DNA of 64,000 bases, taken from Candidatus Woesearchaeota archaeon. GTDB taxonomy: Archaea; Nanobdellota; Nanobdellia; CAZCWL01; CAZQAZ01. This document shows, in pieces, positions 1 through 64,000 of the stretch; position 1 is the first letter of the stretch; each line of letters starts with the position of its first letter. The position numbers were made by a program, and so were the translations under genes. Location: contig CAZQAZ010000002.1 in NCBI GenBank assembly GCA_964591855.1, forward strand, positions 36,851-100,850, in the 5' to 3' direction. The notes under the pieces were generated by a model that saw only the letters and a list, made by a program, of their open reading frames with translations, ran no database searches and was not told the DNA's origin.

Positions 1-9
1 TACACTTAC

Positions 10-2979
10 TTGAGTAGTCTTGGAAGTTTGACATGCGAGACTATAGAGAGATTAGAAAGAGAATCAGGTGTTATAAAGAATGTGGGTGAGGGTTACTTTG
101 TTAGTGAGGAATATAATTCTATGTATAATTACATTCCAGAGTATTGGGGAGAGGTTGATGATAACTTCAAAGGGACACTTGACTTGATGAAAGAAATATT
201 TGAGAAGGGGGTAGATTGGGAAGTAAGTCCAAAGCTAACTGTACCTAGTTACTTGGATTCAAGGTACCTTGAATACGAGGTTACAGCATATTCATTTGAT
301 CAAAATTTCTGTACGAATGGAAGACTAAGTAGTGAATCTAAAGGGTTATATACTCTAAAAGGGCAGTGTAATAGCAAGGATCTCCAGACCGATGAAACTT
401 GTAAGGACCCTTCAGTATATCCAAGCGAAGATGACGAATCCAAATATGCTGGCAGAGCCTTTAGAGATGATCTAAGTAACGATGATAATTACTTCTGTTC
501 AGACTTTACGTGTCATGCATGTTATAGAGGTCCAGAGGACATGTGGTTTAGCGGTGAGGCTAAAGAGTCGGAAAAGTTAAGTTTCGGACCATTCTGTCCT
601 ACAGGTATAAGCGTAAGCAATTCTTATGTTTATGGGATAAATTTAACTCTTAAGCCAGGAGCGTATCCAAAGGAGTGGACACCTGGTTTTGTGGTTTATA
701 TAGAACCTGACTATGATTTAGGTGTGAGTAAGGATGATTTAGAAAATGTACAAGTTAATATCTCAAATGTAGATCCCATAGGCAGGGAAGTAGACCACCC
801 CCTTTGTGAGGAAGTCACAGTATACGGTAAAGATGGCAATATTCTTACTGCAGATGAAGAGGGATGGTATACTGGTGCTAAAAAGGTTGTATGTAAACTA
901 GACTGGACGAAGCATGATGATCCAAGTGATGCGTTATATTACCTCGTATACGGTGGACCGACTAGATTAATCCCTGATAGCATTAATCTAACCTCCTACT
1001 TCCGTATAAAAATGAAAGAAGGAGACAACAGCAAAGCACATGTCAACTTCTTTATAGATATGGGTGTTGTTGGTAGTGATAGTGCATCAAGTCAAGGTGT
1101 GACCCCAGTTCTTCACGAGTATGATTGTTATAATGGGATAGACGATGATGGAGATGGAGCTATAGATCAAGATGACGATGATTGTAAGGAGGTTTGTAAT
1201 AATGGTGAAGACGATGACCACACAGTAAGCTCTAAAAAATTTGTAGAGATAATAAAAGGTTTTTATGAGGATCAAAATGATGAGTGTTACCAAGATTATT
1301 CCTGTGCTTTACAAAAAGCTATACAAAACGATCTTTTAACAGATACAGACCCCACTACTGGTGTTGATAGGGATGATTGGAAGTGTCACGAATATTCATG
1401 TACAGACGGGTCTGACGAGTATGATCCTAATAAATTCCCTGAGTTTTTCAACGACAACGATGGCAATGCGGATGGGAAAGATCCCGACTGTTGGGTTTAT
1501 GCAGACTTTTCTTGCTTAAGAGATTATGATCCAAGCAATCCATATACAACAAGCAAATTAAAAGATGGTGCTGAGGTGTTAAAACTTGTAGCAATAGTCA
1601 AAGTAAAAGATGAAGATGGGAATTGGCACTTTGTTAGAAGTGTTGATCTGGGTACAAGCGTTGTGGAGAACTACATAAACTTTTGTCCAACAAGCGAGAA
1701 TGATGAGGGACTCGTCTCCTTCTCCGGAGCTAATAATGGTTTGGTATCTATAGACTATCTTGGGACTGAGAGAAATTTCAGACCAATGCAGAGCCAGATC
1801 TCTCCTGGACTAGAAAAACCAATTGAAACTCCAGAAATACAGCCCATAAGAGGTCCATTTAGAATAGTACCTATAGAACCTGCTGACAAAGACATTGTTA
1901 CAGGAGATAGTGTTGAACTGAAGGCAGATGTTTTCAATGGGGATTCAAACTATCTTTATAGGTTTTACGTTAAGGACGTAACAAACCCTTCGGAGGGGGT
2001 GGAGACATGTGATGGAAGTGTGAAGAAATTGGAGGACAAACTAGAAGCTAGCTGTACATTTGAGGGCTTGAAAGAAGGACATGTATATGAATGGTATGTA
2101 GGAGCATATGATAAAGATGTGCCTGTGGGAACATTCTCCGATAAAAGTTTATTTAGAGTATCACCTGGTCCTGGAAGTATTTGCTACGATTACAAGGGAA
2201 ATGAGATTCCTTGTTCGTCCTTCGCAACTAAAAAGTATATAGATAGAAATCTTGTTACCCTTCCTTTAAGCTTCAAGTATGGTGCGTCAGTACACAAAAC
2301 GTATGAGTCAGAGGAACCACCAACGCCTAAGAACCCATCTTGCGGTGATTATCCAGTGGTTCAGTACTTCCCTGAAGAAGATAGGGCGAGTGATTTCTTA
2401 TTCGCATATAAGATACCTATTGAATCGTGTACAGGAAGCGACCAATGTAAGAAATGTACAATACGTTGTGGAATAGAGAGTGGAGGTATACTAAGTGAGA
2501 GTAAAGAAAGTGAGATCCTATCAAATGGTGAGGTTTGTAGTTTAGTTTGCTACGAAGAGAATGGTGATGAGGAATGCACAATATGGTGTAATCCATCTGA
2601 ACCGGAAGTGTCATGTTCTTGTAGTAAGAATGTGGCTAATGATCTTTATTATGATTACTACAACAAAGATGGCGTCCAAAGCAACGTTCGATGTAAAGAT
2701 GAGGAAGGCAAAGTTGAGTGTGTTGTGGATTACTTGGACTCGGATACAGGCGAAACAAAGAGGGTTTGCGATGTGATACACGATAAAACATGCGATGAAG
2801 AAAGGTGTGTATCTTGGGATTCAAATGATAATTGTGTGCCCGAGAGCTTTATTGCGTTTGAGAATAGAACTCTTGTTAATATGAGCTTTAAGTTCAAGTT
2901 TGATATAGATTACAATGCTTTGATCTCGCTTTACTCTAATGAAGATAGAGTACCAATGTTAATAGGGAGGGCAATATGA
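10..2979 (+). CDS. Large acidic cysteine-rich secreted protein; 5' end lies outside the window; contains a MopE/thrombospondin-like Ca-binding motif (CYNGIDDDGDGAIDQDDDDC) and an Ig/Fn3-like segment
   Basis: Open frame runs from the window edge for 989 aa. Very high Cys and Asp/Glu content. The CxDxDxDGxxDxDDDC motif was read directly. Its stop overlaps the next start (ATGA). Confidence 0.55.
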   Translation: MSSLGSLTCETIERLERESGVIKNVGEGYFVSEEYNSMYNYIPEYWGEVDDNFKGTLDLMKEIFEKGVDWEVSPKLTVPSYLDSRYLEYEVTAYSFDQNFCTNGRLSSESKGLYTLKGQCNSKDLQTDETCKDPSVYPSEDDESKYAGRAFRDDLSNDDNYFCSDFTCHACYRGPEDMWFSGEAKESEKLSFGPFCPTGISVSNSYVYGINLTLKPGAYPKEWTPGFVVYIEPDYDLGVSKDDLENVQVNISNVDPIGREVDHPLCEEVTVYGKDGNILTADEEGWYTGAKKVVCKLDWTKHDDPSDALYYLVYGGPTRLIPDSINLTSYFRIKMKEGDNSKAHVNFFIDMGVVGSDSASSQGVTPVLHEYDCYNGIDDDGDGAIDQDDDDCKEVCNNGEDDDHTVSSKKFVEIIKGFYEDQNDECYQDYSCALQKAIQNDLLTDTDPTTGVDRDDWKCHEYSCTDGSDEYDPNKFPEFFNDNDGNADGKDPDCWVYADFSCLRDYDPSNPYTTSKLKDGAEVLKLVAIVKVKDEDGNWHFVRSVDLGTSVVENYINFCPTSENDEGLVSFSGANNGLVSIDYLGTERNFRPMQSQISPGLEKPIETPEIQPIRGPFRIVPIEPADKDIVTGDSVELKADVFNGDSNYLYRFYVKDVTNPSEGVETCDGSVKKLEDKLEASCTFEGLKEGHVYEWYVGAYDKDVPVGTFSDKSLFRVSPGPGSICYDYKGNEIPCSSFATKKYIDRNLVTLPLSFKYGASVHKTYESEEPPTPKNPSCGDYPVVQYFPEEDRASDFLFAYKIPIESCTGSDQCKKCTIRCGIESGGILSESKESEILSNGEVCSLVCYEENGDEECTIWCNPSEPEVSCSCSKNVANDLYYDYYNKDGVQSNVRCKDEEGKVECVVDYLDSDTGETKRVCDVIHDKTCDEERCVSWDSNDNCVPESFIAFENRTLVNMSFKFKFDIDYNALISLYSNEDRVPMLIGRAI

Positions 2980-5078
2980 GAAAATTTGTTTATATTGCTG
3001 CTGTTGTATTGATTCTGCTAGTTGTACATCTGTCACTAGGGCTGCAGTACGACCAGAATACTAAGTGTGGAGATAAGGCCTTATCTAACAAGTTTGTTTT
3101 CTCTATTGATAACGGCTGTAAGCCATACGGTCAGAGTGGTAAGTATGTATTTACTTTTAGGGATGGGTTAGCAGCTAGAGGGGCATGTTTTGCAGAGGAT
3201 GGAAGATGTACAGAAAGCAGGTGTGATTTCTCACAACCAGATGGTTCCTTTTGTGCAGTAGGTGTTGGCATAGATAAAGGTGCTACGGAGTATGGTGCTA
3301 TTTGTAGTAGTAAAGATTATGCAGCATGGGACAACTCTTCAGGAGCATGCGTCGAATGTTCAGGAATATATGAGCTTGGAAAGTATGCCGACCAAAAAGA
3401 TATATACTTATCTCCAGAGAGTCCGCGTATAGACTCAAGTATAATGACTTTGCCAAAAGACACTCTTGGTGAGACAAGAAAGACAGTAGAGTCAGGTTGT
3501 GCAATTAGGATGGGATCTCCACTTGATGTTTATTGGTGCGATGAGTACTATCCCTTCTCTGAGGGCGAAGAATTAAACGAAGATCAAATTGACTTTTACC
3601 TTGATAAAGGAATATTTAGGCCAGATTCCTACAGGAAGGTTATTAAAAGTGAAGGTGATGACTTTGAAAAGTATGAATACTCGGATCCTATTCCCTCTAC
3701 AGAACTTCCACCGATAGCAACAGAGTGTTATACAAAGAATAAGTTTGGACAAGGGAAGTGTGCAGCTTACTGTGGTTATGATGGACAGTTGCATGCTATG
3801 GAATGTGTTGACGATAATGAGTGCCCAGACGCATTCCTCATCACCAAAGATCCAGACTCATCGGACTACTTCCCAAGATATGAAATAAGAAGATCTGTGA
3901 GGCACTGTACAAGGAAACTCCCATTTGAATGTGCAGTCGATTCCGAAGAGGATTTGGATGACTCAAGACAGGCATGTGCAGCTTACGGACTTCAATACAT
4001 TAAAGCAGGAGAGGAAAATGTAGGAGAGTATGTAGACACAGATACACTTGGATGTTGTGGAGATGATGTTTATGCAAATGGGAGACCAAAGGAATTTATA
4101 AGGTACAGGGTGGTTGTTGGAGGAAGGACAGATTATAGTGATGTAGCTTGTTGTGGAGGAGAGGATAGATGTGTATACAATGGCAAGTGTTACAAAGAAG
4201 GATCAGCTGTTACCATAGATGGAAGGAAAGCACATTGTTATAACGGTGTTTGGGTGGCAAGAGGCTTAGACTTATATTATGGCTATCCTTCATATGTAGA
4301 ACTTCCAAAGTGTGGAGACTATATATGTGATGTCTCCACAGGTGAGAATTGTTTCACCTGCCCAATAGACTGTAGCTTTGATAGAGAATTCTCAAGTGTG
4401 GAAGTGTTTGACAAGGAAGTAATGCACAAAGGAGATAAGGATTATTATCCAGACGAAGTTGGAAATTACCATAACAATTCCTTTGATCTTACATGGTCCG
4501 ATAAGATAGTATGCGCTCCGTACTCCAACTTAAAATATAAAAGTCTTTATGGCTGGACTAGAGAAAAGACTAATTTCAATAATTCAAGAGTTGTTGTAAA
4601 GTGCGATAGTGACGAAGGTAAGGGTTGCGACGATGAGTTATCCTGCGAAGGACTATTCTGGTTCAAGCAATCCTCTAATGCTTTCTGCGTTAAGGCTTCG
4701 CCTGGGGATAAGCTTGAAGTTGAGTTGGAGGATGAAAATAGTGGTGATCACAGCAAGATCTTCACTGTAGAAGAAATAGATCCAACAGCAACAGACAGGA
4801 CGAAACCATTTGGATGCTTAAACAAAGGGATAGTATGTTTTTATGTTGATGTACTTGGATTTGACTCCCATAATGTGGAAGAAGACTACGTAGATAAAAT
4901 TAAGAGTGTTAAATACATTCAGTATCCTAAATCAGTTAGATCAACATGTGAATATGATTCGGAATGTGAATCTCATAACTGTGCTAAGTTTGGAGTGACA
5001 GGTGTGTGCTGTCCTTATGGTTACAAATTCAACGGAGAGGAGTGTTACCTTCCAGAGCAGTTTGATTACGACTCTTAG
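2976..5078 (+). CDS. Cysteine-rich secreted/membrane-anchored protein (700 aa) with N-terminal hydrophobic signal/anchor
   Basis: ATG overlaps the upstream stop. N-terminus MRKFVYIAAVVLILLVV is hydrophobic. Many paired Cys (CCGG, CxxC). Confidence 0.6.
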   Translation: MRKFVYIAAVVLILLVVHLSLGLQYDQNTKCGDKALSNKFVFSIDNGCKPYGQSGKYVFTFRDGLAARGACFAEDGRCTESRCDFSQPDGSFCAVGVGIDKGATEYGAICSSKDYAAWDNSSGACVECSGIYELGKYADQKDIYLSPESPRIDSSIMTLPKDTLGETRKTVESGCAIRMGSPLDVYWCDEYYPFSEGEELNEDQIDFYLDKGIFRPDSYRKVIKSEGDDFEKYEYSDPIPSTELPPIATECYTKNKFGQGKCAAYCGYDGQLHAMECVDDNECPDAFLITKDPDSSDYFPRYEIRRSVRHCTRKLPFECAVDSEEDLDDSRQACAAYGLQYIKAGEENVGEYVDTDTLGCCGDDVYANGRPKEFIRYRVVVGGRTDYSDVACCGGEDRCVYNGKCYKEGSAVTIDGRKAHCYNGVWVARGLDLYYGYPSYVELPKCGDYICDVSTGENCFTCPIDCSFDREFSSVEVFDKEVMHKGDKDYYPDEVGNYHNNSFDLTWSDKIVCAPYSNLKYKSLYGWTREKTNFNNSRVVVKCDSDEGKGCDDELSCEGLFWFKQSSNAFCVKASPGDKLEVELEDENSGDHSKIFTVEEIDPTATDRTKPFGCLNKGIVCFYVDVLGFDSHNVEEDYVDKIKSVKYIQYPKSVRSTCEYDSECESHNCAKFGVTGVCCPYGYKFNGEECYLPEQFDYDS

Positions 5079-5080
5079 GA

Positions 5081-6325
5081 GTGAATAAAATGGTATCAAG
5101 TAAAGCTGTAGTTTTTGTTGTCTCGACGATAATAGTAGTGATAACCTTGTTTTACTTTGCTTTACCTGTTACATCAATTCTTCATGCTTCGGCAGTCGAA
5201 CTGAACATGAAATCTTACTATGCTTTAACCGATGCTATAAAAGAAGCAAACACAAAAGGCATGGGAATAACAGATAAAATCTACCTTCAGAACAATTATT
5301 TCATAGTCTTTTTCAGGAATAATGAAGTTCTTGATAAACTTGTTAAAGGGGAGATATCGGGGTTTGAGGTCAAAGAGTATGTTTTTGATGGGAGTAGGTC
5401 AGGTTATATGTATTACAGGTCTGGTGTAGATAAGAAAGTGTATGAAGTGGACAGTAAGGCGTTTTATGGTGAAGACGAATTGAACAAGTGCGATATGGAT
5501 GAAAACTGCGTATGTTTGGTGAATTTAGATTACTATGATCCCAGCAACATTAACACGTGGATATACCAAATAGGTACTGAGCAGGGCGGGTTTGGTTGTT
5601 TAGATAGAGTATCCATCCAAGATACAACTATGAATAAATGGGAGACAAATACAGAACCGTACTTTTATGAGGTGAAGCTTTTCAAGCCACTAGGATGTTC
5701 TATCCCACAGAATAATATGAAGGCACCAATTCTGGAGTACAGAGATGGTGAAGGGAAAACACACAGGTTCTTTACGGATTTCTCTACGCTTGCCTTCATG
5801 GATCAATTTATATCCAAAGTTGGGAAGAACTTTACCTTGACTTTCGTTGAGTGTAAGCCTATGAAGGAATTATGTTCATGTGATATCTGTAGTCTATATG
5901 CAGATGAATACTCATGTACAGGAACAGGCTACGAGGAAGGTAGCCACTTTGGATGTGCATGGGATAGTGAGAAAGGAATGTGCTACAATGAGAAAAATTA
6001 TGAAAACTCAACCAACGACTGTTCGTTATGGATAATAAGTGATAAGGTGCGTCAGATATATTCTATCACCGAAAGGTCTAAGTTTGATTACATAATCTTT
6101 AAGAAAGAAGGCTGTGCTTTGCAGTGGTTTGATTCTTCGAAGAGGCCAATTGGCACAGACTCTATCTTTTATGAAGATTATGGAGGAGAGCTATTTGTAG
6201 AGGGGAAGGGCGAGGATAAGGATAAGATTGGAGCATGTGAGCCATGTTTCCAGACTATACCTGTGGAGCAATGTGGGGATCAACAACCTTGCTGTAAAGA
6301 GGAGGCAAAGTGTTCTCCCATATAG
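5081..6325 (+). CDS. Cysteine-rich surface protein (414 aa) with class III-like signal (SSKA/VVFVVSTIIVVITLF) and a C-terminal CCK...C module
   Basis: Third gene of the translationally coupled operon. N-terminal basic stretch followed by a hydrophobic helix. C-terminus is CEPCFQTIPVEQCGDQQPCCKEEAKC. Confidence 0.55.
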   Translation: MNKMVSSKAVVFVVSTIIVVITLFYFALPVTSILHASAVELNMKSYYALTDAIKEANTKGMGITDKIYLQNNYFIVFFRNNEVLDKLVKGEISGFEVKEYVFDGSRSGYMYYRSGVDKKVYEVDSKAFYGEDELNKCDMDENCVCLVNLDYYDPSNINTWIYQIGTEQGGFGCLDRVSIQDTTMNKWETNTEPYFYEVKLFKPLGCSIPQNNMKAPILEYRDGEGKTHRFFTDFSTLAFMDQFISKVGKNFTLTFVECKPMKELCSCDICSLYADEYSCTGTGYEEGSHFGCAWDSEKGMCYNEKNYENSTNDCSLWIISDKVRQIYSITERSKFDYIIFKKEGCALQWFDSSKRPIGTDSIFYEDYGGELFVEGKGEDKDKIGACEPCFQTIPVEQCGDQQPCCKEEAKCSPI

Positions 6326-6385
6326 TAAGCTTTTTAAACAAATCCTTTCATATTGTTTTAATCTTAAATGCAGAGGTGATACAAA

Positions 6386-6664
6386 ATGGCAGAAAACGAA
6401 AACGTCATATACATTGGTTCAAAGCCTACAATGAACTACGTCTTAGCTGTGATAACACAGTTCCACAGCGGTGCAAAGCAAGTTGTTGTGAAGGCGAGGG
6501 GAAGAGCAATCTCCAAAGCCGTAGACGTGGTGGAGATTGTGAGAAACAAGTTCATGAACGACGTTAAGCCAACAAAGATAGAAGTCATGACAGAAGAGAT
6601 AGAAACAGAGAAAGGAACAAGGAACATATCAACAATGACAATAACACTTGAGAAGAGTGCATGA
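6386..6664 (+). CDS. albA: Alba chromatin/RNA-binding protein
   Basis: 92 aa. Sequence [22 protein letters not shown]...[21 protein letters not shown] is typical Alba. GAGGTGAT Shine-Dalgarno sits 8 nt upstream. Confidence 0.85.
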
Positions 6665-7338
6665 AAATGGCAATCAAAGCAAACGATTTTTTAATTATTA
6701 ATTTTTCTGCTAAACTTAAGTCCACTGGAGAGGTCTTTGATAGCACTTTCCCAGACGAGGCTAAAAAGCTTGGAATAGAGAATCCAAAACCTGTTAAGGT
6801 CATCGTTGGGCAGGAAATGATAGTTAAAGGTTTAGATGAAAGCTTTTTAGGAAGGGAAGAAGGAGAGGAGTACACTATAGAAGTTCCACCTGAGAAGGCA
6901 TTTGGTAAGAGAGATCCAAGCCTTGTAAAGCTTATACCTATGAAGGAATTTAAAAAACAAGGAATAACTCCTTATCCAGGCATGCAGCTAAGGATAGATA
7001 ACATTCCTGCAAGAGTCATAACTGTTTCTTCAGGTAGGGTTGTTATAGATTTTAACTTTCCTCTTGCAGGCAAGGACATAATTTATAAAGTTAAAATAGA
7101 AAAGGTTATAAAGGACCCAAAAGAGAAGATAGATACCCTTCTTGAGATGTTTAACATACAGGCTGAAAAAGAATATAAAGATAAGAGTGTTATAATAAGG
7201 TTAGAAAAAGACCTTCCAGAAAGTTTAAAAAATGAGATTTCAAAGAAAATTCAAGAGTTTACTGGTTACGAAGCTAAGTTTGAGGTGAAGTCAGATGGAG
7301 TCGATAATAAGGAACGCAAAGTTGAGAATGGAGAATGA
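6661..7338 (+). CDS. FKBP-type peptidyl-prolyl cis-trans isomerase (long archaeal FKBP with IF domain)
   Basis: FKBP fold motifs read in [17 protein letters not shown]...[19 protein letters not shown]. Confidence 0.75.
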
Positions 7339-8434
7339 AGAGAAAGGAGCTTTGGCTGTAAAAACTTTGAGATCAACAGACAAAACAAAGAACGTTGATG
7401 CTGAATTAGAGAAGTTACTTGAGAACAGGAGAGCTGCAATAAAAGTTATAGGTGTGGGTGGAGCAGGTAATAACTCAATAACAAGAATGTCGGAGGTTGG
7501 AATTAAAGGTGCAGAGTTGATAGCAGTTAACACAGATGCTGCTGACTTGTTATGTACACAGTGTGATGTTAAGATACTAATAGGAAGGGAGATCTCACAG
7601 GGACTTGGTGCAGGTGCAGATCCAAAGGTTGGTAGAGAAGCTGCTAAAGAACAAGAGCAAGAATTAAAGAAAGCTCTTAAGGGAGCAGATTTAGTTTTCA
7701 TAACAGCAGGTTTGGGTGGAGGTACTGGTTCTGGAGCAGCACCAATTATAGCAGAGCTAGCTAAGAAACAAGGCATATTAACAGTTGCCGTGGTTACTTT
7801 ACCTTTCTCAATGGAAGGTAAAGTAAGAATGGAGAATGCAATGGAAGCATTAGAAAGATTAGAAGCTGTCACGGATACAATAATAGTTATACCAAATGAT
7901 AAACTTCTTGAGATAGCTCCTGACTTACCATTACATGTATCATTCAAAGTAGCAGATGAGATCTTAACAAACGCTGTTAAAGGAATCACAGAGTTAATAA
8001 CAAAGAGCGGATTGATAAACTTAGACTTTGCGGACATTAAGGCGGTGATGAAGGAAGGAGGAGTAGCAATGATTGGTGTTGGAGAAGACGATTCAGAGAA
8101 CAGAGCACAGATGGCAGTTGAGAAAGCAATTAACAACCCATTGTTGGATGTTGATATAGCAGGAGCATCAGGTGCATTAATTAATGTTACTGGTGGAACA
8201 AACATGACTCTTGACGAAGCAAAGAAAGTAGTTGAAACCATATCTAAGATGTTAAGTGAGGATGCAAAGATAATATGGGGAGCACAAATTGAACCAGACA
8301 TGAAAAATAGCATAAGAGCTATGTTAATAGTAACTGGTGTTACTAGCCCACAGATCTATGGTAAAGACAAACTAATACTTGAAGAGAGACACAGCGAATA
8401 CGAGGATGAATTAGGAATTGAGTACTTAAAGTAA
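7295..8434 (+). CDS. ftsZ: Cell division GTPase FtsZ
   Basis: GVGGAGNN and GLGGGTGSGAAP tubulin signature motifs. Confidence 0.9.
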   Translation: MESIIRNAKLRMENEEKGALAVKTLRSTDKTKNVDAELEKLLENRRAAIKVIGVGGAGNNSITRMSEVGIKGAELIAVNTDAADLLCTQCDVKILIGREISQGLGAGADPKVGREAAKEQEQELKKALKGADLVFITAGLGGGTGSGAAPIIAELAKKQGILTVAVVTLPFSMEGKVRMENAMEALERLEAVTDTIIVIPNDKLLEIAPDLPLHVSFKVADEILTNAVKGITELITKSGLINLDFADIKAVMKEGGVAMIGVGEDDSENRAQMAVEKAINNPLLDVDIAGASGALINVTGGTNMTLDEAKKVVETISKMLSEDAKIIWGAQIEPDMKNSIRAMLIVTGVTSPQIYGKDKLILEERHSEYEDELGIEYLK

Positions 8435-8446
8435 AGAGTTGATACC

Positions 8447-8647
8447 ATGAGATTCAACATTAAAGCATGGATAAGAAGCTTGCCCCACAAGTTAAGAGAG
8501 TACATTAGGATAATTAAGATAGCAAGAAAACCAACCAAAGAAGAGTTTACAAGAATAGCAAAGATCACAGGGGCAGGTATAGTGATTATAGGACTTATAG
8601 GTTTCATTGTACAAGCAGTATACAATGTGGTGACACACCTTGTCTAA
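8447..8647 (+). CDS. secE: Protein translocase subunit SecE (Sec61 gamma)
   Basis: 66 aa with a single C-terminal transmembrane helix, placed immediately upstream of nusG-L11. Confidence 0.7.
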   Translation: MRFNIKAWIRSLPHKLREYIRIIKIARKPTKEEFTRIAKITGAGIVIIGLIGFIVQAVYNVVTHLV

Positions 8648-9095
8648 GATATTCATAGTAAGAACAACATCTGGAAGAGAAACACAAGTAGTTGAGAGAC
8701 TTGTTTCAAGATACAATCATGAGAAAGAAAACTACCCAGGAATCTTTGCTATAATGAAGCCGCATGAGATCAGAGGTTACATATTTGTTGAGGCAGATTC
8801 AAGGGAGCAAGTGTCCCAGTTAATATATGGAGTCACATATGCAAAGGGAGTTATAAATGAGCCAATAACAATAAAGGAGCTTGAGCACTTCTTTGCGCCA
8901 GTGTCGGAGATTATTAACATACAAAAAGGAGACATAGTAGAAATAACCTCAGGACCATTCAAAGGTGAGAAAGCAAAAGTTAGGAGAGTAAACAAAATAA
9001 AAGAAGAGGTTGTTGTAGAGCTAATCGAAGCAGCAGTCTCCATACCAATAACTTTAAAACTTGATGCTGTCAGAGTTATAAGAAGAGAGGAGTGA
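8640..9095 (+). CDS. nusG: Transcription elongation factor Spt5/NusG
   Basis: NGN domain at the N-terminus (IFIVRTTSGRE) and a KOW motif (GDIVEITSGPFKGEKAKV). Conserved position between secE and L11. Confidence 0.85.
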   Translation: MSKIFIVRTTSGRETQVVERLVSRYNHEKENYPGIFAIMKPHEIRGYIFVEADSREQVSQLIYGVTYAKGVINEPITIKELEHFFAPVSEIINIQKGDIVEITSGPFKGEKAKVRRVNKIKEEVVVELIEAAVSIPITLKLDAVRVIRREE

Positions 9096-9099
9096 GATT

Positions 9100-9576
9100 A
9101 TGAGTGAAGTAATAGAGTTGCTTATTGAAGGAGGTAAGGCAACAGCCGGACCACCACTAGGTCCAACTTTAGCTCCACTTAAGGTTAATGTTGGTAAAAT
9201 TGTAGCAGACATAAATGAAAAAACAAAGTCATTTGCTGGAATGAAAGTTCCAGTGAAGGTCATAGTTGATCCAGAGACTAAAGAATACGAGATAGAAGTT
9301 GGACTTCCACCAACGTCTCAGTTAATAAAGAAAGAACTAAACCTTGAGAAAGGAAGCCAGCAAGCTGGGAGAGAAATAGTTGGTGACATAAGTCTAGAGA
9401 AGGTTATCGAGATAGCAAAGATTAAAATGGAGAGTATGCTAACAAAGGACTTGAAGAACGCAGCCAAGCAAGTCATTGGAACTTGTTTGTCCATGGGGAT
9501 AACAGTAAATGGAAAGGATCCAAGAGAAGTGATACAAGAAATAAACGAAGGCAAGCATGATTCTTTATTCAAGTAA
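9100..9576 (+). CDS. rpl11: 50S ribosomal protein L11
   Basis: GKATAGPPLGPTLAPLKVNVGKIV L11 signature. GAGGAGTGA Shine-Dalgarno upstream. Confidence 0.9.
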   Translation: MSEVIELLIEGGKATAGPPLGPTLAPLKVNVGKIVADINEKTKSFAGMKVPVKVIVDPETKEYEIEVGLPPTSQLIKKELNLEKGSQQAGREIVGDISLEKVIEIAKIKMESMLTKDLKNAAKQVIGTCLSMGITVNGKDPREVIQEINEGKHDSLFK

Positions 9577-9578
9577 AT

Positions 9579-10592
9579 TTAGTGTTCTTTTACTTTCTCC
9601 TTAAGATAGTAATTATAAATAGTTTGAATTATACCTGCTATGAAAGGTCCATAGATGAAACCCATAGGTCCAAATAACATTGGACCTGCAATAAGTGATA
9701 CAAGGACCAAAGCAGGATGAATATCAGAACCTTTTGATGTAAGCATTGGGATTATGTAGAAAGTAGGTAAGATCGATAAGAATATTCCACCATAGAAGAA
9801 GAGGAATACTCCTTGCCATATGTGCCCAACATAAATATGCCATATCGAAGCTGGAATGTATATGAGATATGTTGTAAGGATTGGAAGTAATGCTCCTAAT
9901 GCACAAAGCATTGCAAGTAGAAGGGCAAATGGAGTATTTGTTAAGAAGAAACCTAAGTATGCTAAGACACCAACGATTATTGCAGCTAAGATATATCTTA
10001 TGAAGAAAGACCTGTATACCTCCTCAAGAATTACCAAGAAGCTTTTAACGTTTTTCTTCACATTTTTTGGGGTCAAATAATCCACGAACTCAGATACAGA
10101 GCTTCTGACCTCTTCCTGTTCTGCCAGTAAGAAGAATAGAATGTACAATCCAACTGCTAACTTAAGCAGCGAAATTAAGAACCACTTCGCTGTCTCTTGT
10201 GTTACGACCATGTTATTGACATAGTTAAGCACAAAGCTGGATAGAGTGGGCCCAACTCCTGATAAGCCATACTTGCTAAGTGTTTCACTTAGTTTGTCTT
10301 CTAAGCTAAGTGATTCCGAATAGAAAGAATTAAAGAATGTAAACAAGAAGTACGAGGAGTACACTAAAAAGATGAGTAAGAGAAGCAACAAGATGCCAAT
10401 AATAATAGCCGTTGACTTGAATCTGTTCTTAGTGCGCTTGTCTAATTTTTTTCTGAGGGGGTAGAGTATGAAACTTCCTAGCAAAGCAAGGACCACAGCG
10501 TCTATAAGTGGTGATATCAACAGTAGGCCAAGAGCAAGAAATATGAGCAAAGTAATTGTTTTAAAGTCAAGCTTCATGTTTTTTATTAACAA
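9579..10592 (-). CDS. Polytopic membrane protein, AI-2E (UPF0118/PerM-like) transporter family candidate
   Basis: 337 aa with about 8 predicted transmembrane helices. It sits on the opposite strand between L11 and L1. Confidence 0.45.
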   Translation of the reverse strand: MLIKNMKLDFKTITLLIFLALGLLLISPLIDAVVLALLGSFILYPLRKKLDKRTKNRFKSTAIIIGILLLLLLIFLVYSSYFLFTFFNSFYSESLSLEDKLSETLSKYGLSGVGPTLSSFVLNYVNNMVVTQETAKWFLISLLKLAVGLYILFFLLAEQEEVRSSVSEFVDYLTPKNVKKNVKSFLVILEEVYRSFFIRYILAAIIVGVLAYLGFFLTNTPFALLLAMLCALGALLPILTTYLIYIPASIWHIYVGHIWQGVFLFFYGGIFLSILPTFYIIPMLTSKGSDIHPALVLVSLIAGPMLFGPMGFIYGPFIAGIIQTIYNYYLKEKVKEH

Positions 10593-10608
10593 AAACCTTT
10601 ATAAATAG
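10591..10608 (+). promoter_or_regulatory. BRE/TATA promoter (AAAAACC-TTTATAAATA) for the L1-L10-L12 operon
   Basis: AT-rich TATA box about 55 bp upstream of the L1 ATG. Matches the recurrent consensus seen elsewhere in this window. Confidence 0.6.
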
Positions 10609-10660
10609 ATTACTGTTAATAAATAGCAATCCGCTTACTGCTTCGGCAGGAGGAAGAAGA

Positions 10661-11308
10661 ATGGATAAAAAGAAACTTTTGGAAGCAATTAAGAAAGTAA
10701 GAGAGAATTCTAAGAAGAGGAATTTTGTACAGTCAGTTGATATGATCATAGCCCTTAAGGGTGTAGACTTAAAGAAGCCTGAAGACAGGGTTTCTGTTGT
10801 TGTTGCGTTACCACATGGCAAAGGAAAGAAGCCAAAAGTGTGTGCTCTTGTAGACAAGTCCTTAATAGTTCAAGCAAAAGAAGTCTTTGACAAAGCAATT
10901 GTCAAAGACGAGTTTAAAGACATAAAACCAAAGGAAGCAAAGAAGATAGTTGAAGATTATGATTACTTTGTAGCGCAGGCAACGATAATGTCCGATATAG
11001 CTTCTACATTTGGTAAGTATTTGGGTCCAAAAGGGAAGATGCCAGATCCAAAGTTGGGACTCATTATAACTCCAAAGACAGACTTGAAAGCCTTGAAAGA
11101 AAGATTAGGTAAGGTTCTAAGGTTAAGGATTAAGAAGAACCCTGTTTTAAGTGGAATGATTGGTGTTGAAACTATGTCTGATGAAGAATTAGCAGACAAT
11201 GCACTAGCTGTTTATAATGCTGTTGAGAAAGCTCTTCCAAGAGGAAAGCAGCAGATAGGTAAAGTTTACTTAAAGACTACAATGGGTAAGCCAGTGGTGG
11301 TCGAATGA
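10661..11308 (+). CDS. rpl1: 50S ribosomal protein L1
   Basis: 215 aa L1 family protein. GGAGG Shine-Dalgarno 7 nt upstream. Stop overlaps the L10 start. Confidence 0.9.
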   Translation: MDKKKLLEAIKKVRENSKKRNFVQSVDMIIALKGVDLKKPEDRVSVVVALPHGKGKKPKVCALVDKSLIVQAKEVFDKAIVKDEFKDIKPKEAKKIVEDYDYFVAQATIMSDIASTFGKYLGPKGKMPDPKLGLIITPKTDLKALKERLGKVLRLRIKKNPVLSGMIGVETMSDEELADNALAVYNAVEKALPRGKQQIGKVYLKTTMGKPVVVE

Positions 11309-12159
11309 GAAAAGCTGTTGAGATGAAAAAGAAAAAGGTAGAAGAATTGAAGAAGATAATGGAGTCTTACCCAGTTATAGGTATACTGGACTTAAGGAAT
11401 CTTCCTTCCAAGCAGTTCCACGAGATAAAGAAGAAGCTTTCTGATCATGCTAAGATTATTGTTTCTAAGAAAGTTGTCATCTTAAAGGCTCTTGAAGGAT
11501 TGAAGGACAAATATAAAGGCATAGAGAAGTTAGAAAGCTATGTTAAAGACATAATACCTGCAGTTATAGTCTCTGATTTGGACGCTTTCAAGTTAATGAA
11601 GAAGATAAGGGAGAACTTATCGCCAGCCCCTGCGAAGGCTGGCCAAATAGCACCAGAGGACATTGTGGTCAAGAAGGGACCTACTCCTTTTGCTCCAGGC
11701 CCAATGTTATCCGAGTTTGGTAAGATAGGTGTGAAAGCTAAGGTTGAAAATCAAAAGATAGTTGTTTTGAAGGACACAGTTGTTACGAAAAAAGGTGAAG
11801 AGGTAACAGAAGAAGTAGCAAGTATGCTTTTAAAACTTGGGATACAACCTATGAAAATAGGATTAAATCTTCTTGCTGCATATGAAGGTGGAGTTGTATT
11901 CGATAAAGATGTCTTAACAATAAATGAAGAGGAGTACATCAATAAGATTGAGACTGCATATAGGCATGCATTTAACTTGGCAATGAACGTTGGTATATTA
12001 ACCAAAGAAACAGTTGAACACATAATCCAAAAAGCATTTATAGATGCAAAGGCTCTTGCTGTTGAGTGTAATATAGTTTCAAAAGAGGTCATGGACTTAA
12101 TACTAGCGAAGGCGGAAGGTCAAGCTTCCGCTATTCATAAAATGATCCAAGGAGGGTAA
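11305..12159 (+). CDS. rpl10: 50S ribosomal protein L10 (acidic stalk protein P0)
   Basis: 284 aa, conserved L1-L10-L12 gene order. The C-terminal region resembles L12. Confidence 0.9.
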
Positions 12160-12161
12160 GT

Positions 12162-12467
12162 ATGGAATACGTATATGCTGCGTTGATATTGCACAAGCTA
12201 GGAAAGGAAATAAACGAAGAGAACGTTAAGAAAGTATTAGAAGCAGCAGGAGCACAAGTAGACGAAGCAAGAGTAAAAGCATTAGTATCAGCTCTTGAAG
12301 GTGTGAACATAGATGAAGTGATAGAGAAGGCAGCTATGCCTGTAGCAGCACCAGTTGCGGCTGCAGCAACAGAGGAAGCTAAGGAAGAGAAGAAAGAAGA
12401 GAAGAAAGAGGAAGAAAAGAAGTCAACTGAGGAAGCAGTGGCAGGATTAGGTGCATTGTTCGGCTAA
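12162..12467 (+). CDS. rpl12: 50S ribosomal protein L12 (P1 stalk protein)
   Basis: N-terminus [22 protein letters not shown]. Ala/Glu/Lys-rich hinge and a C-terminal GLGALFG. Confidence 0.9.
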
Positions 12468-12528
12468 ACACTCTTTTTATTTTCTATTTTATAGCAAAGT
12501 TTTTAGTCTAGGGTATCTTAGTTTTTGT

Positions 12529-13755
12529 ATGGATAAGTTATTATACATAATACTAGATGGTGTTGCTGATAGACCTAATAAGATCTTAGATGGCAAGACT
12601 CCGTTGGAAGCTGCAAGTACACCACACCTTGATTACTTTGCAAGAGAAGGAAAGCTAGGATACGTTTACACTGTTAAAGAAGGTATAGCTCCTGAGTCTG
12701 ATATAGCAGTTTATGCTCTTCTAGGAAATAAGCCTGAGAAGCACACAGGTAGAGGTCCAATTGAAGCACTTGGTTCGGGAATGACTCTACCTAGAAATTA
12801 TCTTGCAATGAGAACAAACTTTGCTACACTTAAAGGAGATGAGATTGTAGATAGGAGGGCAGGTAGAATAATAACTAAGAAAGAAGGGAAAGTTCTTGAG
12901 GATGCAATTAATAGTATAAATTTGTCTGTACCTTTTAAGTTCAAACACACAATTTCGCATAGAGGAGTTGTTGTTTTTGAGGGTGTGTTCTCTCCAAACA
13001 TCTCCAATACAGATCCTGCTTATACGAGGGTTGGAACATTTGGTGTTGTAAATTCAAAGTTCAAGAACAAGGTGCAGGAGTGTAAGCCTCTTGAGAACAG
13101 TCTAGAAGCCAACAATGCAGCTTTGGTTGTTAACGAGTTTGTGTCCAAAGTTAGAGATGTCCTATCGAGATTAGAGCTTAATGAAGAAAGAATACAAAGA
13201 GGCTTGAATCCAGTTAATGGGATTCTTCTTAGAGATGCAGGAGTTTCTTTACCAAAGATGGTTGATCTAAATAAACTTACTGGAAGAAAGTGGGCATCGA
13301 TTGTTGGCATGCCTTTGGAGAATGGTTTATCCATTCTAGCGCACATAAAGCCAATACACTTTTCTTATCCCGATGTTGAGGATTTACACTCTTTCTTGAT
13401 TACGGAGATAAAAGAAGCACTTAAGAACATAAGTAAAAGCTATGATGCATTTTACATTCATATAAAGCAGACTGACATCCCTGGACACGATGGGAATCCT
13501 ATGCTTAAAAAGGAGTTAATAGAGATACTTGATCAAGAGTTCTTCTCAAGGCTTGTTGATCAAGACTTTGATATTTGCGTCACTGCTGATCATGCTACAC
13601 CTTGTGAACTAAAAGCCCATTCCTCAGACCCTGTACCTCTCCTTTTCTTCTCAAGAAGAATGGAGGGAGATTCTGCAAAGAGATTCACAGAAAAGGAAGC
13701 TATGAAAGGTTCCCTGGGCAAATTATATGGTTACCAAGTACCTTTACTGTTCTAA
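12529..13755 (+). CDS. apgM: 2,3-bisphosphoglycerate-independent phosphoglycerate mutase, archaeal type (ApgM)
   Basis: LYIILDGVADRP N-terminal motif. Start placed at the internal ATG (MDKLLYI); the track ORF begins at 12451 and overlaps L12. Confidence 0.8.
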   Translation: MDKLLYIILDGVADRPNKILDGKTPLEAASTPHLDYFAREGKLGYVYTVKEGIAPESDIAVYALLGNKPEKHTGRGPIEALGSGMTLPRNYLAMRTNFATLKGDEIVDRRAGRIITKKEGKVLEDAINSINLSVPFKFKHTISHRGVVVFEGVFSPNISNTDPAYTRVGTFGVVNSKFKNKVQECKPLENSLEANNAALVVNEFVSKVRDVLSRLELNEERIQRGLNPVNGILLRDAGVSLPKMVDLNKLTGRKWASIVGMPLENGLSILAHIKPIHFSYPDVEDLHSFLITEIKEALKNISKSYDAFYIHIKQTDIPGHDGNPMLKKELIEILDQEFFSRLVDQDFDICVTADHATPCELKAHSSDPVPLLFFSRRMEGDSAKRFTEKEAMKGSLGKLYGYQVPLLF

Positions 13756-13756
13756 C

Positions 13757-13774
13757 AAAAACCTTAAATAATAG
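13757..13774 (+). promoter_or_regulatory. BRE/TATA promoter (AAAAACC-TTAAATAATA) for tRNA-Val
   Basis: TATA centre lies about 29 nt upstream of tRNA nucleotide 1. Confidence 0.6.
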
Positions 13775-13796
13775 ACTTTAGTTTTTAACTTTGAAT

Positions 13797-13868
13797 GGGC
13801 TTGTGGTCTAGGGGTATGACGTCGCCCTTACACGGCGAAGGTCGCCGGTTCGAATCCGGCCAAGCCCA
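13797..13868 (+). tRNA. tRNA-Val (anticodon TAC)
   Basis: Cloverleaf folded by hand. Acceptor GGGCTTG/CAAGCCC, anticodon loop CTTACAC, T-arm GCCGG-TTCGAAT-CCGGC. No encoded CCA. Confidence 0.85.
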
Positions 13869-14399
13869 TTACTTCTTTTTACCCCACATCTCATAGAAGA
13901 TAAGATCATGTAGGCCTCTTCTTATAGGTATTCTAGCACTTTTGGAGTAGTGGCCTATTGTCACTAGACCAATAACTTTCACATGCTTTGGTATGCCAAG
14001 TATAGTTCTTACTTTCTCAGAGTCAAAGGCACCAACCCAACAAGAACCAAGTCCCAATTCTGTAGCCATTAATAACATGTTTTCTATAGCTGCCCCACCA
14101 TCGCACAATGCATATCTATATGCCATCTCGCCATACTTTGCCTCTAGAATCTCAAGGTTGGCACAAACAGCTATAATCACAGGAGCTTTGACTATCCAGT
14201 CCTGACCAAATGCTGCTTGGGCAAGTCTTTCTTTAATGAACTTTTTCCTTACTATAATGTATCTAATCTCTTGTGAATTACCAGCTGTTGGAGCCCATCT
14301 CCCGGCATTTATGATCTTAAGAACATCGTCCTCAGAAACAGGCCTGTCATCATACTCTCTTATGGACCTTCTATTTATTACAAGGTTCTCGAAGTTCAT
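13869..14399 (-). CDS. Nitroreductase-family NAD(P)H oxidoreductase
   Basis: RRSIREYDDRPVSEDDVLKIINAGRWAPTAGNSQ nitroreductase fold signature. Confidence 0.75.
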   Translation of the reverse strand: MNFENLVINRRSIREYDDRPVSEDDVLKIINAGRWAPTAGNSQEIRYIIVRKKFIKERLAQAAFGQDWIVKAPVIIAVCANLEILEAKYGEMAYRYALCDGGAAIENMLLMATELGLGSCWVGAFDSEKVRTILGIPKHVKVIGLVTIGHYSKSARIPIRRGLHDLIFYEMWGKKK

Positions 14400-14454
14400 A
14401 AACTTTATAAATAAATGTTAGTAATAAACCTTTCTGATACAACTCTTGAATAGT

Positions 14455-14470
14455 AAAAACATTTATAAAT
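14455..14470 (+). promoter_or_regulatory. BRE/TATA promoter (AAAAACA-TTTATAAAT) for the TrmB-like regulator gene
   Basis: TATA about 31 nt upstream of the ATG at 14501, consistent with a near-leaderless transcript. Confidence 0.5.
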
Positions 14471-14500
14471 GTGAAACTCAAACAATAATTGTGGTGTAAG

Positions 14501-15277
14501 ATGGTACTAAGCGAAGAGACGTTGGCAAAATTAAGGAGAATGTTTGGATTGAATCTTTATGAAGTAAGGATCTGGACAGCTTTGCTATCTAGAGGTAAGA
14601 GTACAGCTGGAGAATTATCTGAGATAGCAAATGTTCCAAGATCAAGAACCTATGATATTCTAGAATCCTTAGAGAAGAAAGGTTTTGTGATGATGAAGAT
14701 GGGTAAGCCAATTCAGTATTTAGCTATACCACCAAACGAGGTTATAGAAAGAGCGAAGGCAAATCTTGAGAAGGAAAAGAAGATGAAAGAGAAGATGTTA
14801 GATGAGCTAAAGAAGTCAAAGGAAATGAGTGAACTTCAATTGTTGTTCAAGCAAGGAATAGAGTATATCGACCCACTTGATCTTTCTGGTGTAGTTAGAG
14901 GTAGAGAAAACATATATGCAAGATTGGAAGCCATGATAAACAATTCCAAAAAGCATGTTAACATAGTAGTTCCTCCATCAGAGGTTAAGGACAAGTTTGA
15001 AGCAGTGAAGAAGGCCATTGAGAAGGCAAAGAAAAGAGGTGTGAAGGTTAATATCATAACTAAATCCACGCCGGAGAATAAAGACTTAATTCAAGCTGTT
15101 GCAAAGATGGCCAACATAAAAGAAAAAGATTTGAATGCAAGAATAGCAATAGCCGACAACAAACAAGTTTTATTCATGCTCTTGCCTCATGAAGAAGTGC
15201 ATCCAAAGTACGATGTTGGTGTTTGGGTGCAGTCTGAATTGTTTGCAAATGCTTTGAACAAGATGATAGGCCAGTAA
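14501..15277 (+). CDS. TrmB-family winged-helix transcriptional regulator
   Basis: N-terminal TrmB-type HTH (YEVRIWTALLSRGKSTAGELSEIANVPRSRTYDILESLEKKGFV) followed by a coiled coil. Start moved to the ATG downstream of the promoter; the track start at 14489 is TTG. Confidence 0.7.
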   Translation: MVLSEETLAKLRRMFGLNLYEVRIWTALLSRGKSTAGELSEIANVPRSRTYDILESLEKKGFVMMKMGKPIQYLAIPPNEVIERAKANLEKEKKMKEKMLDELKKSKEMSELQLLFKQGIEYIDPLDLSGVVRGRENIYARLEAMINNSKKHVNIVVPPSEVKDKFEAVKKAIEKAKKRGVKVNIITKSTPENKDLIQAVAKMANIKEKDLNARIAIADNKQVLFMLLPHEEVHPKYDVGVWVQSELFANALNKMIGQ

Positions 15278-15317
15278 TTTCAATAAGTTTTTATATCGAA
15301 TTCTTTGTTCTGTTCTT

Positions 15318-16859
15318 ATGACCAATGAAGAGCAAAGAGAGTTAGCTATAAAAGAGATAATAGATAATTTAGATAGTGTTAACTCTAAAGAAGAATTAGA
15401 AAAGTTGAAGTATAAGGTTTGTAGGAAGTACAAGGTTCCATTGATGCTCAATGCAGATATTCTATCCAGGATCAAAAACCCGTCAGATAAAGTAAAGGAG
15501 CTGCTGACCACGAAACCAATTAGAAGTTTATCTGGTGTTAGTGTCGTTGCTGTGATGACAAAACCATTCCCATGTCCCCATGGTAAATGTGTGATGTGTC
15601 CACAAGGTAAGAATGCCCCGCAAAGTTATACTGGAAAAGAACCTGCCACAATGAGAGCCATTAGTGCTAATTATGATCCCACACTCCAAGTTAAGAATAG
15701 GATAAGACAACTTGAATTAACTGGGCATCCAACTGATAAAATAGAAGTAATTGTTATGGGAGGAACTTTTACTTCTATGCCAAGAGATTACACCACGAAT
15801 TTTGTTAAGGGCATCTTTGATGGTCTGAATGGAGTAAAGGCTAGAACTCTTGAAGAAGCACACATGCTAAATGAGGAATCTAAGCACAGATGCGTTGGAT
15901 TAACTATAGAGACAAGACCTGATTATTGCTTTGAGGACGACATAAGGTATATCCTTAGCCTTGGTGCTACAAGAGTAGAGATTGGTGTGCAGTCTACTTT
16001 TGATGATGTGCTTAAGAAGATAAAGAGAGGACATACTGTGCAGGATTCCATCAAAGCAACACAACTACTGAAGGACTCTTCTTATAAAATAAACTATCAC
16101 ATGATGACGGGTCTCCCAGGATCTAACCCAAAGAAAGACCTTGAGTCATTTAAAAAAATATTTCAAGATCAAAGATTCAAGCCAGATATGATTAAGATAT
16201 ATCCTACTATGGTCATAAAAGGTACGGAGTTGTATGATATGTGGAAGAGGGGAGAATACGAGCCTTACTCTCAAGAAACTCTGATTAACTTATTGGCTGA
16301 CATAAAAAGAATAACTCCAAGATGGGTTAGAATAATGAGGATACAAAGAGACATTCCTCTCAATCAGGCTGAAGCAGGAGTTTTAAAGGGAAATATAAGA
16401 GAAATCTTAAAGACAAAAGTGAAGTGTAATTGTATAAGGTGTAGAGAAGTAGGACATAAGGATCCAAAGTTAGTTAAGGGTCTAAAGCCAAAACTTTTCG
16501 TGGAGGAGTATAGAGCATCCAACTCGAAAGAGTTTTTCATATCCTTCGAAAGCGAAGATCAAGAAGTACTCTTCGGCTTCATAAGGTTAAGAATACCTTA
16601 CAAGCCATTCATGGAGCAAATAACTAAGACTACTGGCTTAATTAGAGAGCTTCACGTGTATGGTAAAGAAGCAAGTTTAGGAAAGGAAGGGTATGTGCAA
16701 CACAAGGGCCTTGGTAGAAAACTTCTAGAGGAAGCGGAGTCCATAGCCAAGTCTGAAGGTATGGACAAGATGGTGATAATAAGTGGTGTTGGAGTTAGGC
16801 CATACTTTAAAAAGTTTGGCTATAGAAGAGATGGTCCATACATGTCAAAATCATTATAA
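15318..16859 (+). CDS. elp3: Elp3-like radical SAM/GNAT tRNA uridine-34 modification enzyme
   Basis: CPHGKCVMC (CX4CX2C) radical-SAM cluster, a C-terminal GNAT domain, and the FPCPHGKC motif typical of Elp3. Confidence 0.9.
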   Translation: MTNEEQRELAIKEIIDNLDSVNSKEELEKLKYKVCRKYKVPLMLNADILSRIKNPSDKVKELLTTKPIRSLSGVSVVAVMTKPFPCPHGKCVMCPQGKNAPQSYTGKEPATMRAISANYDPTLQVKNRIRQLELTGHPTDKIEVIVMGGTFTSMPRDYTTNFVKGIFDGLNGVKARTLEEAHMLNEESKHRCVGLTIETRPDYCFEDDIRYILSLGATRVEIGVQSTFDDVLKKIKRGHTVQDSIKATQLLKDSSYKINYHMMTGLPGSNPKKDLESFKKIFQDQRFKPDMIKIYPTMVIKGTELYDMWKRGEYEPYSQETLINLLADIKRITPRWVRIMRIQRDIPLNQAEAGVLKGNIREILKTKVKCNCIRCREVGHKDPKLVKGLKPKLFVEEYRASNSKEFFISFESEDQEVLFGFIRLRIPYKPFMEQITKTTGLIRELHVYGKEASLGKEGYVQHKGLGRKLLEEAESIAKSEGMDKMVIISGVGVRPYFKKFGYRRDGPYMSKSL

Positions 16860-16871
16860 ACAGGAACAGAC

Positions 16872-17987
16872 TTGTTATATTTGGTGATGGAGATGAAGAT
16901 AAAGTTCTCAAGGAAACCTGTTGTCTGCTACGAAGATGAATCTGTGTTTAAGGCAATATCTAGAATGGAGAGAAATAAAGTTAAGGCCTTACCTGTTGTG
17001 GACAAGAAGGGAAGGCTTAAGGGAATTTTCTCAGAGTACAGGATTTTATATCAGCTCAAAAATCCAAATGAGTACACTAAGGTTAAGTCGGCTATGCAAA
17101 GTGCAACTTCTTTAGAAAAAGATAAAGATGAACTTCAAGCCCTTAATCTAATGGTACAGACAGGATTTGAAACTATACCAGTAGTTGTGAAGGACAAAGT
17201 TGTAGGTATAATCTCAGACTATGATATGCTTAAGAAGTTCAAGGATTCACCTTTGTTTAAGCACATGCTTGTAACAGACATAATGTACAAGGCTGTGAAG
17301 GTTAAGCACGATGACCCAATATCAAAAGCTAGAGACCTAATGAAGAAAAACAGGGTGGACTCCCTCCCTGTTTATAAGAGAGATGATTTCATAGGCGTAG
17401 CTGTGGCCCGCAGGTTGCTTGAGAAGTTCTTAAGCATACCAATAACAAAAGAAGCCAGGAAGGGCGAGAGGGTTGGAATAAAACTTAAAAGATTTTCTGC
17501 ACCAGTTGAGACTTTAATTGAGAGATCAATAAAGCCAATATCCGATACAGACACATTAAGTGAAGGTCTAGCAAAACTCTTGAAGTATAATTTATCATCA
17601 CTTCCTATCCTTAAAGGAAGTGAAGTGGTTGGCTTTTTAAGAAGAATGGACATAATGAAGCTAATTAGTAACAAGCTTAAATCTAAAGACATATTCGTTA
17701 ACGTATCCGGTAAAGTTAGTCTCGAAGAGGCTAGAGCTATAATCGAACAGGTAAAGGATAGAATTAAAAAAGTGAATTACTTGTTTAAGAACACAAGAAG
17801 GGTGGACATTTACATAAAGAGGCCATTAATCAAACATTACTTCGTAGCACATATGTACCTTGATAACCCAAGATTACAGGTTAAGTACGAAGGAAAAGAT
17901 CTTATGAAGACCATACACGACACTATGGACAAGGTTGAGGAGATACTAGAAAAAGAGCTAAGGATTAAAAAGTCTAGAAAGCATTAG
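16872..17987 (+). CDS. Four-CBS-domain protein fused to a C-terminal HPF/YfiA (S30AE)-like ribosome hibernation domain
   Basis: Four CBS repeats across aa 10-265. The C-terminal 95 aa (IFVNVSGKVSLEEARAIIEQVKDRIKK...MYLDNPRLQVKYEGKDLMKTIHDTMDKVEEILEKELRIKKSRKH) aligns by eye with bacterial HPF/RaiA. Confidence 0.55.
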   Translation: MLYLVMEMKIKFSRKPVVCYEDESVFKAISRMERNKVKALPVVDKKGRLKGIFSEYRILYQLKNPNEYTKVKSAMQSATSLEKDKDELQALNLMVQTGFETIPVVVKDKVVGIISDYDMLKKFKDSPLFKHMLVTDIMYKAVKVKHDDPISKARDLMKKNRVDSLPVYKRDDFIGVAVARRLLEKFLSIPITKEARKGERVGIKLKRFSAPVETLIERSIKPISDTDTLSEGLAKLLKYNLSSLPILKGSEVVGFLRRMDIMKLISNKLKSKDIFVNVSGKVSLEEARAIIEQVKDRIKKVNYLFKNTRRVDIYIKRPLIKHYFVAHMYLDNPRLQVKYEGKDLMKTIHDTMDKVEEILEKELRIKKSRKH

Positions 17988-17996
17988 TTTTAGGGA

Positions 17997-18069
17997 AGCC
18001 CCGTCGTCTAGTGGTCAAGGATGCGGGCCTTTGGAGCCTGAGACCCCGGTTCGAATCCGGGCGGGGCTA
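17997..18069 (+). tRNA. tRNA-Gln (anticodon TTG)
   Basis: Acceptor AGCCCCG/CGGGGCT. Anticodon stem CGGGC/GCCTG with loop CTTTGGA. T-arm CCCGG-TTCGAAT-CCGGG. The D-arm pairing is imperfect in the hand fold. Confidence 0.75.
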
Positions 18070-18106
18070 TCATAATTTTTATAAAAGTTCTTATGGTGTT
18101 GAGAAC

Positions 18107-18946
18107 ATGGACTTCGATTCTAATAGAGGAGAAGAGCTTGTCAGGATAGTAATGGATGCTTACTCTTCTAGAGATCCAAAGGAATACTTGGGAAACTTGC
18201 TCCTCCCAGGCGTAGAAACAAATAGCAGAGAGCAAGCTAATTTCTTGTTCTTTGTTGCTATGTTATCCCCCTTCAACAATTCAAATACTTTAGTCAAGAG
18301 AGCAAAGCGCATCTACTCAAAACATAGCGAGATTTTTGACCCAGATAGTGTGGTAGAAGCTATAGAGAAGGATAGAAGTCTCTTTATAGCAACCCTGAGG
18401 GATTTGGAGAATAGGGAAGATTATATAGAAGCGTGGTGTAACAACTCACGAAGGCTGAAGGAGAAGTACAGCTCAGATGCTAGGAAGATATTCGAAACAT
18501 CATCTTACAAGCAGGCTATGGACAACATAACATCCTTCGATAGGTTTGGTGAGAAAACTGGTTCTATGCTTTTAGGATGGTACATCACTCTTGGATTGGT
18601 CGAAGATAATTGGGATGATATATACAATTATCCTACACCTTTAGACACACAAGTTATGAAGTTACTTGTTGGAAGAGAGGTTGTGAGCTTTGAAGGTGAG
18701 GTTGATTACGAGCCTTTGTTTAAGAGAGTTAGACAGGAATTCTCAAGTTTACTTCATGAGTTGGGAGTTAATCCATACTTGTTCCACGACGCAGCTTGGG
18801 ATTATGTTACAGGAGTGTGTAGATATTGTGAAAGGGCGCAGCACCCAGAGTGTTTATTTGGAGAACCTTGTAGGGTAGAATTAGTCACCTCAGATACGAA
18901 ACGTAGGGGGAAAGTTCGAATTACAAAGAAGGAATTTTTCACTTAA
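18107..18946 (+). CDS. Hypothetical protein with a possible HhH-GPD-like motif (PLDTQVMKLLVGRE) and a C-terminal 4-Cys cluster (CX2CX6CX5C)
   Basis: Start moved to the first ATG downstream of the tRNA (MDFDSNRGEEL). A TATA box (TTTTTATAAAAG) lies about 20 nt upstream. The function call is weak. Confidence 0.45.
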   Translation: MDFDSNRGEELVRIVMDAYSSRDPKEYLGNLLLPGVETNSREQANFLFFVAMLSPFNNSNTLVKRAKRIYSKHSEIFDPDSVVEAIEKDRSLFIATLRDLENREDYIEAWCNNSRRLKEKYSSDARKIFETSSYKQAMDNITSFDRFGEKTGSMLLGWYITLGLVEDNWDDIYNYPTPLDTQVMKLLVGREVVSFEGEVDYEPLFKRVRQEFSSLLHELGVNPYLFHDAAWDYVTGVCRYCERAQHPECLFGEPCRVELVTSDTKRRGKVRITKKEFFT

Positions 18947-18950
18947 GAAG

Positions 18951-19703
18951 TTAGATGACTTTCTCTAGCTCCTTCAAGGATTCTATCTTCTTCTTGATGG
19001 CGTTTATTTCATTGAGAATATCCCTCTTGATTCTCTCCACGTCAATAACCTGCATTGGAGTTCCACAGTAGGGACAGAGATAATTAGTTTCCATAGCTTT
19101 AAGCATGCTCATTTGTACTCCACACTCATTGCAAGAGAAGAATTCCTTTCCTTCTTGCTTTAAGTGGTACTTCTTCTCGAGAACCTTAATATCCGAGTTT
19201 AGCTCGTTAATAACGTATTTTATAATGTTCTTGGGATTTATTTCCCAAGTGAAGATGTACCATCCCTTTCTTTTGTCTCTCCTTCTTGAGAAAGATACTA
19301 TCCCTCTGGTTTGTAGCTTGTAAAGTATGGACCTCACCTTATTGACTTTGAGGTTCATTAGTGAAGCTAGCTTGAACTCTGAGATTTTTCTCTTCTCTAA
19401 AAGTATCTTTAGAAGTGTAAATCCGGTCTCATCTAAGAAAGCACTTAATTTCTCATTTATGATCTTGTTCCTTAGTATGAGTTGGTTCTTCTGAGCTTTG
19501 GTTAATCTCTTTGACTTCCTTTTCGTTGTTTTTGTTGGTTTCCCCGCACTTTTCTTCTTTGTGGTTTTAGACTTAGCTTTCCCCGCAACTCTTTTTTTAC
19601 TTCTGGTTATCCTTCCCTTGTGCTTAGTTCTCTTAGAGCGTGTAGAAGAAGCCTTTTTCCTACTAGACTTTGTTGCCATCGTATTAAGTTTACATACAGT
19701 CAT
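18951..19703 (-). CDS. tfe: Transcription factor E (TFIIE-alpha homolog) with a lysine-rich N-terminal extension
   Basis: Winged helix (ISEFKLASLMNLKVNKVRSILYKLQTRGIV) plus zinc ribbon (CNECG...CPYCG). The N-terminal ~75 aa are K/R/S/T-rich. Confidence 0.7.
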   Translation of the reverse strand: MTVCKLNTMATKSSRKKASSTRSKRTKHKGRITRSKKRVAGKAKSKTTKKKSAGKPTKTTKRKSKRLTKAQKNQLILRNKIINEKLSAFLDETGFTLLKILLEKRKISEFKLASLMNLKVNKVRSILYKLQTRGIVSFSRRRDKRKGWYIFTWEINPKNIIKYVINELNSDIKVLEKKYHLKQEGKEFFSCNECGVQMSMLKAMETNYLCPYCGTPMQVIDVERIKRDILNEINAIKKKIESLKELEKVI

Positions 19704-19720
19704 GAAATATATACTTTACC

Positions 19721-20848
19721 CTAAAGAATGTATGGTCCAACAATGTTAATTATAAGAATGATGGTCACGAATCCTATTATGGCATTTGCTATGCTAAGCC
19801 TTAACTTATCGTTCTTCGTGAAGTATCCTAAGAACTCAAAGAGCATCTTACACCCATCTGTTATCCAGAGTACGGGCAAGAAGTTGATTATACCTATAGC
19901 CATATTCAACAAGCCAAGCCAGAATATTAAGTTATATAATCCTATTAGTATTGATCCTTCAAAGTCCCTTGGTGCGTAGTGATCTCTAAATTCCCCACCC
20001 AATCTTCCAGATCCGGTGGCTTCGTCTTTGCTTAGTGTTACAATATATTCCCCACGGGATGTATTAAGTACTAGGGTTTGATTAGGCAAGGTATTTGACA
20101 TGAAAGCCTTGAATGTTGTTATGTTCATATGGGTTCCGTTTATAGTGTATATTACGTCACCACTTGATAAATTTGTTAAGGAAAGAGGCTCACCTTTTAT
20201 GTTGAATATACCTATACCCTCATGCATCACATGTGGGGAGCTTGCTATGTGCACAGCGAGGTATGACCCCAAAAGCATGAAAACAAAAGCAAACACTATG
20301 TTTGCACCACTACCTGCGGAAAGAATCCTCAACCTATCTATGATTCTTGCTTTGTTCATACTCTTCTCATCAGGTTCGACAAATGCTAATGGTATAGGTA
20401 AAGGTAATAGAAATCCAAACCCAGCATTTTTAATACGCACTTTCCTAGCGAATGCAACTATTCCATGGGAAAATTCGTGGACAAACGCTAAGAATATTAT
20501 GGATATTATCCCACTTAGCAATGGAAGGTATGGTCCTCCTGGTAACTTTATTCCAGGAAGTATGAAAGAAGCTCCAGGTGTGGTTACTTTGCCAGTAATT
20601 ATGTCAATGGCATTGTTGTACAAAGCTTTTACTCCGACAGCAGTGAAGTAAACTGCAAGCAAAATGAACAGTGTCGACAACACTGTCCAGAACAGAGCTG
20701 GCTTTGCTAGTTTCTTCATGAGGTTTACTCCTTTCTTTGTTCTGTGAAGAAAGAAGACTTTGTTCTCAATCTGAAACTTTTTCCTATTCAAAAGTATGAG
20801 AACAATGACTAATACGTAAAAACTTAAGCTCACTAGGAGAGAGTTCAT
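19721..20848 (-). CDS. Site-2 protease family (M50) membrane metalloprotease with PDZ domain
   Basis: HEFSHG HExxH motif within a transmembrane helix, multiple TM segments, and a central PDZ-like region. Confidence 0.8.
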   Translation of the reverse strand: MNSLLVSLSFYVLVIVLILLNRKKFQIENKVFFLHRTKKGVNLMKKLAKPALFWTVLSTLFILLAVYFTAVGVKALYNNAIDIITGKVTTPGASFILPGIKLPGGPYLPLLSGIISIIFLAFVHEFSHGIVAFARKVRIKNAGFGFLLPLPIPLAFVEPDEKSMNKARIIDRLRILSAGSGANIVFAFVFMLLGSYLAVHIASSPHVMHEGIGIFNIKGEPLSLTNLSSGDVIYTINGTHMNITTFKAFMSNTLPNQTLVLNTSRGEYIVTLSKDEATGSGRLGGEFRDHYAPRDFEGSILIGLYNLIFWLGLLNMAIGIINFLPVLWITDGCKMLFEFLGYFTKNDKLRLSIANAIIGFVTIILIINIVGPYIL

Positions 20849-20849
20849 C

Positions 20850-21026
20850 TTACCCCTTCTTTGAGACTTCCTTTTTCTTAGGCCTTAGGCCCTTGTATCC
20901 ACACTTTCTGCACTTGGCTCTGCCCTTCTTTAGAGCGGAAGGGTTACTAACCCTTATCTTAGACTTACACTTCTTACATACGTAAACATTTTTGAACAAT
21001 CTGTTTTCTACCTCTTTGAATTTCAT
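20850..21026 (-). CDS. rpl40e: 50S ribosomal protein L40e
   Basis: Hand-translated 58-aa ORF below the track cutoff: [59 protein letters not shown]4 zinc-ribbon pattern of L40e. Confidence 0.8.
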
Positions 21027-21040
21027 AGCGCATCTAATCT

Positions 21041-21982
21041 TTAAGCAAATTCTCTATTTAAAAAGCTTTTGAAGTAGAGAAAGAAGCCAATAACCTTATC
21101 TTTGAGGTCCTCTTCATATCCAATGCCATTTATCTCTTGACTCTTGATGTAACCATTTGTAACTATAAATGGCCATGAGCCATACTTGTTTTCTTTGTAC
21201 GTTAAGATCTTCCTATAGGGATTATAAAGATAGGGACCTCTTTTTCTTAATTTGAGTTGACATTCTCTCTGCTCCACAGGATTAAAATTGTAATCAAAAG
21301 GTTCTGAGGGGTCTGTGCTGTACATGTATCTTGCTTTACTGTAACCAAGAAGGGTGTAATCTGGGCCAAGGTACCCGTACCTTCCAAAGGTTGGATCCAC
21401 TGGAAGCCAAGAGTTTGAGTAGTTGACTTCTATCCAAGAGTGAGGTTCTCCACTCTTCCATCCATACACAACCCGCGATTCAATCCCAATGGAGTTTAGC
21501 ATACTAACTGTAAGTTTTGATATGGACTCGCAGTTCCCACTCTTAGTCTCGAATGTTAACTCTGGGCTTTTCTCGTCCTGTGAGTAGTATATGCTTTCGT
21601 AAACCCATGTTGTGATGTTTAAAATAGCGTCCATTAGTGTTTTGGAACCAGAAGTAAGCTCAAAAGCCTTTTCGCAGTAGGCTTTTGAGCAGTTGCCTTG
21701 CACATGCTTGAATGGCACGTCTTTGAATTCGAAAGGCTTTGAGTATGGTTTACTCACGCCGTAGAAATAAAACTTCCCTGAGCAGTTTAAGTATTCTCCT
21801 TCAACCTCGCAGTTCGTAGAGTAGGATTCTAAGTATGGCATTTTAATCGCAAATGATGCATTTGTCTCACCACCGAGTGTTATGTTGTAAAGAGTGTAAC
21901 AAGGTGGGGAAGCCAAGGATATTGTAGGCATTGTACATATAAGACTAATAACAAGTACAAAGGCTATAAACTTCTTTAGCAT
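21041..21982 (-). CDS. Secreted transglutaminase-like cysteine protease-fold protein
   Basis: Sec signal peptide. Cys-His core ([28 protein letters not shown]...HSWIEV). Confidence 0.65.
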
Positions 21983-22015
21983 AAGCTTATTAATCTGGAG
22001 ATTTTAATATACTTT

Positions 22016-22528
22016 ATGATAGTTGATGCTTACTTGCAGTTTAAGCCAGATGAGGAAGCTCTTAACTTAGCATACAGACTTGGCTTCGACACAGTTTTCT
22101 ATAACAAATTAAAGGTGCTTAAGAAGTATACTAAATCAAGCTTGCTATCAAATATCAAGTCGCTAAAATACGACTTGATTTTAGGCTTGGAGAAGAATCC
22201 TAGCTATTTTACATCAGGCTTGGCTAAGATAGCAGGACAGAAGAAAGTGGGTGTATTGTTCTTATTTAGCACACTATTGAACTCCAAGCCTATAGAGAGA
22301 TCTAAGTACTTAAGAAACATGAGAAAAGTAACAAGGCTATGTGTCAAATACGATGTTCCTATAGTTCTGTCATCTGGAGCAAGGGATATATGGGAGCTTA
22401 GGGGAAAATCTGAATTACTTGCTCTGGGTTCTATAATTGGACTGAATGGGAAACAAGCAAAGAACGCAATAAGCATATGGCCAATGAAGTATATCCATAA
22501 GGAAGAAATAGTCAAGGTTTTGGAATGA
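22016..22528 (+). CDS. rnp3: RNase P protein component 3 (Rpp30), shortened form
   Basis: The C-terminal half aligns with Pyrococcus Rpp30 (PIVLSSGARDIWELRGKSELLALGSIIGL). Only 170 aa. Located in the superoperon position. Confidence 0.65.
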   Translation: MIVDAYLQFKPDEEALNLAYRLGFDTVFYNKLKVLKKYTKSSLLSNIKSLKYDLILGLEKNPSYFTSGLAKIAGQKKVGVLFLFSTLLNSKPIERSKYLRNMRKVTRLCVKYDVPIVLSSGARDIWELRGKSELLALGSIIGLNGKQAKNAISIWPMKYIHKEEIVKVLE

Positions 22529-22562
22529 AAGTTATATATATAGTTAACTTTATGTAAAGAAT

Positions 22563-23465
22563 ATGAGGAAATTTGTGTTGTTGGCCATGCTTGTGTTGTG
22601 TCTAGGTTTATCTTATGCTGCAGACATAGATAAGGCCCTTATATCTATTAATCCCTATGGGAAGGCCCATGTTGAGTATACTTTGGATGTAAATGCGTCT
22701 TCATTAGAGACCATAACTATCCCAAAACCCCTAGCTGGAAGTGTTAAACTGTATCAGGATGGAGAACCTTTGGATTACAAGCTTATCAAATCAGGTGCTG
22801 AGACTTATGATGTGATCTTCACATCAAGAATAAGTAAGGTAAAACTTGAGTTTGATACTTATCTTCTAACCAGCAAGATTGGAGAGTATTGGCATGCAAA
22901 TGTAACAATGAATGTGAAACCAGATGCAACTGTTCTACTAACTCTCCCAATAAATGTGATAATCGAAGACATTAAAAGCAATGGCAACACAAGAACGTAT
23001 GCAGGTACAACCGCATTAATAGTAGAAGCTAAAGCCATAGAGCCACATTTTAACCTGTTTGTTAAGTACATGGTTAAAGGCTCTTCATCAAAGAAAAGCA
23101 ATATTCTCCCATATCTATTGGGAGGAGCCCTTATAGTTTTAGTTGGGGTTGTAATATTCTTGTATCACAGGTTTAAGGCTGCACAATTAAAGCTTAAGAG
23201 GAAGGTTAAAAGAAAGCCAAGAAAAGTTAAAGGTAAGAGGATCAAGAAGAGTGTTGATAAAGTTTTAGATAGAAATGAGAGGAAAGTGGTTTACTTTTTG
23301 AAAGACGTGGTAGACGCTACACACTCACAGATACATAGAGCAACTAAACTTCCAAAGACAACCTTAACTAAAGTACTTCAAAGGCTGGAGAAGAGAAACT
23401 TAATTAAGAAGATACCATTTGGTAAGAGGTATAGATTTGCTCTTCAGGATTGGGTCTTTGAGTAG
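22563..23465 (+). CDS. Membrane-anchored winged-HTH protein: Sec signal, extracytoplasmic domain, one TM helix, cytoplasmic basic linker plus wHTH
   Basis: Signal MRKFVLLAMLVLCLGLSYA. TM helix ILPYLLGGALIVLVGVVIFLY. C-terminal HTH VVYFLKDVVDATHSQIHRATKLPKTTLTKVLQRLEKRNLI. Confidence 0.5.
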   Translation: MRKFVLLAMLVLCLGLSYAADIDKALISINPYGKAHVEYTLDVNASSLETITIPKPLAGSVKLYQDGEPLDYKLIKSGAETYDVIFTSRISKVKLEFDTYLLTSKIGEYWHANVTMNVKPDATVLLTLPINVIIEDIKSNGNTRTYAGTTALIVEAKAIEPHFNLFVKYMVKGSSSKKSNILPYLLGGALIVLVGVVIFLYHRFKAAQLKLKRKVKRKPRKVKGKRIKKSVDKVLDRNERKVVYFLKDVVDATHSQIHRATKLPKTTLTKVLQRLEKRNLIKKIPFGKRYRFALQDWVFE

Positions 23466-23780
23466 GTGCATTGTATGAAGACCATAAGGAATAGGTATAT
23501 ACTGTTTGAGATCATTTCAGATGAAGAGATAGGTTATGAGGAGTTTAGGAAAAGCTTTTTAAATGTATGCTTCTCTCTGCTTGGAGAATTAGACTATAAG
23601 AATGCAAACATTTTAATATTAGAAAATGAGTTTAAAGGTAGGAAAGGAATAATCAAATGTTCGCATAAATATGTTGATCCCGTGAAACTGGGATTAGGCT
23701 TGTTAAGGGAGATAAACGGTAAAAAAGTCATAGTACAAAGCTTAAAAGTAAGTGGGACTTTAAAATCTTTGAAAAGGTGA
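23466..23780 (+). CDS. rnp2: RNase P protein component 2 (Pop5)
   Basis: RNRYILFEI...CFSLLGEL...GIIKCSH...VSGTLKSLKR matches archaeal Pop5. Confidence 0.7.
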   Translation: MHCMKTIRNRYILFEIISDEEIGYEEFRKSFLNVCFSLLGELDYKNANILILENEFKGRKGIIKCSHKYVDPVKLGLGLLREINGKKVIVQSLKVSGTLKSLKR

Positions 23781-23785
23781 TGTGA

Positions 23786-24490
23786 ATGGAAGCTCCTGAA
23801 TTGATGGGATATGACCGTGCTATAACTGTTTTTACTCCGGATGGAAGATTATTACAAGTAGAGTATGCAAGGAAAACCGTATCTCAAGGAACAACAGCTA
23901 TAGGAATGGTGTGTAAAGACGGTGTAGTTCTAATAACAGATAAGAGAGTAACCGAGAAGCTATTGGTACCAACAAGTATCGAGAAGATACATCAGATAGA
24001 CACACACATAGGCGCAACTATGTCTGGTCTTGTATCCGATGGAAGAGTATTGATAGAAAGAGCACAAGATGAAGCACAGAAGCATAGATTAACTTATGGT
24101 GAACCTTCTGACATACTAAGTATAGTTAGAAGTTTATGTGATTATATGCAATTGTACACACAGTATGGAGGAATGAGACCCTTTGGTGTTTCATTATTAA
24201 TAGCGGGTGTCGATGAGAGGCCAAAGCTTTATCTCACCGAGTTGTCGGGTGTATACTTTGAGTACAAAGCAACCGCTATTGGGGAAGGTTCGGACACTGC
24301 AATAAAGATGTTAGAAACTAATTATAAAGAAAGCATGACTATGGAGCAAGGAATAAAGCTGGGGATAAGGATAATAAAGAAAATTCTTGGACCTAAGTTC
24401 AAGAATGAGAGGTTAGAGGTGGCGGTTATTCCTACCGAAACCAAAAAGTTTAAGAAGCTTACACAAAAGGAAATAGATAAGTATATTTAA
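23786..24490 (+). CDS. psmA: Proteasome subunit alpha
   Basis: GYDRAITVFTPDGRLLQVEYA N-terminal signature. Confidence 0.9.
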   Translation: MEAPELMGYDRAITVFTPDGRLLQVEYARKTVSQGTTAIGMVCKDGVVLITDKRVTEKLLVPTSIEKIHQIDTHIGATMSGLVSDGRVLIERAQDEAQKHRLTYGEPSDILSIVRSLCDYMQLYTQYGGMRPFGVSLLIAGVDERPKLYLTELSGVYFEYKATAIGEGSDTAIKMLETNYKESMTMEQGIKLGIRIIKKILGPKFKNERLEVAVIPTETKKFKKLTQKEIDKYI

Positions 24491-24501
24491 AATGATGAGT
24501 T

Positions 24502-25185
24502 ATGGTAGACATTGACAAAGCTGTTATTGCTAGGTTAAAGAAACAAGGTAAAACTTTTGAGGTCCTAGTTGACTGCGAGAAGGCTATTGATCTTAGACAT
24601 GGTAAGGACGTTGATGTAAGAGAAGTTCTCGCAGTAGAGGATGTATTTACAGACGCTAAGAAAGGGTTAAGAGCAGGCGACCTCAAAAGTGTGTTTGGGA
24701 CGGAAGACGTCCTAGAAATAGCAAAGGAAATAATAAAACATGGTGACATTCAGCTTACACAAGAGTACAGAAAGAAACTTTTAGAACAGAAAGTGAACAG
24801 AATAATCAACACAATAACAACGAATGCATACGACCCACGCACAAATGCACCAATACCTCCGGAGAGAATAAGACTTGCTATGGAACAAGCTAAGGTTCAT
24901 ATAGACTTATACAAGCCAGATAAAGAAGTGATGGACGAAGTTGTGGAAGCTTTAAAGAAGATCATGCCAATCTCATTTGAAAAAAGAAAGTTAAGAGTGA
25001 TAGTACCTGCGCAGTATGCTATGAAAGCTTACTCTTTAATAAACAAGTATAAAGTATCTGAGAAATGGTTGGCTAATGGTGATTTAGAATGTTACTTAGA
25101 AGTCTTGGGTGGTCTTGTCCCCGAGCTTTATGATAAACTTAACAAGTTAACACATGGAAACGTTGATATAAAAGAGGTGAATTGA
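24502..25185 (+). CDS. Ribosome maturation factor SBDS/Sdo1
   Basis: FEVLVDCEKAIDLRHGKDVDVREVLAVEDVF motif. Superoperon position. Confidence 0.85.
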   Translation: MVDIDKAVIARLKKQGKTFEVLVDCEKAIDLRHGKDVDVREVLAVEDVFTDAKKGLRAGDLKSVFGTEDVLEIAKEIIKHGDIQLTQEYRKKLLEQKVNRIINTITTNAYDPRTNAPIPPERIRLAMEQAKVHIDLYKPDKEVMDEVVEALKKIMPISFEKRKLRVIVPAQYAMKAYSLINKYKVSEKWLANGDLECYLEVLGGLVPELYDKLNKLTHGNVDIKEVN

Positions 25186-25186
25186 T

Positions 25187-25873
25187 ATGGGAGAAGTGTT
25201 ATTTCAAGAGGGAGATATAGTTTTACCTGGAGACACTGTTGCAAAAGGTATGGACTTACTTCCTGCAAGAGGAACTTATAGGGATGGCGAGGAAATAGTC
25301 GCCACAAACATAGGTATCCTAAAGAGAAGAGACAACATTATTAATGTGATCCCTTTATTTGGACCTTACGTGCCAAGGGTTGGGGATCAGGTTATAGGTA
25401 AGGTCATAGAGGTTGGATACTCTCACTGGGTTGTAGACATAGGCACACCATATCCAGCGGTTTTGCTAGTTAAGGATGGTGTGTCAGAGTATGTAGACCT
25501 AGAGAAAGTTAGTTTAGACAGATTCTACAAAAAAGGAGACTTGATTGTGGCAAGGATACTTAAGAAGGAAGATCCAACCTTTATAAGAATCACAACGAGA
25601 GGACCTGGATTAAAGAAACTAACAGGTGGAAAGATAATAGAAATTACACCATATAAAATACCAAGACTCATAGGAAAAGAAGGGTCCATGGTAAATATGA
25701 TCAAGAACAAAACGAATACAAATATAATTGCAGGACAGAATGGTTGGGTCTGGATAAGTGGAGACCCTCTTGATGAGTTAAAAGCTGCTAAGGCAATAGA
25801 GATAATTGAAAACCAAGCCCATACGCAAGGGCTTACTGAAAAGGTTGAAAAGTTTTTAGGTGGTGAAAAATGA
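25187..25873 (+). CDS. rrp4: Exosome RNA-binding cap subunit Rrp4 (S1 + KH)
   Basis: S1 domain (GDQVIGKVIEVGYSHWVVDIG) and KH domain (IPRLIGKEGSMVNMI). Confidence 0.85.
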   Translation: MGEVLFQEGDIVLPGDTVAKGMDLLPARGTYRDGEEIVATNIGILKRRDNIINVIPLFGPYVPRVGDQVIGKVIEVGYSHWVVDIGTPYPAVLLVKDGVSEYVDLEKVSLDRFYKKGDLIVARILKKEDPTFIRITTRGPGLKKLTGGKIIEITPYKIPRLIGKEGSMVNMIKNKTNTNIIAGQNGWVWISGDPLDELKAAKAIEIIENQAHTQGLTEKVEKFLGGEK

Positions 25874-26574
25874 GTTATGAGAAAAGATTTGATGGTAGAG
25901 CATTTGATGAACTAAGGCCAATCGATATTAAGATAGGCGTTATAAAGAATGCTAAAGGAAGTGCTATGTTTAAGATAGGAGATACGATAGCAATAGCAGG
26001 AGTTATGGGTCCTAAAGAGGTTCATCCAAAGCACTTAAGAAACCCAGAGAAGGGAATACTACAAGTTCATTATGATATGATGTCCTTCTCTGTTTCGGAT
26101 AGAGCAAGACCAGGACCTGACAGAAGAGACATAGAACTTAGCAAGGTTATAAAGAATGCATTAGAACCTGCACTTATACTAAATGATCTACCGGAAACAG
26201 GTGTGTATCTCTATGTGTACATATTACAGGCAAACGCAGGAACGAGATGTGCAGCAGTATGCGCATCCTCTCTAGCACTTGCCCATGCAGGTATACCTAT
26301 GAAAGATTTAGTTCCAGCTGTAGCTGCTGGTAAAGTAGCAGATAAAATAGTTCTGGATTTAAGCAAAGAGGAGGAAGACCATCCAGAAGGAGCTACAGAT
26401 ATGGCTATAGCTATGGTTCCACGTGGGGAAAAAATAACTCTCTTAACGATGGATGGGAACATATCAGATAAAGAACTACGTCAAGCTTTAGAGTATGCTA
26501 AGAAAGGATGTATGCAGATATACAAGCTTCAAAAGGAAGCTTTAAGAAAATTCTTAAAGGGTGAAGAAAAATGA
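25870..26574 (+). CDS. rrp41: Exosome catalytic subunit Rrp41 (RNase PH family)
   Basis: RNase PH fold motifs. ATGA overlap with rrp4. Confidence 0.9.
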   Translation: MSYEKRFDGRAFDELRPIDIKIGVIKNAKGSAMFKIGDTIAIAGVMGPKEVHPKHLRNPEKGILQVHYDMMSFSVSDRARPGPDRRDIELSKVIKNALEPALILNDLPETGVYLYVYILQANAGTRCAAVCASSLALAHAGIPMKDLVPAVAAGKVADKIVLDLSKEEEDHPEGATDMAIAMVPRGEKITLLTMDGNISDKELRQALEYAKKGCMQIYKLQKEALRKFLKGEEK

Positions 26575-27338
26575 ACAATTATATTATAGGATTAATAAAA
26601 AAGAAGATAAGACCTGATGGAAGAACATTTCTAGAACATAGAAAGATAAACATAACAAAGGACCCTTCAAAATATGCTGAAGGATCTGTTATTGTTGAGT
26701 TAGGGAAAACAAAAGTGGCAGTTGGCGTGAAGATGGGTATAGGAGAGCCTTTCAAAGACACACCAAACGAAGGAATACTTATAACGAGTGCAGAATTCGT
26801 ACCCTTTGCATCTAAAGAGTTTGAGCCAGGGCCACCATCTCCAGATGCAATAGAGTTGGCAAGAGTTGTAGACAGAGGAATAAGAGAGTCAAAGGCCGTT
26901 GACTTGGAGAAACTTTGTATAAAGGAAGGAGAAAAGGTTTGGATGGTCTTTGTGGACATTTATGTTCTCAACCACGATGGTAACCTTATAGACGCGGCAG
27001 GAATAGGAGCTATAGCAGCATTACTAAATGCAAAGATACCAAAGCTTGATGAGAATGAAGAGATTGTACATGGAGAGTACCAGGGAGAATTGCCAGTGGT
27101 TAAGAAACCTGTTCCAGTAACTTTTTATAAAATCGCCGACCAAATAATAGTAGATCCAACTAAAGAAGAAGAGGATGCAGCAGAAGCAAGATTAACTATA
27201 ATTTTCAATGACGATGGGAACATAGTTGGAATGCAGAAGGAACTTCCAGGATACTGGACAGTCGACGAGATAAAATCTTGTATAGAAACAGGAAAGAGGT
27301 TGTCAAGCAAAATAAGAAGTGAGGTGTTATCAAAATGA
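26571..27338 (+). CDS. rrp42: Exosome subunit Rrp42 (RNase PH family)
   Basis: RNase PH-like domain. ATGA overlap with rrp41. Confidence 0.85.
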   Translation: MNNYIIGLIKKKIRPDGRTFLEHRKINITKDPSKYAEGSVIVELGKTKVAVGVKMGIGEPFKDTPNEGILITSAEFVPFASKEFEPGPPSPDAIELARVVDRGIRESKAVDLEKLCIKEGEKVWMVFVDIYVLNHDGNLIDAAGIGAIAALLNAKIPKLDENEEIVHGEYQGELPVVKKPVPVTFYKIADQIIVDPTKEEEDAAEARLTIIFNDDGNIVGMQKELPGYWTVDEIKSCIETGKRLSSKIRSEVLSK

Positions 27339-27505
27339 AGTACACCAAATTTGAAAAAGCAAGGATCCTTGGAGCGAGAGCTTTACAAATCTCAATGGGT
27401 GCTCCTATCCTAGTAAAAGTACCCAAGGATATCAAATCACCTTTAGCTATAGCTGAGCTAGAGCTTGAGAAAGAAGTAATACCTATAGAAGTTAGATACG
27501 AGTAA
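27335..27505 (+). CDS. rpoK: DNA-directed RNA polymerase subunit K (RpoK/Rpb6)
   Basis: Hand-translated 56-aa ORF below the track cutoff: MKYTKFEKARILGARALQISMGAPILV...IPIEVRYE. Matches the Rpb6 C-terminal consensus. ATGA overlap with the rrp42 stop. Confidence 0.8.
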   Translation: MKYTKFEKARILGARALQISMGAPILVKVPKDIKSPLAIAELELEKEVIPIEVRYE

Positions 27506-27537
27506 ACTTTTTAACATCTTACTTTTTTACTTTTAAC

Positions 27538-28611
27538 ATGCGTTTGAAGTTTTTGAAAATACTTAACTCTTGTGGAGAGTTTACTTTACAAGTTGATATA
27601 GATGGGTTTAAATCCTCTGTACCTAGAGGAACTTCTAGGAGTAAATACGAAGCCAAACCTTCAAGTTTAAGAGATCTTAGTTCGAAAGCAAGATGTATAC
27701 AAAGAAAACTTAATTCTCACTCGTTCTCGGACTTAAGGTCTATACTCGAGTTTGAAAAGTATACTGAGAAGTTTGGTTCGGAGATCTGTTTGGGCGTAAC
27801 TTATTCTTTGTTGAGAATGTTGGCACATAAGAAAGGAGTTGGGGTTTGGAGATTGTTTACAAATAAGAAGGAAGCTCCAAGAGTGATATCAAAGATTATG
27901 GGTGGAGGAAAGCACTTCATTACTGGGCCAAAGATCCAGGAGTTCCTCTTCTCTTCTAATTCTAAAGGTTTGGTTGGGAATATAACAGGGAATGTTAAAG
28001 TGTACGATGAAGTAAAAGAAAAGCTTGCAAAGAGTAAGAGGATATTGGGTGTGGACTTGGAAGGTGGGCTAGTTCCAAACATGAGTAGCGAGGAAAGCCT
28101 TAACCTCCTAAGAAGATACAGACACAATGGTAAGGTTGGTGTGGACATTGCTGGAGTCAATCTTGTTAGGGGAAAGTCTAAGAACTTTGCTTACGTAGAC
28201 TGGTTAACCTCAAGATACAAACTGGATTATGTGGAAGATCCATTTGACGAGGACGAATTTAAACTGCATGCAAAGTTATGGGCCAAGCATAGCAAGGTCT
28301 TAATAGTTGGAGACGATTTATACGCAACAAACCCATCAAGATTATTAGAAGGCATAAAAGAAAACTCTACGAATGCGTGTATTGTTAAGCCAAATCAAGC
28401 AGGAAGTTTAAGCAAAACAATGGACTTTGTCAACCTGGCAAAGAAATATAAATTAGTAACTGTTATCTCCCACAGGTCTAGGGAGACAAATGACAGCATA
28501 CTTGCTGACTTAGCCGTTGGTTTGGGGGCTGATATGATAAAAGTAAGTATTATAAATGGAGAAAGGGTTTCAAAATTGAATAGATTGATTGAGATAATGG
28601 AGGGAGAGTAA
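27538..28611 (+). CDS. eno: Enolase, compact/divergent form
   Basis: Conserved catalytic motifs DLEGGLVP, VEDPFDEDEF, IVGDDL, KPNQAG and ISHRSRETND. Only 357 aa, with a shortened and divergent N-terminal domain. Conserved rpoK-eno-rps2 context. Confidence 0.75.
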   Translation: MRLKFLKILNSCGEFTLQVDIDGFKSSVPRGTSRSKYEAKPSSLRDLSSKARCIQRKLNSHSFSDLRSILEFEKYTEKFGSEICLGVTYSLLRMLAHKKGVGVWRLFTNKKEAPRVISKIMGGGKHFITGPKIQEFLFSSNSKGLVGNITGNVKVYDEVKEKLAKSKRILGVDLEGGLVPNMSSEESLNLLRRYRHNGKVGVDIAGVNLVRGKSKNFAYVDWLTSRYKLDYVEDPFDEDEFKLHAKLWAKHSKVLIVGDDLYATNPSRLLEGIKENSTNACIVKPNQAGSLSKTMDFVNLAKKYKLVTVISHRSRETNDSILADLAVGLGADMIKVSIINGERVSKLNRLIEIMEGE

Positions 28612-29202
28612 ATGGAAAAGCTATTGGTTCCATTGGATGTGTACCTTAAATCTGGGATTCACATAGGATCTAGATTTAGAACAAAGTACATGCTACCTTT
28701 TGTTTATAAGATAAGAGCAGATGGTCTTTCTATTATCAATGTTCAGGACGTGGACAAGAGAATAAAGCTGGCTATAAATTTCATATCAAGGTATAAACCT
28801 GAAGAGATATTGGTTGTTTGTAGACGAAGAAAGGGTAGAAAGGCAGCAGAACTCTTTTCAAAGCTGATAGGATGTAAGAGTTATATCGGGAGATACCTTC
28901 CAGGTTCCATGACGAACATACACTACGAAAAGTATATGGAACCTAAGCTTGTTATTACAGTTGATCCATGGCAAGATAGAAATGCTATAAAGGATGCAAA
29001 GAAAGTTGGTGCTGTGGTTCTATCTCTTGCTGATACGAACAATGTATATTCAAATGTAGATCTTGTCATACCTGGAAACAACAAGAGCAAGAAGAGTATA
29101 GGTTTGGTGTTTTATTTACTTGCTAAGGGCTATCTTGAGAAGACTAAGCAATTAACACCTGAGTTAGAAAAAGAACTTAAGTTAGAGGATTTCCAAGAGT
29201 AA
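28612..29202 (+). CDS. rps2: 30S ribosomal protein S2
   Basis: LLVPLDVYLKSGIHIGSRFRTKYM S2 N-terminal signature. Confidence 0.9.
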   Translation: MEKLLVPLDVYLKSGIHIGSRFRTKYMLPFVYKIRADGLSIINVQDVDKRIKLAINFISRYKPEEILVVCRRRKGRKAAELFSKLIGCKSYIGRYLPGSMTNIHYEKYMEPKLVITVDPWQDRNAIKDAKKVGAVVLSLADTNNVYSNVDLVIPGNNKSKKSIGLVFYLLAKGYLEKTKQLTPELEKELKLEDFQE

Positions 29203-30048
29203 ATGATTATGAGGAAGCCTGTTGCCGCTGGGACCTTTTACCCTTCAGATGAGAAGGAACTCTTAGAAGAGATAACTTACAGTTTTACATCTAAGTTTGG
29301 GTTTGGTAGTTTAGACTCGTATGGCAAAGCTGTTGGAGCCATAGTTCCACATGCAGGTTATGTGTATTCGGGACCATGTGCATCACATGCCTATTCCTCC
29401 CTTAAGAAAGATATTAACACAGTAGTTATCTTTGGAACCAATCACACAGGGCTTGGGGAGAGCATTGCGCTATCCGATGAGGTGTGGATGACACCCTTAG
29501 GAAAGGTCAAGCCGGACACTTTGTTCATAGAAGGGCTTAAGAAAGAAGGATTTAAGGTTGACAACACAGCCCACAAGTTTGAGCATTCAATAGAGGTGCA
29601 ATTACCTTTCCTTCAGTTTAAGTACAAGAACTTTTTGATTGTACCTATCTGTGTTTCACACAGAGCAAGCTTAGATGAAGTAAAGAAGCTTGCTAAAGCT
29701 GTGATAAAGCTTAGCAATTCAAGAACTATTTACTTAGCGTCTTCGGACTTCACACATTATGGTTATAATTATGGCTTTCTTCCTTTTGTAGGAAGCAGAG
29801 AAGAAGTTAGAACACAACTTTACAACCTTGATAAGAGAGCAATATTTGCTATAGAGAATCTTGACACAAAAACATTTCTTAACATCGCAAACCAAACAAC
29901 CATATGTGGTACAAATGCTATAGTAACCATGATAGAATTGGCCAAAATCAAAAAGCTAAAGCCAAGACTATTGCAATATTACACATCTGGGGATCTGCTT
30001 GGTGATTATTCTAATGCGGTTGGTTATGCGGCCATAGTTTTTGAGTAG
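29203..30048 (+). CDS. MEMO1-family protein (AmmeMemoRadiSam system protein B-like)
   Basis: RKPVAAGTFYP...AIVPHAGYVYSG MEMO1 motifs. Confidence 0.8.
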   Translation: MIMRKPVAAGTFYPSDEKELLEEITYSFTSKFGFGSLDSYGKAVGAIVPHAGYVYSGPCASHAYSSLKKDINTVVIFGTNHTGLGESIALSDEVWMTPLGKVKPDTLFIEGLKKEGFKVDNTAHKFEHSIEVQLPFLQFKYKNFLIVPICVSHRASLDEVKKLAKAVIKLSNSRTIYLASSDFTHYGYNYGFLPFVGSREEVRTQLYNLDKRAIFAIENLDTKTFLNIANQTTICGTNAIVTMIELAKIKKLKPRLLQYYTSGDLLGDYSNAVGYAAIVFE

Positions 30049-30056
30049 GTGAGTGT

Positions 30057-30302
30057 ATGGAGACAATTATATGTAACACAAAGCTTAAACAGCTTAGAGG
30101 TCTTATGTTTAGATTCAAAAAAGTTAGAGCTGTCTTCCCGGCAATACCTGTCCACACTTGGTTTGTCTTCTACCCAATAAAGTTAAAGTGGCTAGACAAA
30201 AACAAGAATTTAATCAAGGAAGAAATAGCAAAACCCTTCTCACTTAGGGTCTTCCACCCCCCAAAGAACGCATCCCATCTAATCGAGGAACCTCCTAATT
30301 AA
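30057..30302 (+). CDS. DUF192/COG1430-like small protein
   Basis: LRGLMFR and WFVFYPIKLKWLD motifs resemble DUF192. The match is weak. Confidence 0.4.
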   Translation: METIICNTKLKQLRGLMFRFKKVRAVFPAIPVHTWFVFYPIKLKWLDKNKNLIKEEIAKPFSLRVFHPPKNASHLIEEPPN

Positions 30303-30664
30303 CTGCAGGTAGATGCTGAGCAGTTTAGTCGACAAGATATTCCCGAAGGGTCCGTTAGTCTACATATTGTTAACTCTTTACATGTCATAGATTTACCACC
30401 GACAGTTACGGGCTCTGTACAGAAACTTATACCTACAGGTATACAATCACATTCCCCATCTTCATCATCATCTACTAATGATGTTATTAGCTCTTGGTCT
30501 TTGGCGCATACATTCTTACAGTGTGCTATTGCTTGAGCTGAAGATATACCTGCACCACCACCTTTTTGTGCGGATGTGAAGAATAGAAGTATAGCAGCAA
30601 GAGTAATAACTGCTAACGCCAAGACAATTATAAACTCAATTGGAATGGATACCCCTTTTTTCAA
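30299..30664 (-). CDS. Class III signal peptide (type IV pilin-like) cysteine-rich protein, paralog 1
   Basis: Pilin-like N-terminus KKG/VSIPIEFIIVLALAVITLAAILLFF followed by HCKNVCAKDQE...CKELTICRLTDPSGISC. The track ORF extends to 30742 (TTG) and overlaps the upstream gene, so start is placed at the in-frame TTG giving MKKGV. Confidence 0.6.
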   Translation of the reverse strand: MKKGVSIPIEFIIVLALAVITLAAILLFFTSAQKGGGAGISSAQAIAHCKNVCAKDQELITSLVDDDEDGECDCIPVGISFCTEPVTVGGKSMTCKELTICRLTDPSGISCRLNCSASTCS

Positions 30665-30705
30665 GTTACCACCTAAGTCTAAGAGACATTTGTTCTTTTT
30701 AAGCT

Positions 30706-31107
30706 TTAAGTTTGGCCAGACTGTCCACAAGAGGCCACACAAGTTCCTCCAAAGTTGTCTACTAGTTTACATGTTGTAATTTCATAGCATGGCGTCTTTT
30801 TGCCTTCAATGTAATAATGTCCATTACAGAACTTTGATGCAAGATTACCATACTCCTTACTACTATCTATACATCCTTCGTATCTAAGCTCCCCAGAATC
30901 TAATCTTTCGGTAAGATTTATCCCAGCAGGTAGAGCAGATCTGTCTTGCATACATAAGTTCAAACAAAAGGAAGTAGCCTTAATTGAAGAAGTTCCACTT
31001 TCTCCTTTAGCAGATTTTGAGATAAGCATAACGGCTGCTGCTAAGACCATTAGACCTATCCCAACTGCTACTAGAAAATTCATCATAGCACTTCCTTTCT
31101 TTGGCAT
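30706..31107 (-). CDS. Class III signal peptide (type IV pilin-like) cysteine-rich protein, paralog 2
   Basis: MPKKG/SAMMNFLVAVGIGLMVLAAAV followed by FCLNLCMQDRS...CYEITTCKLVDNFGGTC. Confidence 0.7.
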   Translation of the reverse strand: MPKKGSAMMNFLVAVGIGLMVLAAAVMLISKSAKGESGTSSIKATSFCLNLCMQDRSALPAGINLTERLDSGELRYEGCIDSSKEYGNLASKFCNGHYYIEGKKTPCYEITTCKLVDNFGGTCVASCGQSGQT

Positions 31108-31145
31108 AATTATCTAAAGAATGCTGAGTATATAAACTTTACAAT

Positions 31146-31706
31146 CTAACAGTTCACCCATGAGGCTAAGCAGCCCTCTTTTGGCAATTTACAGCATGCG
31201 CCAATGTTTAAGCATTTTTGTTTGTTAAGGATAGTGCTGTGGTAGTCTGGTCCTATGTAATTCAATTTACATAGTCTCTCCATTTTTCTTGTACCAACTT
31301 CACATGTATCACCTATACAACTAGGTATTCCACCATCTAATACACATGCAATTTCACATGCTTTTTTCATATCAACAGTTAGATTCGTAATCTCACAAGT
31401 CTCACCAAATGAATCCTTGATTACACAGCTTGTTAGGTCAAAGCATGTTACAGTTTCTCCACCTATTCTAAACTTAAGTTTCGCGAACTCTGATTCTTGA
31501 GACGTAACGCATACACCTTCTATGCTAACACTATCTAACCTCGAGTCGTTAAGACATGCAGCTTCACACATCTTTATAGCAGTGGTCCTTGAGACAGTTC
31601 CTATCCCAAGCAGTCCTACATTCCTAAGCATGATAAGAGCGACCAATATAACAGCTACTATTATAACAATTGTTATAAGCATGGTGAATTGTATTCCTCT
31701 TTTCAT
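31146..31706 (-). CDS. Class III signal peptide (type IV pilin-like) cysteine-rich protein, paralog 3 (two Cys modules)
   Basis: MKRG/IQFTMLITIVIIVAV. Module A is KMCEAACLNDS...TCFDLTSCVIKDSFGETC. Module B is KACEIACVLDGG...CCKLPKEGCLASWVNC. The track start 31715 (MVFM) lies 9 nt upstream. Confidence 0.7.
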   Translation of the reverse strand: MKRGIQFTMLITIVIIVAVILVALIMLRNVGLLGIGTVSRTTAIKMCEAACLNDSRLDSVSIEGVCVTSQESEFAKLKFRIGGETVTCFDLTSCVIKDSFGETCEITNLTVDMKKACEIACVLDGGIPSCIGDTCEVGTRKMERLCKLNYIGPDYHSTILNKQKCLNIGACCKLPKEGCLASWVNC

Positions 31707-32230
31707 GAACACCAACTCTTACTAAAGTATTTCCCATCTCTTATACACTTCTTCCCACCAACCGTCTCGCAGTCTGTTTTCAAAACAGTCCAAAGCTCAC
31801 ATAGCTTTGGGAACCTATCAGGTTCTTGGTCTGAGAGAAGACCATAACTTCCACCGTCTATCTCGCACGCCTTCTGACATGTTTTAATCTTGCTGAATGT
31901 AATGGGAGATACAGCACAGATGCCATACTCTGTTGACATCCTACACTCTGTTAAGTTGTAACAATTAACTTTTCCCATACCTTCCACATTTAGGTATGTG
32001 TGAATAAAAGAATAGTCATCACTATATGCACATGAGCCTTCTAGGTTAACGGCTCCATGTATAGAGTCCTCTGAACATAGATCATCGCATTTTGATATCG
32101 CACTAAGTTGTGTTATTGTTGCTGCACTTGGCTTCGTAAGGGATCCAGATAAATAAAGACCAACGAGAAGAACCATAACCCCCACGGCGACTGCTAGCAA
32201 AAAGCTAAATCCTGCTTGCAAAGCTTTCAT
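31703..32230 (-). CDS. Class III signal peptide (type IV pilin-like) cysteine-rich protein, paralog 4
   Basis: MKALQAG/FSFLLAVAVGVMVLLV followed by KCDDLCSEDS...NCYNLTECRMSTEYGIC...CQKACEIDGG. Confidence 0.7.
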   Translation of the reverse strand: MKALQAGFSFLLAVAVGVMVLLVGLYLSGSLTKPSAATITQLSAISKCDDLCSEDSIHGAVNLEGSCAYSDDYSFIHTYLNVEGMGKVNCYNLTECRMSTEYGICAVSPITFSKIKTCQKACEIDGGSYGLLSDQEPDRFPKLCELWTVLKTDCETVGGKKCIRDGKYFSKSWCS

Positions 32231-32257
32231 ATCAAATCTAAGGCTTTTGCAGTTTAA

Positions 32258-33913
32258 TTAGTTTTTCCTTACAACAACTGCTACTCCACTATCAAAGTCC
32301 ATTATCTCCTTTGGACTAAGTAAAGCATCTCCATTACCAATGTACTCTCCTTTCTCGTCTACTATTGCAACTTGATCCCCAGCTAGGAAGCTGCCTACGT
32401 CCTTAACAAACTTACAAAATACACTCTTCCCTTTCTTAACAAAGGGTACAGCCTCCTCATCTATTTTAACGTAGTAATCTTTGGCCAACTTGAATATGTC
32501 CCTCATACCTTCGTCCCCGAATACTATCCTTCCATCACCAGGTCTTATGGTTGCGTACACTCCCCCTTTCTTTAAGATTCTCCTTATCCTTCCAGTCTTT
32601 CTGCTCTTTTCAATCACGGCTCCTTTCAAGACTTTCTTACCTATGCCTTTCCCAAATTGAAAGTCCACAAGCTTTTCGATTCTTTTCATGTCGCTGAATT
32701 CTTTCTTGGAGAATTTGAATACATTTTCTCCTCCAAGCATGTTGAATGGAAACACTTCTTTGAAAGAAGGATTCACTTTAGAACCTACTCTCTCTTTGTA
32801 AAGTCTCAAGGCAACCTTAACATCAGGTCTTAGCTTTGTTTCCATTCCCAAGAAATGAGGTGCCTTTTTCTTCTTTAAACTTACAAACTCCTCCATGAAC
32901 TTACCATACTTTTTAAGTAAATGAATGTATGCAGAGTAAATGTCTGCATGGAGCCTTGCCCTATTTACTAGAAACTCAAAGAATCTCCCACCTTTTATAG
33001 CAACCCTTATCTTCCTTATCTCATCCAATGTAACATTCAGATTGTGTCTTGCAATTAATTCTTCTGTCATCTCAGATGGTGATCTTCCTTTACAGACATC
33101 GCATGTACATGGCAATTCATGCATTTCCTTAAGCTCATTAATGTCTATAATCTTTTCAATAGTCATGTATGCGCCCCTGCTTGCATACAAAGCATATGCA
33201 GCTGAATCAAATATGTCAACACCCATTGCTACAAGAAGAGCGAATATCTGTGGATTGCCTGCACCAAAAGCATGAATTGGTATGTTCTGTGGCAAGCTCA
33301 TTTTGCAAGTCATTATTATGTCTACAAGGTCTTTGAAGTTGTAGTTTTCCATAAGGGGAACTATCCCACCTATTGCTGCTATGTCCCCATATACCTTAGA
33401 ACAAGCTTTCTTTCTTAGGTCTAAGAACTTGCCTCCTTGAATAGGCTGACACAGTAACCTATCTTCTTTCATTTCCTTAGCAGCTTCTATCCTTTTAAAG
33501 GTCTCTTCCAACTTTCTTTTGGCTGTAGTGTAATCATCGTCAGGGAATGTGAATACGTCTAAAGGAGTTATTATATCAGATCTTATCTTCTTTTGAAATT
33601 CAAGGGTTTCTTCATTTGTTATGCGTGCATCTCCAATAGAATACATTTGGAATGTTCCAGAATCCGTATATATTGGCTTATTCCACCTGAAGAACTTATG
33701 TAGTCCTTTCTTTTCTATCTCTTTTCTTGATTTGGAGCTCTTGATGATGTAAGAGTTAGTGATTATCAAGTCAAAGTCCTTCAAGTCTTTGATTGGGACT
33801 GTCATCTTGTTGGGGTTTACAACTACGGCAATAGTAGGTGTAGTTATCTTTTTGCCTCTTATGTTCAGCTCTCCAACTCTTGCTAATCCATCCTTAGCTT
33901 TAATCTGAAACAT
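32258..33913 (-). CDS. tgtA: Archaeosine tRNA-guanine transglycosylase (ArcTGT) with C-terminal PUA domain
   Basis: Catalytic YTDSGTFQ and PLDVF motifs. Zinc site CTCDVCKG. C-terminal PUA domain (AIVDEKGEYIGNG). Confidence 0.85.
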   Translation of the reverse strand: MFQIKAKDGLARVGELNIRGKKITTPTIAVVVNPNKMTVPIKDLKDFDLIITNSYIIKSSKSRKEIEKKGLHKFFRWNKPIYTDSGTFQMYSIGDARITNEETLEFQKKIRSDIITPLDVFTFPDDDYTTAKRKLEETFKRIEAAKEMKEDRLLCQPIQGGKFLDLRKKACSKVYGDIAAIGGIVPLMENYNFKDLVDIIMTCKMSLPQNIPIHAFGAGNPQIFALLVAMGVDIFDSAAYALYASRGAYMTIEKIIDINELKEMHELPCTCDVCKGRSPSEMTEELIARHNLNVTLDEIRKIRVAIKGGRFFEFLVNRARLHADIYSAYIHLLKKYGKFMEEFVSLKKKKAPHFLGMETKLRPDVKVALRLYKERVGSKVNPSFKEVFPFNMLGGENVFKFSKKEFSDMKRIEKLVDFQFGKGIGKKVLKGAVIEKSRKTGRIRRILKKGGVYATIRPGDGRIVFGDEGMRDIFKLAKDYYVKIDEEAVPFVKKGKSVFCKFVKDVGSFLAGDQVAIVDEKGEYIGNGDALLSPKEIMDFDSGVAVVVRKN

Positions 33914-33934
33914 AAAAATAAAGATTATACATAG

Positions 33935-33944
33935 TTTTATAAAT
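33935..33944. promoter_or_regulatory. Near-palindromic TATA box (TTTTATAAAT) shared by divergent tgtA and the radical-SAM gene
   Basis: Centred at about 33939.5, which is the midpoint between the two divergent start codons (33913 and 33965), 22-31 nt from each. Confidence 0.5.
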
Positions 33945-33964
33945 GCTTCTAGTGTAGTGCTTTT

Positions 33965-35251
33965 ATGGCAACGATAATACTCTCTTCAGGTAAGTGTAGA
34001 TGGGGAAAGTGTGTATTCTGTGGATGGGGTAAGTTAGTTGCAGATAGGGATGAGAATAGAGTTAAGCGTGACTTCCTTAGGAAGCTTTCTAACATTAAAG
34101 GCGAAGATACACTCTCCATATTTGCTTCTGGATCTTTTTTGGACGATTTACAATTCTCCCCAGAACTGAGAAAGTGGATTGTAGAGAAATTAAAGGAGAA
34201 AGGCTTTAAGAACCTAACTATAGAATCTAGGCCTGAGTTCATAACCAAAGAGAAACTTGAAGAGTTTAAGGGATTAAACCTCACAGTTGCTATTGGGTTA
34301 GAAGTTGCAGATGATGAGGTTCTTAAGAAGTTAAAGAAAGGGATAACCCTAAAAGACTTTGAGAGAGCAGCAAAAATAATACACGATTCTGGAGCCAAGC
34401 TTAGGGTTTACTTGCTTGTAAATCCCCCATTTGTGGATGATCCAAAAGAGTCTTTTAGGAAATCTGTTGAGTACGCTAAAAAGTTTGCGGATTCAATAGT
34501 CGCTATAAATTGCTATCCTCACTCTAAGTCAGAGTTGTTTGACATGTGGGTAAGGGGTGAGTGGAGACCTTTAGACGAGGAGGAGTTTAAAGAAGTGACG
34601 AAGGGTTATGATGTGGAGCTAGACTTCAGCAATTATAATTTCATCCCGAAGTTTCCTAAAGATAAACAAGAGAGGATAGTAGGTGTCTCTAAGGATACTT
34701 TACTTCACCCATATTATGAAGTTTGGCAGGATTATTTTCAGAGATTTTACAAGGTTCCAAAGGGTAAGAGATTTGCCCTTTTCTTACCATGTTCTTACAT
34801 TAAGCCTTACAGAAGATCCCCCACACACAGAGCTATCCTGAGAAAGCTACTAAAGCTTCCAACATACAAACAAATACATCAGATTATGATCTCATCACCT
34901 GGAGTTATACCAAGGGAGTTTGAGAACTACTATCCATTTAACTCATATGAGTGGAACGAGAAAGACGAGACAGAAGAGATAAAGAAACTTTACATAGACG
35001 TTAATAAAGAAAGGATTAAGAAGTATTTGCGAAGGCACAAATATGAGAAAGTATTCTCATATTTGAAGCCAGACTCAGAATCTTATAAGGCTCTTAAAGA
35101 AGCATGTGATGAGCTTGGGATAAACCTAATAAATCTTGTGGACGAGGAGAAGTACTTAGAACTTAAAGATAGAATCAAGGCAAGAATTTTAACACATGAA
35201 AGTTTGTTGGAATCGATGTGTAATAAGCTCTTGGAAGAAACGAAGAGTTAA
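33965..35251 (+). CDS. Elp3-like radical SAM protein (CX4CX2C), candidate archaeosine-pathway RaSEA-like enzyme
   Basis: N-terminal SSGKCRWGKCVFCGWGK parallels the Elp3 CPHGKCVMC motif. Divergently adjacent to tgtA. Pathway assignment is inference. Confidence 0.5.
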   Translation: MATIILSSGKCRWGKCVFCGWGKLVADRDENRVKRDFLRKLSNIKGEDTLSIFASGSFLDDLQFSPELRKWIVEKLKEKGFKNLTIESRPEFITKEKLEEFKGLNLTVAIGLEVADDEVLKKLKKGITLKDFERAAKIIHDSGAKLRVYLLVNPPFVDDPKESFRKSVEYAKKFADSIVAINCYPHSKSELFDMWVRGEWRPLDEEEFKEVTKGYDVELDFSNYNFIPKFPKDKQERIVGVSKDTLLHPYYEVWQDYFQRFYKVPKGKRFALFLPCSYIKPYRRSPTHRAILRKLLKLPTYKQIHQIMISSPGVIPREFENYYPFNSYEWNEKDETEEIKKLYIDVNKERIKKYLRRHKYEKVFSYLKPDSESYKALKEACDELGINLINLVDEEKYLELKDRIKARILTHESLLESMCNKLLEETKS

Positions 35252-35259
35252 AATGAAAG

Positions 35260-38200
35260 TTAACACTGTAGCCATGAAGCTATGCAGTTGTATTCTGGGA
35301 GCTTACAGCAGTAGCCGCTTGCCTTACACTTCTCTAGGTTGTCTTGATTTGTTTGGAAGGTTGGCCCTATCTTGTTAAGCTCACAAACTGTAGGGGTTGG
35401 ACTTTCACCCTCTTCGAAGTTCCACACGTCACTTCCACAGCTATTCAAGCTCCCACAAGTGACAGGCTCTCCACCATCTTTCAAACAAGCCTCCACACAA
35501 GCTTTTCCAAAATCCGTTGAATCCCTGCTTATGTAACAATCACCCAAACTGCAGGTTAGCACTTGATCACAATATACAGTTGTTCCTTCGACATTGAAAC
35601 TTAAGCTTGCAAAGTCTGAACTATTAAAGTAACACACCCCATTGATGTTAACAAACTCTTTGTTTGTGTCATTCATACAAGCTTCCTCACACATCCTCTG
35701 AATCTCAGGATGTGTGGATATTATCTTCTCCACATTTGTATGTTTGATTAATGTGTTACAATCGTACACGTTATTGGATCCAAGATCGTTAGGGAGTATA
35801 TCACCTTTTGTATCCAGTAGACACACATTTCCTTCCATCTTGTTATTGTTGAAAGTCACAGGAGTATCAAACACAAACCCATATACATTGTTCACGAAGT
35901 TGTTACTGTCAAACACACCACTGCATTCGCTACATAGCACACCATAGTAATTAGAGTAGAATGTATTACCTACCACGTTTACATTTCCACCTATAGCACT
36001 TATGCCAGAGTCTGAGTTCGAGAATGAAGATGATTTGATATTTCCAACACCAGAGACTCTGACATAATTTAACCCAGTTATATCGGAGTCTTCGATTGTT
36101 ATATTACCATAAGATTCAATCTTAAAGTCCTTATCTGCATAATGGATTTTAACCCCCTTCAGCGTGAGGTTTCCATAGTTCACCAAACTACATGGAGATG
36201 TACAGTTGATGTACAAGTTAACATTCTCTAAAGTAAGATTTCCATGCACAGTTGTATTCTTAAGGAGCACAACACCTAAGTTCTTAACATTACAGTTGTC
36301 GGATTTCTCAACTATCCAATCTTTGTACGTTGAAGGATAGCACCTATTCTCTTCGAGAACAGCAATAATCTTTTTTGGAGAATCAAATCTAACTTTAAGT
36401 GTGGTGTAGTTATAATGTCTCCAGTAATTTAAGACCTGAGCACCTGTTACGTTGACTGTGTAATCTCCCACATCAATTAAGTTAAAGTCCTTGTCGAGAT
36501 AATACGCCTGTCCACACCATGTTTTAACTGGCGAAGAAATGTATCCTGCATCACATTCTAAAATCCTTGTGGTTGGATAGGGTCTTATCTTATTTCCATT
36601 TGTGTCTTTAATTTCTATCTCTATTATGCTTGTTGATGCAATTAAACCTTTAGTATTGCTATCAGGCAAGAGTGTGTTTTTCGAACTCAAGCTATTAAAG
36701 AAAGCTTCGATATCACTCCCAGATATGTCTGAGTTGACGAGCATTATTAAGAATGAACCTCCTTTTAAAGTGTTCCCTTCTATGTCAACATTGTTTTCCG
36801 AAGTAAGTCTTATAGGATTGTTATAGTACTTGTAGTCCTTTACGGTTACAGAGTTGTGTTTAATGGAACCTGAGGAGTTGGATACAGAGATCCATCCAAC
36901 ATTCATATCATTTGATGTTAAGTTTATTGTAGAGTTTGTTATTGCTAAACCAATTGATTGATCTACATCATTGTTGCTAAACTCCACCGTTGAGTTGTAA
37001 GAGTAGAGAGGATAGACTACACCAACTATGTTGCTCTCATTAATCTTAGCTTTTGAGTTAAGCACATAAAATCCATAGTATGTTTTGTAACTTCTACCGC
37101 CAGAGAATGTGAAGTTGGTGTTTGATATGTTCACACCCTTTTCATCGGATATGTAAACACCGCCATACATTCTCTTATATGGACCCGACATGAATCTATT
37201 CTTATAGAATGTGACATTCTTGTTATTTATGAGGTAGACCTCAAATATGTAACTTGATGTATTTGTGTGGAAGGTGTTATTTGTTATGTTGATGTATGAG
37301 TTTGTTGAATAGATCCCCCTCGCTCCGAAAAATGTGGAGTTGGAGACAGTTATGTTAGAGCCTCTTGCGAAGAGTCCATAATAACTCTTGTCCACCACAT
37401 TTTTAAGTGTCAAGTTAGACTCAACCGAAACAACACTTACTCCCTTGTTGTTGAAGAAAGCGTCCTTAATTTCCCCACTTGAGTTGAAGTAGTAAAGAAG
37501 CTTATTGACCTTACCAAAATCTCCAAATGATCCATAAAAGTCTTGCTTGGTGTTGAGATTGTATAGAAGTATCTTAACATTGTCTGCTTTGTTACCCCTT
37601 CCATATACTTTGTTGGTGTTGTGGATTCCTAACTTATAGTCGTATGAGAACGAGTTACCGAAGAATAATGCTTCTCCGTAATTGTAGACGAAGGAATATG
37701 CATGATCCCATGTGTTACTAATAAACCTTGTCCCTACAGCATAGTTTTTAACAGGGATGTATGCGTTTGTGAATACATTCTTTAATAGAACAGTGGGCTC
37801 CACTATGTTTAAAGCCCTCCTTCCAAAGAAAGTGTTTCCAACGAGTTTAATCTTCTCGCCCACATCAAAGTCTTTGTCTAGTTCTATGTTATTCCCTTTT
37901 AGAACGATATGATTACTAAGTGACAGTTGGCTGGTTTTGATACTGTTTCCTCTTATCACAGCCTTACTTGTTCTCACATCTAACTCTGAGTTGTGAAGTA
38001 TTGATTTTTGGATGTTCAATGAGGATCCTTCTAAAGCAGTTATGTATGCCTTACTAACAAACGAGCTGGCTATTAGTATTTGACCACCCTGGTTAGCTTG
38101 TATGGTCTTTGAGTTTCCATTAAGGTAAGAGTTTATTAAAACAAGCGCTCCACCGTCCTTCACCACAATAGGATACTTTAAGTCTATGTCTTTACCATAA

Positions 38201-39273
38201 CAAACCTCCACGTCTTTAATCTCCCAAGTTCTATCTTCTGGTATTCTACAATTGGATATGTCGTACACTCTATATTCGTTGTTTGTGTAGTTTGCATCGC
38301 CTTGTGTGGAGTTTACCACAAGTCTCAATGGAAGAATAGAACCCATATTGAAAGCATCGTATTTTGTGTTGAGCATTATAGTGCCTGCAGTCCCAACTGG
38401 GAGTGTTCCTTTTGTATACTCCAGAAGCTTTTGGTTTCTTTTGTTGAACAAGGTTAAGTTATAGTCCTCAGCGTCTACGAGTCCAAGATTATAAACTGAA
38501 GTCTGAAGAGTTCCTTCTAGAGGAGTGTAGTATAACACGTATGGCTTAATTTCTGCTTGGGAACCCATATCAAATTTAATTGATATGGTATTCGAATTAA
38601 AGAGATGTGAGAAGTCATAAGGTTCAGAATCATTTGAGGCACCATTCTCTATAATAGCTTCGTATGTTCCATCGGCTCCAAAGTCTACTCTTATTTTCCC
38701 AGAGTAGCTTGTTGTCAAGTTTGCGAAGTAGATGACAGCTCCTTGTGGTAAAGTAATATGTACTACGTCCCCTGGATTAATAGTGTTTCCCTCATTAAAA
38801 GTGTTGGTTACGTTGATCTCATTAAGAGTGAAGTTAAACTCAGCACCAAGTATTGTTTGGTCTGGAAGATAAACGAGTGAACAGTCTTGTGGACACGTTT
38901 CTTCTGTTTCATTCCCATTACATATTCCATCTCCACAGTATGCCCCAACACATGTTCTCTTGGATACGACACAAGTACGTCCAGAACTATCGGTCAATGT
39001 ACATTTAACGTAGTTATAACAGTCCTTCGAACAGAAGTTTGGAGCCAGACCTTGGCTACAGAACCCCCTATCAGATGTAACGGTTCTGACGATATTATTG
39101 TCCTCTTCACATAACTCCCTACATTCTTTCTCAAGGCTAACTATACTTTGAACTTGCTCCGTTCCACCTTTAGATCTGATAACCAAGAAGTATACTGCTG
39201 CAAGAACGGCAACTGCTATTATTACAACAGCTAGAATCTCTACGCTGCTAGCCCTCTTGTAAGCTTTGTACAT
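35260..39273 (-). CDS. Giant (1337 aa) class III signal peptide surface protein/adhesin candidate: pilin-like N-terminus, Cys module A, long N-x-S/T-rich beta-helix-like repeat region, C-terminal Cys modules A and B
   Basis: N-terminus MYKAYKRA/SSVEILAVVIIAVAVLAAV. Then EKECRELCEEDNN...CSQGLAPNFCS. Central region is rich in N, S, T and Y with dozens of NxS/T sequons (NITNNTFHTNTSSY...). C-terminus MCEEACMNDTN...YCDQVLTCSLGDC and KACVEACLKDGG...CCKLPEYNCIASWLQC. Confidence 0.75.
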   Translation of the reverse strand: MYKAYKRASSVEILAVVIIAVAVLAAVYFLVIRSKGGTEQVQSIVSLEKECRELCEEDNNIVRTVTSDRGFCSQGLAPNFCSKDCYNYVKCTLTDSSGRTCVVSKRTCVGAYCGDGICNGNETEETCPQDCSLVYLPDQTILGAEFNFTLNEINVTNTFNEGNTINPGDVVHITLPQGAVIYFANLTTSYSGKIRVDFGADGTYEAIIENGASNDSEPYDFSHLFNSNTISIKFDMGSQAEIKPYVLYYTPLEGTLQTSVYNLGLVDAEDYNLTLFNKRNQKLLEYTKGTLPVGTAGTIMLNTKYDAFNMGSILPLRLVVNSTQGDANYTNNEYRVYDISNCRIPEDRTWEIKDVEVCYGKDIDLKYPIVVKDGGALVLINSYLNGNSKTIQANQGGQILIASSFVSKAYITALEGSSLNIQKSILHNSELDVRTSKAVIRGNSIKTSQLSLSNHIVLKGNNIELDKDFDVGEKIKLVGNTFFGRRALNIVEPTVLLKNVFTNAYIPVKNYAVGTRFISNTWDHAYSFVYNYGEALFFGNSFSYDYKLGIHNTNKVYGRGNKADNVKILLYNLNTKQDFYGSFGDFGKVNKLLYYFNSSGEIKDAFFNNKGVSVVSVESNLTLKNVVDKSYYGLFARGSNITVSNSTFFGARGIYSTNSYINITNNTFHTNTSSYIFEVYLINNKNVTFYKNRFMSGPYKRMYGGVYISDEKGVNISNTNFTFSGGRSYKTYYGFYVLNSKAKINESNIVGVVYPLYSYNSTVEFSNNDVDQSIGLAITNSTINLTSNDMNVGWISVSNSSGSIKHNSVTVKDYKYYNNPIRLTSENNVDIEGNTLKGGSFLIMLVNSDISGSDIEAFFNSLSSKNTLLPDSNTKGLIASTSIIEIEIKDTNGNKIRPYPTTRILECDAGYISSPVKTWCGQAYYLDKDFNLIDVGDYTVNVTGAQVLNYWRHYNYTTLKVRFDSPKKIIAVLEENRCYPSTYKDWIVEKSDNCNVKNLGVVLLKNTTVHGNLTLENVNLYINCTSPCSLVNYGNLTLKGVKIHYADKDFKIESYGNITIEDSDITGLNYVRVSGVGNIKSSSFSNSDSGISAIGGNVNVVGNTFYSNYYGVLCSECSGVFDSNNFVNNVYGFVFDTPVTFNNNKMEGNVCLLDTKGDILPNDLGSNNVYDCNTLIKHTNVEKIISTHPEIQRMCEEACMNDTNKEFVNINGVCYFNSSDFASLSFNVEGTTVYCDQVLTCSLGDCYISRDSTDFGKACVEACLKDGGEPVTCGSLNSCGSDVWNFEEGESPTPTVCELNKIGPTFQTNQDNLEKCKASGYCCKLPEYNCIASWLQC

Positions 39274-39315
39274 GAAAAATTAAAGAAGTAATACTTAATA
39301 AAACTAATTAAGCAA

Positions 39316-39666
39316 CTAGCAGCTATTAGAGGTCACAACACAAGTTCTCCCATCTTCAAATGTTAGAACACATTTAGTTATGTCGTAACATCTCAAGGTT
39401 CTGCCTGCTATCTTAAATGAACCGCTACAGAAGTTTGGAGCTAGACCCTGTCCACAAGACCCATCTTCATATATCTCTCCACTAATAAGAAGCTGGTTGT
39501 CCTTAGCACAGGCAGCTTCACATGAGGACTTAGCATCGGATAGGGTTATAGACTCCCCAGATTGTGCTTTCCCTTTGAAAACTAGGTAAAGTCCAGCTAC
39601 CGCCACCATAGCACTTAATATGATAACGACTATCAAGTTTATCGAACTTTGTCCTCTCATCCACAT
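39316..39666 (-). CDS. Class III signal peptide (type IV pilin-like) cysteine-rich protein, paralog 6
   Basis: MWMRG/QSSINLIVVIILSAMVAVAG followed by SSCEAACAKDNQ...CGQGLAPNFCSG...CYDITKCVLTFEDGRTCVV. Closely matches the N-module of the giant protein. Confidence 0.7.
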   Translation of the reverse strand: MWMRGQSSINLIVVIILSAMVAVAGLYLVFKGKAQSGESITLSDAKSSCEAACAKDNQLLISGEIYEDGSCGQGLAPNFCSGSFKIAGRTLRCYDITKCVLTFEDGRTCVVTSNSC

Positions 39667-40076
39667 CTCACTCCTATAGCTTCTAATCTATCAACGACAC
39701 CAAGCTGTTCGGCATAATTACATATCTCTTCTTCATCGTAGCTTGAGAGCTCACCAAAGTAACATATCCCCCAAGGTGTTTCAGCTGAACATTGGACTAT
39801 GTCATAACAGTGTTTGGTCTTGCCACTTAACTTGAACTCAAGCTTTCCAAAATCTGACTTTGGATTTGTATAGCATTGTCCATCTATGCTTGTTATGTTT
39901 TTGTATTGGTCAAGCAGACAAAAATCGCTGCATTTTGATTTTAAAGATGCTCTTGAGAGGGAGCCGAGATTGGAGATGTAACCTTTATTGAATATGAAGA
40001 TGACTATTAGTATAACTGAGAGAGCAAGTAAAGCTGCTATGACATAGTTTATTCCCAGTGAAACACCTTTTTTCAT
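39657..40076 (-). CDS. Class III signal peptide (type IV pilin-like) cysteine-rich protein, paralog 7
   Basis: MKKG/VSLGINYVIAALLALSVILIV followed by KCSDFCLLDQ...HCYDIVQCSAETPWGIC. Confidence 0.7.
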   Translation of the reverse strand: MKKGVSLGINYVIAALLALSVILIVIFIFNKGYISNLGSLSRASLKSKCSDFCLLDQYKNITSIDGQCYTNPKSDFGKLEFKLSGKTKHCYDIVQCSAETPWGICYFGELSSYDEEEICNYAEQLGVVDRLEAIGVRCG

Positions 40077-40118
40077 AAATAATAAATGATTTATTTGTTA
40101 ATAAAGTTTTATTTTAGT

Positions 40119-40706
40119 ATGAACTACTCCGATGCTACAAGGAGAACTTATGATAAGGTGGCAGACCTTTGGAAGGTTTATAGAAACAAACCATTTAAGG
40201 AAGTTGTGGATTTCATGTCCAATGTGAAGAACTCGTATGTGTTGGATTTGGGATGTGGAACTGGAAGAAACTTAAAGGCAATCAACAAGACAAACTTCAT
40301 AGTTGAAGCAGATTACTCCTTGGGTATGTTAAAGCTTAATCCTCACCCCGTAAAGGTTTTGTGTGATGCAAGAAAACTCCCTTTTGCCGAGAGAAGTTTT
40401 GATGTGGTCTTAGCAGTATCAGTTCTACACCATCTTCCAATAGATGGTGTAAAGAGGGCAGCGAGTGAGGTAAGAAGAGTATTAAAAAACAAAGGTAGGG
40501 CTTTACTGACCTTTTGGAAGAAAGAAGGAGTTGAAGAAGGGAAACCGGTAAATGTGCCTTGGAAGAAAGAAGGTGTGAGTTACGACAGATATTACTACTT
40601 CTACTCCAAGGAAACCATAAAGACTATAATACAAGACATTTTAAGAATTGATAAGATATACATAGATGAGAAAGATATGAACTACATTGTGGAGGTAAGA
40701 AAATGA
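40119..40706 (+). CDS. Class I SAM-dependent methyltransferase
   Basis: VLDLGCGTGRN motif I. Start taken at the second in-frame Met of the track ORF (40086..40706); the exact start is uncertain. Confidence 0.7.
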   Translation: MNYSDATRRTYDKVADLWKVYRNKPFKEVVDFMSNVKNSYVLDLGCGTGRNLKAINKTNFIVEADYSLGMLKLNPHPVKVLCDARKLPFAERSFDVVLAVSVLHHLPIDGVKRAASEVRRVLKNKGRALLTFWKKEGVEEGKPVNVPWKKEGVSYDRYYYFYSKETIKTIIQDILRIDKIYIDEKDMNYIVEVRK

Positions 40707-42025
40707 TAGAAGTTTGGGCAGTTGGAGGGTACTCTGAGATTGGAAGGAACATGACTGGTATTAACATAGATGGAGAGGTAGTAATTCTTGACATGGGTTT
40801 GCATATGGATAAGATTGTAGCTTATTCTGGAGATGATGTGCACTTGCTTCCTTATGATAAAATGCTTGAAATGGATATGATTGCTGATGATAGAGAGTTC
40901 AGGAAAGAGTGGGGACAAAAAGTTAAAGCCATAATATGTGGACATGCACATCTAGATCATGTTGGGGCAATTCCAGTTATGGCTAAGAATTATAATGCAC
41001 CCATAATTGTTACACCATTCACTGCAGAGGTTATTAAAGGTTTATTTGAAAAAAGAAGGCTTAGAAACAAATTAATTCCAATGAACGCTGGCCAGACACG
41101 TAAGATCTCGGACAACATAGAATTAGAATTTGTACACATAACTCACTCTACTCTCCAGACTGTAGTTGTAGTACTTAAGACGAAGTATGGAAACATAGTG
41201 TATGCCAATGATTACAAGTTAGATAACCATCCTGTGATTGGAAAGAAGCCAAATTACAAAAGACTAAAAGAATTGGGAAAGGAAGGAGTTGTACTCTTTA
41301 TTTGTGACACTACAAGAATAGAACTTGAAGGGCACACATACTCAGAGCAAGTTGTTAAAGCAATGCTTGAGGACCTGTTTGAGTTCCAAGACACAGAGGG
41401 TAAGGCAGTTTTTGTCACGACTTTCGCTTCTCATATAGCAAGAATATCCACTTTGGTCTCCATAGCTAAAAAGCTTGGGAGAACACCAGTTATATTGGGT
41501 AGAAGTATGGCAAGTTATGTTGGTGCAGCAGAAAGGCTGGGTTTGTACAGACCAAAGTGTGAAGTTTTGGGTTACAAAAAACAAATTGCTAAGAAGCTTA
41601 GGGAGATAAACAGAAACAGAGAGAAGTATTTTGTGATCCTAACAGGAAATCAAGGTGAACCTGATGCAGTGTTATCTAGAGTAGCAAATGATAAGTTTGA
41701 TTTCAGATTTAATCCAGGAGACATAGTTATATTCTCGACCAGTACGATACCAACAGCTACTTGTCAAGCTAATCGTGAAACCTTGGAGAGCAAATTGAAG
41801 GAAAAGAAGGTTAGAGTATTTAAGGATGTACACGTTAGTGGGCATGCATCTAGAGAGGACTTAAGAGACATGTTAGAAATGCTTAAACCAAAACACTTTA
41901 TACCAACACATGGAGGTATAGAGAAGATAACAAAGGCTGCGGAGCTTGCTGTAGAGGAAGGATACATCATTGGTAGAACAGTCCATATTCTACAAAATGG
42001 ATCGAGGTTGATCCTAAATGTCTAG
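40703..42025 (+). CDS. rnj: Archaeal RNase J (beta-CASP metallo-beta-lactamase ribonuclease)
   Basis: HAHLDHVGAIP MBL motif and beta-CASP region. About 440 aa, typical of aRNase J. Confidence 0.8.
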   Translation: MIEVWAVGGYSEIGRNMTGINIDGEVVILDMGLHMDKIVAYSGDDVHLLPYDKMLEMDMIADDREFRKEWGQKVKAIICGHAHLDHVGAIPVMAKNYNAPIIVTPFTAEVIKGLFEKRRLRNKLIPMNAGQTRKISDNIELEFVHITHSTLQTVVVVLKTKYGNIVYANDYKLDNHPVIGKKPNYKRLKELGKEGVVLFICDTTRIELEGHTYSEQVVKAMLEDLFEFQDTEGKAVFVTTFASHIARISTLVSIAKKLGRTPVILGRSMASYVGAAERLGLYRPKCEVLGYKKQIAKKLREINRNREKYFVILTGNQGEPDAVLSRVANDKFDFRFNPGDIVIFSTSTIPTATCQANRETLESKLKEKKVRVFKDVHVSGHASREDLRDMLEMLKPKHFIPTHGGIEKITKAAELAVEEGYIIGRTVHILQNGSRLILNV

Positions 42026-43670
42026 GCTTAAAGAAAGCATTAGGAAGTGGGTTCTTAAGAATGCAATAGACCACGATGGAAAGGCAGTTGTGGGAGCCAT
42101 AATCCCTAAGCTCATAGGGGAAAACAAGGAGCTTAAGAACAAGGTAAAAGAATTAATTCCATTAATAAAGGAAGAGGTAGAGAAAGTTAACAAGATGAGC
42201 ATAGATGATCAAATTAAGGAACTTAAGGACCTTGCTCCTGAATTACTTGAGAAGAAAGAGCAACAATTGTTACCCGATCTTCCACACGGGAAGGAAGTTA
42301 GAATGGCATTTCTTCCCGAACCAAGTAAACACTTGCATATAGGCCATGCTAAAGCATGTATTATGAATTACTACTACGCTAGGAAGTATAATGGAAAATT
42401 CTTCATAAGATTTGAAGACTCGAATCCAGAAAAAGCTAAGCTTGAGTTTTACGACTCAATACTTGAGGACCTAAAATGGTTAGGTGTGGATTGGGACGAA
42501 GTGCATTACATCTCAGACTACTTTGATGTCATGCTTGAGGACATAAAAGGACTCATAGAGAGAGACAAAGCTTATGTTTGCACATGTGATGTGGAAACCA
42601 TAAGGGAAGGGCGTAGATTAAAGAAAGCCTGTCCTTGCAGATCGAATACAAAGGAAGAGAATCTTAAGAGATACGAAAGAATGTTAGAAGGGAAATACTC
42701 AGAAGGCGAAGCTATTGTCAGATTGAAAATAGATATGGCCCATAAGAATGCTGCTATGAGAGATCCTGCCATAGCAAGAATAATCTTAACACCCCACCCA
42801 AGAACAGGAAGTAAGTATAAAGTTTATCCTCTCTACGATTTCGCTACAGCTTATATGAATGGCGTAGAAAAACTCACTCATAGAATAAGGTCCAAAGAGT
42901 TTGAGCTTAAAAAGGAATTGCAGGATTACATACATGATCTGTTTGGCATAAAGAAACCCTTTATATTTGAGATAGGGAGGTTTAATCTCGAAGGCAAAAT
43001 TGCATCTGGAAGGCAGATAAGAGAGTTAGTGGAGAGTGGTGAGGTAAGTTCTTGGGACGATCCAAGGCTTACGACTCTTAAAGCATATAAGAGAAGAGGT
43101 TTCCAGCCACAAGCCATATTTAATTTCATACTTCAGACAGGTCTCTCTAAAGCAGAGGCTCATGTATCCGAGGATGTCTTAGCCGCTGAGAACAGGAAAA
43201 TAATCGATCCAATAGCAAAGAGATACTTCTTTGTACACGATCCAGTAACTTTGGAGTTGACAAATATACCAGAGAATTATGAAGTAGAAGTTCCTTTACA
43301 TCCGGATAAGAACCTTGGCGTTAAGACATATGCAATCAAAAATGGAGACAAAGTTCTAATAGAAAGAAGAGACTACATCAATGGAAAGACTGTTAGGTTG
43401 AAGGACTTAATGAACATAGAGATAAAAGGTAAAACAGGCAAATACATTGGTAACGAAATAATTAAAGATATGAGTAAGATACATTGGGTTTTAGACAGTA
43501 AAAAAGTAAAGGTTGTTGTTGTTATGCCAGATGCTTCTGAATTGGAAGGATATGCAGAGGAGTATGTGCTGGATCTAAATGTGGACGACGTAATTCAGTT
43601 TGAGAGATTTGGGTTTGTAAGAGTAGATGACATGGGAGAAGTCATAAGATTTTACTTTGCTCACAAGTAG
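42018..43670 (+). CDS. gltX: Glutamyl-tRNA synthetase (archaeal/eukaryotic-type GluRS)
   Basis: HIGH motif (HLHIGHAKA) within a class I catalytic core. About 550 aa. Confidence 0.85.
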   Translation: MSRLKESIRKWVLKNAIDHDGKAVVGAIIPKLIGENKELKNKVKELIPLIKEEVEKVNKMSIDDQIKELKDLAPELLEKKEQQLLPDLPHGKEVRMAFLPEPSKHLHIGHAKACIMNYYYARKYNGKFFIRFEDSNPEKAKLEFYDSILEDLKWLGVDWDEVHYISDYFDVMLEDIKGLIERDKAYVCTCDVETIREGRRLKKACPCRSNTKEENLKRYERMLEGKYSEGEAIVRLKIDMAHKNAAMRDPAIARIILTPHPRTGSKYKVYPLYDFATAYMNGVEKLTHRIRSKEFELKKELQDYIHDLFGIKKPFIFEIGRFNLEGKIASGRQIRELVESGEVSSWDDPRLTTLKAYKRRGFQPQAIFNFILQTGLSKAEAHVSEDVLAAENRKIIDPIAKRYFFVHDPVTLELTNIPENYEVEVPLHPDKNLGVKTYAIKNGDKVLIERRDYINGKTVRLKDLMNIEIKGKTGKYIGNEIIKDMSKIHWVLDSKKVKVVVVMPDASELEGYAEEYVLDLNVDDVIQFERFGFVRVDDMGEVIRFYFAHK

Positions 43671-43710
43671 AAACACTAAATTTATAAAAGCAATTCTTAT
43701 TTCTTTAATT

Positions 43711-44319
43711 ATGAAAATTTTAGCCGTAGCAGATATACATGGTGATAAAGAGTTTGTTAGGAAACTAGCTAATAAAGCTAGAGACGAGAACGTTGATTTG
43801 GTTATCCTAGCAGGGGATCTTACCTTCTGGGAACAAGACTTAGAAGGATTAATAGGCCCATTCAAGGAAGTAGACAAGAAAGTTGTTATCATACCTGGAA
43901 ATCATGAGACCGTAGCTACAGTTGATTTTCTAGCTAAGTTGTATAGTCCTGGAACATATAACATTCATGGTTACGCACTCAAGCTTGATTCTATTGGGCT
44001 TCTTGGTTTTGGTGGAGCAAGAATTGGGATGTTTAGAGTGGACGAAGAACAGGTTCTAAACTCTCTTTTAAAGTCTAACGAGTACTTAAAAGGAGTGAAG
44101 AAGAAAATAATGGTGGTACATATGCCTCCAAAAGGTACTAAGTTAGATGCTCTTGGGGAGTATAGTACTGGCTCAGAAGCTGTACGTGAGGCTATTGAGA
44201 GAATAAAGCCAGACCTTTGTTTGTGTGGCCATATCCACGAGAATGGAGGGCTTGAAGACAAACTTGGCAGCACAAGAATAATAAACGTCGCAGGCCGCGA
44301 CGTCATCCTTGAGATATAA
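43711..44319 (+). CDS. Calcineurin-like metallophosphoesterase
   Basis: MKILAVADIHGD...VILAGDLT...GNHE phosphoesterase motifs. Start at the internal ATG; the track ORF begins at 43657 within gltX. Confidence 0.75.
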   Translation: MKILAVADIHGDKEFVRKLANKARDENVDLVILAGDLTFWEQDLEGLIGPFKEVDKKVVIIPGNHETVATVDFLAKLYSPGTYNIHGYALKLDSIGLLGFGGARIGMFRVDEEQVLNSLLKSNEYLKGVKKKIMVVHMPPKGTKLDALGEYSTGSEAVREAIERIKPDLCLCGHIHENGGLEDKLGSTRIINVAGRDVILEI

Positions 44320-44334
44320 GGAAATATTTATTAT

Positions 44335-44988
44335 ATGCTGTCTCTGTTTATTCTTATGATCTTCAGGGTCAAGTCAAGTTCGGATGAAAAGATAGATGAA
44401 GTATATAAAGAAGCTATAAGAGAAATGGAAAAGTTTTTTGGGATAAAGTGGACTCACAGAAGACCAAATATCTTTATAGTTCCAGATAGGAGAACAATAG
44501 ATCCACTTTTGGGATACAAAACACCAAAGTGGTTAGTCGCCTGGGCAGAAGGGAAGGATGTGTTTATCTTGGATAGGAAATCTTATGGAAAAGAAAGCGT
44601 GCATAAATATTCTTGGAAGAAATATGTAACAGTAATAAAGCATGAGTTAGCACACTCGTTTTTAAATTCCTTGTTTAATACACAAAACATGCCTGGGTGG
44701 CTTCTTGAAGGGCTTGCAATGTATCTTAGTGAGAAAGAGAGATGCTCTAAAATGCCCAAAAAATTTTCAAGCTTCTTGGAATTCTATACAAAGAATGGTC
44801 CGGGGATATATAAGGAGTCTGGACATGCAGTGTACTTACTCATCAAAAGATTTGGGAGAGGAAAGATCTTAAAGCTGCTGAAATGTGCTAGTTATATAAA
44901 AACGAAGAAAGAGTTTTATTTTCAGTTCGAGAGAATCTATGGCTTCAAGTTGAACTACACTAACTTTAACAAACTCCTTAAACTCTAG
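44335..44988 (+). CDS. Hypothetical protein with HExxH (HELAH) zincin-like motif
   Basis: IKHELAHSF...GWLLEGLA suggests a zincin-like metallopeptidase fold. No firm family assignment. Confidence 0.4.
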   Translation: MLSLFILMIFRVKSSSDEKIDEVYKEAIREMEKFFGIKWTHRRPNIFIVPDRRTIDPLLGYKTPKWLVAWAEGKDVFILDRKSYGKESVHKYSWKKYVTVIKHELAHSFLNSLFNTQNMPGWLLEGLAMYLSEKERCSKMPKKFSSFLEFYTKNGPGIYKESGHAVYLLIKRFGRGKILKLLKCASYIKTKKEFYFQFERIYGFKLNYTNFNKLLKL

Positions 44989-45001
44989 TGTCCCACCCAC
45001 C

Positions 45002-45018
45002 AAAAACCTTTTAAATAC
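45002..45018 (+). promoter_or_regulatory. BRE/TATA promoter (AAAAACC-TTTTAAATAC) for the L7Ae-S28e-L24e operon
   Basis: Consensus promoter about 50 nt upstream of the L7Ae ATG, with an AAAGGAGGGG Shine-Dalgarno in the leader. Confidence 0.55.
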
Positions 45019-45067
45019 ATTCTTTCCAAATTTATTAACCAATGACCTTTAAAAGGAGGGGTTAAAG

Positions 45068-45430
45068 ATGGAGTTGAAGTTTGAAGTCCCAAAGGAGCTT
45101 CAAGATAAGATCTATGAGCTTGTAGAGACAGCTAGAACATCTGGTAAGGTAAAGAGAGGTACCAATGAGGTAACAAAAGCTATTGAGAAGAATCAGGCTA
45201 AGTTTGTTGTCATAGCAAAGGATGTTGATCCACCAGAGATAGTGATGCACTTGCCTGGCTTATGTGACGATAAAAAAGTCCCATTTGCATACGTTGACTC
45301 CAAGAAGGAGCTTGGAGCAGCAGCAGGTTTGGAGGTTGCAACAGCATCTGTTGCAATAATAGATGCTGGTACAGGAAAAACTGCCTTACAAGATATAGCC
45401 GATCAAGTCCAAAAGCTAAGAAAAGAGTGA
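45068..45430 (+). CDS. rpl7ae: 50S ribosomal protein L7Ae (K-turn binding)
   Basis: L7Ae/L30e fold signature VKRGTNEVTKAIEKNQAKFVVIAKDVDP. Confidence 0.9.
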   Translation: MELKFEVPKELQDKIYELVETARTSGKVKRGTNEVTKAIEKNQAKFVVIAKDVDPPEIVMHLPGLCDDKKVPFAYVDSKKELGAAAGLEVATASVAIIDAGTGKTALQDIADQVQKLRKE

Positions 45431-45436
45431 TTTTAG

Positions 45437-45700
45437 ATGCCAAGGAAAAAGCAAGAGAAGAAACAAGACGTGGAAAAGGTAGAGGAAGAAATGGAGCCGT
45501 ACAATGAGGCGTACCCAGCTAGAGTTATAGAGATAATTGGAAGAACAGGTATGTCTGGGGAAGTAACACAAGTGAGATGTAAAATACTAGCAGGAAGGGA
45601 CAAAGGAAAAGTGTTAAGAAGAAATGTACTTGGCCCAGTAAGGAAGGATGATATATTAATGTTGAAGGAAACAGTTATGGAGGCAACTCCTCTTAAGTAA
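45437..45700 (+). CDS. rps28e: 30S ribosomal protein S28e
   Basis: [24 protein letters not shown]...[15 protein letters not shown]. Carries a short basic N-terminal extension. Confidence 0.85.
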
Positions 45701-45711
45701 GGTGATAGACT

Positions 45712-45879
45712 ATGAAGTGTTCGTTCTGCGGAAAGACGATACCGAAAGGAACAGGTAAGGAGTATGTAAAAAGTGATGGTAAAGTACTTTACTTCTGTTC
45801 ATCTAAATGCCAGAAGAACATGTTAAAGCTTAAGAGAGACCCTAAGAAGCTAAAGTGGGCTAGACCCAAGAAGGCTTAA
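45712..45879 (+). CDS. rpl24e: 50S ribosomal protein L24e
   Basis: Hand-translated 55-aa ORF below the track cutoff: [37 protein letters not shown]... C4 TRASH-like L24e pattern. Confidence 0.85.
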
Positions 45880-46476
45880 AGCTTTGTTAATTAATTCTAA
45901 GTCTCTTTTTTCATTTTTCTCATCAAGAGCACTCATTCTAAGTATGAAGTCAAGCTTATCTAACTCTTTCTTAATCTCGTCGTAATTGGATAGGGACTTT
46001 AGTCTCTCCAACTCTTCTTTTTTCTTCCTCATGATCTCTTGATGCCTCAACAAAACTTTTTCTCTATCCTCTTCTGTTAAGTGAAGAGTATAGGGAAAAT
46101 CTGGATGTAAAAGAACATTCAAATCGAATCCAGCAGGAATTAGTTTTACAAGCTTTTCTTCTTGTCTCCCAAGTAGAGAGTTCATACCATTGTCTAAAAT
46201 CATTCTAGATGCAGCTAATCTCACTACACATTCGAACAGAAATTCTTTGTCTTCATCATCTGTTACTCCTTCCTCTGTTAGTTCCTTCAGAATCTCTCTT
46301 GACTTCTCTTTTATTTTTAGTAATTCGCTTAGATCTTTTTCTTTGAGCTCTTTTATTATGGCTTGAACCTTTGGGTGGTGTTCATATTTCTCCTTTAGCT
46401 CCTTAAATGAGCTTATCATGTTAAGAAATTCTCTTCCAAATTTAAAAAGGTTTTTAAACCATTGCGAAATTTTCAT
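45850..46476 (-). CDS. Hypothetical coiled-coil-rich protein
   Basis: 208-aa ORF with no recognisable family. Its 3' end overlaps the L24e 3' end by about 30 nt on the opposite strand. Confidence 0.35.
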
Positions 46477-48240
46477 ATCATGATAAGACAGCCTATTGTG
46501 TCAGTACTTGCACACGTAGATCATGGTAAAACAACACTTCTAGACACAATTAGGAATAGTGCTGTGGCTCAAAAGGAGGCTGGTGGAATAACACAATGTA
46601 TTGATGCAACCGAAGTCCCAATAGATGCCATCAAGAAAATCACAAAGAACCTCTTGAAGAATGTTAAGATTACTATACCTGGCTTATTGTTTATAGATAC
46701 GCCTGGCCACGAAGCCTTCTCTTCTTTAAGGAAAAGAGGTGGAGCTATATCTGACTTAGCAATACTGATCATAGACATAAATCAAGGCGTCCAACCCCAA
46801 ACAAGGGAATCAATTGAAATATTAAAGACATTCAAGGTCCCATTTGTTGTAGCTCTAAATAAGATAGATATGATAAATGGGTGGAAGCCTCAAAATACAT
46901 ATTCTTACTTGGAGTCCATTAAGCATCAAAATGATTTTGTTAAAGAGGAAATACAGAATAAAGTTTATGAGATCATGGGTGAACTTTCAAGCTTTGGCTT
47001 TGATTCTGATTTATTCACAAATATATCGGATTATACGAAAACCCTTTCAATTATCCCCATCTCCGGTAAGACAGGAGAGGGGATAGCAGAGTTACTTGCA
47101 GTACTTGTTGGTATGGCTCAAAAATACTTAGAGAATAGGCTTGAAATAGACCCAAACTCTGAAGCACTTGGAACTATTCTTGAAGTTAAAGAGGTAAAAG
47201 GTCTTGGGAAGGTTATAGACGCAATAATATACGATGGCTCATTGAAGAGGGGCGATTTGATAGTTATAGGTACAAATGATGAGCCAATAGTTACTAAAGT
47301 AAAGGCGCTCTTGAAACCTAAGCCTCTTACAGAAACGAGAGAAAAAATGATCAACTTTAGGCCTGTGGATAAAGTTGTAGCAGCATGTGGGGTTAGAATT
47401 GCAGCTCCAGATTTAGACAGGGCGGTTGCAGGTATGCCTTTAATGTCTGCTAAGGGAGACATAGAGAAAGTAAAGGAGTACATAAAAAAGGAGATTTCTT
47501 CTGTGAAAGTCGATACTCAGGAAGAAGGTGTTGTGATAAAAGTTGACACCCTTGGTTCTCTGGAGGCCATACTCTCACTTGTTAGGAAAGAAAACATACC
47601 TATCAAGAAGGCAGAAATAGGACCTGTTTCTAAATCTGATGTTATAACGGCAAGAAATGTGGAGGACAAATACCTTAGAGTTATATTTGCATTCAATACG
47701 CAAGTTCTTCCAGATGCGAAAAAACTAGCAGAGGAATTTAAGATAAAAATCTTCAGAAGTGATGTGATATACAAGATACTTGAAGATTATGAAGAATGGA
47801 AGAAAGAGGAAGAAGAAAGAGAGAGAAAAGAAGCCATGGCAAAGCTAACACTTCCTGCTAAAATTAGAATACTTCCAGGATATGTGTTCAGACAGTCTAA
47901 GCCAGCGGTTTGTGGTATTGAAGTACTTGAGGGTAAGCTTACAAAAGGTTCTAAGCTTATGAATGCTGAGGGTAAAGTTATAGGTGAAGTGAAGGATATT
48001 CAGGATCAAGGAGAAAGTATAGAAAGTGCGGATAAGGGAATGAAGGTTGCAATATCAATAGAGGGTGCTGTTATAGGTAGAAATGTAGACGAAGGAGAGG
48101 ACTTGTGGACAGACATACCTCTAGACGACTTCAAAACCATGACAACTAAGTATAAAGACCTTCTTAGAGACACAGATCTGGAAGCCCTAAGGCAAATCCT
48201 CGAGCTCAAACGCAAGCATGATCCTATGTGGGGTTTATGA
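46462..48240 (+). CDS. infB: Translation initiation factor aIF5B (IF-2 homolog)
   Basis: G domain starting VSVLAHVDHGKTTLLD, plus DTPGHEAF and NKID motifs. About 590 aa. Confidence 0.85.
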   Translation: MRNFHIMIRQPIVSVLAHVDHGKTTLLDTIRNSAVAQKEAGGITQCIDATEVPIDAIKKITKNLLKNVKITIPGLLFIDTPGHEAFSSLRKRGGAISDLAILIIDINQGVQPQTRESIEILKTFKVPFVVALNKIDMINGWKPQNTYSYLESIKHQNDFVKEEIQNKVYEIMGELSSFGFDSDLFTNISDYTKTLSIIPISGKTGEGIAELLAVLVGMAQKYLENRLEIDPNSEALGTILEVKEVKGLGKVIDAIIYDGSLKRGDLIVIGTNDEPIVTKVKALLKPKPLTETREKMINFRPVDKVVAACGVRIAAPDLDRAVAGMPLMSAKGDIEKVKEYIKKEISSVKVDTQEEGVVIKVDTLGSLEAILSLVRKENIPIKKAEIGPVSKSDVITARNVEDKYLRVIFAFNTQVLPDAKKLAEEFKIKIFRSDVIYKILEDYEEWKKEEEERERKEAMAKLTLPAKIRILPGYVFRQSKPAVCGIEVLEGKLTKGSKLMNAEGKVIGEVKDIQDQGESIESADKGMKVAISIEGAVIGRNVDEGEDLWTDIPLDDFKTMTTKYKDLLRDTDLEALRQILELKRKHDPMWGL

Positions 48241-48247
48241 ATAAAAA

Positions 48248-48258
48248 TATTTATAAAT
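48248..48258 (+). promoter_or_regulatory. TATA box (TATTTATAAAT) for the S6e-aIF2gamma operon
   Basis: About 50 nt upstream of the S6e ATG. GAGGAAAGGTGA Shine-Dalgarno in the leader. Confidence 0.5.
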
Positions 48259-48305
48259 CCCTCTTTTATTCTTCTTTTAGTTTTTAAAGAGGAAAGGTGA
48301 TACTG

Positions 48306-48689
48306 ATGGCAAAATTCGTCATAGGAACAAAATCTGGAAAAACATACACTATAGAGAAAGATATAGACATAGTTCTCAATAAGCAAATAGGCGACGTAAT
48401 AAAAGGAGAGCTCTTAGATTTGCCAGGATATGAGTTAGAGATAACAGGAGGTTCTGATAAGCAAGGTTTCCCCATGAGGAAAGATATAGTTGGATCAAGG
48501 AGAGCAAGACCTATACTAACTAAGGGTGTAGGGATGAGAGAAAAAGGAGTAAGAAGAAGGAAAACTGTTAGAGGAAATACAATATCAGAAGAGATAATAC
48601 AGGTTAATTTGAAAGTTGTTAAGGAAGGGCCTAAAAAGTTAGAAGAAATATTTAACAAGGAGGCGGAAGGTGGAGAGCAAACAGCCTGA
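48306..48689 (+). CDS. rps6e: 30S ribosomal protein S6e
   Basis: MAKFVIGTKSGKTYTIE...GGSDKQGFPMRKD S6e signature. Start at the ATG just after the SD; the track start 48297 lies 9 nt upstream. Confidence 0.85.
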   Translation: MAKFVIGTKSGKTYTIEKDIDIVLNKQIGDVIKGELLDLPGYELEITGGSDKQGFPMRKDIVGSRRARPILTKGVGMREKGVRRRKTVRGNTISEEIIQVNLKVVKEGPKKLEEIFNKEAEGGEQTA

Positions 48690-49887
48690 GATTAATATAG
48701 GAGTCATAGGTCACATAGCCCATGGCAAATCAACTTTAGTTTATGCTTTGACCAAAAAAAGGACACAAACTCATTCTGAGGAGCTTAAGAGAGGAATAAC
48801 GATAAGACTTGGGTATGCGGAGTTTTCTGTATATAAATGTAAAGATCATGGCTACACTACTGATAAGGTTTGTCCAGTGTGCAAAAAGAAATGTGAGTTT
48901 GTTAGGAAGATCTCATTTGTAGATGCACCAGGACATGAAACATTAATGGCGACAATGTTGGCTGGTGCGTCTATAATAGATGGCGCTATACTTGTCATAG
49001 CTGCAAATGAACCTTGTCCTCAACCTCAAACTAGAGAGCATCTTATGGCCATAGAAATAAGTGGGATTAAGAACATAGTCATAGTCCAGAATAAAATAGA
49101 TCTTGTAAGCAAAGAACAAGCTTTAGAGAACTATAAGCAAATAAAGGAGTTTGTTAAGGGAACTGTTGCTGAGAATGCTCCAATCATACCTGTTTCTGCT
49201 CAATATGGAACGAATATTGACTTGTTACTTAAAGCTATGGAAGAGAATATACCAACTCCTAAGAGAGACGAAAATGCTACTCCATTATTCTTAACAGTTA
49301 GAACTTTCGATGTTAACAAGCCAGGTACAGATGTTATGAAGTTAGTTGGGGGAGTTTTTGGAGGGTCTATAATTAAAGGTAAGTTAAGTGTTGGAGATGA
49401 GATAGAGATTGTTCCTGGAATTAAAAAGATCAAACAAAACAAGGAAGTATGGGAACCTTTGGTTACAAAAATAAAAGCCATATACTCAGGGAATACACCT
49501 TTAGATGAAGCAAGACCTGGTGGAAACATTGCTTTATCCACAGGGTTAGATCCTAGTTTAACAAAGTCAGACTCTTTGGCTGGATCTGTCATCAGCCTAA
49601 AAGGGAAAACTCCAGAGGTTTATCATGAATTAACTTTGGAAGCTCATTTGCTTAGTAGAAGTGTTGGTACTAAGGAGGAGCTTAACCAAGAGCCATTTAA
49701 GACCAATGAACCTTTACTTCTAAATGTCTGGACATCGAAGACCTTGGGAGTAGTAAAGAAAGTTGTAGGCAACAAACTAGAGCTTGTTCTTAAGCTACCA
49801 GTGGCTGTTAACAAAGGCGAAAAAGTAGCTATCTCCAGAAGACTTGGAACAAAATGGAGATTGGTTGGGTACGGTATTGTTCTGTGA
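48670..49887 (+). CDS. eif2g: Translation initiation factor aIF2 gamma subunit
   Basis: GVIGHIAHGKSTL G1 motif, a zinc knuckle (CPVCKKKC) and DAPGHE. Confidence 0.9.
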   Translation: MESKQPEINIGVIGHIAHGKSTLVYALTKKRTQTHSEELKRGITIRLGYAEFSVYKCKDHGYTTDKVCPVCKKKCEFVRKISFVDAPGHETLMATMLAGASIIDGAILVIAANEPCPQPQTREHLMAIEISGIKNIVIVQNKIDLVSKEQALENYKQIKEFVKGTVAENAPIIPVSAQYGTNIDLLLKAMEENIPTPKRDENATPLFLTVRTFDVNKPGTDVMKLVGGVFGGSIIKGKLSVGDEIEIVPGIKKIKQNKEVWEPLVTKIKAIYSGNTPLDEARPGGNIALSTGLDPSLTKSDSLAGSVISLKGKTPEVYHELTLEAHLLSRSVGTKEELNQEPFKTNEPLLLNVWTSKTLGVVKKVVGNKLELVLKLPVAVNKGEKVAISRRLGTKWRLVGYGIVL

Positions 49888-50721
49888 TTATGCCAAATAC
49901 CATCCAACGAGAGCTCTCTCTATCTTTTTTAGTGGAGAGTAAACATCACTCCCCTCCAAGTCTTTAAGTACACTGTTGTATTCCCATATCTTATCAAATG
50001 AGAGATCTTCCAACAAAACAATAGCAAGTCCTATTAGTTTCTTTACTTTCTCTCTAGCATCTTGGTTAACACTTGTATAAAGCTTATCTAACTCTCTTAC
50101 TTGTTCTGCTATCTTACTTATGAAAAAGCAATCTATTGGTTTGAGCTTTGAGCCAAGTAAAATTGAAGGGTTGATCAAAGCTCTTCTGAAGAATCTTTCA
50201 ATTGAGAGATGTGACTTCTCAAGCTCCTTTCTATGCCATTCCCTAATGTCTTTCTCGTTTTTCTTAGTTCTATAAATGTTTAGTAATCTGTTCAAAGAAT
50301 TCTTAAGAAGATCTCTCAAAGGCATGTAAGACTCAGCACTATAAAACACTGCCTTCTCCTGTGTGAATTCAAGTACATCTACAGGTAAACCTAACTCTTC
50401 TATTCTTTTTTGATGGTACTTAATCTCATTCTTGTTAAGTTTTTGCCCAAACACAACCTCAAATTTGTTGTAGCCATCCAAATAAAGGTTTGTTATGAAC
50501 CTATGAGCAAGAAGAGGTTCATACTTCTCCAGCTTGACTTTCTTTTCTGTTATCTTCTCTTCTAATGGTTTTGTTGGGGAGATGATCACATTTCCATTTG
50601 TGTCTATTACGATATCAACGTACGGATTCTCTTCCAACTTGACACTCTCAACCCACTTTTTGGGCAAGTACACAAAGTAAGAACTCCCAACTTTCTGTAC
50701 TTTCTTCCTGATGGAATCCAT
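49888..50721 (-). CDS. AbrB/SpoVT-type N-terminal domain protein, possibly a PhoU-like regulator
   Basis: N-terminal KKVQKVGSSYFVYLPKKWVESVKL swapped-hairpin motif. The helical C-terminal region is weakly PhoU-like. Confidence 0.35.
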   Translation of the reverse strand: MDSIRKKVQKVGSSYFVYLPKKWVESVKLEENPYVDIVIDTNGNVIISPTKPLEEKITEKKVKLEKYEPLLAHRFITNLYLDGYNKFEVVFGQKLNKNEIKYHQKRIEELGLPVDVLEFTQEKAVFYSAESYMPLRDLLKNSLNRLLNIYRTKKNEKDIREWHRKELEKSHLSIERFFRRALINPSILLGSKLKPIDCFFISKIAEQVRELDKLYTSVNQDAREKVKKLIGLAIVLLEDLSFDKIWEYNSVLKDLEGSDVYSPLKKIERALVGWYLA

Positions 50722-50796
50722 ATACTTTATATATATTATAAGTATTTAAGCCTTCCCATACGCAAAGATTAAAAACACATTAATCCTCCTTTTTCT

Positions 50797-51165
50797 ATGA
50801 AAGTCTTCCTTGACACCAACTTTTTGGTACTTCCCTTTGAGGAAAGGATTGACATATTCGATGAAATAATTGGACTTGTGGAAGCACCAGAGATAATAGT
50901 GCTAGAGGAAGTTTTGGGCGAGCTTAAAAAAATAAAGCCAAAGCTTTACAATTCTGTTTTAGACCTTCTAAAGCTTAAGAAGGTGAAGATAGTAAAGTCT
51001 AACACAAAATCCACGAGAGCAAGTGTAGATGATCTTCTTTTAACTCGTGCATCATCCGAAAAAGGAGCCATTGCTACTTTAGACAGAGAACTGAAACAAA
51101 AAGCTTTAAAACAGGGAGTTCCAATAATAAGTGTTAGAGGAAATAAGCTTGAAATGAGGTGGTAA
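50797..51165 (+). CDS. PIN-domain protein (putative ribonuclease)
   Basis: MKVFLDTNFLV...TLDRELKQKA PIN acidic-residue pattern. Confidence 0.5.
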   Translation: MKVFLDTNFLVLPFEERIDIFDEIIGLVEAPEIIVLEEVLGELKKIKPKLYNSVLDLLKLKKVKIVKSNTKSTRASVDDLLLTRASSEKGAIATLDRELKQKALKQGVPIISVRGNKLEMRW

Positions 51166-51695
51166 GGATTAATTTAGAGGCCGGACCTAAAGGAAAAGTT
51201 CCAGACGAGATCTATGTCGTTGTTGAGATACCAAAGGGCCTAAACTTAAAATACGAGTTTAGAGACGGGAACTTATTCCTAGACAGAGTTCTTAGGTACA
51301 ATCTCTTTCTTCCAGGGGATTACGGTATAATTCCAAGCACTTTGGCAGAAGATGGGGACAACTTGGATTGCGTTGTTCTAGTAAACCATGCTAACTTCCC
51401 TGGGTCTGTTATAAGAGCTAGACCTATTGGTTATTTAGAGATGGAAGACGAGAAAGGAATAGATAAGAAGGTGATAGCAGTCCCAGTTAAGGACGTAGAT
51501 CCAAGCTTCTCTAAGATAAAAAATATAAATGATGTGTCAAAATACACACTTGCTCAGATAAGGTTTTACTTCGAGCATTACAAATCTCTAGAAGAGGGCA
51601 AGTGGACAAAAATAGGTAAATTTAAAAATGCGAAACAAGCCAAAATGTTAATAAAGAAAAGTATAAAAGCATATAAGGAGCAAAATAATGAGTGA
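51159..51695 (+). CDS. ppa: Inorganic pyrophosphatase (family I)
   Basis: IYVVVEIPKG...DGDNLDCVVL...KVIAVP motifs. Confidence 0.85.
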   Translation: MVRINLEAGPKGKVPDEIYVVVEIPKGLNLKYEFRDGNLFLDRVLRYNLFLPGDYGIIPSTLAEDGDNLDCVVLVNHANFPGSVIRARPIGYLEMEDEKGIDKKVIAVPVKDVDPSFSKIKNINDVSKYTLAQIRFYFEHYKSLEEGKWTKIGKFKNAKQAKMLIKKSIKAYKEQNNE

Positions 51696-51701
51696 TGTGT
51701 T

Positions 51702-52268
51702 ATGTATAAAGTTTTGACCATAAGAGATAGAATAAGAGTGCCCCCAGACAAATTGGGGTCAAGGGTAAAGTCAAGTATAAAGGAGTCTATAAAGCACAAG
51801 TTCGAGGGCATGGTATTCAATAACACCTTGATCTTAGCATTTATGGAATTAAAAGACATAGGAGAAGGTATAATCATTCCTGGAGATGGAGCTGTTTATT
51901 ACGATTCTACATTTACAGTATTGGCTTACGAACCAAGGTTAAATGAAGTTGTTGAAGGAAAGGTTAGTGAAGTGACAGAGTTTGGAGCTTTCATAGAGAT
52001 AGGGCCAATAGATGGACTTTCTCACTTATCACAAGTGATGGATGATTATGTTTCGTACTCCAAATCAGGCACTTTATCTGGAAAGAAAACCAAGAAAACA
52101 TTATCTGTTAATGATAAGGTAAGAGCAAGGATAATTGCTATATCGTTAAAAGCTACGAAGGGAGCAAAGATAGGTCTTACAATGAGACAAGCTGGTTTAG
52201 GTAAGTTAGAGTGGTTAGAAAAGGAGAAAGCTAAAAAGGCAAAACAAAGTAAGGTGAAGAAGAAATGA
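51702..52268 (+). CDS. rpoE: DNA-directed RNA polymerase subunit E' (Rpb7 homolog, S1 domain)
   Basis: MYKVLTIRDRIRVPP N-terminal signature followed by an S1 fold. Confidence 0.85.
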   Translation: MYKVLTIRDRIRVPPDKLGSRVKSSIKESIKHKFEGMVFNNTLILAFMELKDIGEGIIIPGDGAVYYDSTFTVLAYEPRLNEVVEGKVSEVTEFGAFIEIGPIDGLSHLSQVMDDYVSYSKSGTLSGKKTKKTLSVNDKVRARIIAISLKATKGAKIGLTMRQAGLGKLEWLEKEKAKKAKQSKVKKK

Positions 52269-52447
52269 AGAAAGCATGTAAGGTTTGCAAAAGGTTAACA
52301 TCTGAAAAGAAATGTCCAGTCTGTGGATCAACAGAATTCGAATCAAATTGGAAAGGTTTAGTCATAATCTTTGATCCTGATAACTCTGAGATTGCAAAGA
52401 AAATGGGTATAAAACTACCGGGAGAATATGCACTTAAGTTAAGGTGA
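52265..52447 (+). CDS. spt4: Transcription elongation factor Spt4 (RpoE'')
   Basis: 60 aa with the zinc ribbon CKVCKRLTSEKKCPVCGS. ATGA overlap with rpoE. Confidence 0.8.
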   Translation: MKKACKVCKRLTSEKKCPVCGSTEFESNWKGLVIIFDPDNSEIAKKMGIKLPGEYALKLR

Positions 52448-52453
52448 GTAAGC

Positions 52454-52864
52454 ATGGAACTTAAAATCATATCACAAAAGGAAAATCCATTACTAAATAG
52501 GCTCGAAGTAGAAGTAGAGATTACACACCCAAAAGAGCCTACACCTACAAGACAGGTTGTTTTGTTAGAAGTTGCTAAGATGCTTAATAAGCCTGTGAAT
52601 TTAGGTGTTGTTAAGACCATAAGAACAAGCTTTGGTTCGAACATATCTAAGGCCAGGATAAACTTTTATAACACTGAAGAGGATCTAAAGAAGACTGAAC
52701 CTGAACACATAATAAAGAAGTCAAAAGTTGAAGTCCAAGAGAGTAAAGAGGAACAAAAGGAAGAACAAAAAGAAGAGACAGAATCTAAACCCGAGACGGG
52801 AGGAGTAGAAGATGGGGAAGAAAAAGGAGAGAGTAAAGAAGGGGAAGAAGAAAAGAAAGAATAG
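52454..52864 (+). CDS. rps24e: 30S ribosomal protein S24e with acidic/lysine-rich C-terminal tail
   Basis: [26 protein letters not shown]24e N-terminal signature. Confidence 0.85.
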
Positions 52865-53036
52865 AGTCCCATCTAAGAAATGGGAAGCTTATGCAAAGAA
52901 GAAGAGGATTTGCCCAAAGTGTGGTCCAGGAGTATTTCTAGCAGAGCATAAAGATAGGTTACACTGTGGTAAGTGCGGGTACACAGAATTTAAGAGACAA
53001 GAAAAGCAAGAAAATACTCAAGAATCGAAGCAGTAA
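52812..53036 (+). CDS. rps27ae: 30S ribosomal protein S27ae
   Basis: [28 protein letters not shown] zinc ribbon. K-rich N-terminus. Overlaps the S24e 3' end in another frame. Confidence 0.75.
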
Positions 53037-53314
53037 AGCACGTCTTTAAAGTTTACTATCTTATCTCCTTTGATTTTCACACCTTCGGATTTTAACATCT
53101 TTATCTTAGATTTCTTCCCACCTTTGCCAGAGTATCCACCAACTTTTCCAGAGCTTAATACAACCCTATGGCAAGGTACTCTTGGGGCATAAGGATTCTT
53201 TTTCATCAGCATTCCAACAACTCTTGGATGCAATCCTAAAGCTTTTCCCAATTCTTTATAAGTTGTTACCTTTCCCTTAGGGACCTTTAACAATCTCTTG
53301 TAGATTTCTTCCAT
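53018..53314 (-). CDS. ogt: O6-alkylguanine-DNA alkyltransferase (MGMT/Ogt) C-terminal-domain-only protein
   Basis: [17 protein letters not shown]...PCHRVV active-site motif. Only about 98 aa. Start at ATG; the track start is TTG at 53317. Confidence 0.65.
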
Positions 53315-53329
53315 CAAAAGTATTTTAAC

Positions 53330-54313
53330 TTGTGTTCAATTATAAGGATTATGATAGTGTTGGGTATAGAGTCAACTGCACATACATTTGGTGTAGGAAT
53401 AATAGATTCAGAAGAGAGAAAAGTTCTATCAAATGTAAGAGACACTTTTAAACCTCCTAAAGGAGGTTTTGTTCCAAGAGATTTGTCAGAACATCATGCT
53501 AAAGTTTGTTATGATGTGACACAAAAGGCATTGGATGAGGCTAAGCTTTCTATAAAAGATATTGACAGGATAGCCTATTCTCGTGGGCCAGGAATAGGAC
53601 AAGCTCTTTTGATAGGTTCAACTTTTGCCAAGACTCTTCACATAAGACATAAGATACCTGTAGTTGGAGTCAATCACTGTATAGCTCACTTGGAGATAGG
53701 GAGATTCTTAACGGAGTGTAAGGATCCAGTTATGCTTTACGTTTCGGGAGGAAACACCCAAGTCATATCTTACGAAGGTAAAAGATACAGAGTCTTTGGA
53801 GAGACTATGGATATAGCTCTAGGGAACTTGATAGATGTTTTTGGTAGAGAAGCAGGCCTTCCCACCCCAGCAGGTCCTATTGTTGAAAAGCTTGCAAAGA
53901 ACGGGAAATATGTAGAATTGCCTTATGTGGTCAAGGGTATGGATGTGTCACTAGCAGGAATGTTAACTAACCTTAAAGATAAACTTAAGAGAGGATACAA
54001 AGTTGAAGATCTTGCATATTCGTTGCAGGAAACAGCGTTTGCTATGTTGGTTGAAGTAACAGAGAGAGCTATGGCTCATACCGAGAAGAAGGAAATGTTG
54101 CTTACTGGTGGGGTGGCTGCAAATAAAAGACTCCAGGAAATGAGTAAGATTATGTGCGAAGAAAGAGGTGCACGTTTTTACACCATACCTTTACAGTATG
54201 CAGGAGACAATGGTGCAATGATAGCCGTTGTTGGAGCCTTAGCAGAACCTGATAACAACTTTGACATAGACCCAAACTGGCGTACAGACCAAGTTAAGAT
54301 AACTTGGCGTTAG
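53330..54313 (+). CDS. kae1: KEOPS subunit Kae1 (tRNA t6A37 threonylcarbamoyltransferase)
   Basis: GIESTAHTFGVGI and HH metal-binding motifs of the Kae1/TsaD family. The true start is possibly the internal Met at 53351. Confidence 0.9.
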   Translation: MCSIIRIMIVLGIESTAHTFGVGIIDSEERKVLSNVRDTFKPPKGGFVPRDLSEHHAKVCYDVTQKALDEAKLSIKDIDRIAYSRGPGIGQALLIGSTFAKTLHIRHKIPVVGVNHCIAHLEIGRFLTECKDPVMLYVSGGNTQVISYEGKRYRVFGETMDIALGNLIDVFGREAGLPTPAGPIVEKLAKNGKYVELPYVVKGMDVSLAGMLTNLKDKLKRGYKVEDLAYSLQETAFAMLVEVTERAMAHTEKKEMLLTGGVAANKRLQEMSKIMCEERGARFYTIPLQYAGDNGAMIAVVGALAEPDNNFDIDPNWRTDQVKITWR

Positions 54314-54498
54314 AATGTTGGAAAGTATTATTAAAGTTAATCCCTTCTAAATCTTATGGCAGAAGGGGAAGTAAGTGTTGTGCCATTTTTGCTGCAGATG
54401 TTAATAGGAGTAATAATAGGACTATTCTTTGGGCCAGGAATAGCTTAATATTAATCTGTTAATAGCGAGTTGGATTGGTTATGGTGGGGTTGTTGTAG

Positions 54499-55320
54499 AT
54501 GCCAGCGAATGTTAATGTGGCATTTGTAGAGGCTGAGAAAGAATACGAGGAAGCTAGAACTAATGAGGAGAAGCTTAAAGCCTTAAAGAAGATGCTTTCT
54601 GTGGCGCCAAAGCACAAAGGTACAGAAAAAATGCTAGCCGAAATAAAAGCAAAGATATCAAAGCTCCAGAAAATAATCCAAAGAGAGAAGCAATTAAAGA
54701 GGAAAGGTAAACCCACTTCAATTAGGAAGCAAGGTGCAGCCACAGTATGTCTTTTCTCTTTACCGAATACAGGAAAGTCTTATCTTATGAATATGTTAAC
54801 AGGATCGAACATTCCTTCGACTTTAAAACCATTTGAAACTGTTGAACCGAAGGTTGGAATGATAGACTATGATGGCGTTAAGATTCAGCTAGTAGAACTT
54901 CCATCAGTATTTGAAGGCTACCACAAAAAGTATCCAAATTACATGAGTATAGCAAGAGTCTCTGATCTCATTGCAATACTTGGTGATCCAAAGATTCCAA
55001 CTAAGGAGTTGGAACAAGCAGGAGTGAAAGTGCCTACAGTTCTTATAACTCCAGAAAATGCTAAAGATTTAATATGGAAAAAGCTGGATCTGATAAGGGT
55101 GTATACTAAAGAACCGGGGAAGAGTGTTACTAAAGAGGCTATGGGTCTTAAAAGGGGCTCGAGGGTAATAGACGCAGCTGAGAGAATACATAAAGACTTT
55201 GTCAAGAAGTTTAAGTATGCGAGAATATGGGGCAAGAGTGCTTCGTTCCCAGGGCAGACAGTTGGACCTAATCATGTACTTGAGGATGGTGATGTTATTG
55301 AAATCCACACCAAAAAATAA
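54499..55320 (+). CDS. DRG/Obg-family-like protein with TGS domain and degenerate GTPase motifs
   Basis: N-terminal DRG helix and C-terminal TGS domain (RVIDAAERIHKDFVKKFKYARIWGKS) are conserved. G1 reads SLPNTGKS (no first Gly), G3 reads ELPS instead of DxxG, and NKxD is absent. 273 aa versus about 365. Confidence 0.6.
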   Translation: MPANVNVAFVEAEKEYEEARTNEEKLKALKKMLSVAPKHKGTEKMLAEIKAKISKLQKIIQREKQLKRKGKPTSIRKQGAATVCLFSLPNTGKSYLMNMLTGSNIPSTLKPFETVEPKVGMIDYDGVKIQLVELPSVFEGYHKKYPNYMSIARVSDLIAILGDPKIPTKELEQAGVKVPTVLITPENAKDLIWKKLDLIRVYTKEPGKSVTKEAMGLKRGSRVIDAAERIHKDFVKKFKYARIWGKSASFPGQTVGPNHVLEDGDVIEIHTKK

Positions 55321-55921
55321 AGAGAAAGTAGCAAGGGAGAAAATAGCCCAAGCTGCGGAGGCTATTATCTATAAAGAAGGGGATAAAATAATCAAATATA
55401 GGATCAAGAAAAAGTATAGAATCCAAAAGATAGATGAAGAACTAAGGAGAAGAAGAACAAAGCTCGAGTCTAAAATATTACTCCGTGCAAGAAGATATGG
55501 AGTGAATGTTCCAGCAGTTCTAGAGGAAAATAAATATGAAATAATTATGGAATACATAGACGGCCAACAACTCAAGAATGTTTTGAATAAGAAAAACTAC
55601 AAATCCTTAATGAAGAAGGTAGCAGAACAGGTTTCTTTGTTGCATGGAGCAGGTATAGTTCATGGAGACTTAACAACATCTAATATGATCTTAAGGAATA
55701 ATGATGTGTTCTTAATAGACTTTGGGCTTGCACAGAATTCTAATAAAATAGAGGATAGGGCAGTAGACTTGTATCTACTCAAGCAAGCCTTAGAGTCTAA
55801 GCATCATGAGATTTCAGATGCTTGCTTCGAGACTTTTATGAAATACTATAAGATAGAGGACAAACAACAAGTTGTTGATAGGTTGAAGGACATTGAGAAA
55901 AGAAGAAGGTACAAGTCTTAG
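55199..55921 (+). CDS. bud32: KEOPS kinase Bud32
   Basis: IAQAAEAIIYKEG...IIMEYIDG...HGDLTTSNMIL RIO-like kinase motifs. True start is probably an internal Met around 55286-55292. Confidence 0.75.
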   Translation: MSRSLSMREYGARVLRSQGRQLDLIMYLRMVMLLKSTPKNKEKVAREKIAQAAEAIIYKEGDKIIKYRIKKKYRIQKIDEELRRRRTKLESKILLRARRYGVNVPAVLEENKYEIIMEYIDGQQLKNVLNKKNYKSLMKKVAEQVSLLHGAGIVHGDLTTSNMILRNNDVFLIDFGLAQNSNKIEDRAVDLYLLKQALESKHHEISDACFETFMKYYKIEDKQQVVDRLKDIEKRRRYKS

Positions 55922-55922
55922 C

Positions 55923-57947
55923 TTAGATTGTTTTCAAATCAAAGAACTTCCTGTTGAAATACTCTTCTCTCCTTCCAGGGTTCCACCTATTGATTGGTCT
56001 TATGTAGCCTGAGATCTTGGAATAAACTTCAACTTCCCCTTCGCACTTTGGACACCTTTCAACATAGCCTTTAAAATAACCGTCTTTTCTGCAAATACTG
56101 AATGTTGGGCTTGTTGTCATGTAAGGAATCTTGTAATCTTTCAAGATCTTTCTAGTAGCGTCTCTTATCATGTTTACATCAGGTTTTTCTTTTAGATACA
56201 AGTCAAACATGTTTCCTCCAGTGTATAACTTTTGTATTTCACTCTGAATTGTAAGCTCTTCTTTTAGATTGTGTGTGAAATAAACAGGAAGGTTGGCAGC
56301 TGTTGTGTAATAAGGTTCTTTCTTTCCGGACGTTATTATGTCAGGATATTTCTCTTTATCAAGGAGTGCAAGTCTATAGCTTGCACTTTCAGCAGGTGTT
56401 GCTTCTAGTAAAAATCTATGTCCACTCTCCTCTTCGAACTCTTTTAGTCTTCTTGCTATGAACTCCATAACTTTCTTGGCAAACTTTAGGCCTTCTTTTG
56501 TGTTAAGCCCTTCTCCCAAGAAGTTAAGTAGGCTTTCGTGCATACCAACAAATCCTACTGTAGAGAAATGATTGTCCCAATACCTTTCTTTCTTTCCCCT
56601 TAAACCCCTAAGGTAGAATCTCGAGTATGGATAAAGTCCTTGCTTTGTGAAATTCTCCATCACTTTCCTTTTAATATCCAAAGCTTCTTTTGCCAACTCA
56701 AGCATTTTATCAAGCTTGTTGAAGAAAGTACTTTCATCTTTTGAAACGTAACCTATTCTCGGAAGGTTTATCGTAACAGCCCCCACAGATCCAGAGTTTG
56801 GACGTGACCAATGTACGCCCATGACTCTTTCTTCACACCCTTCTTTAATAGGTATTGTGAAGTTAGCGAAGTGGGGGTTTCCATACTTTGACACCACTTC
56901 CCAAAGTTCTTCGTTGTCCCAGTTGAAGTCTTTGTTCACTTTTATTGTAGGTATTGGGAATGTAAAAGCTCTTCCTTTGCTGTCACCTTCTTTAAGGACT
57001 TCCATCAATGCTTTGTTAAGCATGTCAACTTCTTTCTGGAAATCTTCGTACTTTTTATCTTCTTCTATACCACCAATGATAACATTCTTATCTTTTAGCT
57101 CATTCGGAACTCTAACATCCAAGGAAATATTTGTGAATGGTGTTTGGAACCCAACTCTTGTTGGAACATTCATATTGAACATGAACTCCTGCATGGCCTG
57201 TTTAACTTCTTTGTAACTTAGGTCATCATGTCTTATGAAGGGTGCTAGAAGTGTGTCGAAGTTAGAGAAAGCTTGGGCTCCAGCAGCTTCTCCTTGTAGT
57301 GTATAGAAGAAGTTAACCACTTGTCCAAGGGCTGTTCTGAAGTGTTTTGCAGGTCTGGATTGCACTTTTCCTCTCACACCTGTGAAACCATGCTTTAACA
57401 AGTCCATTAGATTCCATCCAACTCTATATGCTCCAAAGACAGATAGAGAATGAATATGTAAGTCCCCCAGAGTGTGAGCAGCTCCAACTTCATTTGGGTA
57501 TATCTTATCTCTCCAGTATCTTGATACAAGTTTTGAAGATAGGTAAAAATTTAGCCCTTGAAGAGAGAATGTTAGGTTGGAGTTCTCTCTTAACATCCAG
57601 TCAGCCCTTTGTAGATAAGCATCAACTATGTCAATGTAATCAAACATGTATTTTAAGTTCCTTATGTCACTACGTTGTTTTCTGTATAGGATGTAAGCTT
57701 TTGCGACTTTGGATAAACCTTCTTCTATCAACACCTTCTCGACAAGGTTCTGTATATCTTCAACTCCAGGAATTCTATCCTTAAACTTCTCCTTAGCCAG
57801 ATCGACAACTTTATCTGCTAGCTTGTCAGCCAGCTCTTCGTTTCCCTCCCCTACAGCTCTAAGTGCTTTCCATATTGCATTAGAAATCTTCTCCTTTTGA
57901 AAATCTACAACTCTTCCATCCCTCTTTCTTATTTTGTCTAGAACCAT
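55923..57947 (-). CDS. nrdD: Anaerobic ribonucleoside-triphosphate reductase NrdD (class III)
   Basis: N-terminal ATP-cone, a C-terminal Cys cluster (CPKCEG) and the glycyl radical motif KISGYIRP. Confidence 0.85.
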   Translation of the reverse strand: MVLDKIRKRDGRVVDFQKEKISNAIWKALRAVGEGNEELADKLADKVVDLAKEKFKDRIPGVEDIQNLVEKVLIEEGLSKVAKAYILYRKQRSDIRNLKYMFDYIDIVDAYLQRADWMLRENSNLTFSLQGLNFYLSSKLVSRYWRDKIYPNEVGAAHTLGDLHIHSLSVFGAYRVGWNLMDLLKHGFTGVRGKVQSRPAKHFRTALGQVVNFFYTLQGEAAGAQAFSNFDTLLAPFIRHDDLSYKEVKQAMQEFMFNMNVPTRVGFQTPFTNISLDVRVPNELKDKNVIIGGIEEDKKYEDFQKEVDMLNKALMEVLKEGDSKGRAFTFPIPTIKVNKDFNWDNEELWEVVSKYGNPHFANFTIPIKEGCEERVMGVHWSRPNSGSVGAVTINLPRIGYVSKDESTFFNKLDKMLELAKEALDIKRKVMENFTKQGLYPYSRFYLRGLRGKKERYWDNHFSTVGFVGMHESLLNFLGEGLNTKEGLKFAKKVMEFIARRLKEFEEESGHRFLLEATPAESASYRLALLDKEKYPDIITSGKKEPYYTTAANLPVYFTHNLKEELTIQSEIQKLYTGGNMFDLYLKEKPDVNMIRDATRKILKDYKIPYMTTSPTFSICRKDGYFKGYVERCPKCEGEVEVYSKISGYIRPINRWNPGRREEYFNRKFFDLKTI

Positions 57948-58066
57948 ATATCCTAACTTGTAAAGCGCTTTATATTGTTTTGTGTCTCAGAAAGCATAGA
58001 AAGCTTTTTAAATAGAAATTTTTATGAAACAGCAGGGATTAGCAAGCTTCGGCGTGCTAATGCTCG

Positions 58067-58525
58067 GTGATGAACTTGGCAAGGAATAGAAGTGGAAAGA
58101 GTGGATCTAAAAAACCAATAAGAAAGACTCCTCCAGTTTGGGTTAAGTTTAAGCCTGAGGAAGTTGAAAAGATAGTTGTTAAGCTAGCAAAGGAAGGTTT
58201 AACCACTTCTAAGATAGGTATTGTTTTAAGGGATTCTTATGGTGTACCTGATGTAAAGCAGCTTACAGGCAAGAGTATATTAAAGATTCTTGAGGAGAAT
58301 AACCTAGCTCCTGAAATACCTGAAGATCTTTATGCACTATTAAGGAAGGCAGTTATAATCAGAAATCACCTAAGCAAAAACAAGAAAGACAATGTCTCTA
58401 AAAGGGGACTTATATTCACTGAATCGAAAATAAGAAAGCTTGCAAGATACTATGTAAGGAAAGGTAAACTTCCAGAGGGTTGGAAGTACGATCCAGAAAA
58501 GGCTAAATTAATAGTTAACTTGTAG
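58067..58525 (+). CDS. rps15: 30S ribosomal protein S15 (uS15/S13e)
   Basis: S13e N-terminal domain plus S15 C-terminal motifs ([23 protein letters not shown]). GTG start in the track; the ATG is 3 nt later. Confidence 0.85.
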
Positions 58526-58534
58526 GGTGTTTAG

Positions 58535-59149
58535 ATGGCAAAGAAAAGGAGAGCAATTAAGAAAGTGAAATCAAAGACATGGTACGAAGTACATGCCCCA
58601 GAGATATTTAACAAGGAAAATGTAGTTGGGCATACTTTAAGTTCCGACCCTGAGAAGTTGTTGGGGAGAACACTTGAAATTAAGTTATCGCAGCTAGTTG
58701 GAGATAGAGGTAAGTCCAACCAAAAGTTAAAGCTTAAGATTATTGAGGTGAAAGGAGCAGATGCGTACACAGAGATAGTAAAGTATGATCTTTCAAGAAT
58801 ATACTTAGCAAGATTGATTAGGAGGAGAACTTCTAAGGTAGAAGTTATAACAGACCTTAAGACAAAGGATGGTAAGATGGCTAGGATTAAAGCTTTGGCC
58901 ATAACAAGAGGGAGAGCTGCTGAGAGTCAGAGAAAGTTGATAAGAAAGAAACTTACAGAATATTTAGAGAACTTCGTTAAAGAGAACACCTTTGACTCTT
59001 TGATACTTGCAACCATATCAAATAAGATCCAGAAAGAAGTGTACAAGATACTTAAGAAGATATTCCCAATAAATGTTGTTGAGATAAGAACCATAGAACT
59101 AAAGAAAGAAAAGAAGACAACGGGTACGGCAAAAGGAATAGAAGAGTAA
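58535..59149 (+). CDS. rps3ae: 30S ribosomal protein S3Ae (eS1)
   Basis: MAKKRRAIKKVKSKTWYEVHAPEIF S3Ae signature. Confidence 0.85.
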   Translation: MAKKRRAIKKVKSKTWYEVHAPEIFNKENVVGHTLSSDPEKLLGRTLEIKLSQLVGDRGKSNQKLKLKIIEVKGADAYTEIVKYDLSRIYLARLIRRRTSKVEVITDLKTKDGKMARIKALAITRGRAAESQRKLIRKKLTEYLENFVKENTFDSLILATISNKIQKEVYKILKKIFPINVVEIRTIELKKEKKTTGTAKGIEE

Positions 59150-59150
59150 G

Positions 59151-60083
59151 TCACTTAACTTTTAGTATTCTCCAAGGATAATCTTCCTTTGCTACGAGTG
59201 CAACTCTCGATTCTTCTTTCTCATCTATTACTTTCCATCCTAGTAAGCTTGCTAGTTTATCAGCCATCTCCATAATCTCTGTGTGCTCCATCTGGTTCTT
59301 TGGGGATAGTCTATACTTAGCATTACCAACACTAACGAATGATTTTACCTCAACAAAGTGAGGGTTAGCCTTTGATATGAGTTTAGCATAGCCTTCAAGG
59401 TCTGTATCATTGTATCCTTTAACAACTGTTATTCTTATGACTTTTCTTGTATCCAGACTTGGTAGAAGTTCAAGTGTCTTGTTTAGGTTCTCCCAGTTTT
59501 GTTTTATTATTGGTTGGCATAGCGAGTTGTAGATTTTTTCATTTGGTGCTGATAGAGATATGTAAAGTTGTGTTGGCATGACTTTTAAGTTCTTGAGAGC
59601 ATTTGGTAAAGTACCATTTGTTACAAGGAAAGAAGTCATATCTCTCTTGTGTATTTCTTCTAGGAATTCGCTCATGTAAGGGTAAAGCATAGGCTCCCCA
59701 GCAAGAGATATGGCAAAATGTTTTGGATTCCATGCTTCTTCGAACACTTCCTTTTTGACTTTCGGGTTGCCCTTGAAACCAACAATTAATTTCCTTTGAG
59801 CTTCGATACATTTGTCTACGATGTCTTCTGGTTTGTCGACTATTTTTTCCTTAGACATGTACTCAGCAGGTCTCCAGCAGTATAAGCAGTTTTGAGTACA
59901 TGCAGATACTATTGGAGTCATCTGTACACATCTATGGGATTGGATACCATAGAATTTTTGTTTGTAGCAGAAACCTTCTCCTACCATGGCTTTCTTAAGC
60001 CATAGACATGTCTTTACACAAGAGTGCTCTCCACAGAAGGCATAGCCCTGCTTCTTTAAAAGATTTCTGAAGGTCTCATCCAT
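59151..60083 (-). CDS. taw1: Radical SAM tRNA 4-demethylwyosine synthase Taw1 (TYW1)
   Basis: YKQKFYGIQSHRCVQMTP and CTQNCLYC (CX3CX2C) motifs typical of TYW1. Confidence 0.8.
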   Translation of the reverse strand: MDETFRNLLKKQGYAFCGEHSCVKTCLWLKKAMVGEGFCYKQKFYGIQSHRCVQMTPIVSACTQNCLYCWRPAEYMSKEKIVDKPEDIVDKCIEAQRKLIVGFKGNPKVKKEVFEEAWNPKHFAISLAGEPMLYPYMSEFLEEIHKRDMTSFLVTNGTLPNALKNLKVMPTQLYISLSAPNEKIYNSLCQPIIKQNWENLNKTLELLPSLDTRKVIRITVVKGYNDTDLEGYAKLISKANPHFVEVKSFVSVGNAKYRLSPKNQMEHTEIMEMADKLASLLGWKVIDEKEESRVALVAKEDYPWRILKVK

Positions 60084-60119
60084 ACAAAGCTTTAAATTCT
60101 AATGAATATTTAAATATTT

Positions 60120-61127
60120 ATGGATTTGAAGGCGAAGAAGTACGAGGTCTCATTTAAATCTTTACTTGGATTAATTCCAAAGCCAAGTAGAAGCTTTGAG
60201 CCAACTAAGTTAAGTAAGCCAAAGGCAGTGAAGTTTTTGGCTTTGTTCACAATCCTATTCGCCGTTGCTTTTGGATTTAATCTTTTTGTGTACAAGAGTG
60301 TATTCTCTTATACTTATGAGGGAATACTTTATTCCCTTTTCCAATTTAAGACAGAGTTTTTTAATTTGTTCCTAATCTTGCCTTTCTCCTTACTTTTCCT
60401 ACTGGTTTTTGTACTCGTGGTATCATTTTCAGGTGTGTTTGAGAAGTCTGATGGAATATATGCATCTATAATTGTTTTTATCATAATTATGGTTGAGTCA
60501 ATTTTAATTCTCGGCCACTCTCCCGTCACAATAATATCCTCGTTATTTATAGCTATATCCATACCATATGCAATGAATTACATAAGGAAAAGATTAGGAT
60601 TGTTTAAAGTTAGACAATTATTTTGGAAGGGAACATATATCCTCTTTATAGCAGTGTCTCTTTCCTTAGCCTTAGCGTTTTTCACATCGTTCTTAGTAGA
60701 CCTTGATTACAACATCCTAGCAACAAAACAAGCATTCATCAATGCACCTTCCATAGGTTCAACTTCAGGTCTAGATGCTCTTAAGAATCAAATAAGGCAA
60801 GCTTACATAATAGGCTTCATGGAAGGTGTAGATTACCAAGCAGGATCTAATTTAACAGACTTTGAAAGACAACTTGCTAAGGAGGAGGCAAAATCTAGAG
60901 CTTCTGAGATACTTGAATCAGCTAGAGGTTTACAGATTCTTAGCCAGTACGCGGAGGAATTCCCTTACTTTAACATTCTAATCATACTCATACCAATCTT
61001 AATCTCAGCAGCCATATTCTCCTTATCATTCTTATTCTTCACATTCGTGTTAAGGCCAATATGTGTCGTCCTTTCCTTATTGCTTTACGAGAAATTGATG
61101 AGGTTGTACATAAGATTGAATTATTAG
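60120..61127 (+). CDS. Polytopic membrane protein of unknown function
   Basis: 335 aa with several predicted TM helices. No recognisable family. Confidence 0.4.
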   Translation: MDLKAKKYEVSFKSLLGLIPKPSRSFEPTKLSKPKAVKFLALFTILFAVAFGFNLFVYKSVFSYTYEGILYSLFQFKTEFFNLFLILPFSLLFLLVFVLVVSFSGVFEKSDGIYASIIVFIIIMVESILILGHSPVTIISSLFIAISIPYAMNYIRKRLGLFKVRQLFWKGTYILFIAVSLSLALAFFTSFLVDLDYNILATKQAFINAPSIGSTSGLDALKNQIRQAYIIGFMEGVDYQAGSNLTDFERQLAKEEAKSRASEILESARGLQILSQYAEEFPYFNILIILIPILISAAIFSLSFLFFTFVLRPICVVLSLLLYEKLMRLYIRLNY

Positions 61128-61165
61128 TTAAATTAATAAATCAGAAGTTAAACTTTTATAATGAT

Positions 61166-61237
61166 GCGCCAATAGTCTAGTGGTTAGGATGCGGGCTTGC
61201 CAAGCCTGTGACCCGGGTTCGAATCCCGGTTGGCGCA
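61166..61237 (+). tRNA. tRNA-Gly (anticodon GCC)
   Basis: Acceptor GCGCCAA/TTGGCGC. Anticodon stem CGGGC/GCCTG with loop TTGCCAA. T-arm CCCGG-GTTCGAATC-CCGG. TATA-like TTTTATAAT/TAATAAAT upstream. Confidence 0.85.
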
Positions 61238-61288
61238 CTTCTCGTTACATTTATAAACTCTTCTTACTTCTTTTTCTATTGTGAGAGC

Positions 61289-62488
61289 ATGAAAGTGGCG
61301 ATCTTCACGGAGACTTTCCTTCCAAACAAAGATGGTGTTGTTACATCTATTCTAAGTACAATTAAAGCATTAAGAGAAAGAGGAATAGAGGTGGTGGTCT
61401 TCACCCCTGGTGACGAAACAAAGTTAGAAGTTATAGACGGTGCCAGAGTGTATTATATCAAGGGAAGGCCATTTAGGCCGTATCCAGACTACAAAGTGGT
61501 CAACCCCACTAAACTTGCCATAAGACTTCTCACCTTGCTTGAGATAGAGAGACCTGATGTTTATCACATCATGTCACCATTTTCATTTGGTGTCCTTGGT
61601 TTAGTCTTTGCTAGGAAGTTTAGAAAGCCAACTGTTGGAACATTCCACACTTACCTTGAGGAGTATACAGGGTACCTTTTTAACGGAAGGTTTAGAGAAG
61701 GTTCAAAGAAGATACTTGGTACACCTAGTTGGGTTTACTTCAGAACTGTGTTTAACAGGTGTAATTTAACCATAGCTCCAACTAAGGAGCTTGCAAGTAT
61801 TCTTAAGAGAAAAGGATTCAAGAGAGTAAAAGCATTATCTAATCCTGTGGATTTTGACAAGTTTAAGGGGGTAAAGCTAAAGGACGTAAGGAAGAAACAT
61901 AAGATACCTAAAGATGCTATACTCTTACTTTATGTTGGTAGGGTAACCTTTGAGAAGAAACTTGATGTACTTTTCGACGCTCTTAAGGAGATTAACAGGA
62001 AGGATGTTTATCTTCTTGTAGTGGGAAAAGGACCTTTCTTAAAGCAGTATAAGAAATATGTGAGAGAAAACAAAGTAAAAAATGTTAAGTTCGTTGGCTA
62101 TGTTAAAGACGAAGATCTTGGGAGTTATTACAATTCATGTGATATATTCGTTAGCCCTTCTGATACAGAAACACAAGGGCTAACTTTTGTTGAGGCTATG
62201 TACTTCGGTAAGCCGGTAGTTGGTGCTAATAAGCTTGGTGTTAAAGACTTAATAAGGGACGGTAAGAATGGTTTTAAATTTAGACCAGGCGATCCACACG
62301 ATCTTAAGTTAAAGTTAGAGAAGTTAATCTCAAGTAAAAGTTTAAGGGCAAAGATGGGGAAGAAGTCAAAGCAGTATTCAAAGATGTATTCTAAGGAAAA
62401 AATAGTGGGTTCTTTATTGAGGATATACAAAACAATAAAGTACAAGGATTGGAAGGATAATAAGGCTTGGAAGATTAAAGTAGAATAG
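61289..62488 (+). CDS. GT4-family glycosyltransferase (glycosyl transferase group 1)
   Basis: MKVAIFTETFLPNKDGV N-terminal fold motif. C-terminal EX7E-like signature (ETQGLTFVEAMYFGKPVV). Start at the ATG after the tRNA. Confidence 0.8.
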   Translation: MKVAIFTETFLPNKDGVVTSILSTIKALRERGIEVVVFTPGDETKLEVIDGARVYYIKGRPFRPYPDYKVVNPTKLAIRLLTLLEIERPDVYHIMSPFSFGVLGLVFARKFRKPTVGTFHTYLEEYTGYLFNGRFREGSKKILGTPSWVYFRTVFNRCNLTIAPTKELASILKRKGFKRVKALSNPVDFDKFKGVKLKDVRKKHKIPKDAILLLYVGRVTFEKKLDVLFDALKEINRKDVYLLVVGKGPFLKQYKKYVRENKVKNVKFVGYVKDEDLGSYYNSCDIFVSPSDTETQGLTFVEAMYFGKPVVGANKLGVKDLIRDGKNGFKFRPGDPHDLKLKLEKLISSKSLRAKMGKKSKQYSKMYSKEKIVGSLLRIYKTIKYKDWKDNKAWKIKVE

Positions 62489-62489
62489 A

Positions 62490-62759
62490 TCACTTAGACT
62501 TCCTTAACTTATCTACTCTTATTTTCTTTCCACATTTCTCACACTCGAACTTGAAAGGGACTTTGAACTCTCCCCTTACTTCTCCCTTGTGTCCACAGTA
62601 TGGGCAAGTGTACTTGCCCTGCATTTCATTGCTATTCTTGTAGCACCACAGGAATACAGAACCGGTTGGCTCTTTAGAACCTCTTTTAGTTAGAACTTGC
62701 CTTGTAAAGAACTTAACTTCTGATATGTCCTCCGGTTCTCTTAGTGCCATACTTGCCAT
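62490..62759 (-). CDS. Small zinc-ribbon protein (C4), unknown function
   Basis: CPYCGHKGEV...CEKCGKK zinc ribbon. Start placed at MASMALREPEDI, about 20 nt downstream of a TATA box; the track ORF extends to 62810. Confidence 0.4.
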   Translation of the reverse strand: MASMALREPEDISEVKFFTRQVLTKRGSKEPTGSVFLWCYKNSNEMQGKYTCPYCGHKGEVRGEFKVPFKFECEKCGKKIRVDKLRKSK

Positions 62760-62770
62760 AAAATAAAAAC

Positions 62771-62780
62771 AAATATAAAT
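62771..62780. promoter_or_regulatory. TATA box (AAATATAAAT) in the divergent promoter region between the zinc-ribbon gene and the deoxyhypusine synthase gene
   Basis: Lies 16-25 nt from the divergent start codons at 62759 and 62801. Confidence 0.45.
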
Positions 62781-62800
62781 ACTTATCTGAACTAAGAAGT

Positions 62801-63718
62801 ATGGAACCAATATTCGATGTTAAAAAAACAGATTCGATTAAAGATCTGGTTGATCAGTTTAAAGACGTGGGTGGTTTTACCGCGGCCAAGGTTTACACAG
62901 CTAGGAGGATCTGGAATGATATGCAGAAAGAGGATTGCTTTAAGTTCTTATCATTCCCATCGTGTCTTATAGCTACGGGAATAAGGGGAGTAATAAAGGA
63001 CCTTGTCAAAGATAAAAAAGTAGATTTGATAATCACGACAGCAGGAACTGTTGCATTGGATTTCATACGTTGCTATAGAGACTTCTACAAGGGATCTTTT
63101 ATGTTAGATGATAAGGAGTTACGCAAGAAGCATCTCTTTAGGCTTGGAAGTGTGATAATAAAGGAAGAAGACTATGGGGCTTTCTTGGAGGACAAGCTCC
63201 AGCCCTACTTTGAGAAGCTTTACTCTATAAAGAAGTCGTGGCCAACCTACGAGTTGATTTGGAAGATAGGAGAATTCCTAGAGAAAGACTCCAGTAAGAA
63301 GGAAGAGTCAATTCTATATTGGGCATATAAAAACAAGATTCCAATCATAGTTCCTGGTATTACAGATGGAGCTTTTGGATCACAGCTTTGGCAGTTCTGG
63401 CAGGACCACAAAGATTTTAACATAGATCTCTTCTCAGATGAGCAGTTACTTGCGGACATAGTATTCAAGCACAAGAAGACTGGAGCTTTGATATTGGGTG
63501 GAGGAATATCAAAGCATCATACAATCTGGTGGAATCAGTTTAAAGATGGTTTGGATTACGCAGTTTACATAACCACAGCGCCGGAGTACGATGGTTCTCT
63601 CTCAGGAGCAAGAATGAGAGAAGCAATCTCTTGGGGAAAATTAAGCGAGAACGCAAAGTACGTCACAGTAGAAGGGGATGCAACTCTTATTCTTCCTTTG
63701 ATCGTTTATGGCAATTGA
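62801..63718 (+). CDS. dys: Deoxyhypusine synthase
   Basis: GGGISKHH motif and ITTAGTVALDF. About 305 aa, typical of archaeal DHS. Confidence 0.8.
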   Translation: MEPIFDVKKTDSIKDLVDQFKDVGGFTAAKVYTARRIWNDMQKEDCFKFLSFPSCLIATGIRGVIKDLVKDKKVDLIITTAGTVALDFIRCYRDFYKGSFMLDDKELRKKHLFRLGSVIIKEEDYGAFLEDKLQPYFEKLYSIKKSWPTYELIWKIGEFLEKDSSKKEESILYWAYKNKIPIIVPGITDGAFGSQLWQFWQDHKDFNIDLFSDEQLLADIVFKHKKTGALILGGGISKHHTIWWNQFKDGLDYAVYITTAPEYDGSLSGARMREAISWGKLSENAKYVTVEGDATLILPLIVYGN

Positions 63719-63755
63719 AATTGATAATTTGAACGAGCGTTAGAATAAGTCCAAG

Positions 63756-64000
63756 CTATCTAAACCCAATAATCTGGAATCCATATCTTTTTATGTCTTC
63801 ATCCGACCAAAATTTTATGTTTTTAGTTTTAATTACATAAGTGACCTTCTTTTCGATAATCCTGCCTGTATACTTTTTTGTTTTTGGGTCCCATTCTCTT
63901 AAGATTAATATATCGCCGGGACTACATTTAAAGTCTGCTAGTCTTAGTTCGAAAGTCTTGTCCCCGTCGATTATCTTTTGAAAATACTCTGGCCAAACTT
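63756..64000 (-). CDS. ASCH/DUF3850-like domain protein, N-terminus beyond the window edge
   Basis: Hand translation of the minus strand gives ...DKTFELRLADFKCSPGDILILREWDPKTKKYTGRIIEKKVTYVIK..., matching the ASCH/DUF3850 pattern. Stop at 63756-63758. Confidence 0.5.
   Translation of the reverse strand, partial: VWPEYFQKIIDGDKTFELRLADFKCSPGDILILREWDPKTKKYTGRIIEKKVTYVIKTKNIKFWSDEDIKRYGFQIIGFR

Follow-up and report, generated by a model that had tools for sequence, protein, structure and literature searches.

Archaeal T4P/TFF loci commonly encode at least five minor pilins together with large predicted adhesins, and include components with conserved cysteines (PMC4858521; bioRxiv 10.64898/2026.04.22.720090); S-layer-like proteins with conserved cysteines are also often carried by archaeal T4P loci (PMC4858521). 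The bacterial PilY1/PilC proteins dock via their last ~10 residues (PMC13533445). Here we compare these systems with three successive plus-strand ORFs (ORF1, ORF2 and ORF3) from the ORF listing of a 64-kb window, by which we mean the whole stretch of DNA analysed. On balance, we lean towards regarding this trio as the distal genes of an archaeal type IV filament locus, most likely encoding exported, pilus-associated accessory proteins of adhesin or tip type. The genes and their junctions are as follows:

1..2979, plus strand: ORF1, reading frame already open at base 1; last 992 aa of an acidic, Cys-rich, predicted secreted protein of 1259 aa
2965..2971, plus strand: GGGAGGG SD-like site, inside ORF1 and 4 nt before the ORF2 ATG
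2976..5078, plus strand: ORF2, 700 aa, predicted secreted, 44 Cys (6.3%)
5077..5083, plus strand: AGGAGTG SD-like site, 6 nt before the ORF3 ATG
5090..6325, plus strand: ORF3, 411 aa, 20 Cys; hydrophobic helix encoded at nt 5090-5179
6326..6385, plus strand: region 3' of ORF3, before the Alba gene; cluster end with T-run, TTTAAA (CTTTTTAAAC) and AGGTGAT SD site

The window opens inside ORF1, whose start and Sec-type signal peptide lie upstream; the full-length gene (1259 aa) is found in the near-identical contigs L001 and L007, and in an exhaustive search the windowed part matched this same protein (P0009) across residues 268-1259. The most likely start codon of ORF3 is ATG 5090 rather than GTG 5081, because three orthologues share an unchanged MVSSK and this ATG is preceded by an SD-like (Shine-Dalgarno-like) site, which would make the ORF2-ORF3 gap 11 nt. 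Consequently, while the three plus-strand genes and the ATGA overlap joining ORF1 to ORF2 (2976-2979) stand as described in an earlier sequence-only reading, its 2-nt gap probably does not, and its first gene is longer than the window allowed. All junctions within the trio are overlaps or gaps of at most 11 nt, with internal SD sites. However, the genome is compact and has many 4-nt overlaps (at least five other gene pairs within the window), and so the ORF1/ORF2 overlap is not special by itself.

The trio had been taken for an operon of three, yet its genes are the 3'-most of a cluster of 18 on the same strand, whose upstream members lie outside the window. In related contigs this cluster is collinear in two lineages (L005 and L007), and runs from a secretion ATPase through an 8-TM platform-like protein, a Cys-rich pilin, tiny pilins and four minor-pilin-like genes to ORF1-ORF2-ORF3. 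Four lineages, the distant L011 included, share the gene order and the junction to Alba-FKBP-FtsZ (the cluster-to-Alba junction is kept in L001, L003, L004 and L011), and a T5 run lies at 6331, between ORF3 and the Alba gene. Judged by spacing and synteny, ORF1-ORF3 would be co-transcribed with the upstream cluster. The ATPase is of FlaI/GspE2/CpaF type (Pfam T2SSE at 65 bits), with 2OAP as its best PDB match (5e-26), followed by CpaF and FlaI. The pilins comprise one Cys-rich protein (g3) and then three of 52-62 aa, while the four minor-pilin-like proteins start with [KR]K[SAG]Q and then turn hydrophobic, which fits a class III signal; K[SAG]Q is kept in 12/12 orthologues of these four genes. 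Every non-machinery protein of the cluster has one N-terminal hydrophobic segment by hydropathy. A prepilin peptidase was not found in the sequence examined.

The locus resembles archaeal T4P/TFF loci that carry accessory 'adhesin-like' proteins (Makarova et al. 2016, PMC4858521; 'system 2'-type loci of bioRxiv 10.64898/2026.04.22.720090) in its long ATPase (751 aa, compared by length), its single platform-type gene, its several class III pilins alongside pilin-like proteins without a canonical signal, its large secreted proteins at the locus end and its exported components with conserved cysteines. It differs in that its platform-like protein has no detectable T2SSF/FlaJ sequence match, and in that ORF1-3 match no described family or arCOG-derived Pfam model, DUF2341 included. 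Indeed, the trio families have almost no known relatives: only three to five were found among billions of proteins, with just three ORF2 homologues in 5.8 billion proteins searched. Searches of Pfam, NCBIfam and PDB gave no enzymatic or other match, and hence none of the clear enzyme matches that would count against the sequence-only reading; nor do PilY1/PilC or DUF2341 adhesins show homology to the trio. At pLDDT 32 and 36 the AF2 models are unusable, and therefore offer no fold evidence.

Within ORF1, which by hydropathy has no hydrophobic segment beyond its Sec-type signal peptide, we distinguish the following:

1126..1185, plus strand: CYNGIDDDGDGAIDQDDDDC (ORF1 window aa 376-395), a DxDxDGxxD-type acidic loop between two Cys; putative Ca2+-binding site
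1384..1491, plus strand: CHEYSCTDGSDEYDPNKFPEFFNDNDGNADGKDPDC, second conserved acidic Cys-bounded segment
1861..2148, plus strand: Fn3/Ig-like beta-sandwich domain; match to the Fn3/Ig repeat protein P0018, E 5.5e-5
2173..2283, plus strand: GSICYDYKGNEIPCSSFATKKYIDRNLVTLPLSFKYG, first half of the conserved C-terminal domain; kept in L003, L004 and P0022 (L011)
2416..2775, plus strand: lineage-specific Cys-rich insertion (~120 aa) that interrupts the C-terminal domain; the homologues of L003, L004 and P0015 lack it
2848..2976, plus strand: extreme C-terminus, FENRTLVNM.F.F..D.Y..L.SLYS..DRVPMLIGRAI; well conserved in 5/5 homologues

The C, G and D positions of the first acidic motif are invariant in three orthologues, and share their spacing with a widespread, unnamed CxNGxDNDGDGxxDCxDxDC module found in giant, adhesin-like bacterial surface proteins of SprB/T9SS type (E 1e-11 to 1e-4), where it is repeated 5-13 times (P0011-P0023) as against one canonical copy in ORF1; these relatives are Ig/PKD/SprB/lectin-rich surface proteins. 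This motif had been likened to the MopE/thrombospondin type-3 repeat. It is present, resembles CxDGxDNDxDGxxD acidic motifs and fits the DxDxDGxxD pattern of a putative Ca-loop, but the Pfam models for MopE (PF11617) and thrombospondin type-3 (PF02412) find nothing even at E<=10, an EF-hand match in the Pfam search is insignificant (E 0.3), and one full copy with degenerate acidic copies makes no clean repeat. In the second segment, alignment A5 shows W727, C729, E731, C734, D736, D739, F746, P747, F750, N751, D752, D754, D758, D761, D763 and C764 to be invariant. The Fn3/Ig-like region has a weak Pfam fn3 match (E 0.17) and is the sole part of the AF2 model with pLDDT 53-73, all in beta strands. 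The N-terminal part varies between lineages, the L004 orthologue having a Kelch propeller there (E 6e-35). At the opposite end, the extreme C-terminal segment holds 9 of the 10 columns that are invariant in all four rows of alignment A6; over the last ~45 residues conservation is high, with strictly invariant positions a minority. In the AF2 model, at low confidence, residues 985-990 form a terminal beta strand, and we regard this segment as a candidate docking strand or element.

The remaining two proteins contain the following:

2976-3041, plus strand: ORF2 Sec-type signal peptide (aa 1-22) by hydropathy, with VKA/I and VFA/G cleavage-type sites in orthologues
3954..4406, plus strand: ORF2 conserved central Cys domain, AGEENVGEY..CCGDD ... 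CC ... CGDYICD..GENCFTCPIDCS; 44% identity to a 590-aa protein of L011, E 6e-35
4947..5066, plus strand: ORF2 C-terminal Cys knot, CEYDSECESHNCAKFG..GVCCPYGYKFNGEEC; kept in 4/4 homologues
5852..6022, plus strand: PSI-like Cys module of ORF3 (aa 267-317), common to the upstream 596-aa protein g11

The N-terminal hydrophobic segment of ORF2, the only one detected by hydropathy, was correctly noticed but looks like a cleavable Sec signal peptide rather than the anchor it had been called. The AGEExVGEY..CCGDD piece recurs in a surface protein (1353 aa) from a MAG that carries the label 'bacterium'. In ORF3, the conserved N-terminus MVSSKA/VVFVV leads into a hydrophobic helix, the single hydrophobic segment of the protein (AF2 places a helix at 4-56, with low confidence). 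The hydrophobic N-terminus is thus as previously described, but a class III signal fits only 2/3 orthologues, and ORF3 may be either membrane-anchored or pilin-like. Only three orthologues were found, and the gene is missing from the more distant syntenic locus L011, placing it outside the conserved core. Its Cys module has spacing similar to that of the PSI (plexin-semaphorin-integrin) domain, including a C-x-W-D...C element, yet its score against Pfam PSI (PF01437; 15.2 bits, E 0.029) falls below the curated cut-off of 23.1 bits, and by that threshold it is not a PSI member; against g11, BLASTP gives E 0.002 and hhalign a probability of 43% (E 2.5e-4). The proposed likeness of the CCK Cys knot to pilin module B proves marginal, since the 1337-aa protein gives a score of 39, shuffled sequences averaging 26 +/- 5 and 9/300 of them reaching it, and the comparison is at chance level for two other pilins.

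The arrangement recalls the tip module of bacterial T4aP, fimU-pilVWX-pilY1 (PilY1/PilC adhesins with the minor pilins PilIJK; PMC13533445), in that four minor-pilin-like genes are followed by a Sec-secreted non-pilin of more than 1100 aa. Like PilY1, this protein combines a putative Ca-binding site with an N-terminal part that varies and a C-terminal part that is conserved, most highly so at its extreme end. It differs from the PilY1 system in that the trio has no sequence similarity to it and no match to the PilY1 beta-propeller model, the two belong to different domains of life and use different pilin families, ORF2 and ORF3 follow without counterparts, and docking of ORF1 is a supposed mechanism. 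Under the filament reading that we prefer, ORF1-3 would be exported and stabilised by disulfides, or possibly metal-Cys clusters, plus Ca2+, and may join the four minor-pilin-like proteins encoded upstream in a complex associated with the filament. This would most likely sit at the filament tip, where its variable binding head would mediate adhesion to a surface or a partner cell, with the conserved C-terminus of ORF1 as its candidate docking element; such an arrangement would be functionally analogous, and not homologous, to bacterial minor pilins with their PilY1/PilC adhesin.

A second, rather unlikely explanation is that ORF1 and ORF2, with ORF3 as anchor, are S-layer-like or wall-associated envelope proteins that form a surface layer or locally 'prime' it for filament passage. 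The S-layer-like Cys proteins of archaeal T4P loci (PMC4858521), the suggestion that adhesin-like components may prime the wall (bioRxiv 10.64898/2026.04.22.720090), the large, acidic, secreted nature and Ig/Fn3-like content of the trio, and the N-terminal anchor in ORF3 are all consistent with this. However, ORF1 and ORF2 lack a transmembrane anchor at the C-terminus, no S-layer domain was matched, the family is extremely narrow, a last place in an 18-gene cluster with junctions of the translational-coupling type better suits low-copy components than a bulk lattice, and an ORF1 N-terminus that one lineage has exchanged for a Kelch propeller looks more like a binding head. Overall, the observations of the sequence-only reading are partly confirmed and its interpretation partly supported: disulfide-rich extracellular proteins agree with the predicted export and Cys-stabilisation of products whose genes stay tightly linked, in synteny, across four lineages, and a host-interaction complex is still reasonable, whereas an S-layer or sheath has no positive evidence and such a role is less likely.

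We give a good deal less credence to the idea that the machine is a type II secretion-like pseudopilus, with ORF1 and ORF2 as released effectors or binding proteins. Their signals are Sec-type and not class III, as in T2SS substrates, and they directly follow four minor-pilin-like genes resembling a GspH-K set; but archaeal T2SS-like export is not established, no outer-membrane or secretin-like component was seen in the cluster, several candidate major pilins (stand-alone loci included) argue for a real filament, and conservation of the ORF1 C-terminal tail points to a stably docked protein.

The cysteine enrichment originally claimed for the trio is well borne out, with ORF1 (4.1%), ORF2 and ORF3 (4.9%) exceeding every one of the 45 other window ORFs (median 0.85%, maximum 3.23%). 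The proteins are acidic, as also claimed (D+E 15-19%, net charge negative, most other window ORFs being net positive). Across the cluster, cysteines number 0-1 in the ATPase and platform-like protein versus 1.6-6.3% in the larger exported proteins; 0-1 is also the count in the tiny pilins g8-g10 and in g5 (51 aa). Among trio orthologues, 61-82% of Cys columns are invariant (82% in ORF2) as against 17-31% for other residues. Frequent CC/CxxC pairing was overstated, there being 4 CC and 6 CxxC among 105 Cys. The organism carries an anaerobic ribonucleotide reductase and originates from hydrothermal sediment, and extracellular disulfide formation is therefore not self-evident. The conserved cysteines and acidic clusters, along with an anaerobic, metal-rich, hydrothermal habitat, could suit MopE-like or otherwise Cu/Zn/Fe-binding extracellular proteins serving acquisition or redox chemistry, yet we consider this highly improbable given the unmatched MopE model, the few CxxC and zero CxxCH haem motifs, the lack of any redox or cofactor domain among the matches, and a genomic context that is a pilus locus. 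Least probable of all is that three fast-evolving genes are hitch-hiking without a functional tie to the upstream cluster, as their tiny families and the absence of ORF3 from L011 might suggest, since ORF1-like and ORF2-like genes occupy the same place in four lineages, behind the four minor-pilin-like ones, with pairwise identities that range from 65-67% to as little as about 23-30%, and their Cys and acidic residues are clearly constrained.

A link between the trio's locus and other pilin-like genes, also proposed at the outset, is upheld by two groups further along the window:

30299..32230, minus strand: four stand-alone small Cys-rich pilin genes with KG/V-type class III signals
35260..40076, minus strand: a 1337-aa modular pilin/adhesin and two small Cys-rich pilins

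The pilin beside the machinery genes (g3) is homologous to the window pilin at 39316-39666 (E 5e-11), and through this family link the four pilins at 30299..32230 are probable substrates of the same machinery.

The three cysteine-rich acidic genes at the start of the window (ORF1, ORF2 and ORF3) are part of an archaeal type IV filament locus, most of which lies upstream of the window. The DNA upstream of the trio is present on contigs that share 99.8% identity with the window and derive from a hydrothermal metagenome of the Guaymas Basin (JGI 3300022188, traced via PMC8762117) and an ENA assembly; a relative of 65% identity (GCA_053993735.1) carries it as well. In both lineages the same 18 genes (g1 to g18) occupy one strand, either overlapping or separated by gaps of at most 64 nt (most of them at most 18 nt), and the trio, previously described as an operon of three, is in fact the end of this cluster:

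g1, 751 aa: secretion ATPase, opening the cluster in the related contig L005 and the near-identical contig L007; outside the window
g2, 686 aa: no Cys and some eight hydrophobic segments; its gene shares an 8-nt overlap with that of the ATPase
g3, 133 aa: Cys-rich pilin, homologous to a stand-alone pilin of the window (E 5e-11)
g4 to g7, 729, 51, 591 and 316 aa: a single N-terminal hydrophobic segment each
g8 to g10, 52-62 aa: three tiny pilins
g11, 596 aa: Cys module in common with ORF3
g12 to g15, L007 11782-16245, 315, 197, 360 and 611 aa: each starting with [KR]K[SAG]Q and a hydrophobic stretch
g16, ending at 2979, plus strand: ORF1, 1259 aa at full length, present in the window as the C-terminal part of a truncated gene
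GGGAGGG site, 4 nt before the ORF2 ATG, plus strand: SD-like, within ORF1
g17, 2976-5078, plus strand: ORF2, 700 aa, with an ATG start and a TAG stop at 5076-5078
g18, most likely 5090-6325, plus strand: ORF3, 411 aa (start listed as GTG 5081 in the ORF list)
Spacer 3' of ORF3, 60 nt: T-run and TTTAAA, followed by an SD-led Alba gene

The T2SSE/FlaI/GspE2-family ATPase that marks a type IV filament locus is represented by g1, which matches Pfam T2SSE (65 bits, cut-off 24.9) and, in PDB, the Archaeoglobus fulgidus GspE2 structure 2OAP (5e-26), CpaF (1e-20) and FlaI (5e-18). The adjacent platform-like protein g2 has neither a Pfam T2SSF match nor a PDB match, and g3 gives a weak match to the Arch_flagellin N-terminus (E 0.009). 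By motif inspection, a predicted class III signal (a short basic leader, a [KR][GAS] cleavage site and approximately 20 hydrophobic residues) fits g3, g8-g10 and g12-g15, together with their orthologues on the related contig L003 and at the distant syntenic locus L011, and the [KR]K[SAG]Q motif is retained in all 12 orthologues examined. No Peptidase_A24 or Arc_PepC match indicative of a prepilin peptidase (FlaK/PibD/EppA) was obtained among the window and cluster proteins scanned.

Surveys of archaeal filament loci describe an ATPase, a platform protein, major pilins, at least five minor pilins and large secreted proteins predicted to be adhesins or S-layer-like, with conserved Cys in some of the secreted components (PMC4858521). 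In the “system 2” loci, pilin-like proteins that lack class III motifs and large adhesin-like proteins accompany a long ATPase and one platform gene. Since the cluster matches these published descriptions, we read ORF1 and ORF2 as exported accessory proteins, stabilised by Cys and probably by Ca2+, that act with the four minor-pilin-like proteins g12-g15, with which they most likely form an adhesive tip complex. An unlikely rival reading takes ORF1 and ORF2 to be the secreted cargo of a T2SS-like machine.

Much of this arrangement persists at the far more distant locus L011, where pilins lead into a g11-like gene and four K[SAG]Q genes, after which come an ORF1-like gene, an ORF2-like gene and then Alba, FKBP and FtsZ, with no ORF3. 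The ORF2-like protein of L011 resembles ORF2 in the central domain alone (44% identity, E 6e-35), and what the ORF1-like protein has in common with ORF1 is limited to the C-terminal domain. The position of ORF1 directly after four minor-pilin-like genes is seen in three lineages, while the related contig L004 ends inside its ORF1 orthologue. Upstream of the tiny pilins, g6 (591 aa) and g7 (316 aa; both within 6710-9446 of L007) look paralogous, sharing the segments ...NPL(F/Y)PGG.G.NP..CS(I/V)I.Y.L... and ...(V/G)I(F/Y)(V/I)TFLD..., and a g7-like fragment also occurs 5' of the pilins in L011.

With regard to gene boundaries, the 989-aa first gene of the sequence-only reading is a real ORF ending at 2979, yet frame 1 is open from the first base of the window and the ORF is therefore a gene truncated at the window edge. 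The ATGA overlap between the ORF1 stop and the ORF2 start is present as described. For ORF3, a start at ATG 5090 is favoured over the listed GTG 5081, because its N-terminus, MVSSK, is unchanged across three orthologues and AGGAGTG lies 6 nt 5' of this ATG. Overlaps of 4 nt are also frequent at other gene pairs in the window; they reflect the compactness of the genome and do not set the trio apart.

The unusual Cys richness of the trio is borne out, with shares of 4.1% (ORF1), 6.3% (ORF2) and 4.9% (ORF3) compared to a median of 0.85% and a maximum of 3.23% among 45 other window ORFs, where the pilin-like genes at 30.3-32.2 kb and 35.3-40.1 kb are the only other Cys-rich ORFs. The same is true of their acidic character (D+E 15-19%, net charge -5 to -10 per 100 residues), while the trio shows no enrichment in N-glycosylation sequons (4-5 per 1000 vs 3.8). 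The proposed frequent pairing of Cys is overstated, given that CC (n=4) and CxxC (n=6) make up a minority of the 105 Cys of the trio; with only six CxxC and no CxxCH motif, ORF1-3 do not qualify as multihaem c-type cytochromes. Alignment of orthologues shows 61% (ORF1), 82% (ORF2) and 79% (ORF3) of Cys columns to be invariant, compared to 17-31% of the columns of other residues, which is the signature of structural Cys.

These Cys may form disulfides or bind metal. Metal handling by the trio is an unlikely rival to a role at the filament tip. The organism looks anaerobic, with an anaerobic (class III) ribonucleotide reductase, NrdD, encoded at 55923-57947 (minus strand), so that oxidation of the extracellular Cys to disulfides has to be assumed. 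The window ORFs scanned yielded no disulfide oxidoreductase. A 335-aa low-charge, membrane-like protein without a Pfam match lies near NrdD, at 60120-61127 (plus strand).

The type of system is known, but its three protein families are undescribed and of extremely narrow distribution. Sequence and profile searches of Pfam, NCBIfam and PDB yielded no significant match for ORF1-3, and the g1 ATPase is the sole significant match (Pfam T2SSE, PDB) among the other cluster proteins. Clear enzymatic hits had been named as grounds for abandoning a structural view of the trio; none was found, and we reject an enzymatic function for ORF1-3 because of this total lack of domain matches. A word-indexed search of 5.8 billion proteins returned three relatives each for ORF2 and for the ORF3 profile, and only orthologues for ORF2, ORF3 and g11. 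With ORF1 as query, exhaustive phmmer searching against 1.84 billion representatives recovered the 1259-aa protein itself, one further orthologue, two relatives of the C-terminal domain only, and motif-only matches. Similarly, a scan of GTDB genomes with the ORF2 profile gave a single match, to an unrelated carrier of its module, and a scan of JGI metagenomes with the g15 profile gave g15 itself and one fragment. AlphaFold2 models were unusable for ORF3 (mean pLDDT 31.8, three-sequence alignment) and, as a whole, for ORF1 (mean pLDDT 36.4, four sequences); the sole better-scoring part of the latter, a beta-sandwich at approximately aa 630-700 (pLDDT 53-73), fits its match to a protein with Fn3/Ig repeats.

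Full-length ORF1 opens with a Sec-type signal peptide (…STSFA|AE) and has no further hydrophobic segment. In a three-way alignment its N-terminal part varies by lineage, and the orthologue at L004 1-1500 opens with a multi-blade Kelch beta-propeller (Pfam E 6e-35) in place of the N-terminal region seen in the window. The variable part is followed by two acidic Cys-bounded segments with invariant D, G and C positions, an Fn3-like domain, and a C-terminal domain that is interrupted in the window lineage by a Cys-rich insertion of approximately 120 aa. All five homologues conserve the final ~45 residues (…SLYS..DRVPMLIGRAI), where nine of the ten columns invariant in the four-sequence ORF1 alignment are located.

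One of the two acidic segments, CYNGIDDDGDGAIDQDDDDC, had been likened to the MopE/thrombospondin type-3 motif. However, the corresponding HMMs (PF11617 and PF02412) match neither full-length ORF1 at E<=1 nor the isolated motif peptides at E<=10, and on this test of the peptides against Pfam, MopE, TSP3 and EF-hand membership is rejected. The motif is a true copy of another widespread module, CxNGxDNDGDGxxDCxDxDC, which is repeated in giant Ig/PKD/SprB/lectin surface proteins.

ORF2 possesses a Sec-type signal peptide (VKA|I and VFA|G in orthologues), a central CC-rich domain and a C-terminal knot, both conserved. In ORF3 an N-terminal hydrophobic helix is conserved, with its hydrophobic segment at residues 7-25 (helix 4-56 in the low-confidence AlphaFold2 model). 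The K-A pair expected of the class III signal suggested for ORF3 occurs in the window and L003 (MVSSKA|VVF), and L004 has K-V in its place (MVSSKV|IVF). The best match of the whole trio in Pfam, NCBIfam or PDB is that of ORF3 to the PSI domain PF01437, which falls below threshold (15.2 bits against a gathering threshold of 23.1; E 0.029). The supposed resemblance of its CCK-containing end to “module B” of the pilin-like family is marginal or at chance level. The ORF2-like protein of L011 (8983-10755) bears a moderately hydrophobic tail (...INIGTAVILNLGGFL) missing from window ORF2, which might replace an anchoring function where ORF3 is lacking. An envelope or S-layer-type role, as in the S-layer/sheath originally proposed, is a less likely rival: ORF1-3 gave no match to a known S-layer domain, and ORF1 and ORF2 lack the C-terminal hydrophobic segment of a membrane anchor.

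The proposed placement of ORF1 at the tip invites comparison with the bacterial fimU-pilVWX-pilY1 module, whose gene arrangement parallels this locus, as a functional analogy only. PilY1/PilC is reported to dock by beta-strand addition of its last ~10 residues to a minor pilin (PMC13533445). No homology of ORF1 to PilY1/PilC was found, and their beta-propeller gave neither a Pfam match to ORF1 at E<=1 nor a match in a profile search of PDB. Five homologues of ORF1 conserve its final segment, DRVPMLIGRAI. By analogy, ORF1 could be an archaeal functional counterpart of PilY1/PilC, although we consider this an improbable, if specific, proposal. Under it, the conserved last ~10-45 residues of ORF1 would be taken up as a beta-strand by one of the four K[SAG]Q proteins, of which g15, immediately upstream of ORF1, is the largest. 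This insertion would license filament assembly, the docked protein would hold a swappable binding head at the tip (a Cys/Ca2+ module here, a Kelch propeller in another lineage), and ORF2 would be a second tip subunit.

Large unassigned “adhesin-like” genes are a known feature of archaeal type IV filament loci, and the mode of attachment and the ligands of their products are largely unknown. Here, four minor-pilin-like genes, a large secreted protein with variable head and conserved tail, and a second Cys-rich secreted protein stand in a compact conserved order, which makes a specific docking hypothesis testable. If true, it would extend beta-strand-addition licensing of type IV filaments to Archaea, and the ORF1 head would be a candidate determinant of host or partner recognition in an archaeon of hydrothermal sediment. 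Should that reading fail, there would still be value in having corrected the description of a three-gene operon with a MopE-like motif and S-layer role. Moreover, three families almost devoid of relatives join the catalogue of archaeal surface “dark matter”, and heavy use of conserved cysteines in exported proteins is documented for an apparently anaerobic organism.

Several further observations concern sequence variation and modules. The window and the near-identical contigs differ at 35 positions in 15 kb, and these differences are clustered: 11 fall within 135 nt of ORF1 (1139-1273), in or just after the acidic motif (9 of 11 nonsynonymous, with seven residues changed including I380R), seven within 70 nt of the conserved AGEENVGEY..CCGDD module of ORF2 (3971-4041; V353P, D356N), and another cluster lies at 14930-15043. 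The housekeeping genes between clusters show six changes, five of them synonymous. Recombination tracts, diversifying selection or mixing of assembly consensus could produce this pattern. A 1353-aa surface protein from a MAG labelled “bacterium” (DAOOOW010000001.1; L012 9206-13267) contains the ORF2 module AGEEGVGEY..CCGDD, seemingly in two copies, along with regions that by eye resemble Fn3- and CARDB-type domains, which suggests a small undescribed Cys module common to different domains of life.

Elsewhere in the window, six pilin-like proteins of 116-189 aa (6-8.5% Cys), with KG|V/I-type class III signals by motif, are encoded at 30299-32230 and 39316-40076 (minus strand), away from any ATPase and flanking the tRNA-modification genes for archaeosine TGT and a radical SAM protein; one of them is homologous to g3, the pilin encoded beside the machinery. 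At 35260-39273 (minus strand), a 1337-aa protein that looks like a modular pilin/adhesin has an N-terminus of the class III pilin type and a Cys-rich pilin module, continues with a very long, beta-helix-like Asn/Gly-rich repetitive region (32 N-x-S/T sequons), and closes with Cys-rich modules finishing ...CCKLPEYNCIASWLQC. No other Rfam family exceeds threshold in the window beyond its three tRNAs, Val(TAC) at 13796-13869, Gln(TTG) at 17997-18069 and Gly(GCC) at 61166-61238.

Follow-up and report, generated by a model that had tools for sequence, protein, structure and literature searches.

The gene considered here lies on the forward strand of the window (the whole stretch of DNA that was analysed, 64,000 nucleotides) and encodes a strongly basic protein (pI 9.8, net charge +30) in which a tetrad of CBS motifs is followed by a C-terminal domain resembling the ribosome hibernation factors HPF and RaiA. 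It is preceded by the gene for Elp3 and followed by a gene for tRNA-Gln(UUG) (Table 1). The open reading frame on which the sequence-only reading was based is present on this strand, and the final 98 residues of its translation are those that had been quoted there.

Table 1. Features of the locus and the CBS motifs of the encoded protein
Feature	Position	Strand	Details
Elp3	15318..16859	+	tRNA U34 carboxymethyl modification, radical SAM/GNAT enzyme; TIGR01211 ELP3, 702 bits
HibA/AHA-like gene	16893..17987	+	364 aa counted from ATG 16893
Alternative start ATG	16887	+	366 aa; start used in ENA gene call P0001
Alternative start TTG	16872	+	371 aa; mechanical ORF listing 16872..17987
N-terminal CBS tetrad	16908..17681	+	four CBS motifs, two Bateman modules; Pfam, AlphaFold2, Foldseek
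CBS1 motif			GIFSEYR; Arg, like most family members
CBS2 motif			GIISDYD; intact
CBS3 motif			GVAVARR; lacks both the Ser/Thr and the Asp; Asp in the other families compared
CBS4 motif			GFLRRMD; Asp present, Arg replaces Ser/Thr
Extended loop after CBS3 (PTC loop, loop 3)	17427..17507	+	FLSIPITKEARKGERVGIKLKRFSAPV; 27 residues; alignment to P. abyssi HibA
C-terminal HPF-like domain	17694..17984	+	putative binder of the decoding centre and mRNA channel on the 30S subunit, by homology
tRNA-Gln(UUG)	17997..18069	+	ARAGORN; Rfam, 61.4 bits

Translation probably begins at ATG 16893 (MKIKF...), or else at ATG 16887, rather than at the TTG with which the mechanical listing opens, because the residue matching ATG 16893 is the N-terminus in three homologues (P0002, MKISF; P0003, MNITF; the product of L021, MKISF) and GGTGATGGAG precedes this codon, at 16883-16892. 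In ENA the same gene is called as P0001, whose product differs from the 366-aa version in one residue (Val for Ile).

The tRNA-Gln(UUG) gene was recovered by both ARAGORN and Rfam 10 nt past the stop codon, immediately downstream, where the sequence-only reading had placed it. On the other side 33 nt separate the end of Elp3 from ATG 16893, and the two genes are probably co-transcribed. A scan for sigma-70 promoters and intrinsic terminators, whose models are not applicable to archaea, gave fewer promoter-like matches than shuffled sequence. The same order of Elp3, CBS-HPF gene and tRNA-Gln(UUG) is found at two other loci, L001 (54% identity) and L005 (52%). At a third, L021, Elp3 is directly upstream of the homologue and the contig ends before the position of the tRNA. 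A more distant homologue (29% identity to the window protein) is encoded on a 273-kb JGI contig, L020, where Elp3 is two genes away and tRNA-Gln(UUG) adjoins the homologue. The block on this contig corresponds to that of the window: tRNA-Val(UAC), nitroreductase, TrmB, Elp3, the two extra genes, the homologue, tRNA-Gln(UUG) and, further along, TFE. Synteny extends over the entire neighbourhood, so the adjacency of the three genes is most simply explained by lineage synteny rather than by a functional link.

Judging from the genes of the window (G+C about 38%), the host is a DPANN archaeon, since the neighbouring genes are archaeal and the nearest named homologues of its uL1 are found in Nanoarchaeota (60% identity), Woesearchaeota, Nanoarchaeia and Pacearchaeota. 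The archaeal neighbours include genes encoding TFE alpha, TrmB-family regulators, Elp3, apgM, FtsZ, uL1 and uL10/P0, together with the proteasome alpha subunit, SBDS, RNase P p30, archaeosine TGT and RNase J. Elp3, used as the query in a genome scan, retrieved distant archaea only, at 43-53% identity.

In the first search the CBS-HPF protein itself had just three close relatives (100%, 54% and 52% identity), the next best match being at 26%. No relative was found when the GTDB species representatives were searched with the single window protein.

Architecture and predicted fold

The four CBS motifs claimed in the sequence-only reading are recognised by Pfam, which assigns CBS to four stretches of the protein (E 2.4e-36). 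In the AlphaFold2 model (pLDDT 84 for the whole protein) they form four beta-alpha-beta-beta-alpha units, with pLDDT of about 85-93 outside the loop described below. Foldseek with the full-length model returned, at the top, a Sri chain (9znf_4, from the Methanosarcina acetivorans 70S-SriA-SriB structure), MJ1225, AMPK gamma and Dri. The closest structure to the tetrad is 9znf_4 (E 7e-21), and the TM-scores of the CBS-tetrad matches, 0.55-0.60 of the query, correspond to the whole N-terminal module. The full-length search yields CBS tetrads only, because the CBS module dominates the model and the fold library is older than the HibA entries. When only the sequence is considered, the tetrad stands no nearer to HibA than to the Sri proteins or MJ1225.

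For the C-terminal domain, the sequence-only reading had suggested a scan against the Pfam family PF02482 (Ribosomal_S30AE). The isolated domain does give a near full-length match (profile positions 2-83 of 88, 21.7 bits, E 3.5e-4), but this falls short of the gathering score of 23.7, and within the whole protein the score is 18.5-18.6 bits. The NCBIfam models TIGR00741 (yfiA) and NF007780, the HPF equivalog, also match the C-terminus weakly, with E about 0.002. A profile that combined the window protein with eight homologues found 14 matches among all PDB sequences, the best being an E. coli-type HPF (E 2.5e-6), and every one of the 14 is HPF, RaiA/YfiA/protein Y or P. abyssi HibA. A second profile, limited to the clade (the window protein and two close relatives), placed E. 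coli HPF first (E 0.0035), with its positions 6-92 running nearly without gaps along HPF residues 4-89. HMMER in this way reproduces, position for position, the alignment with E. coli HPF that had been made by eye; the HPF sequence quoted for it differs from the PDB sequence in a few residues, and the alignment is unaffected.

[quoted passage not shown] In a Foldseek search of the PDB, 35 consecutive chains of HPF, RaiA, pY or protein Y (TM 0.50-0.76) precede any unrelated protein. Profile searches, the AlphaFold2 model and Foldseek all lead to the HPF family, and none of the outcomes that would have spoken against the sequence-only reading (no profile hit, another fold, an unrelated CBS-associated family) was found.

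Homology to the archaeal hibernation factor HibA

Proteins of this architecture have been described recently in archaea. Cryo-EM of ribosomes from stressed Pyrococcus abyssi led to the discovery of HibA (Madru et al., Nat Commun 2026, PMC13324472; preprint October 2025). It consists of four CBS domains (residues 1-269) and a C-terminal HPF/RaiA-like domain (270-392), is encoded by PAB0961 in P. abyssi and TK1186 in Thermococcus, and was reported in about 47% of archaeal genomes (PMC13324472). The C-terminal domain occupies the 30S mRNA/tRNA channel, and the CBS module takes up the tRNA space on the 50S subunit in three conformations, one of which has a long loop (residues 190-207) inside the peptidyl-transferase centre (PTC). 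HibA inhibits in vitro translation, and when hibA is deleted, Thermococcus barophilus has lower 70S pools and recovers later from stationary phase (PMC13324472). The Haloferax volcanii orthologue HVO_2384 was independently described as AHA (Souza et al., bioRxiv 2026, PMC12934967): its cryo-EM structure contains two AMP molecules between CBS3 and CBS4 and has loop 3 inserted in the PTC, a deletion phenotype was reported, and 3,160 homologues were counted in 17 archaeal phyla, with AHA-like proteins also in Patescibacteria. The same family has moreover been named Hib (bioRxiv Oct 2025), and its CBS-only relatives SriA-D, ARC and Dri are likewise ribosome hibernation factors, Sri and ARC having been described at about the same time. 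The statement of the sequence-only reading that S30AE factors are essentially bacterial or plastid is out of date. That reading arrived at a real and important family, in which the HPF-based hibernation factor of Archaea is joined to a CBS sensor resembling AMPK gamma, but the concept of a CBS-HPF fusion was already published as HibA/AHA in 2025-2026, and the locus adds no new concept.

The window protein alone detects P. abyssi HibA (9sr9_H, 392 aa) with a phmmer E of 1.3e-12, and the alignment joins residues 24-330 of the 366-residue query to 27-337 of HibA, from CBS1 into the HPF domain. With a family profile (A1, made from the window protein and 14 homologues) the match to 9sr9_H becomes E 2e-61, covers profile positions 2-364 against 5-375 and stands well ahead of CBS-only proteins; the second-best match is PDB 9L96, a 406-aa CBS protein. 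The HibA-ribosome structures are PDB 9SR9-9SRF and 9T7H. The fusion is also widespread. Run exhaustively with HMMER against 1.84 billion cluster representatives, the profile of the C-terminal domain gave 594 proteins at E<=0.001, and the best 150 of these are mostly 360-400 aa long, with the HPF-like domain at the C-terminus. Among these 150 (the window protein and 149 other listed matches) CBS domains are present in 119 and PF02482 is matched at E<=0.01 in 103, which answers the call of the sequence-only reading for further CBS-S30AE fusions. Sequence, profile and fold evidence agree on an archaeal protein in which a CBS tetrad is fused to an HPF/YfiA-like domain, and we consider it very likely that the gene is a divergent DPANN-archaeal orthologue of HibA (AHA, Hib).

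The protein might instead be a generic CBS regulator, for instance a transcription factor akin to HhpR or else a metabolic sensor, with a C-terminal dimerisation or ligand domain that merely resembles HPF and has no role at the ribosome. The NCBIfam model of HhpR (NF053603) does match the CBS part with E 4.4e-13, but its 49 bits are far under the cut-off of 520, and HhpR has no HPF domain. At the C-terminus there are weak partial matches to ZT_dimer (E 0.0014, 25 residues) and to a SHOCT-like family; these, together with one to RNA polymerase subunit L, are short, involve helices only and were rejected. The significant profile and fold matches of this region, in contrast, are all to the HPF family and cover the whole domain. 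Moreover, the structurally proven ribosome-bound HibA is matched end to end by profile A1, which includes the window protein, and over most of its length by the window protein alone, as described above. We regard a generic regulator as barely conceivable.

Orthology to HibA is also consistent with the loop that follows CBS3, a loop whose role was described for both characterised proteins (PMC13324472, PMC12934967). In the window protein this loop, FLSIPITKEARKGERVGIKLKRFSAPV, aligns with the PTC loop of P. abyssi HibA, FIK-PR-FKAQYGELAGEKIPPFS, and the first glycine of its GExxG motif (G193) is invariant in a 15-sequence family alignment. It is the sole disordered stretch of the AlphaFold2 model, with pLDDT <50 at residues 185-199.

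Ribosome binding, silencing and nucleotide sensing by the window protein would be expected from the characterised orthologues. By homology, the basic C-terminal HPF-like domain would be lodged in the decoding centre and mRNA channel of the small subunit, where it would overlap the anticodon stems of A- and P-site tRNAs as well as the mRNA. The CBS tetrad at the N-terminus, inferred to be the large-subunit-binding module, would lie as a disk in the space normally held by tRNAs, with the loop after CBS3 reaching into the PTC. Because a single polypeptide would hold both subunits, the idle 70S ribosome could be kept assembled, translationally silent and shielded until the cells grow again. Binding or release may be tuned by adenine nucleotides located between CBS3 and CBS4.

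The CBS motifs of the window protein were compared with the canonical ribose-phosphate motif, G-h-h-[ST]-x-x-D (Table 1). The ribose-binding Asp of CBS3 is replaced by Arg or Lys across the small clade of the window protein, whereas the other family members have Asp in both CBS3 and CBS4. In AMPK gamma, site 2, which has no such Asp, is empty. By analogy with this site, the absence of the CBS3 Asp probably means that one nucleotide site of the CBS3/CBS4 pair is lost, and adenylate sensing may be reduced in the window protein given the Arg of CBS3. The sequence-only reading had proposed that the fusion couples energy charge directly to ribosome silencing. P. abyssi HibA binds AMP with a Kd of 12 uM, but its ribosome binding was unchanged by AMP or ATP, and for this reason such a coupling is still hypothetical, also for the characterised orthologues.

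A compact HPF domain in a DPANN clade

The HPF domain of the window protein differs from that of most archaeal homologues in two shortened regions. Its beta2-beta3 region is 14 residues long, the length seen in E. coli HPF, whereas 105 of the 132 archaeal representatives compared have 19 there, and the beta1-alpha1 region has 15 against the usual 17 of the same set, so that both archaeal-specific insertions are absent. These insertions contact uS19 and uS12 in P. abyssi HibA; nevertheless a P. abyssi mutant without both of them still inhibited in vitro translation (PMC13324472), and their absence is therefore no argument against function or membership in the family. In addition, the tryptophan which precedes the last helix in 130 of the 132 representatives is a Lys in the window protein. 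Across the clade this column contains Lys, Met or Thr, preceded by a Gly, and in E. coli HPF it contains Gln. A compact beta2-beta3 region is also seen in two other archaeal representatives, both of which have the Trp.

In sequence the window domain is very divergent from the C-termini of other archaeal HibA proteins. A hidden Markov model of the archaeal domain, built from the 132 representatives without the clade members (window, P0002, P0003), scores the window domain at 19.3 bits and E. coli HPF at 20.8 bits. Set beside the 21.7 bits of the largely bacterial Pfam model, this makes the window domain roughly equidistant from both groups. PF02482 is matched better by many archaeal HibA C-termini (best E 2.8e-8) than by the window domain.

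These features raise the question of a separate origin, in which a bacterial-type HPF, for example from co-occurring bacteria or CPR, would have been joined to, or exchanged into, a CBS tetrad of the SriA/HibA type in an event separate from the canonical fusion, with the same function. The nearly gapless alignment to E. coli HPF, the beta2-beta3 region of bacterial length and the missing Trp, likewise absent from E. coli HPF, would all fit such an event, as would the archaeal model scoring no better than that of Pfam. Of 149 archaeal representatives from other clades, moreover, only one has a pairwise score that is not below the 18.0 bits obtained with E. coli HPF, and AHA-like proteins are present in Patescibacteria (PMC12934967). 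On the other hand, the domain order, the PTC loop and the CBS tetrad are those of HibA. The two compact representatives that retain the Trp indicate that loop loss occurs within the archaeal family, and many archaeal members match PF02482 better than the window domain does. Fast evolution of DPANN genomes could have erased archaeal signatures, and the HPF domain has fewer than 100 informative positions. A separate origin is in our view quite improbable. Because of the two other compact representatives and the better Pfam matches of many archaeal members, fast divergence inside the archaeal family is the simpler reading of the compact domain.

We are also inclined to consider rather unlikely that the clade (the window protein, P0002, P0003 and the L020 protein) constitutes a distinct HibA variant, with an HPF domain of bacterial type, lacking insertions and Trp, that is either ancestral and older than the insertions or was re-acquired or swapped from bacteria or CPR, and with one of the two AMP sites lost. 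The gene of such a variant might also share a single expression unit with Elp3 and tRNA-Gln(UUG). If it existed, it would imply a bacterial-like mode of binding to the reduced ribosomes of DPANN archaea and a regulation unlike that of canonical HibA. As a divergent member of the family, the locus could help to define the minimal ribosome-binding determinants of HibA, and could bear on whether the archaeal HPF goes back to LUCA or to an early transfer from bacteria.

Comparison with known systems

Among known systems the window protein is most similar to HibA/AHA, with which it shares the order of the modules (CBS tetrad first, HPF/RaiA-like domain at the C-terminus), a comparable length (364 against 392 aa), the long loop after CBS3 with its GExxG-type motif, an archaeal host and sequence homology detectable over the full length. 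The relationship is a distant one, as seen in the phmmer E of 1.3e-12 to P. abyssi HibA and in identities of at most 26% to homologues outside the clade in the first search. Differences from P. abyssi HibA are found in both modules: the HPF domain has neither the insertions that contact uS19 and uS12 nor the near-invariant Trp, and in the CBS tetrad Arg takes the place of the ribose-binding Asp in CBS3 and of the Ser/Thr in CBS4.

The C-terminal domain by itself resembles the short bacterial HPF/RaiA (YfiA) and plastid pY proteins (PF02482, TIGR00741) in fold, length and basic surface, and aligns nearly without gaps to E. coli HPF. However, bacterial HPF is either a standalone protein of about 95-115 aa or a long form with a dimerisation domain, whereas the window domain is the C-terminal third of a protein, fused to a CBS tetrad of 260 aa. 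Moreover, as a single sequence it stays below the Pfam gathering score, and its host is an archaeon.

A third group comprises the CBS proteins SriA-D and ARC-A,P of Methanosarcina and Methanolobus and Dri of Thermoproteota, which resemble the window protein in the long loop after CBS3 and have a ribosome-associated role. Sri/ARC and Dri lack an HPF domain, and Dri contains two CBS tetrads, whereas the window protein possesses the HPF domain by which HibA/AHA is defined.

The Elp3-HibA-tRNA-Gln gene block

In this DPANN lineage a gene block is kept across the window and four contigs of relatives that bear a HibA homologue (L020, L001, L005 and L021), with the order tRNA-Val(UAC), nitroreductase (minus strand), TrmB, Elp3, zero to two genes, the HibA-like gene, tRNA-Gln(UUG) and, further downstream, TFE (minus strand). 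In four contigs, the window's included, tRNA-Gln begins 10-38 nt downstream of the HibA stop codon. Elp3 modifies U34 of tRNAs, and tRNA-Gln(UUG) has a U34. The adjacency of the three genes may simply be inherited synteny.

Coordinates of the features discussed
Feature	Location	Strand	Remark
Gene block	window 13796-19703; L020 628-9521		
A/T-rich element	window 17964-17972		within final HibA codons
ORF after tRNA-Gln	window 18011-18946		as listed
TTTATAAA	window about 18078-18085		
Four large ORFs	window 10-6325 and 35260-39273		
340-aa ORF	window 7291-8313	-	antisense to FtsZ gene
FtsZ gene	window 7295-8434	+	Tubulin and FtsZ_C domains
aSBDS gene	window 24502-25185		all three SBDS domains; after proteasome alpha

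Sequences flanking tRNA-Gln

The A/T-rich ATTAAAAAG at the end of the HibA gene precedes the 5' end of tRNA-Gln by approximately 33 nt and could be a TATA-like promoter of the tRNA embedded in coding sequence. Its counterpart is conserved in L005 (ATTAAAAAA) and conserved in part in L001 (ATCAAGAAA); these same nucleotides code for a conserved I-K-K, and the conservation could reflect protein constraint only.

The listed start of the following ORF falls within the tRNA-Gln gene, and the plausible start is the ATG at 18107 (MDFDSNRGEE...). TTTATAAA is found roughly 25 nt upstream of this ATG, a spacing that would resemble that of leaderless archaeal mRNAs. A Pfam/NCBIfam scan gave no family match for the resulting 280-aa product.

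Other ORFs of the window

None of the four large ORFs (989, 700 and 414 aa on the plus strand, 1337 aa on the minus strand) matched a Pfam or NCBIfam family at the cut-offs applied. The 340-aa ORF is presumably spurious, since the domains of the product encoded opposite identify FtsZ as the real gene.

Relation to solved and archaeal factors

The second-best match of the family profile (the window protein and 14 homologues) among PDB sequences was 9l96 chain a (E 4.3e-52), a 406-aa protein from outside the window, labelled "CBS domain-containing protein" and found in four PDB entries. It probably represents a further HibA/AHA orthologue of solved structure; a literature search on entry 9l96 found no paper naming it.

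Proteasome alpha and aSBDS seem to belong to the usual archaeal proteasome/exosome cluster. On idle ribosomes of P. abyssi, HibA was reported to be accompanied by aSBDS as a second factor (PMC13324472).

What the first reader, a model, noticed from the sequence alone, without database searches (positions are those of the whole stretch)
18951..19703. TFE (TFIIE-alpha) with a ~75-aa lysine/arginine/serine/threonine-rich N-terminal tail
Archaeal TFE is normally about 170-190 aa (winged helix + zinc ribbon). This one is 250 aa. It opens with ATKSSRKKASSTRSKRTKHKGRITRSKKRVAGKAKSKTTKKKSAGKPTKTTKRKSKRLTKAQKNQ, a histone-H1/HU-tail-like polycationic stretch, before the canonical WH domain. A basic tail on a general transcription initiation factor could provide non-specific DNA anchoring. 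It could also replace missing chromatin proteins in a reduced genome. The gene is cotranscribed (17-nt gap) with the S2P protease and L40e.
Basis: seen in the sequence. Interest (0 to 1): 0.5.

Follow-up and report, generated by a model that had tools for sequence, protein, structure and literature searches.

The report
TFE transcription factor with polycationic tail
This DPANN (Nanoarchaeota-type) archaeon's general transcription initiation factor TFE carries a real, unavoidable, disordered tail of about 66 residues with net charge +29 at its N-terminus; such tails turn out to be common on TFE in this phylum, usually at the other end of the protein, and probably act as a non-specific DNA tether.

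Summary
Window 18951-19703 (minus strand) encodes a TFE-alpha/TFIIE-alpha homologue with an intact winged helix, wing tryptophan and four-cysteine zinc ribbon. It is preceded by a disordered tail with 29 K/R and no D/E in 66 residues.

The tail cannot be skipped. After codons 1 and 9, the next in-frame ATG/GTG/TTG is codon 116, inside the winged helix. The likely start is codon 9 (MATKSS, 19679; 242 aa). A conserved BRE/TATA-like box between the S2P stop and this ATG fits the window's leaderless promoter geometry, so TFE probably has its own promoter.

The tail is not unique.
- Among the query plus its 120 closest homologue clusters, 87 have a polycationic C-terminal tail (median 79 aa, net +35), 5 an N-terminal tail, 1 both and 28 none.
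- An exhaustive search found 28 further N-tailed clusters.
- Close relatives (56% core identity) differ in which end carries the tail.
- In the flanking genes of 86 loci, 50 of the 51 strongly cationic segments are in TFE.

Best reading: a position-independent electrostatic nucleic-acid tether on TFE (inferred, not shown). The idea that it replaces missing chromatin proteins is not supported, because the window encodes Alba. I found no paper describing this. It is a new variant of a known kind, of moderate interest.

The parts
18951..19679 (-). Most likely TFE-alpha coding sequence (242 aa plus stop), starting at MATKSS (codon 9 of the maximal ORF)
   Evidence: Searches give the ORF and family. 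The 99% twin P0001 was called from this ATG. Promoter geometry favours this start.
19680..19703 (-). Eight extra codons (MTVCKLNT) of the maximal ORF, probably untranslated because they lie at or upstream of the predicted transcription start
   Evidence: The BRE/TATA-like box ends 0 nt before this ATG but 24 nt before the M9 ATG. In the window, the box typically ends 19-21 nt before the ATG of first genes.
19705..19719 (-). BRE/TATA-like box GTAAAGTATATATTT in the S2P-TFE spacer
   Evidence: The same motif sits upstream of the orthologues: L001 5966-5979, L003 and L006 316-329. It matches the window's promoter consensus with a PWM score of 4.5, just under the 99.7th-percentile threshold of 5.5.
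19482..19679 (-). Polycationic disordered N-terminal tail, residues 1-66 (M9 numbering): 29 K/R, 0 D/E, about 30% S/T, net +29
   Evidence: Composition statistics are. AlphaFold2 gives coil with pLDDT about 50 for residues 1-55. No significant tandem DNA repeat. No Pfam family on the tail.
19239..19481 (-). Extended winged-helix domain (residues about 67-147), including the wing motif K138-G139-W140
   Evidence: Pfam PF02002. Invariant columns E101, F102, R116, L119, Y120, D135, K138, G139, W140, I142 and W145. pLDDT above 90. Foldseek hits to TFE-alpha and TFIIE-alpha.
19152..19235 (-). Long connecting helix (residues 149-176) between winged helix and zinc ribbon
   Evidence: AlphaFold2 secondary structure H149-176. 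It corresponds to helix alpha-5 of P. furiosus TFE-alpha (PMC7704642).
19044..19142 (-). Zinc ribbon (residues about 180-212) with Cys183, Cys186, Cys202 and Cys205
   Evidence: Read from the sequence (SCNEC...CPYC). C183, C202 and C205 are invariant in alignment A1. Weak zinc-ribbon Pfam hits.
18954..19040 (-). C-terminal helix (residues 214-241). No C-terminal tail in this protein.
   Evidence: AlphaFold2 H214-241. C-extension is 0-3 aa.
19721..20848 (-). Upstream neighbour: M50 / site-2 protease (375 aa). Its position next to TFE is conserved.
   Evidence: Pfam Peptidase_M50 at 8.5e-20. Synteny in L001, L003, L005, L006, L012, L024, L042 and L049.
20850..21026 (-). Ribosomal protein L40e (58 aa), 1 nt upstream of the S2P start
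   Evidence: NCBIfam L40e at 2.8e-10, below its cut-off. Conserved in L001 and L003.

Best explanation
The gene encodes a functional monomeric TFE-alpha: an extended winged helix with the wing tryptophan, a connecting helix and a four-cysteine zinc ribbon. An intrinsically disordered polycationic tail of about 66 residues (net +29) is obligatorily fused to its N-terminus.

Shown here:
- The tail is part of any functional product of this gene.
- It is predicted to be disordered.
- Its charge, not its sequence, is conserved.
- Equivalent tails sit on TFE in a large share of Nanoarchaeota, at either terminus.

Inferred mechanism:
- The folded core docks on the RNA polymerase clamp and stalk as in other archaea.
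- The tail acts as a flexible, sequence-independent electrostatic tether to the phosphate backbone of promoter-flanking DNA (possibly also nascent RNA).
- This would raise TFE's local concentration on the nucleoid, and stabilise the pre-initiation and open complexes.
- It may supply DNA contacts that TFE-beta / TFIIE-beta give elsewhere. TFE-beta is reported absent from DPANN.
- A disordered 60-150-residue chain can reach DNA from either end of the small core, which would explain why position (N or C) is free to change while charge is kept.
For: Family and fold:
- Pfam TFIIE_alpha at 2.4e-15.
- The AlphaFold2 core has pLDDT above 90.
- Foldseek top hits are yeast Tfa1 (7o4i_W), T. kodakarensis TFE-alpha (6kf4_G, TM 0.69) and human TFIIE-alpha.
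- The wing KGW motif and zinc-ribbon cysteines are conserved.

Tail is translated:
- In-frame starts exist only at codons 1, 9 and 116.

Disorder:
- Residues 1-55 are coil with pLDDT about 50.

Selection on charge:
- 29 K/R and 0 D/E in 66 aa, against a proteome of 14.4% and 13.0%.
- Orthologues at 59%, 53% and 38% identity have unalignable tails of the same composition.
- All three amino-acid differences from the 99% twin lie in the tail and keep or add charge (R>K, R>K, G>R). The core is 100% identical.

Recurrence and positional freedom:
- 87 C-tail, 5 N-tail, 1 both and 28 none among the query plus 120 clusters.
- 66 C, 29 N, 2 both and 54 none among the best 150 representatives plus the query.
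- At least 41 of 80 species representatives have long tails by a conservative measure.
- L030 (N-tail only) is 56% identical in the core to P0049 (C-tail only). L046 and L054 have both.
- N-only and C-only are the usual states.

Specificity to TFE:
- Among 472 ORFs of at least 100 aa in 86 loci, 50 of the 51 with a +20/50-aa segment are TFE. The other is a ribosomal protein.
- Only TFE reaches +30 in the window.

Context from papers:
- TFE-alpha contacts the non-template strand at the upstream bubble edge and helps most at weak promoters and sub-optimal conditions (PMC7704642).
- TFE-beta is absent from DPANN (PMC7289017).
- Lysine-rich low-complexity tails modulate DNA binding of unrelated proteins such as mycobacterial Ku and Hlp (PMC3553676).
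Against: - No binding experiment exists. DNA binding is inferred from charge alone.
- Tails are evolutionarily labile. A crude NJ tree needs about 21 N-tail and 26 C-tail state changes.
- Many Nanoarchaeota TFEs lack tails, including the nearest syntenic relatives L024, L042 and L049. The tail is therefore not essential for TFE function in the phylum.
- In mycobacterial Ku, removing the lysine-rich tail increased DNA affinity, so 'more charge means a tighter, useful tether' is not automatic.
- Group II Euryarchaeota also lack TFE-beta and are not known to carry such tails (my own knowledge, not tested here). This weakens the TFE-beta compensation idea.
- N-terminal tail lengths in metagenomic relatives depend on unverified gene-caller starts.
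Confidence: 0.6

Rival explanations
1. Tolerated low-complexity growth. An A-rich, easily expandable coding segment drifts at the unconstrained termini of TFE in AT-rich, small-population symbiont genomes, and has no specific role.
For: - The tails are unalignable, vary from about 30 to 150 aa, and are gained and lost often.
- Close relatives are tail-less.
- The tail-coding DNA is 48% A.
Against: - There are no acidic residues in 66 aa despite GAA/GAT being one step from AAA/AAT (P about 1e-4).
- Orthologous N-tails have D/E at or below 3%.
- The feature is almost exclusive to TFE among neighbouring genes (50 of 51).
- It recurs at either end but rarely at both, and it was kept across relatives whose cores have diverged to about 30-40% identity.
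- No significant tandem DNA repeat points to recent slippage. One weak 9-nt array scores 32.
Confidence: 0.15
2. The tail binds RNA or drives condensate/nucleoid partitioning rather than promoter DNA. For example, it captures nascent transcripts, couples to ribosomes on leaderless mRNAs, or concentrates the transcription machinery by complex coacervation with nucleic acids.
For: - Polycationic K-rich disordered regions of eukaryotic snoRNPs act through electrostatics in RNA-rich compartments (PMC11528048, listed; abstract only).
- The window's first genes are leaderless, so initiation and translation start sites coincide.
- The composition cannot discriminate DNA from RNA.
Against: - TFE is displaced by Spt4/5 early in elongation (PMC7289017), which leaves little time for a role on nascent RNA.
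- There is no RNA-binding domain and no partner in the neighbourhood.
- Nothing here tests it.
Confidence: 0.13
3. The tail is a protein-interaction or regulatory module. It docks on an acidic surface or tail of another factor (TBP, the RNAP stalk, or an acidic chromatin protein), or serves as a substrate for Lys acetylation or Ser/Thr phosphorylation that switches TFE activity.
For: - About 30% S/T in this clade's tails.
- A conserved neighbourhood includes an ELP3-like radical-SAM/GNAT acetyltransferase gene two genes away, in the window and in L001, L003 and L005.
- A subgroup of long N-tails begins with a conserved short motif, MG(I/L)(L/F)(N/D)x(I/L)K, suggestive of a docking peptide.
Against: - S/T content is low (about 5-10%) in most C-terminal tails, so S/T is not a general requirement.
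- The window's tail has no conserved linear motif.
- ELP3 is primarily a tRNA-modification enzyme (established knowledge).
- No acidic partner was identified.
Confidence: 0.09
4. Annotation artefact: the real protein starts after the tail and is a canonical TFE of about 175 aa.
For: Canonical TFE length is about 165-185 aa. The NCBIfam models are 162 and 185 positions long.
Against: - There is no ATG, GTG or TTG in frame between codon 9 and codon 116. Codon 116 lies inside helix 3 of the winged helix.
- The frame stays open through the tail while all five other frames contain stops.
- Orthologues keep an open N-terminal tail with a conserved promoter box at the right distance from the tail's ATG.
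- C-terminal tails in relatives end at stop codons and cannot be start-codon artefacts.
Confidence: 0.03

Closest known systems
Archaeal TFE-alpha / eukaryotic TFIIE-alpha (Pfam PF02002; structures 6KF4 chain G, 1Q1H, 6PLN, 5GPY)
   Same: Extended winged helix with the wing KGW tryptophan, a long connecting helix and a four-cysteine zinc ribbon. Same fold by Foldseek, and it passes the Pfam gathering score.
   Different: It carries a polycationic disordered N-terminal tail of about 66 aa that the solved archaeal proteins lack. Eukaryotic TFIIE-alpha instead has a long acidic C-terminal region (my own knowledge). It scores below the NCBIfam equivalog cut-offs, so the core is divergent.
C-terminally tailed TFE of Woese-/Pacearchaeota-type Nanoarchaeota (e.g. 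P0004, P0009, P0079, P0102; unnamed in the literature I could search)
   Same: Same core family at 30-38% identity. Same kind of appendage: K/R 45-69%, few acidic residues, 50-137 aa.
   Different: The tail is on the opposite end, is poorer in S/T and often begins with a K/E-rich helical stretch. The window's clade (Q, P0001, P0002, P0003, P0006) has it at the N-terminus and no C-extension.
Lysine-rich low-complexity tails on bacterial DNA-binding proteins (mycobacterial Ku and Hlp/HupB PAKKA repeats; chlamydial Hc1/Hc2; eukaryotic linker histone H1 C-terminal domain)
   Same: A disordered K-rich appendage on a folded nucleic-acid-related domain. It evolved repeatedly and acts through charge (PMC3553676). 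One relative's C-tail (P0100) even carries a precomputed Pfam HC2 (PF07382) hit.
   Different: This is analogy, not homology. The window's tail has no PAKKA, SPKK or AT-hook (RGRP) motif (read from the sequence) and no Pfam hit. The host protein is a general initiation factor bound to RNA polymerase, not an architectural or repair protein.
TFE-beta / TFIIE-beta (Tfa2)
   Same: A possible functional overlap only: additional DNA contacts within the initiation complex.
   Different: TFE-beta is a separate subunit with winged-helix domains (plus an Fe-S cluster domain in archaea) and is reported absent from DPANN (PMC7289017). The tail shares no sequence or fold with it. Compensation is a hypothesis.

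Membership tests
TFE-alpha / TFIIE-alpha (PF02002, TIGR00373) | [quoted passage not shown] | tested here: met
   Pfam TFIIE_alpha at E 2.4e-15, 56.7 bits against a gathering score of 22.9, residues 82-181 of the 250-aa ORF. The AlphaFold2 model has pLDDT above 90. Foldseek matches 6kf4_G, 6pln_A and 1q1h.
TFE-alpha / TFIIE-alpha (PF02002, TIGR00373) | Wing with a conserved aromatic residue that contacts the non-template strand (W75 in T. kodakarensis) | tested here: met
   K138-G139-W140 is invariant in 28 aligned homologues. The role of the wing Trp is taken from PMC7704642. Residue-to-residue equivalence is inferred from the motif position, not from a superposition.
TFE-alpha / TFIIE-alpha (PF02002, TIGR00373) | C-terminal zinc ribbon with four metal ligands | tested here: met
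   Cys183, 186, 202 and 205 (SCNEC...CPYC). Three are invariant in alignment A1. The model shows beta-strands at 180-212.
TFE-alpha / TFIIE-alpha (PF02002, TIGR00373) | Score above the NCBIfam equivalog trusted cut-off | tested here: not met
   NF004910 scores 110.1 bits against a cut-off of 180. TIGR00373 scores 107.3 against 149.5. The core is divergent, as for other DPANN proteins. E-values are still about 1e-31 over the full model length.
TFE-alpha / TFIIE-alpha (PF02002, TIGR00373) | Binds the RNA polymerase clamp coiled-coil and stalk, and stimulates open-complex formation | not testable with these tools
   This needs biochemistry with the cognate or a compatible RNA polymerase.
Histone H1 / Hc2-type or AT-hook / SPKK DNA-binding tails (as homologous or motif-defined families) | Profile match (e.g. 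PF07382 HC2) or defining short motifs (RGRP AT-hook; S/T-P-K-K) | tested here: not met
   No Pfam family covers residues 1-70 at E <= 0.1 apart from a non-significant MIC5 hit. No RGRP or SPKK motif is present in the sequence (read directly). The resemblance is compositional only.
Intrinsically disordered polycationic nucleic-acid-binding tail (functional class, not a homology family) | High net positive charge, depletion of acidic and hydrophobic residues, predicted disorder, composition conserved while sequence is not | tested here: met
   +29 over 66 aa with 0 D/E. Coil with pLDDT about 50. Orthologous tails are unalignable but of the same composition.
Intrinsically disordered polycationic nucleic-acid-binding tail (functional class, not a homology family) | Demonstrated binding to DNA or RNA | not testable with these tools
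   EMSA or anisotropy with and without the tail is required.

The most novel reading that the evidence does not exclude
Polycationic tails are a phylum-wide, selected adaptation of Nanoarchaeota transcription initiation. On this reading TFE has become a nucleoid-anchored general factor whose histone-tail-like appendage substitutes for the missing TFE-beta DNA contacts. The appendage can sit at either terminus, and may be tuned by lysine acetylation or Ser/Thr phosphorylation. That would be a prokaryotic precedent for charge-regulated disordered tails on the basal transcription machinery.
Probability: 0.15. Interest if true: 0.65.

Novelty: new variant of a known kind. Interest (0 to 1): 0.45.

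Why it matters
TFE is one of only three general initiation factors in archaea, and its architecture (winged helix plus zinc ribbon) is treated as invariant.

A large, uncultured archaeal radiation routinely adds a 30-150-residue polycationic disordered tail to it, at either end. This gives a concrete, testable handle on how minimal-genome DPANN archaea, which lack TFE-beta, stabilise promoter opening.

It is also a clean natural experiment on position-independent, charge-only function of disordered regions: N-only, C-only, both and none occur among close relatives.

Practically, it warns annotators that TFE genes of 220-320 aa in these lineages are not mis-called starts or fusions.

Tried and rejected
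1. Internal start after the tail: rejected. No in-frame ATG/GTG/TTG lies between codons 9 and 116.
2. M1 as the start: disfavoured. The BRE/TATA-like box abuts it at 0 nt, whereas boxes end 19-21 nt before the ATG elsewhere in the window and 24 nt before M9. The PWM was built from upstream regions of the same window, so the positional peak is partly circular, and the TFE box scores just under the 99.7th percentile.
3. Proteome-wide lysine richness as the cause: rejected.
4. Recent tandem-repeat expansion: only one weak 9-nt array, score 32.
5. Homology of the tail to a known family: none found.
6. 'No chromatin proteins': an Alba homologue lies at 6380-6661. No histone was found in the 64 kb, which says little about the whole genome.
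7. Single origin of N-tails: rejected. L030 and L047 group with C-tailed or tail-less cores, and the NJ tree suggests many changes. That tree is crude, built from about 167 columns at about 30% identity.
8. Literature: five full-text searches found no description of basic tails on archaeal TFE. The library lacks most subscription-journal papers, so absence is not proof.
9. Taxonomic placement by rRNA: no rRNA in the window. Placement rests on protein neighbours, which are Woese-/Pacearchaeota/Nanoarchaeia MAGs.
10. My first core-HMM measurement of extensions mis-scored some loci, because secondary domain hits fell in the tails. It was replaced by anchor-based and best-domain measures.

Full report
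**1. Observation**

The window holds an ORF at 18951-19703 on the minus strand, 250 aa from the first ATG.
- Pfam assigns residues 82-181 to TFIIE_alpha (E 2.4e-15, 56.7 bits, above the gathering score).
- The NCBIfam TFE equivalogs align over residues 71-244 (E about 1e-31), though below their strict cut-offs.

Counted from the second Met (M9), the first 66 residues contain 29 K/R, no D/E and about 30% S/T.
- The 61 long ORFs of the window average 14.4% K+R and 13.0% D+E.
- This gives binomial P = 7.5e-9 for the K/R count and about 1e-4 for the absence of acidic residues.
- It is the most cationic 66-residue stretch of any protein in the window: +30, against +20 for the next.

**2. Is the tail really translated, and from where?**

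In-frame ATG/GTG/TTG codons occur only at codons 1, 9, 116 and 123. Codon 116 lies inside helix 3 of the winged helix. A functional TFE therefore cannot be made from this gene without the tail. The other five reading frames of the tail DNA contain stops.

The window's genes show a clear promoter architecture.
- A purine-rich BRE plus TATA box (consensus roughly aAAGnTTTATAaa) ends 19-21 nt before the ATG of most first genes. This implies leaderless mRNAs.
- Operon-internal genes carry GGTG/GGAGG Shine-Dalgarno sequences instead.

In the spacer between the S2P stop (19721) and TFE lies GTAAAGTATATATTT (19719-19705).
- It ends 0 nt before the first ATG and 24 nt before the M9 ATG.
- The same motif lies upstream of the orthologues in L001, L003 and L006. 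It ends 21-23 nt before the called ATG in L001 and L006; in L003 the spacing is as in the window.
- I conclude, by inference, that TFE has its own promoter, that the mRNA is leaderless or nearly so, and that translation starts at M9 (19679), giving 242 aa. The 99%-identical database twin P0001 was called the same way.
- Co-transcription with S2P by read-through is not excluded.

**3. The folded part**

AlphaFold2 on a 28-sequence alignment gave mean pLDDT 84.
- Residues 1-55 are coil at pLDDT about 50.
- Residues 61-242 mostly exceed 90: helices and strands of an extended winged helix, a long helix (149-176), a small beta-ribbon (180-212) and a terminal helix.

Foldseek against the PDB returned yeast Tfa1 in pre-initiation complexes, T. 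kodakarensis TFE-alpha bound to RNA polymerase (6kf4_G, TM 0.69 normalised to the target), human TFIIE-alpha, P. furiosus TFE-alpha and S. solfataricus 1q1h.

The alignment shows invariant E101, F102, R116, L119, Y120, D135, K138, G139, W140, I142, W145, C183, C202 and C205. The KGW motif sits at the wing tip, where T. kodakarensis W75 stacks on the non-template base at -9 (PMC7704642). The core thus looks like a working TFE-alpha.

**4. Relatives**

A search of 5.8 billion clustered proteins found 217 homologues. I classified the best 120 plus the query by anchor columns (the EF motif and the last Cys).
- 87 have a C-terminal polycationic tail (median 79 aa, median net +35).
- 5 have an N-terminal tail only: the query, P0001, P0002 (59% identity), P0003 (53%) and P0006 (a 152-aa tail).
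- 1 has both, and 28 have none or a short extension.

An exhaustive HMMER scan of 1.84 billion 50%-identity representatives gave 777 hits at E <= 1e-3.
- Among the best 150 plus the query: 66 C, 29 N, 2 both and 54 none.
- The N share is probably inflated, because the query itself carries an N-tail.

In GTDB species representatives, the 80 best loci are all Woesearchaeota, Pacearchaeota or Nanoarchaeia MAGs.
- By a conservative measure, 37 have C-tails, 2 N-tails, 2 both and 39 none or short. About 18 of the last group carry 10-29-aa basic C-extensions.
- C-terminal tails end at stop codons, so they cannot be start-codon artefacts.

**5. Evolutionary pattern**

- The query, P0001-P0003 and P0006 form one clade on an NJ tree. 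They share the L40e-S2P-TFE neighbourhood.
- The nearest genome representatives with the same S2P-TFE synteny (L024, L042, L049) have tail-less TFEs of 181-183 aa. The N-tail is therefore a clade-specific gain.
- L030 (an 88-92-aa N-tail, 60% K/R, no C-tail) is 56% identical in the core to P0049, which has only a C-tail. L046 and L054, in the same group, carry both.
- L047 has an A/K/S/T-rich N-tail but is 66% identical in its core to its best matches, all of which are tail-less.
- A crude NJ tree needs about 21 changes for N-tail state and 26 for C-tail state. This is surely an overestimate, but it shows the feature is labile and recurrent.
- Against the 99% twin, all three amino-acid differences fall in the tail (R>K, R>K, G>R), while the core is identical.
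- Tail sequences do not align between orthologues, yet keep K/R at 42-58% and D/E at or below 3%.

**6. Specificity**

The tails are not a proteome-wide habit.
- Across 472 ORFs of at least 100 aa in the 86 fetched loci, 51 have a 50-residue window with net charge of at least +20.
- 50 of these are TFE and one is a ribosomal protein.
- In the window, only two small ribosomal proteins and one membrane-anchored wHTH protein show shorter basic stretches.

**7. Mechanism**

Shown: an intact TFE core, an obligatory, disordered, strongly cationic appendage, charge conserved without sequence conservation, recurrence at either terminus, and specificity to TFE.

Inferred: the tail is a sequence-independent electrostatic tether to nucleic acid, most simply the DNA flanking the initiation complex.
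- TFE's winged helix sits on the clamp beside the upstream edge of the bubble, and the zinc ribbon sits between clamp and stalk (PMC7704642).
- A flexible chain of 60-150 residues could reach DNA from either end, which would explain the positional freedom.
- A tether would raise occupancy of TFE on the nucleoid and stabilise closed-to-open transitions. TFE matters most at weak promoters and sub-optimal conditions.
- DPANN are reported to lack TFE-beta (PMC7289017), so the tail may compensate for missing DNA contacts. That step is speculative.
- Analogous lysine-rich tails evolved repeatedly on bacterial Ku and Hlp and modulate DNA binding. In Ku, however, removal increased affinity (PMC3553676), so the sign of the effect must be measured.

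**8. Rivals**

- Neutral low-complexity growth (0.15) is opposed by acidic-residue exclusion, TFE specificity and recurrence.
- RNA or condensate roles (0.13) and protein-docking or modification roles (0.09) are not excluded.
- A mis-called start (0.03) is essentially ruled out.
The window encodes an Alba homologue (6380-6661), and Woese-/Pacearchaeota are reported to encode histones and Alba (PMC6136690).

**9. Novelty and score**

TFE is known, and cationic tails on DNA-binding proteins are known. I found no paper describing such tails on archaeal TFE in five full-text searches, and the library is incomplete.

I rate it a new variant of a known kind. A transcription specialist would find the phylum-wide, position-swapping tails noteworthy and easy to test, but not paradigm-changing: interest 0.45.

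Noticed in passing
window 22563-23465 (+): A 300-aa protein with a signal peptide, an ectodomain of about 190 aa, one transmembrane helix, a K/R-rich juxtamembrane stretch (+20 over 66 aa) and a C-terminal wHTH. The wHTH hits are TrmB at 1.2e-4 and MarR_2, both below gathering (sequence). This looks like a membrane-tethered transcription regulator only about 1.7 kb from the S2P/M50 protease gene, so the two may form a regulated-intramembrane-proteolysis pair. L001 and L002 have a TrmB-family gene directly after TFE.
   Followed up: partly
The organism therefore has at least one chromatin protein. No histone was detected in the 64 kb with an HMfB probe.
   Followed up: partly
window 121-2979 (+), 2976-5078 (+), 35260-39273 (-): Three very large ORFs (952, 700 and 1337 aa) with no Pfam family at E <= 1e-3. 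These are typical 'dark' giant proteins of DPANN genomes.
   Followed up: no
whole window (e.g. upstream of 9579-10577 (-), 30706-31107 (-), 33965 (+), 43711 (+), 60120 (+)): Promoter grammar of the organism. A BRE/TATA box (about aAAGnTTTATAaa) ends 19-21 nt before the ATG of first genes, which implies leaderless mRNAs. Operon-internal genes carry GGTG/GGAGG Shine-Dalgarno sequences.
   Followed up: partly
window 15318-17987 (+); L001 7913-11726; L003 4692-6729; L005 4962-7658: A conserved neighbourhood downstream of TFE. It holds a 4xCBS protein with a weak S30AE-like C-terminus (Pfam CBS 2.4e-36) next to an ELP3-like radical-SAM/GNAT protein. It is kept in genomes whose TFEs are only 38-53% identical.
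   Followed up: no
P0006, P0131, P0135, P0138, P0182, P0186 (L005 2735-3700 for P0006): A subgroup of TFEs with very long N-tails (117-152 aa). All begin with a conserved short motif of amphipathic appearance, MG(I/L)(L/F)(N/D)x(I/L)Kx(L/A)xG, before the K-rich stretch. This may be a docking or membrane-binding peptide. It is absent from the window's protein.
   Followed up: no
L012 1360-2259 (+): A Nanoarchaeia TFE with the same S2P synteny. Its C-terminal extension is a K/E-rich stretch followed by two extra Cys/His zinc-finger-like repeats (HYFCDKCNQKH..., YFWCSLCEKKH) instead of a plain basic tail.
   Followed up: no
window 17997-18946 (+): tRNA-Gln (17997-18069) is followed at once by a TATA-like box (tttttataaaa) and a 279-aa ORF (18107-18946) with no Pfam hit. 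The ORF converges on the TFE stop codon and is conserved only in the 99% twin.
   Followed up: no
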